From the IMG/VR virus record IMGVR_UViG_3300025835_000030, positions 1 to 28,814 of that record: a DNA stretch of 28,814 nt; one strand, given 5' to 3'. The stretch's first letter is position 1; every line of letters starts with the position of its first letter. The position numbers were made by a program, and so were the translations under genes. Of the stretch, positions 1-28,814 are shown piece after piece. Origin of the DNA: a virus. Its lineage: Duplodnaviria; Caudoviricetes. Below the pieces are notes generated by a model, which was not told where the DNA came from, ran no database searches, and was given only the letters and a program-made list of their open reading frames with translations.

Positions 1-1
1 T

Positions 2-469
2 TAATTGGTCTTGAATAGTTGCAGCTGCCGGAACGGTTTGACCATTAGCATATTTTCCTAAAGTTTTCCCTGCAGATAAAACGACTTGAATGGATGGCGC
101 ACTTAAATCTATTACGGCGGTTGATCCAATTACCCAAATAGCATCATCGGCATCCCAAAGTGCATTTTGTATATCATTACCAACGCCCTCATCAACGTGT
201 GCATAACTGCCATCTTCGGGCGCAGGATAAGCAGCTGTTAAAGCTGCAAGTGAAAGGTGCTTGCCTTTGTAATAGGGGTCTTTTAACGGAATAACAATTG
301 TGGAATTATCATCCAATGTAATGGTAATATTGTCAGCATCTTGAGCTACATTTTTAACAATTTTACCCTCATCTTTATGGAAAAAAGAGTCCAAAATATT
401 TTGCCAACGCACCGCTAAATCGGGGCATTTGTTATAATCAACTAAAATGGCTTTACTTTGTTTTGTCAT
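2..469 (-). CDS. Partial tail/tail-fibre-associated protein (runs off the left edge)
   Basis: Not in ORF track; translated by hand from ATG at 469: MTKQSKAILVDYNKCPDLAVRWQNILDSFFHKDEGK...AATIQDQL with no stop to the edge; starts 2 nt after the stop of 472..756; lies after baseplate genes. Confidence 0.65.
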   Translation of the reverse strand, partial: MTKQSKAILVDYNKCPDLAVRWQNILDSFFHKDEGKIVKNVAQDADNITITLDDNSTIVIPLKDPYYKGKHLSLAALTAAYPAPEDGSYAHVDEGVGNDIQNALWDADDAIWVIGSTAVIDLSAPSIQVVLSAGKTLGKYANGQTVPAAATIQDQL

Positions 470-471
470 AA

Positions 472-756
472 TTATGGTTTAAAACATTCATATAATTTAT
501 CTTCACATCTCAATTGTGGTAGCAACATCACATCGTTTAAGGCTGTTGCCGGTTCAATACTATTAGCGCCATAATACCTTGCTACATCACTATTAAGCAC
601 TAAACCATCAGGTATCGATAATTCCATTCCCGGTGTTACTTTTGCCGTAGGTACTAAAGCGTTGGCTAAGGCTATTTTTAACCAGTTTAAAGGGCTCCCG
701 GTAGCCTGAATAGACAAGTCAATTAATGACTGATTATTTTGCGAAATGAGTATCAT
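472..756 (-). CDS. LysM-like baseplate protein (P2 gpX/T4 gp53-like)
   Basis: N-terminal QSLIDLSIQATGS..WLKIALAN matches a LysM-like pattern; baseplate cluster. Confidence 0.65.
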   Translation of the reverse strand: MILISQNNQSLIDLSIQATGSPLNWLKIALANALVPTAKVTPGMELSIPDGLVLNSDVARYYGANSIEPATALNDVMLLPQLRCEDKLYECFKP

Positions 757-1079
757 TCTTTATTATCCAGTTGTCTCCTTAAATCTAAATTTTCTCTTTT
801 CAAATTGTTGTTAATCCGTTTATGCAACTTTATTTCATCCTCTAAAACTTTGACTTTTCTCTCGTACATTTCTACAATTTCAATAAACTTTTTTTCATAT
901 CTAACTCCTAAATCGTCAAGAGCAGCAACATAAATTTTTATAATTTTTGCCTCATTATCTGTTTCTAAACCTGAAGTTATCGCTTTATTTTTTCTTTTTT
1001 CAAAAATAAGCGCGATAAGGCTTCCACTGCCAAAAAGGGTAGCCACTATAATTGAAATATTTGCTATTGTAAATTCCAT
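753..1079 (-). CDS. Membrane protein with N-terminal TM helix and coiled coil (holin/spanin-like, uncertain)
   Basis: Hydrophobic IANISIIVATLFGSGSLIALIF followed by a heptad-rich charged C-terminus. Confidence 0.5.
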   Translation of the reverse strand: MEFTIANISIIVATLFGSGSLIALIFEKRKNKAITSGLETDNEAKIIKIYVAALDDLGVRYEKKFIEIVEMYERKVKVLEDEIKLHKRINNNLKRENLDLRRQLDNKE

Positions 1080-1355
1080 CTATGTTGTTTTTAATTTTAT
1101 ACGTTCTTTTAACTCATCATAACTTTTGCCATCTCTGGCTAACTGTACTTTGACCAATTGCTTCACCTCGAGCTCAGAAGTGTTGCTATTAATTAGTCTA
1201 ATCAAATCTGTTCCCAACAATGGATCTTCCTTTAGCTCTCCTTTATTCATTCGCAGGATAAGTCCCACCTCCTGATCTACACTATCACCAATAGCAAAAT
1301 CGCCATTAGCAATGGTTACGTCATCATCATTTATATTTAAGAGTACATCTGTCAT
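1080..1355 (-). CDS. Baseplate wedge protein, gp25/GpW-like
   Basis: 91 aa, GDFAIGDS..QEV..IL...KGELKEDPLLG pattern; follows the spike gene. Confidence 0.6.
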   Translation of the reverse strand: MTDVLLNINDDDVTIANGDFAIGDSVDQEVGLILRMNKGELKEDPLLGTDLIRLINSNTSELEVKQLVKVQLARDGKSYDELKERIKLKTT

Positions 1356-1555
1356 TGTATCGTCGTTGTTACGGTTGCACCGTCGGAACTGCTACCGGTT
1401 GTGGTGCGACCTTGCACAAATTGGGCTATTAAATTGGCTTGCTCAATAGCTAATTGATGTCGCGCTTCAGCAGGTATAATATCTACTTTGTCAGACCAAA
1501 AATTATATAAGTCTTCAAGTCCTTGCGCTAATTGTGCTTCAGTTATTGCTGCCAT
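1352..1555 (-). CDS. Hypothetical baseplate-region protein
   Basis: 67 aa ORF tightly coupled to its neighbours (ATGA overlap). Confidence 0.55.
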   Translation of the reverse strand: MAAITEAQLAQGLEDLYNFWSDKVDIIPAEARHQLAIEQANLIAQFVQGRTTTGSSSDGATVTTTIQ

Positions 1556-1559
1556 ATTA

Positions 1560-2036
1560 TTATGCTATTAAAACAGTATTTAATCGTTGTTTAATTAGTG
1601 TTACAGCCGCCACATTAATGGTTCTACCTTGTATCACTACTATTTTATTTAATTCATCAATCAGATCGTCCAGTATCGTTTTTAAACTCTCGTCGCCTTG
1701 CTTTAAAACAAAACCTGTTTCTTTAATAGTAAAGGCGGTATTACCGCTTATATAATTAGCCTCTTCAAATGCTTCAGCTTCTACTAAAAATGTTGCCGAT
1801 GTTTTATCGCCTAAAACGCCAAGCAGACATTTTGTACCTACTTTTGGTTTGCGATAAAATGAGCCCAAGCCTAACAGTACATTAAAATAGTCTAGCTCAT
1901 GAACAATACTGGTGGCCGTCATAGTCTTTTTTGTATAGTCAACACTTTTAACCGTTGCCCAAACCAATTGCGGATTAACAACACTCTTTTGTTGCGCTTT
2001 TAATAGCCTTGTAAATTCGTCTATCTCTTTTCCCAT
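1560..2036 (-). CDS. Baseplate spike protein (gpV/Mu gp45-like)
   Basis: N-terminal OB-fold-like segment ending in KPKVGTKCLLG, then short beta repeats; directly after the hub gene. Confidence 0.65.
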   Translation of the reverse strand: MGKEIDEFTRLLKAQQKSVVNPQLVWATVKSVDYTKKTMTATSIVHELDYFNVLLGLGSFYRKPKVGTKCLLGVLGDKTSATFLVEAEAFEEANYISGNTAFTIKETGFVLKQGDESLKTILDDLIDELNKIVVIQGRTINVAAVTLIKQRLNTVLIA

Positions 2037-3052
2037 TATGCCGTTACTTTATCGCCAAATTGTACTTTACGCCTAAATCCGTTTTCGTCAAAATCAATAA
2101 CCTTTTCCTCTACATAATACAAACCGTTTCTATCCGGATACAGGTCACTTACTAAATCCACTTTATTGCCGTGATTAATAACCGGAATACCATACGCCGT
2201 AATAGACCCTGCAAAACCATCTATTTTAAATTTTTTTAAGTCTCTCTCTGCAGCTTTCGTCAGTTCCGCCTTAACTGTGATATTCATTGGATATTGTAAT
2301 TTTTTTTCAAGCCCGTATTTATCACCTACTTCAACTTGCAATTTATCACCGTAAGTTTGCATTGATATGGCAATAATTTTAATCAATACATCTTCTTTAT
2401 TCCTGTAATTCAAGTCATTGTTTACGACATTTTTCTCAAGATGCAACTTGATGGGTTTTAAATTAGGATTGTCTTTATAATACTTAGCATCATCTTGATA
2501 TATTTTACCACTTACAAGCTGTTTTCCTTTAAAATAACTATATAGTCCCAATTCATCTCTTAAATACTCAAGCGCTTCTGGAACTGTTTTGTTTGGAAAT
2601 ATTACATCTCCAATTTCAGTTCCTTCTAGAATATCCATATCATAACCAGGTAATATTTTTGTCAAAAGTCCTTTTAATGTAGCCTTTTCTAGGCTTATGT
2701 TAATTGATTTCTTTTTAAGTTGATACATTTCATCTTCACATTTAATCACAATCGGAATATCGGCTGATACCTCAGTAACATAACCCTCAAACTCTTTGTA
2801 AAATTGTCCATTATAGCCAAGCTCGATACATACTGGGTCGCCTTTTTTAAAGAATCTATTAACATCTTTTATAGATAATTTTATCTTTTGGTCATCAATA
2901 AAAATGACATTTCTAGGAATGGTAATTATAGCCGTATCGGTAAGTCGTTTCCAACTGCTTTCTATATGAACCGATGTTACTTTTTTAAGAACAATCTTAT
3001 TGTGACTTTTCGTTTTAGAAAACGTTATTTTTGCATTCATCGCTAGTACCAT
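2036..3052 (-). CDS. Baseplate hub protein (P2 gpD/Mu gp44-like)
   Basis: 338 aa; LTDTAIITIPR, GDPVCIELGYNG..EFEGYV, IKCED, GSITAYGIP..GNKV, G.YYVE motifs; synteny. Confidence 0.8.
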   Translation of the reverse strand: MVLAMNAKITFSKTKSHNKIVLKKVTSVHIESSWKRLTDTAIITIPRNVIFIDDQKIKLSIKDVNRFFKKGDPVCIELGYNGQFYKEFEGYVTEVSADIPIVIKCEDEMYQLKKKSINISLEKATLKGLLTKILPGYDMDILEGTEIGDVIFPNKTVPEALEYLRDELGLYSYFKGKQLVSGKIYQDDAKYYKDNPNLKPIKLHLEKNVVNNDLNYRNKEDVLIKIIAISMQTYGDKLQVEVGDKYGLEKKLQYPMNITVKAELTKAAERDLKKFKIDGFAGSITAYGIPVINHGNKVDLVSDLYPDRNGLYYVEEKVIDFDENGFRRKVQFGDKVTA

Positions 3053-3681
3053 TATTTTCTCAATTCTAAAGGTTCATCACTACTACATTTTAGATAAAAA
3101 GGAATCACATCGGGTTTGCCTTTTAACTGATTGATGTCTATTTCGTCAATCGTAATATTGTAAATTTTATGATTGTCAAATAGCTGACCTATAACTTGAA
3201 TAGCGTCTGCAATGCCCTCATAACTCAATAACTGTAATTTTTGTTCCTCAGCTGTTTTGGCCGTTGGATGGCTTGGATCTGGAAGGCATAAGCCACGAAT
3301 ATCAATAGACCAATCGTCAAAGCCATACATCTCTTTAACTGTTCCATTAGCTGCCAAAGCTTTTGTTTTAGTAATAATTTTGCCACGTCTAAAATTAACG
3401 AGTGTAGCCGATGGCAATTCAAAATCGGCAAAGGATTTTGGCACAACATCGCCAAGATCATTAAATATTTGATAGTCTTTTCCTTTAAATAACATTGACC
3501 CCAAAATAGGCGTTCCTAAATGACTCATACGCGATGCCTCGTGTACGTTATTCGCAATAGGAATGCCGCTGTAATCAAAATTTGTACCTGCAGGTGTTTG
3601 ATTTGTATTAATGTTATAGGCGGCAATGCTTCTGATACCAAAAGCAAGGTCAAACAATTGTGCAATGTTATAATTATTCAT
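3052..3681 (-). CDS. Tail tube initiator/baseplate protein (DUF6046-like)
   Basis: K.I.KT....NGTVKE....DDWSIDIRG and C-terminal CSSDEP; follows the tape measure gene. Confidence 0.65.
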   Translation of the reverse strand: MNNYNIAQLFDLAFGIRSIAAYNINTNQTPAGTNFDYSGIPIANNVHEASRMSHLGTPILGSMLFKGKDYQIFNDLGDVVPKSFADFELPSATLVNFRRGKIITKTKALAANGTVKEMYGFDDWSIDIRGLCLPDPSHPTAKTAEEQKLQLLSYEGIADAIQVIGQLFDNHKIYNITIDEIDINQLKGKPDVIPFYLKCSSDEPLELRK

Positions 3682-5684
3682 TAGCCTAGTGAAATAGCGG
3701 CATCCCGCAATTTGTCGTTAATTTTACCTACAATCTTATCGGCAAACTCATCAATGTTTCCTTTTAAGTGCCCGCCTGTGATATTAAAATAGTTTTTAAT
3801 GTCTAAATTCATCGTAATTGATTTTCCTGAACCGCCGCCTCCTGTTCCGGTTACACCCATATCACTACTTTTCGGTAAACTGCCAGTTGGTTTTACTTTT
3901 AAGCCACCAAAAGGGTCCGGCTCGTTTGGAGGTGGAATTATATTTCCGTCCTTATCATATTTAACTTTAATCTCAGCCTTTAAATCATCGCCAAAACCAA
4001 AGAATTTTTTAATATCTCCCCATACTTCTTTTATCTTATTCCAAAAACCGAGTACCAGACCTTTTACATATTCAAATACTTCTGAAACTTTTGCCTTGAA
4101 GCCAGGGAATATTATGTCAACTAAATCTATAATAAATTTAAAAGGACTGTGATTCCATACCCAAGTTGTAAAACTTATAATGGCATTTTTAATGTTGTCC
4201 CAATATTTTACCAATAAAACAATCGCGCCAATAGCTAATCCTATACCTATTACAATCGCACCGATTGGATTGGCATTCATAGCAATGTTTAAGCCCATTT
4301 GTGCGGCTGTGGCCGAAACCAAACCTACCACATACGATCCTAATCCTGTTAATGCTGTAAAAACAAAACTTCCGGCTGATTTTAAAGCATTCCAACCGGT
4401 TAAGACTACTGATTTACCAAACAAAAAGGCTTGCGTTCCTGCCCATTTAAAACCGCCGCCAATCATTTTTAAGCCTTTGCCTAATTTAGTATCCATTATC
4501 AAGGCAACACCTTGCTGTGCGCGTTTTAAATCGGCTAACACATCGATAGCTTCAAAGCCGCCATTAATAAATGGTAAAAAACTTTTAGAACCATTAAATA
4601 TTGAAATGCCGATGTCTTTAAAAAAGGCACTGTACCGGCTCATTTTTTCTGAATAGGTTGCCATAATGGTAGTAGCCTGTTCGGTAGCTACATTAGTGCC
4701 TGTAATTTTAGATAATAAGTCATCCTGTGCATCAACACTACGTGTTAAGATAGTAGCTCCTGCGGCGTTTTCAACACCAAATATTTGCGCAAATGCCGTA
4801 GCATCATTTTGCGCCTTACCTAGTTCTCGTAAACGGGTTGTAAATGGCAAAGATGTGTCAGATACAATCTTCATATTGACACCATAATGCTTAAGCTTTT
4901 TAAGTGCTTCAGCTGGTATCACATCTTCGCCCGCTATTTTATTTAAAACATTTCGCAAGGCCATACCACCTTCAGCCCCGGCTTTACCACCACGCGCCAA
5001 TTCTTGAATAGCGGCATTGGTTTCGGCAAACGATACTTTAGCTTGAGAAGCTGCAACACCCGACACTCTGATAGCTTGAGTGACTTCGGGTACTTCAGCA
5101 GAACCAAACTTAGCCCCCGCCGCCATCACATTCATTTGATTGCTCATTTCGGCAGCGGCTTTTATAGGGTCTGCAAGGTCAATTCTAAATTGCAGCATCG
5201 AAGTGGTTAACGCATCAACTGCGCCTTTTGTATCGCCTTTCATTGTTTTTGAAAGGGTCAACACGTTAGTATTCATACTATCAAGTGCCGGTTCGCTTTT
5301 AGCGATATCGGGGCCTAGTTTTGATAAGATAATTTTGTAGTTTTCGAGCGAATCTGAAGCATCGCCACCAAAGTTTTTAGCCGATTGGCGCGCCTTTAAT
5401 CCTAGACTGTCTAAAGCCTTTCCGGTAACGCCTGTAATAGCTTCTACATCTGCTAATCCGGATTGAAATTTAATGCCTGGCGCAACGGCTTCGTCAAGTC
5501 TATTTTTCAGACTTCTAAAGCCCTCGGCAATGGCACTGATATTAATTGCTGATGTATCTTTAAGTTGTTTGTTTAACACACCAGTCTTGCCGGAAATCGA
5601 TTTGATGTTTCCGTCAATATTTTTAAGCGGACTTGTAATATTGTCCACCAATTCTAATATCCACTTTGTGTTAAAACTTGACAT
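3681..5684 (-). CDS. Tail tape measure protein (TP901-family core)
   Basis: 667 aa, Ala/Gly-rich helical; FQSGLADVEAITG, MNANPIGAIVIGIGLAIGAIVLLVKYWD, Trp/Phe periodicity; downstream of the chaperone. Confidence 0.93.
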   Translation of the reverse strand: MSSFNTKWILELVDNITSPLKNIDGNIKSISGKTGVLNKQLKDTSAINISAIAEGFRSLKNRLDEAVAPGIKFQSGLADVEAITGVTGKALDSLGLKARQSAKNFGGDASDSLENYKIILSKLGPDIAKSEPALDSMNTNVLTLSKTMKGDTKGAVDALTTSMLQFRIDLADPIKAAAEMSNQMNVMAAGAKFGSAEVPEVTQAIRVSGVAASQAKVSFAETNAAIQELARGGKAGAEGGMALRNVLNKIAGEDVIPAEALKKLKHYGVNMKIVSDTSLPFTTRLRELGKAQNDATAFAQIFGVENAAGATILTRSVDAQDDLLSKITGTNVATEQATTIMATYSEKMSRYSAFFKDIGISIFNGSKSFLPFINGGFEAIDVLADLKRAQQGVALIMDTKLGKGLKMIGGGFKWAGTQAFLFGKSVVLTGWNALKSAGSFVFTALTGLGSYVVGLVSATAAQMGLNIAMNANPIGAIVIGIGLAIGAIVLLVKYWDNIKNAIISFTTWVWNHSPFKFIIDLVDIIFPGFKAKVSEVFEYVKGLVLGFWNKIKEVWGDIKKFFGFGDDLKAEIKVKYDKDGNIIPPPNEPDPFGGLKVKPTGSLPKSSDMGVTGTGGGGSGKSITMNLDIKNYFNITGGHLKGNIDEFADKIVGKINDKLRDAAISLG

Positions 5685-5695
5685 ATTCTAATTTT

Positions 5696-5731
5696 AAAAA
5701 AATAACGAGCCTTAATTTTAAGGCTCGTTAT
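5696..5731 (-). terminator. Intrinsic terminator between tail chaperone and tape measure
   Basis: Inverted repeat ATAACGAGCCTTAA-TT-TTAAGGCTCGTTAT (5702-5731) followed by a T-run on the minus strand. Confidence 0.75.
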
Positions 5732-5759
5732 CAACTAATATTAACTAATTCTCATTTAT

Positions 5760-5981
5760 TTAATTTGATTCAGTCCCGCCAAAGAGCCTCGCTAGCATTT
5801 CTGATTGTAACTTGATATCTAATCTTTTTAACCAAATCGCTTCTTGGTATAATTTAGCCCAAGCTTCTAAAGGCAACTGTTCCGGCTCGATTTTAAAAGC
5901 CTGCCTTATCAGCGCATTGCCTTTTAGATATTCATCATAGCCGTCATCGTCATTTATGGCAGCTTGGGCTATAACTTTTTT
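5760..5981 (-). CDS. -1 frameshift extension of the tail assembly chaperone (lambda gpGT-like)
   Basis: Slippery A AAA AAG at 5981-5975; the -1 frame is open for 71 codons (VIAQAAINDDDGYDEYLKGNALIRQAFKIEPEQLPLEAWAKLYQEAIWL...GGTESN) to TAA at 5762-5760. Confidence 0.85.
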   Translation of the reverse strand, partial: KKVIAQAAINDDDGYDEYLKGNALIRQAFKIEPEQLPLEAWAKLYQEAIWLKRLDIKLQSEMLARLFGGTESN

Positions 5982-6283
5982 CCTTCAGCTTCTATTACTT
6001 TAAATAATTTGCCAATGTACTGGATAACGCCAAGCACCATTTCAGAATCGTTCACTACGGCATCACTACCAGCAATTCTAGTCGAATTAAACATAATCAT
6101 ACCACTTTGAACCGGGTCACTTTCGGCATATTTTGCAGCTGCAGATATGATGTTTAAATCGGGTTTTTTTACATAGGTATAATGTACATCATCATCTCTA
6201 ACCGATTTAATTTCATAAACCTCGCTGTATTTTGCTTTAAGCGCAACAATCTCCTCTTTAGAGGCTTTGCCTATTTCTGCCAT
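5969..6283 (-). CDS. Tail assembly chaperone (gpG-like)
   Basis: Between tube and tape measure; ATG at 6283 overlaps the tube stop (TAATG); ends in a slippery site. Confidence 0.85.
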   Translation of the reverse strand: MAEIGKASKEEIVALKAKYSEVYEIKSVRDDDVHYTYVKKPDLNIISAAAKYAESDPVQSGMIMFNSTRIAGSDAVVNDSEMVLGVIQYIGKLFKVIEAEGKKL

Positions 6284-6708
6284 TATACGTTCCAATTAAT
6301 ATGTGAGCAATTCAAAGTATGATCAGTACTGATGGTTTTATCACCTTGTTTAACATCAATGCCGTTATTTTTAAATCGGCAGTTGTGAATGACGTCTTTG
6401 TAAACACGTCCTTGGTATTCGTAAGCTACCACAATTGGGAAAGCTGGAATATCTTGAATTCGCATACCTTTAGGCAATGAATCTTGAATAGCTAAACGCT
6501 CTTCAATGGTCAGTTCAATAGAGGCTTTGGCTTTATAGTTGCCTTCGCTTTCGCCAACAGGCATATCGCCGGCACCGTATTCGTTGTCAATCTCTTTTTC
6601 ATCGTCGTAAGCAATCTTTCGAATACCTACTACGTCTCTGCCAAATAAACGGCATGTCACCGAATTCCAACCGGCCATTTTACCAAATGCATTTATAATC
6701 GTTGTCAT
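6283..6708 (-). CDS. Tail tube protein
   Basis: 141 aa, beta-rich, YGAGDMPV...GNYKAKASIEL; directly after the sheath. Confidence 0.85.
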   Translation of the reverse strand: MTTIINAFGKMAGWNSVTCRLFGRDVVGIRKIAYDDEKEIDNEYGAGDMPVGESEGNYKAKASIELTIEERLAIQDSLPKGMRIQDIPAFPIVVAYEYQGRVYKDVIHNCRFKNNGIDVKQGDKTISTDHTLNCSHINWNV

Positions 6709-6710
6709 CT

Positions 6711-7928
6711 TTATTGTAATTTATTGGTTAAACCTAAGTCAAAACTCATCTCATGAATGATGTTGTTAAACACCAGTTCGCCTTTAATTTTTAAGGCGAC
6801 GTCGTTGGTAATATCCTGTTTAGGGTCAACGTAAACATCGCGTCCGCTAATCTCGCCTGCTGATGTCATTTGGTCAATGGCTTTTTCGGCCATTACCTCA
6901 AGTTCAGTAGCCTCAATATCTCTTATAAATCCCGTTGCCGGGTCTTTTAATAAATTCGATTTAACCCGAGGCAATAAGGCGATACGAACCAAATCGGCTG
7001 CCTTATCCCAAACACGGTTGTTCTCAATTCTTGAGTAATCGGATGTCTTAATTATACAAGTATGTGAGTCATTAAAATAGAAGCCTGGATAACCGTTATA
7101 GAATCCCACAAAAATGTAGGCTTTATCGTTAAGTGCTTGTATATCGGTATCCGATAGACTTGCCACATCTTTACCATCTTGTAAAACGGCTGTAAGCCAT
7201 CTTTGACGTGCCACATCGGTTAAAGAGTAATTTAAACTACCTTTAAAGGCACGTGGTTTTTGTTGGATATCTACCGAGCCAATATTCTCATTCACGCTTC
7301 GTACAGATATCGCTCCTAGAGCTGTGCCAATAGCCGCATAAGTGGCATAAGCCGCTTTTAAATTGCGAATTATTGGGTCTTGACCAATCACTATGGCTAC
7401 ATTTCCTGCAGCATAAGTTCGTGCATCTACATAAGCCGAAATTAAGGTAGCTAAGATAAACTCAGCACCCTCTACCAATACAGTTGAAATATTACGATTG
7501 GCGGTTCTTAACTCCGTTATCATTGTTTGATAATTGGCTATATAAACAGCCATATCTAATGGTGCTACCAAGTTATTTCTAACAAAACCAACGTTTTTAA
7601 TGGTTGGATTGGCTATTAACACCGCTTTGATTTCGGCCGTGGTTAACGTGTTGTCATCTAAAACCACAAATAAATTGCCGTTTGGTGACACGCGGAAAAA
7701 CTCATCAATATGATGATGCGCCAATATGCTATTGGTATCGTCATAAGATGGTGTGATGCCAAGAGCTTCAGCATCTTCAATGGCTAATAACTCAACTGCT
7801 GTTTTTAATGCCAATCCGGTTGCTGCTACAGCACCACCAATAACTAGCAAGCAAACGCCATCTTGAGCGGAATTTTTACGACCAAGACCGCCATTGAGTC
7901 TGTTTATATTTACACCGTTAAATCCCAT
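6711..7928 (-). CDS. Contractile tail sheath protein (DUF2586-like)
   Basis: 405 aa; LNDKAYIF...YPGFYFND, SDYSRIENNRVWDKA, VYVDPKQDI C-terminal sheath motifs. Confidence 0.88.
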   Translation of the reverse strand: MGFNGVNINRLNGGLGRKNSAQDGVCLLVIGGAVAATGLALKTAVELLAIEDAEALGITPSYDDTNSILAHHHIDEFFRVSPNGNLFVVLDDNTLTTAEIKAVLIANPTIKNVGFVRNNLVAPLDMAVYIANYQTMITELRTANRNISTVLVEGAEFILATLISAYVDARTYAAGNVAIVIGQDPIIRNLKAAYATYAAIGTALGAISVRSVNENIGSVDIQQKPRAFKGSLNYSLTDVARQRWLTAVLQDGKDVASLSDTDIQALNDKAYIFVGFYNGYPGFYFNDSHTCIIKTSDYSRIENNRVWDKAADLVRIALLPRVKSNLLKDPATGFIRDIEATELEVMAEKAIDQMTSAGEISGRDVYVDPKQDITNDVALKIKGELVFNNIIHEMSFDLGLTNKLQ

Positions 7929-8266
7929 TATGCTACAATTTCAGAATTAATAACAGTTTCTATCAACTTTACGCGCTCTCCATTATTTGGGGCGTTAGAA
8001 ATATCCACACCTTTTTCTTTGGCTACTGCTTCAAGTTCGGCTTTAGTCATTTTAGATAACGGCTTTGGTTCTGCAGCTACAATAAAGTCTTCTTTCTTAA
8101 TCGTAATGACTTCCATTTTCTTACCAGATACATTGGTATTAGCATGTAAATCGGCAGCGTTTTTATGAAAGAACATAAAACCGTCTGAAGTAAAAAATAC
8201 TTCGACTAAATTTTCGTCTTTTTTAAATTCTTTGTCAGCAATTGCTTGCAACTCTGTTTTTTTCAT
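7928..8266 (-). CDS. Hypothetical virion protein with C-terminal HeH/Rho-N-like helix pair
   Basis: LSKMTKAELEAVAKEKGVDI...ERVKLI pattern. Confidence 0.55.
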   Translation of the reverse strand: MKKTELQAIADKEFKKDENLVEVFFTSDGFMFFHKNAADLHANTNVSGKKMEVITIKKEDFIVAAEPKPLSKMTKAELEAVAKEKGVDISNAPNNGERVKLIETVINSEIVA

Positions 8267-8271
8267 GATAC

Positions 8272-8682
8272 TTAGTTTTTGTTTTTGTTTTTAAAAATAT
8301 CGGTTATTTGAGGGGCAACTTTTTCTACAGATCTACCGATGACATAACCGCCGATACCGAGTCTTAATAATTCCCAAAAATCGGGTTCTAAGACTGTATT
8401 TGGTAAATGAAAAGCCGGAGCAATAAATTTTGAGTACATCACAATAAAACCAAATGATAACATCAAAATTGGTCGCCAAGAGCGTTGTAACCAGTTGCCG
8501 GTTGCCTCAGCCATAATGATGTCTTTACCCATTTGCAAAAGCTCAAGGCTTTTGGCATTTATGATTTTTTCGAGCTCATTACGCGCTTGTAGTTTTTCTT
8601 CTTTTGAAGTAAATAGTTTATCCAAACCATTACCAATAGCATCTACTAACTCGCCTGTAAACCAATTTAAAATTTTGTTCAT
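8272..8682 (-). CDS. Holin, 3TM/GTA-type
   Basis: EA.GNWLQRSWRPIL, hydrophobic helices, GGYVIGRSVEK; adjacent to the lysin. Confidence 0.85.
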   Translation of the reverse strand: MNKILNWFTGELVDAIGNGLDKLFTSKEEKLQARNELEKIINAKSLELLQMGKDIIMAEATGNWLQRSWRPILMLSFGFIVMYSKFIAPAFHLPNTVLEPDFWELLRLGIGGYVIGRSVEKVAPQITDIFKNKNKN

Positions 8683-9101
8683 AATCTGCGATATTGAAGC
8701 AGTCTTTCTTTTGGGTAAGCTGCTATTTTCACTTCGTTACTTTGATTGCCGCCCAATACATATATAAAGTTATCGGTGGCTCTGATAAAAAAGGCAACAT
8801 GACCTTTCCAACTGTCTTTAGACTCGCGCCAAAAAATAACGACGTCGCCTATTATGGGTTCGTCCACATGATTGCCAACATTTAGCCAGCTTCTTGCGGT
8901 TAACTTATTACTTCTATCAACACCTGCTTGAATGGCTACCCAGTTAACAAAAGCCGAGCACCATGAAGTTTCGTCTTTTAGTTGTTTGCCATCAAGACCC
9001 ATCGCATCAAAATATTTTAGCACTTCAGGATTATCCTGAGATCCCTCAATTTCTTTGATGCCGTATTGGCTTAATGCGGTGTTAATTAGGTTTGTGTTCA
9101 T
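8679..9101 (-). CDS. Endolysin, TIGR02594/NlpC-P60(CHAP)-like peptidase
   Basis: DETSWCSAFVNW (catalytic Cys), ARSWL, GHVAFF (His), LGGNQSNEV. Confidence 0.9.
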   Translation of the reverse strand: MNTNLINTALSQYGIKEIEGSQDNPEVLKYFDAMGLDGKQLKDETSWCSAFVNWVAIQAGVDRSNKLTARSWLNVGNHVDEPIIGDVVIFWRESKDSWKGHVAFFIRATDNFIYVLGGNQSNEVKIAAYPKERLLQYRRL

Positions 9102-9117
9102 ATAGCTTATTCCCCAT

Positions 9118-9158
9118 AAGGGTGGAGCCTGCTTGTGTTAAGCAGTGCTCCCCTTTTT
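9118..9158. other. Intergenic stem-loop downstream of the capsid gene
   Basis: AAGGGTGGAGCCTGCTT...AAGCAGTGCTCCCCTT imperfect inverted repeat; T-run on the plus strand only. Confidence 0.55.
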
Positions 9159-9165
9159 ATAATTT

Positions 9166-10191
9166 TTATGCTGCAGTACCAGATACGATAGCACCTTGAC
9201 CTTTTAAGCTTGTAGGTATAGCAATAAAGTACAATCTAAAGCCAACAACGGTCTCTCTATTTTGAGGATCGGTATCGGCAGTTTTCATATATCTTGTCAC
9301 AGTACCTCTAGCTTTAGCAGTTCGTTGTGCTAAGAAGAATATAGAAGCATTCACACCAGGTGTAGCACTTCCAAAAGGAATTTTTGCCAAAGTGGTACCG
9401 TCATAAACAGGGCTATAAATATCTTCATAGATTTCAAAACTGTAATAGTTTTTTGCAATTGCTCCGGTTAGATGGTTTTGATATTGCACATTTAGAGCCT
9501 TATCTTCTAACAGTAAATCGGCTACGTGTTCAGGGCAAAGCACCAATACACGACCATTTAATGGAATTTTGAGCAAGTCTAAAGTCGATTTATAAGCAAT
9601 CAAATCGGCGCTAGTTAAACGTTTTCTTGTGCCGACACCACCTAAAGCAGCTCCAGTCGTTACTAAAATTGGCGTATCGGCTGTATTGGCAACTGGTGCT
9701 AAACTATGTAAGGCGTGTTCTTGAGTTCGTTCCTCTAAAGTCAAACGATGTTGTTCTTGCACACTGCCAACTTTATCATAAGGTAAAGCGTTTAGTTCGT
9801 CATCAGTTATTTTGGTATTGGTAGTATCATACTTAAATAAAGAAATTGCGGTACTGGTATCTGTACGTGAAGTTACAGCAATAGGGTATGTATTATTATC
9901 AATTAATACCGTTGGATCTGCACCAATTTCGTTAAGTTTAATGACGTCGTTGCCTACCCATTGGTTTTTACTGGGCACACGGTCTAGCCAAGTGCCTGCA
10001 TGGCGAAAATGTAATATCAATTCACGTTCAGCCAACTCGTTTTTGGCGACGGCGGCAAACGCCATACTTGGCGCGCCATTATTCAACACTTCTAAGCTGT
10101 TGGTAGCTAAATCGTGATTGTTGGTGCTAAATGCATATCCGGTAATACCGATAAACAAGAGTGCTAAAATAATTTTAAAGAGCTTTTTCAT
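9166..10191 (-). CDS. Major capsid protein, with a hydrophobic N-terminal leader
   Basis: 341 aa directly downstream of the protease/scaffold; IPLNGRVLVLCPEHVADLL and FEIYE resemble HK97-fold capsid segments. Confidence 0.8.
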   Translation of the reverse strand: MKKLFKIILALLFIGITGYAFSTNNHDLATNSLEVLNNGAPSMAFAAVAKNELAERELILHFRHAGTWLDRVPSKNQWVGNDVIKLNEIGADPTVLIDNNTYPIAVTSRTDTSTAISLFKYDTTNTKITDDELNALPYDKVGSVQEQHRLTLEERTQEHALHSLAPVANTADTPILVTTGAALGGVGTRKRLTSADLIAYKSTLDLLKIPLNGRVLVLCPEHVADLLLEDKALNVQYQNHLTGAIAKNYYSFEIYEDIYSPVYDGTTLAKIPFGSATPGVNASIFFLAQRTAKARGTVTRYMKTADTDPQNRETVVGFRLYFIAIPTSLKGQGAIVSGTAA

Positions 10192-10214
10192 AATTTCTAT
10201 TTTTCTATTTTTGA

Positions 10215-11333
10215 TTAGTTTTTTTTGTAATGCGCATCAATTAATTCTACTTGAACAGCAGCATCTAATTCTTCAAATGCTTTGGAGTCTTTTTCTTGAT
10301 AATCGGCATAAGTCCATTTATCACGACCTTCGGTTTCGCCTTTGGTACCGGGTTCAAAAATGTCAGAGATAGCTTTAATTGATGGCGCATCTTTTAAAAA
10401 TGCTTCTAAAGCTTCCAGTTCCATAGCCTCTAAATGAGGGCGTTGTTTTGCGGTAATTTTTTTAGCTACTTCAGCAGCATCTAAAACCGTTTTTTTCTTT
10501 GCTGCCACATCAACTTTAGCCTTATCGGCGGCGGCTTGTACAAGAGCATCGCTCTGCGTGGCTTTGGTTTTAAGCTCAGCTAACTTGGCGTTGACTTGAG
10601 CTTGAGTTGCGTCAGATGGTAGTCCAATCATAACGGCTAATACAGGTAATTCCATAGTTTTATTTTTGTTTTGATTATTCTCAATTTTTGGGATATTTGG
10701 TGCGCCACAGGCAACTAATTGCAAGCGACTTTCGGCATTAATAGGTTCATCGGTAGGTTCAATTGCATCAATCAGTCCTTTTTTAAGGGCTTCTTGAGCA
10801 GTCATCCAATAATCGCCTTTCATCCAAAGGTTTTCAATTTCTTGTTCAGTAATACCCATTTTAGAGGCATAAGCCGATTTGTAATCCTGAGTCATATTTT
10901 GGATTAATTTCAAACCTGCAGCTATCTCATCTTCATTCCCCGATGGATTGCCCATTGGTTTATGAATCATAAATTGGCTGTTTCGTTTGGCTGTACTGTG
11001 CCATTGGGTTAAAAAGTAGGTTCCAGCCGATGCGGCTACGGCTCCAACTTTTACGGTAACATCAGTAAAATTGTCTTTAACAAGGTTTACAATTTCGTTA
11101 GCCTCAAAGCAATCGCCACCTGGTGTGTTAATATATAGTTCGGCTTTGGTTATGCCGTCCTTTTTAAAACCCTTAATAGCTGCTTCAATATCAACACTAG
11201 AGGCCGTATTCCATCGATAGATAGAACCTTTTATACCGAGATAAGCAATTTTATCTTTAACAACAGCCGTTATCTCAAGCGGTGTGCGTTTATTTTCGGC
11301 ATAGGCCATAATTGTAAATGATGGTTTTTTCAT
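10215..11333 (-). CDS. ClpP-like (S14) head maturation protease with C-terminal scaffold
   Basis: LYINTPGGD, GAVAASAGT (Ser), FMIHKP (His), DYWMTAQEALKKGLIDAI; Ala/Lys-rich C-terminus; start placed at 11333 (or 11309) rather than 11519. Confidence 0.9.
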   Translation of the reverse strand: MKKPSFTIMAYAENKRTPLEITAVVKDKIAYLGIKGSIYRWNTASSVDIEAAIKGFKKDGITKAELYINTPGGDCFEANEIVNLVKDNFTDVTVKVGAVAASAGTYFLTQWHSTAKRNSQFMIHKPMGNPSGNEDEIAAGLKLIQNMTQDYKSAYASKMGITEQEIENLWMKGDYWMTAQEALKKGLIDAIEPTDEPINAESRLQLVACGAPNIPKIENNQNKNKTMELPVLAVMIGLPSDATQAQVNAKLAELKTKATQSDALVQAAADKAKVDVAAKKKTVLDAAEVAKKITAKQRPHLEAMELEALEAFLKDAPSIKAISDIFEPGTKGETEGRDKWTYADYQEKDSKAFEELDAAVQVELIDAHYKKN

Positions 11334-11343
11334 ATTCAAAAGG

Positions 11344-11495
11344 CAAAATTGCATGATGCTTTCTATAAATGAAAATTTCAATCCCATGATGGTAAGCATA
11401 CGTCCCATGATGGTAAGCATACGCCCCATGATGGTAAGCATACGTCCCATGATGGTACAAGAATTTAGAAATTGAAACCATTTATTACAATTTTG
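11344..11495. promoter_or_regulatory. Divergent late promoter region: two CAATTTTG -7-like elements (11351-11344 minus; 11488-11495 plus)
   Basis: Each is one mismatch from Bacteroidota TAnnTTTG, lies 10-12 nt before an ATG and 32 bp from the nearest repeat core. Confidence 0.6.
11382..11457. repeat. 21-bp tandem repeat, 3.6 copies, YCCCATGATGGTAAGCATACG
   Basis: Units at 11382, 11403, 11424 and 11445 (partial); core CCATgATGG is an interrupted palindrome. Confidence 0.97.
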
Positions 11496-11507
11496 TACCA
11501 TTATATT

Positions 11508-12002
11508 ATGGCTAAACAAAACGAACGCAGACTGGCAAAAGAATTGCTACTGCAAGGGAATAATCAAAAAGAAATTGCCCGGATGGTTAAAGTTCAAGAA
11601 AAGACCATCAGTCAATGGGTTAAAAAATATGGGTGGAACGAAGAGCGTGATGCACGGTTTAACAGTGCCAATACTCAAATTTTGAGTTTAAAAAAACTCA
11701 TCGGCCGTTTAACCGAACAACGCTTAACACTTATCCGAAAAATGGAAACTGCAATAGCTAATGATAACCTTGAGGAACATGATGCATTGCAATACAAAGC
11801 CAATCGTTTAGCTGATGAAGTCTCTAAATACAATAAAGCTTTGTTGTCTATTGACAAAGAAAATAAAATCTCTTTGTCGGTTTACCTCGATGTTATGGAT
11901 AGCATCTTTAAAGCCGTTCAAGTTTACAGTCCTGCATTGTATATGTCGCTACTTGACTTTCAAGAGCAACACCTTAGTGATATCAGTTTAAAAATTGGAT
12001 AA
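11508..12002 (+). CDS. Terminase small subunit (N-terminal HTH)
   Basis: AKELLLQGNNQKEIARMVKVQEKTISQWVKKYGW HTH then coiled coil; upstream of terL; ATG at 11508 preferred. Confidence 0.75.
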   Translation: MAKQNERRLAKELLLQGNNQKEIARMVKVQEKTISQWVKKYGWNEERDARFNSANTQILSLKKLIGRLTEQRLTLIRKMETAIANDNLEEHDALQYKANRLADEVSKYNKALLSIDKENKISLSVYLDVMDSIFKAVQVYSPALYMSLLDFQEQHLSDISLKIG

Positions 12003-12319
12003 TGAGTAACAGAAAAAAAATACCGTTTAAACAGCGTTTAAATGCTTGGTTAGACTTTAGAAAAAAGATGTTTCAGCTTTGGTGGTACGATGCACCGGCA
12101 TATCAAAAAAATTTAGAAAAAGGCATTTATTATTTGCGAAAAGGTGCCGTGTATCAGGTAGGGCAACCTTTTACTGTAATTGAACCAATTACCAAGCGTA
12201 GGCGATTTCGTTACATCAGCAACCTGTTCTACAATTTTAAGCTAAATAAAGTCACGCATTCTTTTTCGCGCCAACCTATTGAGGGTCATTCCGAATTTTT
12301 TACCAAACCAAAAAAATAA
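12002..12319 (+). CDS. Hypothetical basic protein between the terminase subunits
   Basis: 105 aa, translationally coupled (TAATG). Confidence 0.55.
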   Translation: MSNRKKIPFKQRLNAWLDFRKKMFQLWWYDAPAYQKNLEKGIYYLRKGAVYQVGQPFTVIEPITKRRRFRYISNLFYNFKLNKVTHSFSRQPIEGHSEFFTKPKK

Positions 12320-12321
12320 CA

Positions 12322-13839
12322 TTGAAACAACAGGATAAAATAGCGCTGCAAAGGTACCAGGACAAAATTAAACTCATCCGTAGTTCGGGAGGAGTCATTA
12401 ATCCCGATGAAACCAAAGCCGATAAATTGGCGCGTATTGAACGTGCCAAAAAAGATGTGCGCTTTATGGTTCAGTACTACTTCCCACACTATGCTACTTC
12501 AGAGAGCGCCAACTTTCAAATTGAGTTTGCCAATATGGTTAAAAAGAATCCAACCTTTAAAGGCTTTTGTGAATGGGGTCGCGCGCTTTCAAAATCTGTT
12601 TGGAATGATATTATAATCCCTTTTTGGCTGTGGATAAATGGAGAACCAGTATATTTAGTTCTAATTGGAAACTCCCAAAAAAGAGCACAACAATTATTGG
12701 AAGATATTAAAGCTGAGTTTGAGGGAAATCCTAGAATAATTGGCGATTTTGGAGAGCAACAAAACCAAGGCTCTTGGGAAGATGGGTTTTTTATTACAAG
12801 AGGTGGGTTTATAGGTCAGGCTTTGGGAACAGGACAAAGTGTAAGAGGCTTACGTGTAGGTAGTAAACGACCAACTCACATTGTGCCAGATGATATTGAA
12901 ATTAAGGACACAATTAAAAACCCTAAACGTCAAATGGAAATTGTGAAGTGGATTGAAGGCGATTTAATCCCTACAATGGACGGAGATATTCGGCGGTTTA
13001 TTCAGGCGAATAATAAAGCCTATCCGGTAATGATTCAAACACTTTTACAGGAGCGCCACCCCACGTGGAAAATCCATGGTATTAAGGCCTACAACCCTGT
13101 AACCTATGAGCCAACATGGTATCAAAAATATGATAGCGAGTATTATAAAAATATTGAATCTGATATTGGCCGATTAGCTGCTTTGGCTGAGTACAATAAT
13201 GAGCCACATATTGAAGGAAGTATCTTTTTAGAGGAACACATTCAATGGGCAGAATTACCTAAATTAAACCACTTTAAAATTATCATAGGTCATTGGGATG
13301 TTGCTTTTGCAGGTTCTGCTACTTCCGATTTTAACGCCGTTAAAGTTTGGGGTTTAAAAAACGCCGACTTCTTTTTAATAGATAGTTTTGTTAAGCGCAG
13401 TAAAATGCGCGCGCCTATTGTTTGGATGTGCCAATTTCAAAAAACGCTACCCGAAACCGTCATCATTCATTGGCGGTTTGAAGCGCAATTTTGGAATGAT
13501 GAGATCGAGAGAACCATAGCTGAAGTAGAAGCTGAATTCGGCATTAAACTCAATATTATTAAAGTTAATATACCAAAGGTTAAAAAGTTTGATCGGATGT
13601 TAACAATGCATCCATACTATCAAAATGGACGTATTTATTACAACCTTAAAAAGAAGAGTCATAACGATACTTTGGTGGGCATCTCTCAGTTATTGGGCTT
13701 AGAACCCGGTTATAGAACCAATGATGATTCTCCAGATTCCGATGAACAATGTATCACCGAATTAAGTAAATATATATACAGTTCGCGCGGGGCTACAAAG
13801 CCCGTAACGGGCAGATATCAACGACCACAAAGTTTTTAA
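12322..13839 (+). CDS. Terminase large subunit
   Basis: Walker A-like WGRALSKS, GQSVRGLRVGSKRPTHIVPDDIE (Walker B), nuclease motifs GHWDVAF, SDFNAV, DDSPD; TTG start. Confidence 0.88.
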   Translation: MKQQDKIALQRYQDKIKLIRSSGGVINPDETKADKLARIERAKKDVRFMVQYYFPHYATSESANFQIEFANMVKKNPTFKGFCEWGRALSKSVWNDIIIPFWLWINGEPVYLVLIGNSQKRAQQLLEDIKAEFEGNPRIIGDFGEQQNQGSWEDGFFITRGGFIGQALGTGQSVRGLRVGSKRPTHIVPDDIEIKDTIKNPKRQMEIVKWIEGDLIPTMDGDIRRFIQANNKAYPVMIQTLLQERHPTWKIHGIKAYNPVTYEPTWYQKYDSEYYKNIESDIGRLAALAEYNNEPHIEGSIFLEEHIQWAELPKLNHFKIIIGHWDVAFAGSATSDFNAVKVWGLKNADFFLIDSFVKRSKMRAPIVWMCQFQKTLPETVIIHWRFEAQFWNDEIERTIAEVEAEFGIKLNIIKVNIPKVKKFDRMLTMHPYYQNGRIYYNLKKKSHNDTLVGISQLLGLEPGYRTNDDSPDSDEQCITELSKYIYSSRGATKPVTGRYQRPQSF

Positions 13840-13841
13840 TT

Positions 13842-14273
13842 ATGGCATATAAATTTTTAATTGCAGCAGATCTACAGGCACATATAATCGACCAGTTTTT
13901 GACTGAGCGTAGCGCAGAACCACAAACCGCAATACTAGAGACTTTAGAAGCTCAAAATATTGAAATTATCAAAGCTAAGCTTAAGGGTAGATTTGATGTG
14001 GTCGCCATTTTTAATACTACCGGTGCAGACCGACATTATTTGATTATTAAAATATTAGTCAAATTAGTATTGTACGACTTCATCCGCCGTAATGCATCGC
14101 GTAAAGTACCTACCGATTATGTAAATGAATGGGAATGGGCAATGAAATTACTTGAGCAAATAAAAGCCGGTAAAGAAGTGCCTGATGGTTTGCCAATTCC
14201 GTTAGATGCCAATGGCGATTCCACCGTGTCATTAATGTACGGCAATAACAAAAATACTGATTATTACATCTAA
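13842..14273 (+). CDS. Head-tail adaptor, Mu gp36/DUF1320-like
   Basis: L.GRFDV..IF, LVLYDF, AMKLLEQIKAGK..PDGLP pattern; between terL and portal. Confidence 0.75.
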   Translation: MAYKFLIAADLQAHIIDQFLTERSAEPQTAILETLEAQNIEIIKAKLKGRFDVVAIFNTTGADRHYLIIKILVKLVLYDFIRRNASRKVPTDYVNEWEWAMKLLEQIKAGKEVPDGLPIPLDANGDSTVSLMYGNNKNTDYYI

Positions 14274-14278
14274 ATATT

Positions 14279-15562
14279 ATGAGCAAAAGTTTTATAGATA
14301 AAGTTACCGATAGACTTCTAGGTTTTGTGCCAGACGGTCGCATAAAAGTTGAGGCTGCCAACCGTAGCGAAAACAAAGGCAAAGTTATTAGTGGCGAGAT
14401 TAAGCGCGCCTCAACCTTGTTTCAGGCTAAGACTTTAAAAGATTGGAAAAGTGCCATCGCATTGGCAACTGATTTTGATAACCAAAGTTTTTTGTTATTG
14501 GCTGAGCTCTACAATAATTTATTGTTAGATAGTCATACCGTTTCGGTTATTGAAAGCCGTATATATCGAGTATTACGCTCAAAATTTGTATTGGTAAATC
14601 AAGCTGGAGATGAAGTACCCGAAGTAAAAGCATTATTTGAGCGGCCTTGGTTTGAAGGCTTTTTAAAAGAGATTTTAATGTCAAAATTTACAGGCGTAAA
14701 AGTGATAGAAATTTTCCACGTAGACGAAATGTTAGAATTGGTTAAGACCCTAGCGATTCCGATGGAACACACCAACACTAAAAAGGGACTTATTTTAAAA
14801 CTTCCGGGTGATGCAGATGGTTGGGATTACCGTTCTGTTGTTTTAGAAAATTATTACTTGCAAATCGGCGAGAATACCGATTTAGGAATGTTGGCTACCA
14901 TTGCACCACTTATCCTGGCTAAAAAATTAGCAATGGGTAGTTGGTTAGACTTTATCGAAAAATTCGGTATTCCACCGCGATACGTAACAACTGATAATAT
15001 GACATTAACACGTCAAAATGAGTTGCTAGAAATGATGTTAGCTATGGTAAATAACCATGTTGCGGTTATTCAGGGTTCTGAAAAAATTGAAATAGCAAAC
15101 ACGCCCAATACCGATGCCTATAAAGTGTTTGACGAAATGATTTTAAGGATTAACTCCGAAATTTCTAAGCGTATTTTAGGCCAAGATGGTACTAGTGATA
15201 ATAAAGACGCTTCCGGAACTTATGGCAGTTTAAAAGTGTTGCAAGGTGTGGCTAATGACCGTCACGAAAGCGATAAACTTTTCGCACAATACATCATTAA
15301 TAAAGAGCTGATACCAAGATTGGTTAATTTGAGCAGTTTTTATGCGCCACTCGCTGATTTAAAATTTGACTGGGATGAGAGCGAGGAAATGGAAAAAGGT
15401 GCGTTAATTGACAAAGCCGTGGCATTGGCAGGCGCAGGTTTTGAATTGGATTATGAGATATTGGCAAATAAAAGCGGTATGCCTATTATTGGATTCAACA
15501 ATAGCAATGCTACAATTCCGATTGACACATTAAAAAAAAAAAGCCTGAAACAAACGCCATAG
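14279..15562 (+). CDS. Portal protein, Mu gp29/DUF935-like
   Basis: LLDSH..SVIESR, WLDFIEKFGIP, NSEISKRILGQ, INKELIPRLV motifs. Confidence 0.92.
   Translation: MSKSFIDKVTDRLLGFVPDGRIKVEAANRSENKGKVISGEIKRASTLFQAKTLKDWKSAIALATDFDNQSFLLLAELYNNLLLDSHTVSVIESRIYRVLRSKFVLVNQAGDEVPEVKALFERPWFEGFLKEILMSKFTGVKVIEIFHVDEMLELVKTLAIPMEHTNTKKGLILKLPGDADGWDYRSVVLENYYLQIGENTDLGMLATIAPLILAKKLAMGSWLDFIEKFGIPPRYVTTDNMTLTRQNELLEMMLAMVNNHVAVIQGSEKIEIANTPNTDAYKVFDEMILRINSEISKRILGQDGTSDNKDASGTYGSLKVLQGVANDRHESDKLFAQYIINKELIPRLVNLSSFYAPLADLKFDWDESEEMEKGALIDKAVALAGAGFELDYEILANKSGMPIIGFNNSNATIPIDTLKKKSLKQTP
15532..15543 (+). other. A11G slippery run; candidate -1 frameshift/slippage site joining portal to MuF
   Basis: 11 consecutive A (15532-15542); the -1 frame is open from 15526 into ORF 15679..16791. 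Confidence 0.7.
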
Positions 15563-15678
15563 CCATAGCTTCGTTATTTAGCAGAATTAATGCACTTTAT
15601 CATGATGATGGATGCAAATGTACTAGTTGTGTACATAATGAAGTTGTAGCCGTTGATATTGAAAGCTGGATTAAATTA

Positions 15679-16791
15679 ATGGAACGTATCGCAAAAGATA
15701 CTTACGATGGCAAACTAAAGCGCGGTGACTTAGATTCTGCACATATTCAAAAAACTTATGACGAGCTGACTAATGCTGCAATCGACGGTGATAAAAATTG
15801 GCTTAAAGTAGCCAAAAGTACCGGAGCACCAAGTTTAACTTCTTTAAAAATGCAACAAAACCTATATTGGTTCTCTGGTGCTAAAGATTATACTATGCTT
15901 ACCGATTTAAATACAAGATTAGTTAAAGACGGTAAAATTCAGAATTGGAGTGCATTTAAAAAACAAGCCTTAGAACTAAATAAGACTTATAATGAAAATT
16001 ATTTAAAACGGGAGTGGAAAACTTCAAAACAATCTGCACTAATGGCTCAAAACTGGAGTGAATATGTTAGAAATCAAGATACATACAAAAATTTAAAATA
16101 CAAGACACAAGAAGATAATTTAGTAAGAGAAGCACATGTGCTTTTGAACAATATCATAAAACCTGTTAATGATCCTTGGTGGAAAACACATTACCCACCT
16201 AATGGTTATGGACCTTGTAGATGTTACGTCATTCAGACAAATGAAGCTGCAACCTCTGAACAGGATACGCCAATACTAAATAATAAAGATTTCCCTCCTG
16301 AATTTAGAACTAATGTCGGTGAAACCGGACAAACTTTTAAAGAGTCTACTGCCAATGGCGGTAAACCACATCCTTTTATTCAATTAGCAAAAGATACACC
16401 CGGTGTTGAAAAGAACGTCAACAAGCTATTTTTTAAATTAAATCAAACAAGGGCTGTGAAAATATTAGTTGATAAAACTACGAAGCATAGTGAACTTAGT
16501 AATGAAATAACATTCAATGCTACTTCTATTAGACACGCTTTTAATCAGCCACATAAAAATTATGCCATAAAGAATCAAATTTTACCTTTTATAAATACCG
16601 TAATTACAAAAGCCGAATATTTAGGATTTTCTACATATAAAAAAAATGATGCTTTTTCTGGTGCACACATTTTTAAAACAATTATAAACGATGACGAATC
16701 CTATATAATTGTAAGAGAAACTTGGGGTGGAAAACTTATTTTTTACAGTATTTCTGACAGCAAAAAGGTGGCTATTGATGCAAAAAAATAA
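15679..16791 (+). CDS. MuF (Mu gp30/SPP1 gp7-like) minor head protein with C-terminal extension, possibly a BECR-fold (LPD3/PBECR-like) RNase
   Basis: YKTQEDNLVREAH...DPWWKTHYPPNGYGPCRCYV MuF signature; last ~110 aa EITFNATSIRHAF...IIVRETWGGKLIFYSISD; frame open upstream to 15526. Confidence 0.85.
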   Translation: MERIAKDTYDGKLKRGDLDSAHIQKTYDELTNAAIDGDKNWLKVAKSTGAPSLTSLKMQQNLYWFSGAKDYTMLTDLNTRLVKDGKIQNWSAFKKQALELNKTYNENYLKREWKTSKQSALMAQNWSEYVRNQDTYKNLKYKTQEDNLVREAHVLLNNIIKPVNDPWWKTHYPPNGYGPCRCYVIQTNEAATSEQDTPILNNKDFPPEFRTNVGETGQTFKESTANGGKPHPFIQLAKDTPGVEKNVNKLFFKLNQTRAVKILVDKTTKHSELSNEITFNATSIRHAFNQPHKNYAIKNQILPFINTVITKAEYLGFSTYKKNDAFSGAHIFKTIINDDESYIIVRETWGGKLIFYSISDSKKVAIDAKK

Positions 16792-16847
16792 CCAATTAAG
16801 CCGATACCACCAAATCTACAATTTGGCGCCGTTCTTAATTGGTTACT
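16782..16847 (-). ncRNA. Predicted ~65-nt small RNA with a tRNA-Tyr(GUA) anticodon-stem-loop-like apex
   Basis: TATCTTTG promoter directly upstream, 12-bp perfect closing stem, U7 tail, apical CCAAA-UUGUAGA-UUUGG; 5' end estimated. Confidence 0.55.
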
Positions 16848-16851
16848 CATG

Positions 16852-16859
16852 CAAAGATA
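16852..16859 (-). promoter_or_regulatory. Bacteroidota sigma70 -7 element TATCTTTG, antisense to the late operon
   Basis: Exact TAnnTTTG in an AT-rich intergenic gap; no clear -33 TTTG. Confidence 0.6.
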
Positions 16860-16886
16860 AAAATTAATTTTAATTATAACTTATAA

Positions 16887-17420
16887 ATGGAAAAGAAATT
16901 TGAATCTCCCAATTTTAGAAAAATAGCCGAAAAAGTTTTGGCTGGCTTGCCTGATGACATTGGAAAAGAGGCTAGAGCATTTTTTTTAAAGAGTTTTATT
17001 AAAGAGGGTTTCACCGATATTTCATTTATTGCCTGGCCCAAACGCCAAGATACATTAACACAAAAATTATTAAGTCAAAGTTTACAATTGCGCAATAGCA
17101 TAAAAGTAGAACGTGCCGATATGCGCCAAGTAGTTGTAAGTGCAGGCGAAGGGTTACCTTATGCCGAAATACACAATAATGGCGGTACCATTTTAGTTAG
17201 TGTAACTCCTAAAATGCGTAAATTTTTCTGGTTTATGTTTAAAAAAACAGGCAATATAAAATACAAATGGATGGCACTTACCAAAAAAGAGCAATTATCC
17301 ATTCACATACCACAACGGCAATTTATAGGCGAAAGTTTTACGCTTGATAAAAAAATTGATGCACTTGCCATTGCGCGCATTATCAAAGAACAAAAGAATT
17401 TAAACTTTAAAACAATATAA
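16887..17420 (+). CDS. Virion morphogenesis/tail completion protein (Mu gpG/P2 gpS-like)
   Basis: F..EGF....WP.R, L..S.QLRNSI, PYAEIHNNGG, IPQRQFIG. Confidence 0.85.
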   Translation: MEKKFESPNFRKIAEKVLAGLPDDIGKEARAFFLKSFIKEGFTDISFIAWPKRQDTLTQKLLSQSLQLRNSIKVERADMRQVVVSAGEGLPYAEIHNNGGTILVSVTPKMRKFFWFMFKKTGNIKYKWMALTKKEQLSIHIPQRQFIGESFTLDKKIDALAIARIIKEQKNLNFKTI

Positions 17421-17422
17421 CT

Positions 17423-17962
17423 ATGGAATTACAAGGTTGGGACAAACTGTATCAAGAACTGGCAAAAAAATTAACCGATAATATTCCGGCTATCAACTGG
17501 GCGGATTTATGGCATAACCAAGTAGGTTTTTTGGTTGAGGAACATCCGTTCCCTACGCCCGCCGTTTTTTTAGCCTTCAGGATTTTGGATAGTGAAGATA
17601 TGGGCGAAAAAACACAAAAACTAAACTTACAAGTTGATGTGTATTATTTTTATGAAACCTTTTTAGATACCTATCAAAGCGCCTATAACGAAGCTGACGC
17701 TTTAAATTACTTAAGTACCATTACAGATATCTATAAAGCATTACACGGCACCAGCGGGGCTAATTATGCCGAAATGCGGCGCATTGGCTTTAGTTCGGTT
17801 GACACAGGTTCTGCAGGTAACGTTTATCTGCAAAGTTTTGTGTGTAATGTAATTGATGCAACGGCGGCCGTAAATTATAATGAGGCAAGCCCAGGTGCTA
17901 TAAATTATATTGAAGGTAGTGCGCCAGCTATACCTGCAACGCCACTTTATCAAATACCTTAA
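17423..17962 (+). CDS. Tail terminator/neck protein (Mu gp37-like)
   Basis: WADLWHNQV..L.EEHPFPTPAVFL; follows the gpG-like gene. Confidence 0.6.
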   Translation: MELQGWDKLYQELAKKLTDNIPAINWADLWHNQVGFLVEEHPFPTPAVFLAFRILDSEDMGEKTQKLNLQVDVYYFYETFLDTYQSAYNEADALNYLSTITDIYKALHGTSGANYAEMRRIGFSSVDTGSAGNVYLQSFVCNVIDATAAVNYNEASPGAINYIEGSAPAIPATPLYQIP

Positions 17963-18156
17963 TTGGTATTGGTACGATAAAAAAGAATGTTTTCGATGGT
18001 TTTTGGAGATAAATAAAACTGCTCAGCCAATATGGTAAAAATATAAATATCGGAGTGGATGGGAACGCCTTTATAGGTTTTTTTTAGCCACTTTTCTTGG
18101 TATTCTTGGCGAATGTCTTGGTATTTGCGTTTTACTTCGTCTGTACTGGCAGCCAT
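17959..18156 (-). CDS. Small HTH protein, Mor/C-like candidate late activator
   Basis: IFTILAEQFYLSPKTIENILF HTH; ATG at 18156 preceded by TATTTTTG (18179-18172); sits at the early/late boundary. Confidence 0.6.
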   Translation of the reverse strand: MAASTDEVKRKYQDIRQEYQEKWLKKTYKGVPIHSDIYIFTILAEQFYLSPKTIENILFYRTNTN

Positions 18157-18322
18157 TATCTTGATTTTAAACAAAAATAATGCTTAAGTATTTATTACGC
18201 AATAGGGAATTTTAATACCCAAGAAATGGCGATATTTTTTGAGAAAAAGAGTTTTGTATAAACAAAATAATAATTATGACAAGAACTTTACTTTCATAAC
18301 TTTAAATTTGAAATAAAACTAC

Positions 18323-18351
18323 AAAAAAACCGCCAATTAAGGCGGTTTTTT
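18323..18351. terminator. Bidirectional intrinsic terminator
   Basis: AAAAAAACCGCC-AATTAA-GGCGGTTTTTT just after the stop of 18355..18564. Confidence 0.85.
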
Positions 18352-18354
18352 AAA

Positions 18355-18564
18355 TTAATCTTCTAGTTGAGGGTCTATCTTTTCTAAAAACTGGGTTAAA
18401 TTAAAGTAACCGTCTTCTATCCATTCTTTAAAAACACCTTCTTCATTTTGCAAGTGTAACGTAATGGTAGCGTGCATAAGCTTGCGCATTGACTTGGCAA
18501 AATCTTTAGGCGCTATCTCTTTTTCAAAAAAAATATTGATATTTCTATTGGTTTGCGCGTTCAT
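18355..18564 (-). CDS. Hypothetical protein coupled to the antirepressor
   Basis: 69 aa, ATGA overlap with the BRO gene, followed by a terminator. Confidence 0.65.
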   Translation of the reverse strand: MNAQTNRNINIFFEKEIAPKDFAKSMRKLMHATITLHLQNEEGVFKEWIEDGYFNLTQFLEKIDPQLED

Positions 18565-19256
18565 AATGCTAAATTTAATTGGTTAAACATTCGTAATTTA
18601 CGTGAACCACTTAAAATAAGCTGTACACCAAGCTCATTGGTAAACCAAGCCGGGTGTGTATTGCCAAACAACCATATTTTTATAGCCAATTGTTGGCGGG
18701 CATTTAGCTTTTTAGCTACTTGAAAACTGCCTGTACTGCTATGTATGGCTTGATTGCAATCATTAACACTTACCCAAGTAGTGCCTTTTAAGGTGATACT
18801 GCGCACATTAAAACTGTTAATCTCTTGTGTACTGTAAGGCACATCACGGGCATCAATAAAATTGCTTTTGTTTTTTGAGGAATTGATTAAGTAGAATCCT
18901 TTTTTTAGAATGGTGGGGATTACTTCGCTCGTAATCCATTTTCTAAAAGTTTTAGCATAAGGCTTTTTGCTTCGTAAAATTAGAGCATACAAACCACTTT
19001 CTGTAATAATAGAAGTATTTCTATTTTGACCTGACGTATATAGTTTATACGTTAGCTTTTCATCATCGTCTAAATCTCTAATTGCTTGACGATTGTTTTT
19101 AATACCTAAAGCATCACAAACATCTTTAGCTATAAACCAAGGTTTGTTCTCTACAATTAGGTTGCGAATTGGTTGTTTACTTTCAGAGAAGTTGAAAGTC
19201 ATCACTTCGGATTGCTCATTTAAAGCCTGAGCTTGGCTGTTGTTTTTTGCATTCAT
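18561..19256 (-). CDS. BRO-N family antirepressor
   Basis: PWFIAKDVCDALGIKN, ITESGLYALILRSKKPYAKTFRKWITSEVIPTILKKG.Y. Confidence 0.92.
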   Translation of the reverse strand: MNAKNNSQAQALNEQSEVMTFNFSESKQPIRNLIVENKPWFIAKDVCDALGIKNNRQAIRDLDDDEKLTYKLYTSGQNRNTSIITESGLYALILRSKKPYAKTFRKWITSEVIPTILKKGFYLINSSKNKSNFIDARDVPYSTQEINSFNVRSITLKGTTWVSVNDCNQAIHSSTGSFQVAKKLNARQQLAIKIWLFGNTHPAWFTNELGVQLILSGSRKLRMFNQLNLAL

Positions 19257-19279
19257 TTATTTGACATTTTAATGTATGC

Positions 19280-19358
19280 GAGTTCGCCGTCAGGTGTGTC
19301 AATCCATTTTTAGGATGGAATTACAGCCCTTTCGGAACTGAGCACCTTGCGCGAACTC
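19280..19358 (-). ncRNA. C4-like antisense RNA in the antirepressor leader
   Basis: Closing stem GAGUUCGC/GCGAACUC, AGGUG/CACCU, GAAA-capped hairpin, and a segment complementary to leader sites at 19405-19387 and 19266-19261. Confidence 0.6.
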
Positions 19359-19407
19359 TTATCGTGAAAAATTGTTTTAGAATTTCTCCTAAAATGGATT
19401 GACACGA

Positions 19408-19444
19408 CAAACATACAAAAAATATTTTTTAATTACTATCTTTG
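19408..19444. promoter_or_regulatory. Back-to-back -7 elements: TATGTTTG (19415-19408, minus, antirepressor leader) and TATCTTTG (19437-19444, plus, moron)
   Basis: Exact TAnnTTTG matches positioned upstream of the respective units. Confidence 0.65.
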
Positions 19445-19461
19445 GTTAAAAATTTAGTATT

Positions 19462-19821
19462 ATGAAAAAACGTGTTGTAAATTTTTTTAACTGGGTTTCT
19501 AAACATTTAAAGCTTTTAACGATAATATTAGGTGCTTTAGTTGCCATTATACCATTTTTTAGTATTAAAGTAACCTTGCCAATTTGGGCCTTATTACTTA
19601 TTTTTTTAGTGCCTTTTTACTTGCTATACTTATACAATTGGTTTTTTGTACAAAAAAGAAAATATAAACCGGGCGATACAGTAGGCTTAAAAGGTACAAC
19701 TATCAGATATTTGGTAACTGGCTATAAGGCATTTTCTAAAACAAATGTTGTTTGTGTAAGTTGTACCACAAACACCCCTAATTCTCTTCATCATCAAGAT
19801 ATTCTACAGCTGTATCCTTAA
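19462..19821 (+). CDS. Moron: two-TM membrane protein with a small C-terminal beta domain
   Basis: Opposite strand to neighbours, own promoter, very AT-rich; two hydrophobic helices then KYKPGDTVGLKG. Confidence 0.7.
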   Translation: MKKRVVNFFNWVSKHLKLLTIILGALVAIIPFFSIKVTLPIWALLLIFLVPFYLLYLYNWFFVQKRKYKPGDTVGLKGTTIRYLVTGYKAFSKTNVVCVSCTTNTPNSLHHQDILQLYP

Positions 19822-19960
19822 GGGTCTTAAAGTCTCTCTTAAGTACCTTTTTTAACAAGATATAAGCTTTCTTAATTTCTTTTCTGTATTGTATAATACA
19901 GAGTACGGCAAGTGGCATTAAAAAGCACCAAATCCATAATGTTCTTAAAGTGATTTCCAT
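19778..19960 (-). CDS. Small hypothetical membrane protein
   Basis: 60 aa, N-terminal hydrophobic helix; convergent overlap with the moron. Confidence 0.45.
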   Translation of the reverse strand: MEITLRTLWIWCFLMPLAVLCIIQYRKEIKKAYILLKKVLKRDFKTLKDTAVEYLDDEEN

Positions 19961-19962
19961 AA

Positions 19963-20091
19963 TTATTTATTATTTAGGTTATTAATTTTATTGTTTGTCT
20001 GTTCAACAATTTCATCTGCCATTATTTCTATTTGTTCTGAGAGGTTCCGTTTTGGGCGCGGCGTTTTTTTTAATTCTTTATATTGCTCCAT
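19963..20091 (-). CDS. Small hypothetical protein (42 aa)
   Basis: Hand-translated MEQYKELKKTPRPKRNLSEQIEIMADEIVEQTNNKINNLNNK; stop 2 nt before the next ATG. Confidence 0.4.
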   Translation of the reverse strand: MEQYKELKKTPRPKRNLSEQIEIMADEIVEQTNNKINNLNNK

Positions 20092-20173
20092 AGGCTTGTA
20101 TCTCTTTAATCATTTTGTCGGCTAGTTTTTAGTTTGTCATAGGTTATTGTTTTTAGGTAATTACCCACACTAC

Positions 20174-20225
20174 ATTTAACAGCTCATAAGCCACATTAAA
20201 ACGTGGCTTTATCAGGTAGTTAAAT
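20174..20225. repeat. attC-like imperfect palindrome
   Basis: ATTTAAC (RYYYAAC)...ATAAGCCAC-ATTAAAAC-GTGGCTTTAT...GTTAAAT (GTTRRRY). Confidence 0.45.
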
Positions 20226-20232
20226 GCAATGC

Positions 20233-20661
20233 TTACCCATTATTAAATCTTTTTTGGTTAAGATATGTCTCCGGATAAAGCTTGGTCAGTCCTTGGTTAA
20301 GTATTAAATGGTTATCATATTGCCTGATATAATTTAAGGCTTTTGCCTTGTCATTATCGGTTAATGCATTCCATAACTTTTCGGCACGAGGTTTATTACC
20401 CACTTTATTGTTATAGGTTTTCCAAAAATTATCAAAGCTTAAATCTTGTTGTAGTATATCCACTCTAAACTGAGCGTTCTGTTTAAAATATGCCAAGTCC
20501 CCTAATGTAAACGGAAAGTTTTGGCGGTAGAATTCTACCGTTGAGGCGGTCATATTAAAATCGAGTTTAAACGCCGTTAAAAAGCCATTTAAATCGTAAG
20601 TAAATAGCATCGTTTTACCGGTTTGTTTATGCGTTACTAAATAGCTTGTTTCCTTTAGCAT
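20233..20661 (-). CDS. Hypothetical phage protein with a replication-organiser-like C-terminal domain
   Basis: FDNFWKTYNNKVGNKPRAEKLWNAL...YPETYLNQKRF pattern. Confidence 0.6.
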   Translation of the reverse strand: MLKETSYLVTHKQTGKTMLFTYDLNGFLTAFKLDFNMTASTVEFYRQNFPFTLGDLAYFKQNAQFRVDILQQDLSFDNFWKTYNNKVGNKPRAEKLWNALTDNDKAKALNYIRQYDNHLILNQGLTKLYPETYLNQKRFNNG

Positions 20662-20963
20662 AATTTTTGGTTGAGTTGAAATATAATATGACGTAGTACA
20701 TTATTGTTGTAGCTATCTAGTAGGCGCACCTGTAATAAAAAGCGTTCTAAATAATGCGCCTCATAATAGTCTAGGGCTATTTTAAAAGGCTTTTTTGCAT
20801 CAGCTTTAGCAATGGCTTTTCTTTGAAATTTTACGGCTACCTCTTTAAGAACCGAGACCACAACCTTAGCTTCGCGGGTTGGCTCAGTAATGCGGGTAAT
20901 AAATATCCAAGAGGCATTAATAACACACAATTGGTCAACGTTAATTATGAAGTCTATTTTCAT
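20655..20963 (-). CDS. Hypothetical protein
   Basis: ORF in the early operon; ATG at 20963 preferred. Confidence 0.55.
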   Translation of the reverse strand: MKIDFIINVDQLCVINASWIFITRITEPTREAKVVVSVLKEVAVKFQRKAIAKADAKKPFKIALDYYEAHYLERFLLQVRLLDSYNNNVLRHIIFQLNQKLC

Positions 20964-20973
20964 CAAGATATTG

Positions 20974-21123
20974 TTACTTATTACAAACAATAATTATGTG
21001 TATTTTCCAAATCCTTAGTAGCATTGCTTTACCTTTCCATGTTATTAATTCAAACCATTCGGGCTTACAGTTAAACTGTCCGTTTATTTGAGTTCCTTTA
21101 AGGTAGTCCCTATGTATTTTCAT
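20974..21123 (-). CDS. Small hypothetical protein (49 aa)
   Basis: Hand-translated MKIHRDYLKGTQING...IIIVCNK; ATGA overlap with the upstream gene; fills the gap. Confidence 0.45.
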   Translation of the reverse strand: MKIHRDYLKGTQINGQFNCKPEWFELITWKGKAMLLRIWKIHIIIVCNK

Positions 21124-21386
21124 CTTGATTTTAAATCTGAAATGATAGCGTGTTCTATGTCATTAATATCAGTACCCAGTAGTATTAAGTCATGCTCAGT
21201 TTCTAAGAGCGTTAATAATTTAGGAAACCGATTTTCTAAGTCTTTAAGTTCATCGTCACCGGCTGTTAATAAGCTTTGGCATTTACCAAGCAACAAATCA
21301 AGCTCCATCAGTTCTACATCAGAGCAATTATCAATAAACTGCTGTGGTGTGATATCTAGCGTATATACTTTTTGAAGTTTAGGCAT
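21120..21386 (-). CDS. Hypothetical protein
   Basis: 88 aa, tightly packed in the operon. Confidence 0.6.
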   Translation of the reverse strand: MPKLQKVYTLDITPQQFIDNCSDVELMELDLLLGKCQSLLTAGDDELKDLENRFPKLLTLLETEHDLILLGTDINDIEHAIISDLKSR

Positions 21387-21388
21387 TT

Positions 21389-21613
21389 TTAAAAATTATA
21401 ATTTAAAGTCGGTACTGGTACTTCGCTGTACATACCTGAAAATTTTGTTTGATTTTTTTTATTATAGTGCAATTGCCTACAAGTATTGCATACATATTGT
21501 TTGGTATCTTGGTCATAAAAACCACTACATCTATTCGGATTTCTTGGGCTTGGCTCTAAATCTCTTAAACAGTGTGCACATTGATGCTGTGTAAAAAAAT
21601 TAAGTTGTCTCAT
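21389..21613 (-). CDS. Small Cys-rich (zinc-finger-like) protein
   Basis: CAHC...VCNTC; ATG at 21613 preferred. Confidence 0.55.
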   Translation of the reverse strand: MRQLNFFTQHQCAHCLRDLEPSPRNPNRCSGFYDQDTKQYVCNTCRQLHYNKKNQTKFSGMYSEVPVPTLNYNF

Positions 21614-21618
21614 CAGTT

Positions 21619-21789
21619 TTATTCTACAATTTCGCAATCAGTTTTCCACACTAGGTGGCGGTCATCAGTGAGTATGAAACATTCTTTAAGCCAATTTTTG
21701 GCTTCAAAAATTTCACCACCCTTTGAGGCATACCACATAAAGCCTTTTACATCGGCGTTTATCTTAATTTTAAAAACATGTGAATTCAT
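21619..21789 (-). CDS. Small hypothetical protein (56 aa)
   Basis: Hand-translated MNSHVFKIKINADVKGFMWYASKGGEIFEA...WKTDCEIVE; ATGA overlap. Confidence 0.55.
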   Translation of the reverse strand: MNSHVFKIKINADVKGFMWYASKGGEIFEAKNWLKECFILTDDRHLVWKTDCEIVE

Positions 21790-21965
21790 CGTAAAAATAT
21801 TTTATTCATCAATGCTAGAATCAAATAAAGCAGTATCAAGCCACATCCATAAGCCATTAATTTTAATAATCCGTTTACAATCTTATCTTTTGTTGTCATG
21901 TTGTGTTTAGGGTCTTTTAATTGTTTATTTTCATAGTACAGTCCGGTATCTTCATCTAATATCAT
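21786..21965 (-). CDS. Small hypothetical membrane protein
   Basis: C-terminal hydrophobic helix; ATGA overlaps on both sides. Confidence 0.5.
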   Translation of the reverse strand: MILDEDTGLYYENKQLKDPKHNMTTKDKIVNGLLKLMAYGCGLILLYLILALMNKIFLR

Positions 21966-22387
21966 AAACACATCTTTTCGAGGGCATAAATGATTTTGCT
22001 CAGCTCTAATTTTACCATTTGCTTGAGTGGTTTTTTAACTGGTGACTTCTTGCTTTTAAGCCATTCGCTTAAGCGATACAAATCGGCATAATAAGCTTGT
22101 TTGTCTGCGTTATATACTTGCCAGCGTAATTGCATACATAGGCTCAAAATATTGCGGTGTGCGCCATTTGTAGCGTCAAACAAAGCCCAGTTTTCGTATT
22201 GTATGGGTTGACCGCCAAAACGGACAATGATTTGGTTGGCTTGTTCAATAGTCAGGTCTTTAGTACTGGTTTTAGACCAGTCGCCCGTATATTGTTGCAT
22301 CAATTGTGCCTTTTGCTCTTTGTCATTCTTGATGACTGCAGGTAACAGGGCGTGAATACGTTGTATTTGTGATTTTAAGATTGTCAT
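21962..22387 (-). CDS. GemA/Mu gp16 (DUF1018)-like protein
   Basis: QIQRIHALL, TG...TSTKDLTIEQANQII, ELSKIIYALEKM; Mu early-region synteny. Confidence 0.6.
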   Translation of the reverse strand: MTILKSQIQRIHALLPAVIKNDKEQKAQLMQQYTGDWSKTSTKDLTIEQANQIIVRFGGQPIQYENWALFDATNGAHRNILSLCMQLRWQVYNADKQAYYADLYRLSEWLKSKKSPVKKPLKQMVKLELSKIIYALEKMCL

Positions 22388-22563
22388 GATTTTATTTTTA
22401 AAACACTAGTTTTACTTTCAAAAGCTGCTAGATAATTACGAACAACCTCTGTTTCAACACAATTTAAATTTTTAGAAATCCAAAGACCTTCAGCATTTTT
22501 ATATACTAATTTGCCGTTTGCGCTGATTTCATCATCGCTAATTTTTTTTATTTTTACGCTCAT
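22384..22563 (-). CDS. Hypothetical protein
   Basis: ATG at 22563 just after the upstream stop. Confidence 0.55.
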   Translation of the reverse strand: MSVKIKKISDDEISANGKLVYKNAEGLWISKNLNCVETEVVRNYLAAFESKTSVLKIKS

Positions 22564-22564
22564 T

Positions 22565-23215
22565 TTAAAGGCTTGAAAATTGAACATTTATGTCATTCCA
22601 TTTACCTTGATCATCAAGTTTGTAAGCTCGACAATACAATGAACTTCCAACTACACGTTGACAGTTTTCTAACTTTTCGAACTCTGAAATTAACGCAACA
22701 TCGCCAAGTTCATTGACCTGTTGACGACCTTTAGCTAAAAGCTTTGGATCGAATTCGCCTTTCGTATTGCGCATTAAAATGCTCTCTAAAAATTTATAAA
22801 ATCCTTTATTGCGCTCGGCAAACTTTGATGCGAACATCTCTTTGATGCTTTGTATATGCACAATTGTATCTTCTGTAAACTCAAAGCGTTCTTGACGATC
22901 AACCGTTATTTTAAAGTTGGTTGACTTTAGCGTGAATGTATTGACTTCTTTTGGGGTTTTACCTTGATTTTCATACATCCTATCCCATAGTTTATTAGCC
23001 TCTGTGATCGTGTATAATTTAAGTTCACGCAACTCGTTTGAGAGTTGTATAAATTTTAAGCAGCTCGCTTGTAAAAAATCATTTTTATCTTTTTCGAATG
23101 ATAATTTTAACATTCGTTCTTGATTTTTTGAGGCTTCTCTTCTACGAGCCATCTCAGCTACTAATTCTTCATCTGATAAGAGACTTAAGTCTTTTTTTTC
23201 TTGTAAATTTTCCAT
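22565..23215 (-). CDS. DUF3164-like protein (Gam-position gene of Mu-like phages)
   Basis: Coiled-coil N-terminus, FTLKS, R..KGEFDP, C-terminal Y.RAY..DDQGKW..I.VQFS. Confidence 0.7.
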   Translation of the reverse strand: MENLQEKKDLSLLSDEELVAEMARRREASKNQERMLKLSFEKDKNDFLQASCLKFIQLSNELRELKLYTITEANKLWDRMYENQGKTPKEVNTFTLKSTNFKITVDRQERFEFTEDTIVHIQSIKEMFASKFAERNKGFYKFLESILMRNTKGEFDPKLLAKGRQQVNELGDVALISEFEKLENCQRVVGSSLYCRAYKLDDQGKWNDINVQFSSL

Positions 23216-23233
23216 AATAAATATAATTTTAAG

Positions 23234-23491
23234 TTAATAAATTGGCGTAAATGGTGGTTTTATCCAACCATCATCTATAAGGTGTTGTTTTATTTTTTGT
23301 ACTTTTTCTTCCAATTTTGCAGGCAATACGTATTTTGGTGGTTTACCTGTTTCTAAACAATGCATCAATGCCACGCGCTCTTGTGTTAAACATATTCGCT
23401 CTCCGTCACTTAATTTTCGATGATGTAAATGCGTGTAATGATGTATATCAGTAAGTAATTCTATTCGGGTTTCTAGTTGCTCTTTTGTCAC
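23234..23491 (-). CDS. Hypothetical protein
   Basis: 85 aa, GTG start, packed in the operon. Confidence 0.55.
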   Translation of the reverse strand: MTKEQLETRIELLTDIHHYTHLHHRKLSDGERICLTQERVALMHCLETGKPPKYVLPAKLEEKVQKIKQHLIDDGWIKPPFTPIY

Positions 23492-23493
23492 AG

Positions 23494-23826
23494 TTAATTA
23501 AGGTTAAAATTGGGTTCTATTTGTTTGTTATTTTGATTATTAAATAATGCGCCAGGATAGATAAAAAACATCCGATTGGTTATGTCTGCATAGTATAAGC
23601 GTATAGATTGTACACTTAAATCTGTCTCAATAAAAAAAGTATCGAAAAATAACTTTTCAAGTTTGGCATATTCAAAATTATACCAACTTGATATTTTAGA
23701 ATTAGCAGCTAAACTTTGATAGCATCTAGCATCACTACTAAAGTTTTCGGCCCAACTCAAATACGACTCTACCATCATACAGTAGTATTGTTCCTCTGTT
23801 ACTTGTAATACTTTAATAATATCCAT
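23494..23826 (-). CDS. Hypothetical protein
   Basis: 110 aa, packed in the operon. Confidence 0.55.
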   Translation of the reverse strand: MDIIKVLQVTEEQYYCMMVESYLSWAENFSSDARCYQSLAANSKISSWYNFEYAKLEKLFFDTFFIETDLSVQSIRLYYADITNRMFFIYPGALFNNQNNKQIEPNFNLN

Positions 23827-23827
23827 A

Positions 23828-24445
23828 TTAGACTATTTTACCGTGATACAATTGCGCTTTTTGTTCATCAATCATCATGTTGCCACCCGGACATCGACCA
23901 CCAACAATCATTAACAAGCCTTGTATCCTGACGATTATTTTAGCTAGTTTTTTTGCCATTACAGCGGCGGCAGTATAAGGCTCATTGCGATCTTCGTGAG
24001 CTACTAAAACAAAATGTGTTTTAGGATGCTCAAGTTTGAGTTGTTTTAAGCCTTCGGATGTCAATTCTCCTTTATACATACTTAAATTATCTATAATTAC
24101 TATTTTAGGGGCTCTACGTGCCATTAATCGCTTTTTAATGCCATCGATACTTACATACTCAGTAAATTGAATATTTTTATTTGAGGCATCAATTTTAGCG
24201 CGTTTAGCGGCTGCTTGAAATTCCATATCAACGCCTTCTTCAGCACTGATATACCATACTTTTGAGAACATACTGAGGTAATCTGCCAAGAGTAGGGTTC
24301 CCCAAGTTTTACCGTTCTTATCTTTGCCGTAAATGAGCCATATACCATAAGTACTTGGTTGCCCAAATATTTCTTCAAAAATGCCGTCAAATGGATAAGT
24401 CTCATATTTTTTACTATATAGATTTTGTACCGTTAAAGCCCTCAT
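23828..24445 (-). CDS. RecA-fold (RadA/Sms-, KaiC-like) ATPase
   Basis: Walker A YGKDKNGKT, YISAEEG, Walker B IVIIDN, VLVAHE. Confidence 0.8.
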   Translation of the reverse strand: MRALTVQNLYSKKYETYPFDGIFEEIFGQPSTYGIWLIYGKDKNGKTWGTLLLADYLSMFSKVWYISAEEGVDMEFQAAAKRAKIDASNKNIQFTEYVSIDGIKKRLMARRAPKIVIIDNLSMYKGELTSEGLKQLKLEHPKTHFVLVAHEDRNEPYTAAAVMAKKLAKIIVRIQGLLMIVGGRCPGGNMMIDEQKAQLYHGKIV

Positions 24446-24453
24446 TTATAATT

Positions 24454-25347
24454 CTAATTAGCACTTAAATCACTTGTTTTTTCGATGATGATTTTGTGGT
24501 ACACACTTCGCAAACTGCCTAGCGACTTGGCATACATTTGTAAAGGCGTATATTTAGAATTATTGGCTTTTAGTATTTTTGATATTTCGTGCAATAAAAA
24601 CTGTTTGCGCTCTTCTTCATTAACTGGTGTGATGCGTTGGTATCTATTGCCAAATCGGCTAAAGTTTTCACTAAATCCCACTTTCTTTAAATCGCGCTGA
24701 CGGTCTAGTTTTACCTGCAAGCCATCGGCACCCATAGCATACCATCCGCAACGGTATTCGGTGGCGTTCCAAAGGGCTTTTATTTCTAAAAAAGCGGGAT
24801 ACGATAGGTCGCCATACTCATCTAAAATGATAAGCGGTTTTGTCATCGCACGCATGTACTGTATCAAATCTTCGCGCACATTTCTAATTGGTATTTGATG
24901 GTCTAAACCAAACTCCTTAGCCATGGCGCGTAACAATTCGCTGCGTGATTTATTTAATGAGCAATCTATACGTATAGCATTGCGATGTTTACTCACATAA
25001 TCTTTGGCTGTGTAACTTTTACCAATATCGGCGATATCACAAAAGATACCCGAAATACTCATTTTTTGACAGGCCTCCAGCTGACTGTAAATAAAGTCAT
25101 AAACAGCCGTATAAGCCGTTTGCCAAATAAAGACTTGAGCGTTTACTGGCACGTTGTATTTAGAGGCAATTTCATTCCATTTGTCATCCGATACCACACT
25201 TTCAAAATCGCCGTTAAGGATGCGACTGAACTGCGCCGGATTGATGCCTATGGATACTGATTGGGCTTTGTTGCTTTTAAACTTAAAGCTATTTTCTTTT
25301 ATTGCTTCAACGATACGTTCTTTGTAATCTAGGGTTAAGTCACTCAT
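24454..25347 (-). CDS. MuB/TnsC-like AAA+ transposition ATPase with N-terminal HTH
   Basis: SIGINPAQFSRILNG HTH, Walker A variant CDIADIGKS, Walker B LIILDE, FSRFG; directly after the transposase. Confidence 0.88.
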   Translation of the reverse strand: MSDLTLDYKERIVEAIKENSFKFKSNKAQSVSIGINPAQFSRILNGDFESVVSDDKWNEIASKYNVPVNAQVFIWQTAYTAVYDFIYSQLEACQKMSISGIFCDIADIGKSYTAKDYVSKHRNAIRIDCSLNKSRSELLRAMAKEFGLDHQIPIRNVREDLIQYMRAMTKPLIILDEYGDLSYPAFLEIKALWNATEYRCGWYAMGADGLQVKLDRQRDLKKVGFSENFSRFGNRYQRITPVNEEERKQFLLHEISKILKANNSKYTPLQMYAKSLGSLRSVYHKIIIEKTSDLSAN

Positions 25348-25348
25348 T

Positions 25349-27397
25349 TTATAAGCTATTTATGGGGTTACGGTTAAAATTATTGGTATATTCAAAAGCA
25401 TCTTCTTCATCTTCATAAACATCAATTGGTATCGTTGGCAATGTGTCATCATCAACCTGTGGTACATAAGTTTCAAAGCCAGGTATGCTAAAGCTATTTG
25501 AAATTGTTTTTTTATGGTTGTTTATGACTGTAACCTTATCAATGGCATTTTTTTGAAGTTGCATATAGCTTGTAACTGTGGCTTGATATCTAGACATGAT
25601 TTCGGTTGCATCTTTGTGGTAGTCCTTTGCTTCAATAGGGGCTTTAGCGCCGATTGGTTTAGGCAAGGCTTCGCATAAATAGCGTCCGTCTTCAACATCA
25701 TAAATCAAAGCTTTATAGATGTTACCTTTTTTATCGTCTAACCAGTATATATCAATAGTTCTATCTTCAACTGATTTTAATAATCTGATCAGGTTCTCTC
25801 CGGTATATATTTCTGACTTATCGCCTAAAAGCCATTCTGATTCTTGTAATTTCATAATACCGGCATGACAACTGGTGCGTGTTTTGCGACCTAAATATTT
25901 TATGAATGACTTGTAATTGGTAGGTTTTAAATCGGGATGTTGACGGTTTTTAAAATAATCAAATCGGCTGATGCTAGGGTCTTGCTTATTAGGCATGTTA
26001 TTCCAGGTTTGAATATTACTGAATCCGAGCGCTACTAAATCTTTATAAGGTATAATCTTTGTCGGTTCTGGTCCGGCTTGGTTGGCTTCACTCAAAGCAA
26101 AAGGACGCGCAATCCATCCTTCTTGCTCCTTTTCGAGCTCGTATCTTAAGGTTCGGTAATAGCGTTCTATACGTTTTGATCGGGCGCTGTTTGGATGTAT
26201 CTGTACATTCTGAAACATAGCCCCTTCTTTTAAAAAGGTCTCTTTAAAAGAGCTATTTAATGAAAGTTCACACTCAAGGGCATCGGGTAGCGGTACATCC
26301 CAGTAATGGTAATTTATAACGAGTTGTTTGTAGAAGTTTAAAATCAATTCTTCTTTAGTTTTGCCATAAGCCCAAGCTGTAATACATTCACTTGCTAAAT
26401 CAATACCTAAATACCACCAGATTCTACTGTTTTTATCATACCAAAAAGGCGGTTGTCTATCGTCTATACTTATCATAGAGCCAGCAAAATGAGGTTGTTC
26501 TAAAGAGTGATATGGTACAAATTTTTGCATCAGCTTTTGGCGGTCACCACTTCGTTTGGCTTCGTTGCCAATTTCATTTTGCCATAGCGATAAAAAGTTT
26601 GTGATGGTGCGATTGCTTAATGGTTTGAAATCTTTAGGGTTGTAAACCTCTCCGGTACCGTTATTAATCACTTCGATATAACCGTTTAAAAAGGCAATAT
26701 ATTCTCGCGCGACTTCGGTAGCATTTGGTTTATGGTTGCGTCCGGCAAACAAATCATTTAGCAATTTATTAACACGTTCATCACGTTTGAGTGCATTTTG
26801 TTTTGATTTGCCTTCGGGATCTTTAATCAGCGTGTAATAACTGTCAATTTTAAAGGCATTTAATTGCTGTTTAAAGCGTCGTAAATGGCTGTTTAAATTG
26901 TGCTCAATATTGTGTCGTTTTAAAAGCACAGCATTAAAGCTGTGAGCATCGGTATAGAGGGTATTGCCGATGCCTCGCAATGACCCACCTTTTGATAGGC
27001 GTTCGCTTTCACGTTCAGCTTCAAGCCTTATAACTGCTTTTAATACACTGGCATTAATGATGAGTTGCTCAATTGTTTCGGGCAAAAGATAGGAGCCGTC
27101 AGGGTATTGGTAATCGTTATAATAGTTTACGGCTTCTTTGTCAATTTTATAAAAAGATTCTAAGGGGTGTTTGGTTTTGCGAGGATCACCAAGTTGCTGT
27201 TGGATGCGTTTAGGGAGTGTATCAAAATTGATAAGCAAATTAGTGTCTAAGCCACCGCCTCTTTGTGCACGCTTTAAACCGCAGCCTCTTTTTTCGTCTA
27301 TTAATAAACGTCTATGTAAAGAGAGGTAATTACACCAAAAGGCTGGTATCAACTCATTTTTTGTAACTACCAATGTGGTTCCTAAATATTGTGGCAT
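25349..27397 (-). CDS. MuA-like DDE transposase
   Basis: 682 aa; MISIDD, YLGIDLASECITAWAYG, LECE, NSARSKRIERYY integrase-core pattern. Confidence 0.88.
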   Translation of the reverse strand: MPQYLGTTLVVTKNELIPAFWCNYLSLHRRLLIDEKRGCGLKRAQRGGGLDTNLLINFDTLPKRIQQQLGDPRKTKHPLESFYKIDKEAVNYYNDYQYPDGSYLLPETIEQLIINASVLKAVIRLEAERESERLSKGGSLRGIGNTLYTDAHSFNAVLLKRHNIEHNLNSHLRRFKQQLNAFKIDSYYTLIKDPEGKSKQNALKRDERVNKLLNDLFAGRNHKPNATEVAREYIAFLNGYIEVINNGTGEVYNPKDFKPLSNRTITNFLSLWQNEIGNEAKRSGDRQKLMQKFVPYHSLEQPHFAGSMISIDDRQPPFWYDKNSRIWWYLGIDLASECITAWAYGKTKEELILNFYKQLVINYHYWDVPLPDALECELSLNSSFKETFLKEGAMFQNVQIHPNSARSKRIERYYRTLRYELEKEQEGWIARPFALSEANQAGPEPTKIIPYKDLVALGFSNIQTWNNMPNKQDPSISRFDYFKNRQHPDLKPTNYKSFIKYLGRKTRTSCHAGIMKLQESEWLLGDKSEIYTGENLIRLLKSVEDRTIDIYWLDDKKGNIYKALIYDVEDGRYLCEALPKPIGAKAPIEAKDYHKDATEIMSRYQATVTSYMQLQKNAIDKVTVINNHKKTISNSFSIPGFETYVPQVDDDTLPTIPIDVYEDEEDAFEYTNNFNRNPINSL

Positions 27398-27413
27398 CTG
27401 TTATTTTTTTTGT

Positions 27414-27453
27414 TCCCGCCGTGGTGTCGAAACCACGCTAAGCCGTGGCGGGA
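27414..27453 (-). other. tRNA-like acceptor + T-arm minihelix in the early leader
   Basis: UCCCGCC...GUGGU-UUCGAC-ACCAC-GGCGGGA-ACAA. Confidence 0.45.
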
Positions 27454-27491
27454 TGTTGGACTATGTTTAATTACCGTGAGAAGTTTCATAG

Positions 27492-27689
27492 TTAGGTGTC
27501 AAAATTATTTTTATCAATCTTTTCAACTTCTTCAAGAAGTAGTTGTTTGGCGCGTTGGCGTATTTTAATGGCTAAATCGGAATTGTTGTAATAATCAAGG
27601 CTCATTTGAACGGTGGTCAAACTCGTATTTAATTCATGAGCGATTTGTTTTTTATACCTGGCCCAAATTTGTATTGTGTTTTTTTGCAT
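27492..27689 (-). CDS. Ner/Cro-like HTH regulator
   Basis: KKQIAHELNTSLTTVQMSL...SDLAIKIRQRA; first early gene, divergent from the repressor. Confidence 0.75.
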   Translation of the reverse strand: MQKNTIQIWARYKKQIAHELNTSLTTVQMSLDYYNNSDLAIKIRQRAKQLLLEEVEKIDKNNFDT

Positions 27690-27772
27690 ATCTTTGTTTG
27701 TATTTATAAATATCAGTTACAAATATATTACAGAATACTGTAATATGCAAATATAATTACAATATTCTGTAT
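27689..27772. promoter_or_regulatory. Lysis-lysogeny switch: divergent promoters and operators
   Basis: TATCTTTG plus at 27689-27696; TATATTTG minus at 27727-27720 and 27755-27748; palindrome ATATTACAG-AATA-CTGTAATAT 27725-27746; related TTACAATATTCTGTAT 27757-27772. Confidence 0.75.
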
Positions 27773-27773
27773 T

Positions 27774-28184
27774 ATGAATAATCTTAACGACTTAACTGAA
27801 AGATTTTTAGAAGTTTACGAACGGTTATTATTGGAGAAAAAAATTACTAATTTGTCTGATTTCGCTAAAAAAGTAGGAATAAGTAACTCTATGATGACTG
27901 AAATTGTTAAAAAAAGAAGTAATGTAGGTATAAAGGTAATACAAAATACTGTAAACACTTTTGATATGATTAGTCCCGACTGGATTCTAACTGGAGAAGG
28001 TAAAATGTTAAAACAACAAAAGACCCAACACATCCATGATCTTAAAAATGATTATCATTTAAAATTAGAAGATTTTGTAGATTTATTAAAACAAAATAAT
28101 ATGCTTTTAACTGAAAATATTGAACATTTAAAGTTAAAAGTAAGTGAACTAGAAAAAGAGATAACTACCCTAAAAAAAGAATAG
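27774..28184 (+). CDS. XRE-family prophage repressor
   Basis: LSDFAKKVGISNSMMTEI HTH, ISPDWILTGEGKM motif, C-terminal coiled coil; no S24 peptidase domain. Confidence 0.88.
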   Translation: MNNLNDLTERFLEVYERLLLEKKITNLSDFAKKVGISNSMMTEIVKKRSNVGIKVIQNTVNTFDMISPDWILTGEGKMLKQQKTQHIHDLKNDYHLKLEDFVDLLKQNNMLLTENIEHLKLKVSELEKEITTLKKE

Positions 28185-28468
28185 GAAGCTACTACATCTT
28201 ATAAACTTGTGGCTGAGTCAAGCCCAAAATTAAAAAAATAATGCGTGTTAACGCACGGTTTGTACACAAAACACATACGCGCGCACAAAAATTAAGCAGC
28301 AAAACTAGCCTTAATATCGCTAAATTTCCTTTAAAATAAGGGCGTTAAGCGATGTTTAAATATTTAAACTTACTGCCATAAGGGGGGTCTTAAACCACTT
28401 TTTTAGCACTTTAAGCCCTTTTTTTATACCATATGGGGGTGTTTACGCGTATATTTTTTCACACCACA

Positions 28469-28504
28469 TGTATACCCTAGTGTATACCCTAATGTATACC
28501 CTAA
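28469..28504. repeat. 12-bp tandem repeat x3, TGTATACCCTAR
   Basis: Units at 28469, 28481 and 28493. Confidence 0.95.
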
Positions 28505-28661
28505 CTAAAAATGTCATAAAATTAAGTCTAATTAAAATCAAATTAATTAGGCTTTAAAAAGCAATTAAATAGTGTAAGAAAAGCGCTTTAATAGTAGTAT
28601 TTTCGGTAGTTTGTTATAATTATTGTAATAACTATCTTTGTATAGTATTATTGAGTAAAAA

Positions 28662-28814
28662 TAATGGTAGTAAAAATGTATTTAATGGTAGTAAGTGTAC
28701 ATTCTGTTTTTAATTATAAAATAGAGTTTATGTGGCTAAATACCGCATAAACACTAATAAAATGGGCAAAATTATTAATACTTTCATTTAATACTTTCTG
28801 TTATACCCCTTATA
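28662..28814. repeat. Subterminal direct repeats, probable phage end/transposase-binding region
   Basis: TAATGGTAGTAA at 28662 and 28683; TTAATACTTTC at 28775 and 28788; TAC(A/T)TTCTGTT twice (~28698, ~28792); non-coding, beyond the repressor as at Mu attL. Confidence 0.55.

Follow-up and report, generated by a model that had tools for sequence, protein, structure and literature searches.

The described systems closest to the locus analysed here are the MuF polymorphic toxins, which – according to the accessible part of PMC5576092 – likewise join a MuF N-terminus to a variable, toxin-like tail, lie in the head module of temperate phages and have orphan tail cassettes, as does one of the loci discussed below. 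A protein immunity factor is regarded as necessary for polymorphic toxins, and RNA antitoxins that bind proteins have come from a few type III families. BECR domains that are virion-associated and fused to MuF (the PBECR and MuF-C families) are also treated in PMC5512222, where Mu's own copy is termed inactive; in its accessible sections LPD3 appears with no fold assigned, a partner RNA does not come up, mRNA or crRNA are favoured as targets of phage BECR domains, and these domains are thought possibly to spare tRNA because the phage needs it. Colicin-like BECR members mostly cleave tRNA, according to the available portion of 10.64898/2026.08.28.747851, a portion that mentions neither LPD3 nor a non-coding RNA. 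Colicin D, colicin E5, CdiA-CT and YxiD resemble the LPD3 domain in predicted fold, with a His and a Lys near the first helix and a Ser on the last strand, yet colicin-like BECR tRNases all have protein immunity factors and share 7–17% identity with LPD3.

In type III toxin–antitoxin (TA) systems, such as ToxIN, an RNase-type toxin is neutralised by a small structured RNA, which is encoded as a repeat array upstream of the toxin gene and co-transcribed with it, the toxin being ToxN, CptN, TenpN or AbiF. AbiF–RCd22, as presented in the accessible part of 10.1101/2025.04.15.648962, pairs a toxin of the RNase type with a neighbouring small structured RNA, often on prophages, and the RNA neutralises the toxin through direct binding – which we propose, by analogy, for the present locus. 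The locus differs from type III systems in that the candidate toxin is of the LPD3/BECR type, in that the RNA lies downstream, is convergent, has a promoter motif of its own and is mostly present in single copy, and in that the RNA appears to copy the presumed substrate; Pfam, PADLOC and Rfam gave no match of the ToxN/CptN/TenpN/AbiF type. Type I TA systems have small hydrophobic toxins and an RNA whose sequence is constrained only by pairing, whereas here a 120-aa domain, modelled as alpha/beta, stands opposite an RNA with a conserved loop; the type I layout itself – a convergent RNA antisense to the toxin mRNA and overlapping it – is present. Phage T5 offers a further parallel, since its uncleavable tRNA-Lys variant counters the tRNase of PARIS (PMC11464382, accessible part); that molecule is a full decoding tRNA which replaces the host's and acts against a host enzyme, whereas the LPD3 RNA consists of a single arm and is linked to a domain that the phage itself encodes. 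A 48-nt candidate RNA upstream of LPD3 genes in Bacteroides phages, DNAVirus_4052, appears in the accessible part of PMC10690425, and the RNA described below may already figure there as an unnamed candidate. No description of an LPD3 domain paired with a tRNA-mimic RNA was found in the literature searched (largely papers outside subscription), and Rfam has no family for it.

Sequence comparison leads us to regard as probable, on balance, that the locus represents a conserved gene pair, in which a predicted LPD3 tRNase is accompanied by a substrate-mimic RNA antitoxin in the place of an immunity protein.

The muF gene, its LPD3 tail and the predicted RNA behind it

The window – the whole 28.8-kb stretch of virus record IMGVR_UViG_3300025835_000030 from IMG/VR – comes from a Mu-like transposable phage: it has transposase and MuB-like genes, and the genes for portal, MuF and a G-like protein follow one another. 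Almost all named relatives of the unit belong to Bacteroidota. Its terminase–portal–MuF genes (11472–17962, plus strand) are transcribed divergently from the protease–capsid–tail genes (2–11519, minus strand), the prohead protease being of ClpP type. A gap of 116 nt (15563–15678) separates portal and muF, and muF has an upstream in-frame extension lacking an ATG (stop-to-stop frame, 421 aa).

The muF product belongs to PHROG 220 (minor head protein) and matches Pfam Phage_Mu_F at aa 90–185 (E 6.9e-9), so that a MuF domain and a variable C-terminal effector lie within a phage head module, as in MuF polymorphic toxins; in contrast to these, no immunity protein is encoded directly downstream. As the initial annotation had noted, no immunity-type ORF follows muF on the plus strand of the window, and the spot expected for an immunity gene is occupied, after a gap of 95 nt, by a structural gene (Table 1). 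PADLOC returned no match for either of the two proteins tested.

Table 1. Positions of the protein-coding and RNA features discussed (window numbering)
Feature	Position	Strand	Remarks
muF gene	15679..16791	+	370 aa; MuF head domain and C-terminal LPD3 domain
LPD3 domain	16429..16788	+	aa 251-370; predicted (model) colicin-like BECR RNase
R/K-x3-NQPH-x5-KN motif	16531..16575	+	aa 285-299; likely active-site helix, by analogy
Predicted small RNA, ~65 nt	16782..16846	-	Long irregular hairpin with terminal U tract; predicted ends
U7 tail	16782..16788	-	A run on + strand codes the protein's last lysines
Outer stem, 12 bp	16845-16834 / 16800-16789	-	From sequence
Anticodon-arm mimic CCAAA-UUGUAGA-UUUGG	16810..16826	-	GUA at 16819-16817
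Apical stem	16826-16822 / 16814-16810	-	Up to 7 pairs possible; loop UUGUAGA at 16821-16815
Putative Bacteroidota -7 element TATCTTTG	16852..16859	-	Promoter-like by sequence and positional conservation
Next gene	16887..17420	+	Mu G-like tail completion/Neck1 protein; Pfam Phage_tail_S, PHROG 26

Coordinates and letters of the minus-strand unit proposed for this gap – promoter, stems, loop and U7 – all proved correct when checked against the sequence. The U7 tail adjoins or overlaps the muF stop codon (16789–16791). The hairpin folds with z = −5.4, none of 200 shuffles being equally stable, and the minus strand is stabler than the plus strand; the terminator scan built into the analysis of the window did not list it. 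ViennaRNA shrinks the loop in the window to three bases, and the seven-nucleotide anticodon loop that had been claimed thus stands by the family alignment and not by the fold of the window itself. The hairpin matches no Rfam family, RF00005 included, and neither do the RNAs of 20 LPD3 loci; ARAGORN found no tRNA in the window, the LPD3 RNA having no cloverleaf with acceptor, D and T arms. Rfam hits to sRNA-Xcc1 (L140) and RT-3 (L180) lie 500–700 nt away from the elements and were set aside as unrelated.

The consensus of the Bacteroidota −7 promoter element is TAnnTTTG. This pattern occurs in the window at chance level (44 matches, 47 expected), and TATCTTTG itself recurs four more times, at 19437, 24319, 27689 and 28633, which leaves the earlier statement that this promoter is more consensus-like than those of the late operons unsupported. 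The motif was therefore rejected as evidence when taken alone, and has weight only through its positional conservation in homologues; with that conservation, given below, the small-RNA gene is likely to be transcribed.

The identification of the MuF tail as LPD3 is firm: Pfam LPD3 (PF18798) matches aa 261–349 with E 4.4e-12 and 46.6 bits, against a curated cut-off of 27, and atlas and viral fold searches concur. HMMER found 289 relatives at 50% clustering, of which the best 150 were aligned with five closer ones (155 rows). Within this set the domain is nearly always C-terminal, ending within 10 residues of the protein end in 147 of 154, and the kept residues are K-E-x2-NQPH-x5-KN, H330, E347 and (Y/H)-S-I-S-D, with H292, K298, N299, H330, E347, S357 and D360 as conserved positions (H292 in 135/155, K298 in 153/155, E at 286 in 141/155); the window reads RH where most relatives show KE. 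By analogy with the BECR pattern given in the accessible part of PMC5512222, the helix bearing the NQPH motif is likely to have a catalytic role. Colicin-like BECR RNases have a single pocket built from a His at the first helix and a Ser or Thr on the last strand, for which the conserved H292, K298, S357 and D360 would be candidates here.

A predicted model of the domain (from 50 sequences; pLDDT 96) consists of elements H31-39, H45-61, E63-69, E76-86, E89-98 and E103-109, that is, it contains the helix and following four-stranded meander of the BECR topology. Foldseek found no match to the model in the PDB at E <= 0.001, and in a wide structural search 12 of the 13 best rows were BECR toxins (Z 5.6–4.0): Serratia CdiA-CT 5.6, BrnT 5.5, RelE 4.9, colicin D 4.8, Klebsiella CdiA-CT 4.8, YxiD 4.7 and the sequence-specific RNase domain 3ao9 4.6, with an rmsd of 3.8 over 92 aligned residues for the best row (Z 5.6). 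Every single score is modest; it is because the list of matches is consistent that the fold can be called BECR-like, as had been supposed for this tail. A common fold by itself shows no function, and the domain would be an RNase by prediction; colicin E5-type and colicin D-type cuts are indistinguishable here, the Z values being tied.

Conservation, linkage and joint movement of RNA and domain

As the deep protein alignment held no stretch conserved enough for a locus search, a back-translated motif was used, which picks one LPD3 subfamily and found at least 120 viral loci and 100 genome loci. From 234 motif records, 9 that were cut off, 12 under 50 bits and 3 with less than 70 nt downstream were left out, and the 210 kept fell into 127 clusters at 80% identity, the viral part comprising the matches listed; all cluster counts below refer to this listed set.

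A YUG(C/U)ANN loop closed by three pairs lies on the opposite strand, within 50 nt of the stop codon, in 104 of the 127 clusters. Loop and closing pairs were the selection rule, so it is the independent tests that matter. The pairs 28:42 and 27:43, which were not selected for, form in 66/73 and 64/73 rows of the main (SIxD) clade, with six to seven pair types; an alignment of 88 RNAs gives 87.3% pairing and 67 compensatory cells for the five-pair stem, a result reached in none of 500 shuffles (although relatedness inflates it), and all slid stem registers are worse than the chosen one. Folding z lies below −2 in 114/127 clusters, as against 2/18 tail-less MuF genes, and the minus strand is the stabler one in 119/127 (490 G–U pairs versus 165). 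Antisense TAnnTTTG occurs 35–125 nt beyond the stop in 92/107 clusters, compared with 8/107 upstream, 5/102 downstream and 3/107 on the other strand in control windows. The conserved loop, covarying stem and antisense promoter motif that the initial annotation looked for in homologues are therefore all there, and the hairpin behind muF is a real element and not a plain terminator.

Other parts of the locus are held less strictly. The outer stems, unlike the loop, are poorly conserved (39% mean column identity). Of the 23 clusters without the strict loop, the promoter motif is retained in 16, and many show GGA-loop-UCC with variant loops of 5 or 7 nt; most have a variant loop on a similar hairpin. 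Loops of 5 or 8 nt or other anticodons occur in some clusters, and L263 and L271 have the hairpin but a protein frame that reads through it. Close to the window, an 80% relative (L377) keeps the loop and has a compensatory C–G to U–A change in the outer stem, a 65% relative (L011) has a different stem and the loop UUGUAUC, and 50% relatives have CUGUAGU. A lysine stands among the last five residues of the LPD3 protein in 117/127 clusters. In 101 clusters, the first ATG ORF of at least 60 aa starts within 50 nt of the stop in only 5 and mostly lies at 75–125 nt, where it is of the G type. A second strict RNA copy is found in 4/104 clusters; tandem copies were seen in L023, L024, L258, L275 and L289, L024 having one GUA and one GCA copy.

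The linkage holds in both directions. A reverse search by the RNA (loop plus promoter) gave at least 121 loci with 78 distinct matches, and LPD3 lies directly upstream in 70 of the 78 listed; five of the other eight are chance matches that form no hairpin, and three are true hairpins with short or tandem flanks. Conversely, none of 18 tail-less MuF genes with enough flank is followed by the RNA unit or by its promoter motif (eight of them AT-rich), their next gene being close by (median z 0.1). On the protein tree, a branch of 36 rows (SH-aLRT 97) has solely GCA in the 24 of 24 scored, and SIV[ED] rows have A38 in the RNA and mostly a U–U internal loop; RNA shape appears to track protein clade, one split carrying this link.

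The pair is also found away from complete muF genes. On the minus strand of L027, a MuF-LPD3 gene with a GCA RNA comes first; after it stand a piece of gene G, then an orphan LPD3 whose RNA has GUA, then a third tail fragment with its own hairpins and finally gene G again. Every cassette has an RNA to itself, and the layout is that of orphan toxin–immunity cassettes, with the RNA standing in the immunity place; the repeated gene G fragments suggest cassette swapping at the muF 3′ end. Among clusters with short frames, 12/27 have a promoter motif of their own and an ATG, and such modules lie between housekeeping genes in L305, L332, L278 and L333. As read from these genomes, the arrangements show that domain and RNA travel jointly.

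Stand-alone LPD3–RNA modules with their own promoter motif were observed on chromosomes of Prevotella and other Bacteroidales (L305, L326, L333, L292, L275, L262, L332 and L278).

Relation to host tRNAs, and an analogue in the MuF_C family

The loops of the 104 clusters have U32 in 99, C35 in 64 and U35 in 40, U38 in 75 and A38 in 26, and at position 37 G in 78, U in 18, A in 4 and C in 4. Their anticodon-like triplet is GCA in 64 and GUA in 40, so that mimicry of tRNA-Tyr only, as initially annotated, was rejected. Arms of 34 anticodon types were taken from five host genomes (Tyr GCAGA-CUGUAAA-UCUGC; Cys GCGGU-CUGCAAA-ACCGU; His CUUGA-UUGUGGU-UCAAG). No host tRNA in the five matches the mimic exactly; the arm in the window is nearest to tRNA-Tyr (11/17), and mean identity over 17 nt is no higher to Cys than to Leu, Phe or His, neither Tyr nor Cys being singled out. 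The RNA consensus is a hybrid of a Tyr/Cys anticodon, a His-like loop context and a generic GGA/UCC stem. The RNA of L319 has 20 consecutive bases in common with E. coli tRNA-Cys. A likeness of the loop to helix 42 of 16S rRNA was rejected, as the host copies differ and the context is another.

All seven distinct Tyr and Cys arms of the hosts have A37, whereas the mimic is non-A37 in 100/104 clusters, a departure that may protect it from cleavage and that would also rule out modification by MiaA. GUA and GCA have been exchanged at least 17 times (5 of them forced) on the protein tree, which was built by a quick method from few columns, and within the main clade the anticodon does not follow protein lineage. 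Since the two swap so often outside the GCA-only branch, position 35 is probably read merely as a pyrimidine.

A different RNA accompanies a different tail. MuF_C tails that contain an H-x2-S-x-K-H segment are followed, on the opposite strand, by a cloverleaf that has D and T loops and lacks an anticodon; it exceeds the Rfam tRNA cut-off in 6 of 7 segment-bearing loci (31–46 bits); ARAGORN called none of four a tRNA. In Mu and SfMu the histidine segment and the gap are missing and gene G overlaps gene F, the cloverleaf too being absent from both – in line with the inactive Mu domain reported in the accessible part of PMC5512222. A search by the D loop of this RNA gave 21 distinct matches, 7 of them chance and 14 cloverleafs, and all 14 cloverleafs lie opposite a segment-bearing MuF_C domain. 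The MuF_C loci are related to each other, so that these observations amount to about one independent loss.

Anticodon-less cloverleafs on the minus strand, with a −10-like element, were noted in L567, L568, L570–L579 and L580–L601, and further ones in L140, L162, L175 and L208; scoring as tRNA in Rfam, they may be mis-annotated.

A proposed mode of action, competing readings and other MuF tails

In the mechanism that we propose, the LPD3 domain would be an active RNase reading anticodon arms with G34-Y35-A36, those of tRNA-Tyr and tRNA-Cys; tRNA-His, with the same U32/G37/U38 loop context, would be a second candidate. A host-type promoter of its own would drive synthesis of the RNA in the lysogen as well as in the producing cell. 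The RNA would bind the nuclease by mimicking its substrate but stay uncut, thereby acting as antitoxin, and would escape cleavage because its position 37, unlike that of the host Tyr and Cys tRNAs, is not A. Through MuF the domain would be packaged in the head and would reach the infected cell; translation would be slowed in naive cells, whereas lysogens containing the RNA would be protected; stand-alone copies would act as TA modules. A substrate-mimic antitoxin is the simplest account because of the two-way linkage, the immunity slot, the joint movement and the likeness to tRNA with a fixed departure from it, and because in the MuF_C family the RNA is lost together with the catalytic segment.

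Among other accounts, control of the type I kind, in which the RNA would pair with the 3′ end of the muF mRNA and the muF–G junction and lower toxin expression, its tRNA look being secondary, is unlikely. It fits the convergent, fully complementary layout that overlaps the stop codon in muF and likewise in stand-alone modules, and convergent 3′ overlap is common in type I systems; however, any sequence would do for pairing with its own opposite strand, whereas 104 of the 127 listed clusters keep the loop, though not the outer stems, and the MuF_C family retains a full cloverleaf, and antisense pairing could give no protection against an injected protein.

A decoy function of the RNA, directed at anticodon nucleases of the host, with LPD3 as binding partner, carrier or bystander and not as toxin, is in our view rather improbable. 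Anticodon geometry, a separate promoter motif and non-A37 would all suit such a role, phage tRNA variants do beat PARIS (PMC11464382, accessible part), and catalysis by LPD3 is a prediction; a decoy, however, would have no need to sit behind LPD3 in 70 of 78 listed matches, to be missing behind all 18 tail-less MuF genes or to be lost with the histidine segment in Mu. Of the two functions offered in the initial annotation, antitoxin or decoy, the former thus fits better, since the linkage between RNA and domain holds both ways and the two move together, and since the MuF_C analogue disappears where the histidine segment is lost.

Improbable to a greater degree is an RNA that serves LPD3 as substrate or cofactor, its cleavage or binding activating the enzyme or setting free a regulatory fragment. 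A strictly one-to-one linkage and an RNA shape specific to the clade would fit any cognate protein–RNA pair, but inhibition agrees better with the immunity slot, the orphan cassettes that repeat the toxin–immunity layout and the systematic departure from host tRNA at position 37. A terminator behind muF, plain or bidirectional, would explain the stable hairpin and its U tract and is very improbable, given that the U tract is on the antisense strand, muF is mid-operon, loop sequence and upstream promoter motif are conserved and tail-less MuF genes have no such hairpin.

If the substrate-mimic antitoxin is accepted for LPD3, a wider class can be entertained as a serious, still tentative, possibility: phages would deliver tRNases in their heads and guard against them, in place of immunity proteins, with RNAs that imitate the portion of the tRNA recognised by the enzyme in question – for LPD3 the anticodon arm, for MuF_C a cloverleaf lacking the anticodon and for CdiA_C-type tails perhaps an acceptor-stem helix. 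The neighbouring RNA would then reveal the enzyme's target, and its shape, which differs by domain family, would directly predict each nuclease's substrate. Widespread substrate-mimic RNAs in the immunity slot would join polymorphic toxins and RNA antitoxins, and would give a function to the LPD3, PBECR and MuF-C domains, which have been annotated since 2017 with neither a target nor a partner assigned; the LPD3 system is small (120 aa and 65 nt) and common in phages and genomes of Bacteroidota.

PBECR2 and CdiA_C tails, too, tend to be followed by gaps with folded RNA, some of which end in NCCA before a separate terminator. A clean contrast between RNase and non-RNase tails of MuF was not obtained: z <= −2 was found for 16/28 RNase-type and 2/5 other tails, and an ORF of at least 40 aa starts near the stop in 9/28 and 3/5. 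The contrast being weak, these RNAs are a lead only. Six CdiA_C-type or similar tails (L176, L196, L185, L163, L160 and L186) have a short helix and then a separate terminator, the helix ending in NCCA in three of them, possibly as acceptor-stem mimics. Behind six PBECR2 tails (L150, L158, L144, L190, L204 and L155), gaps of 80–230 nt hold other folded RNAs on the opposite strand. Distant LPD3-like tails with the promoter motif and hairpins with other loops are found in L152, L205, L180, L211, L138 and L181, the loop in L152 being UUGUUAC (GUU).
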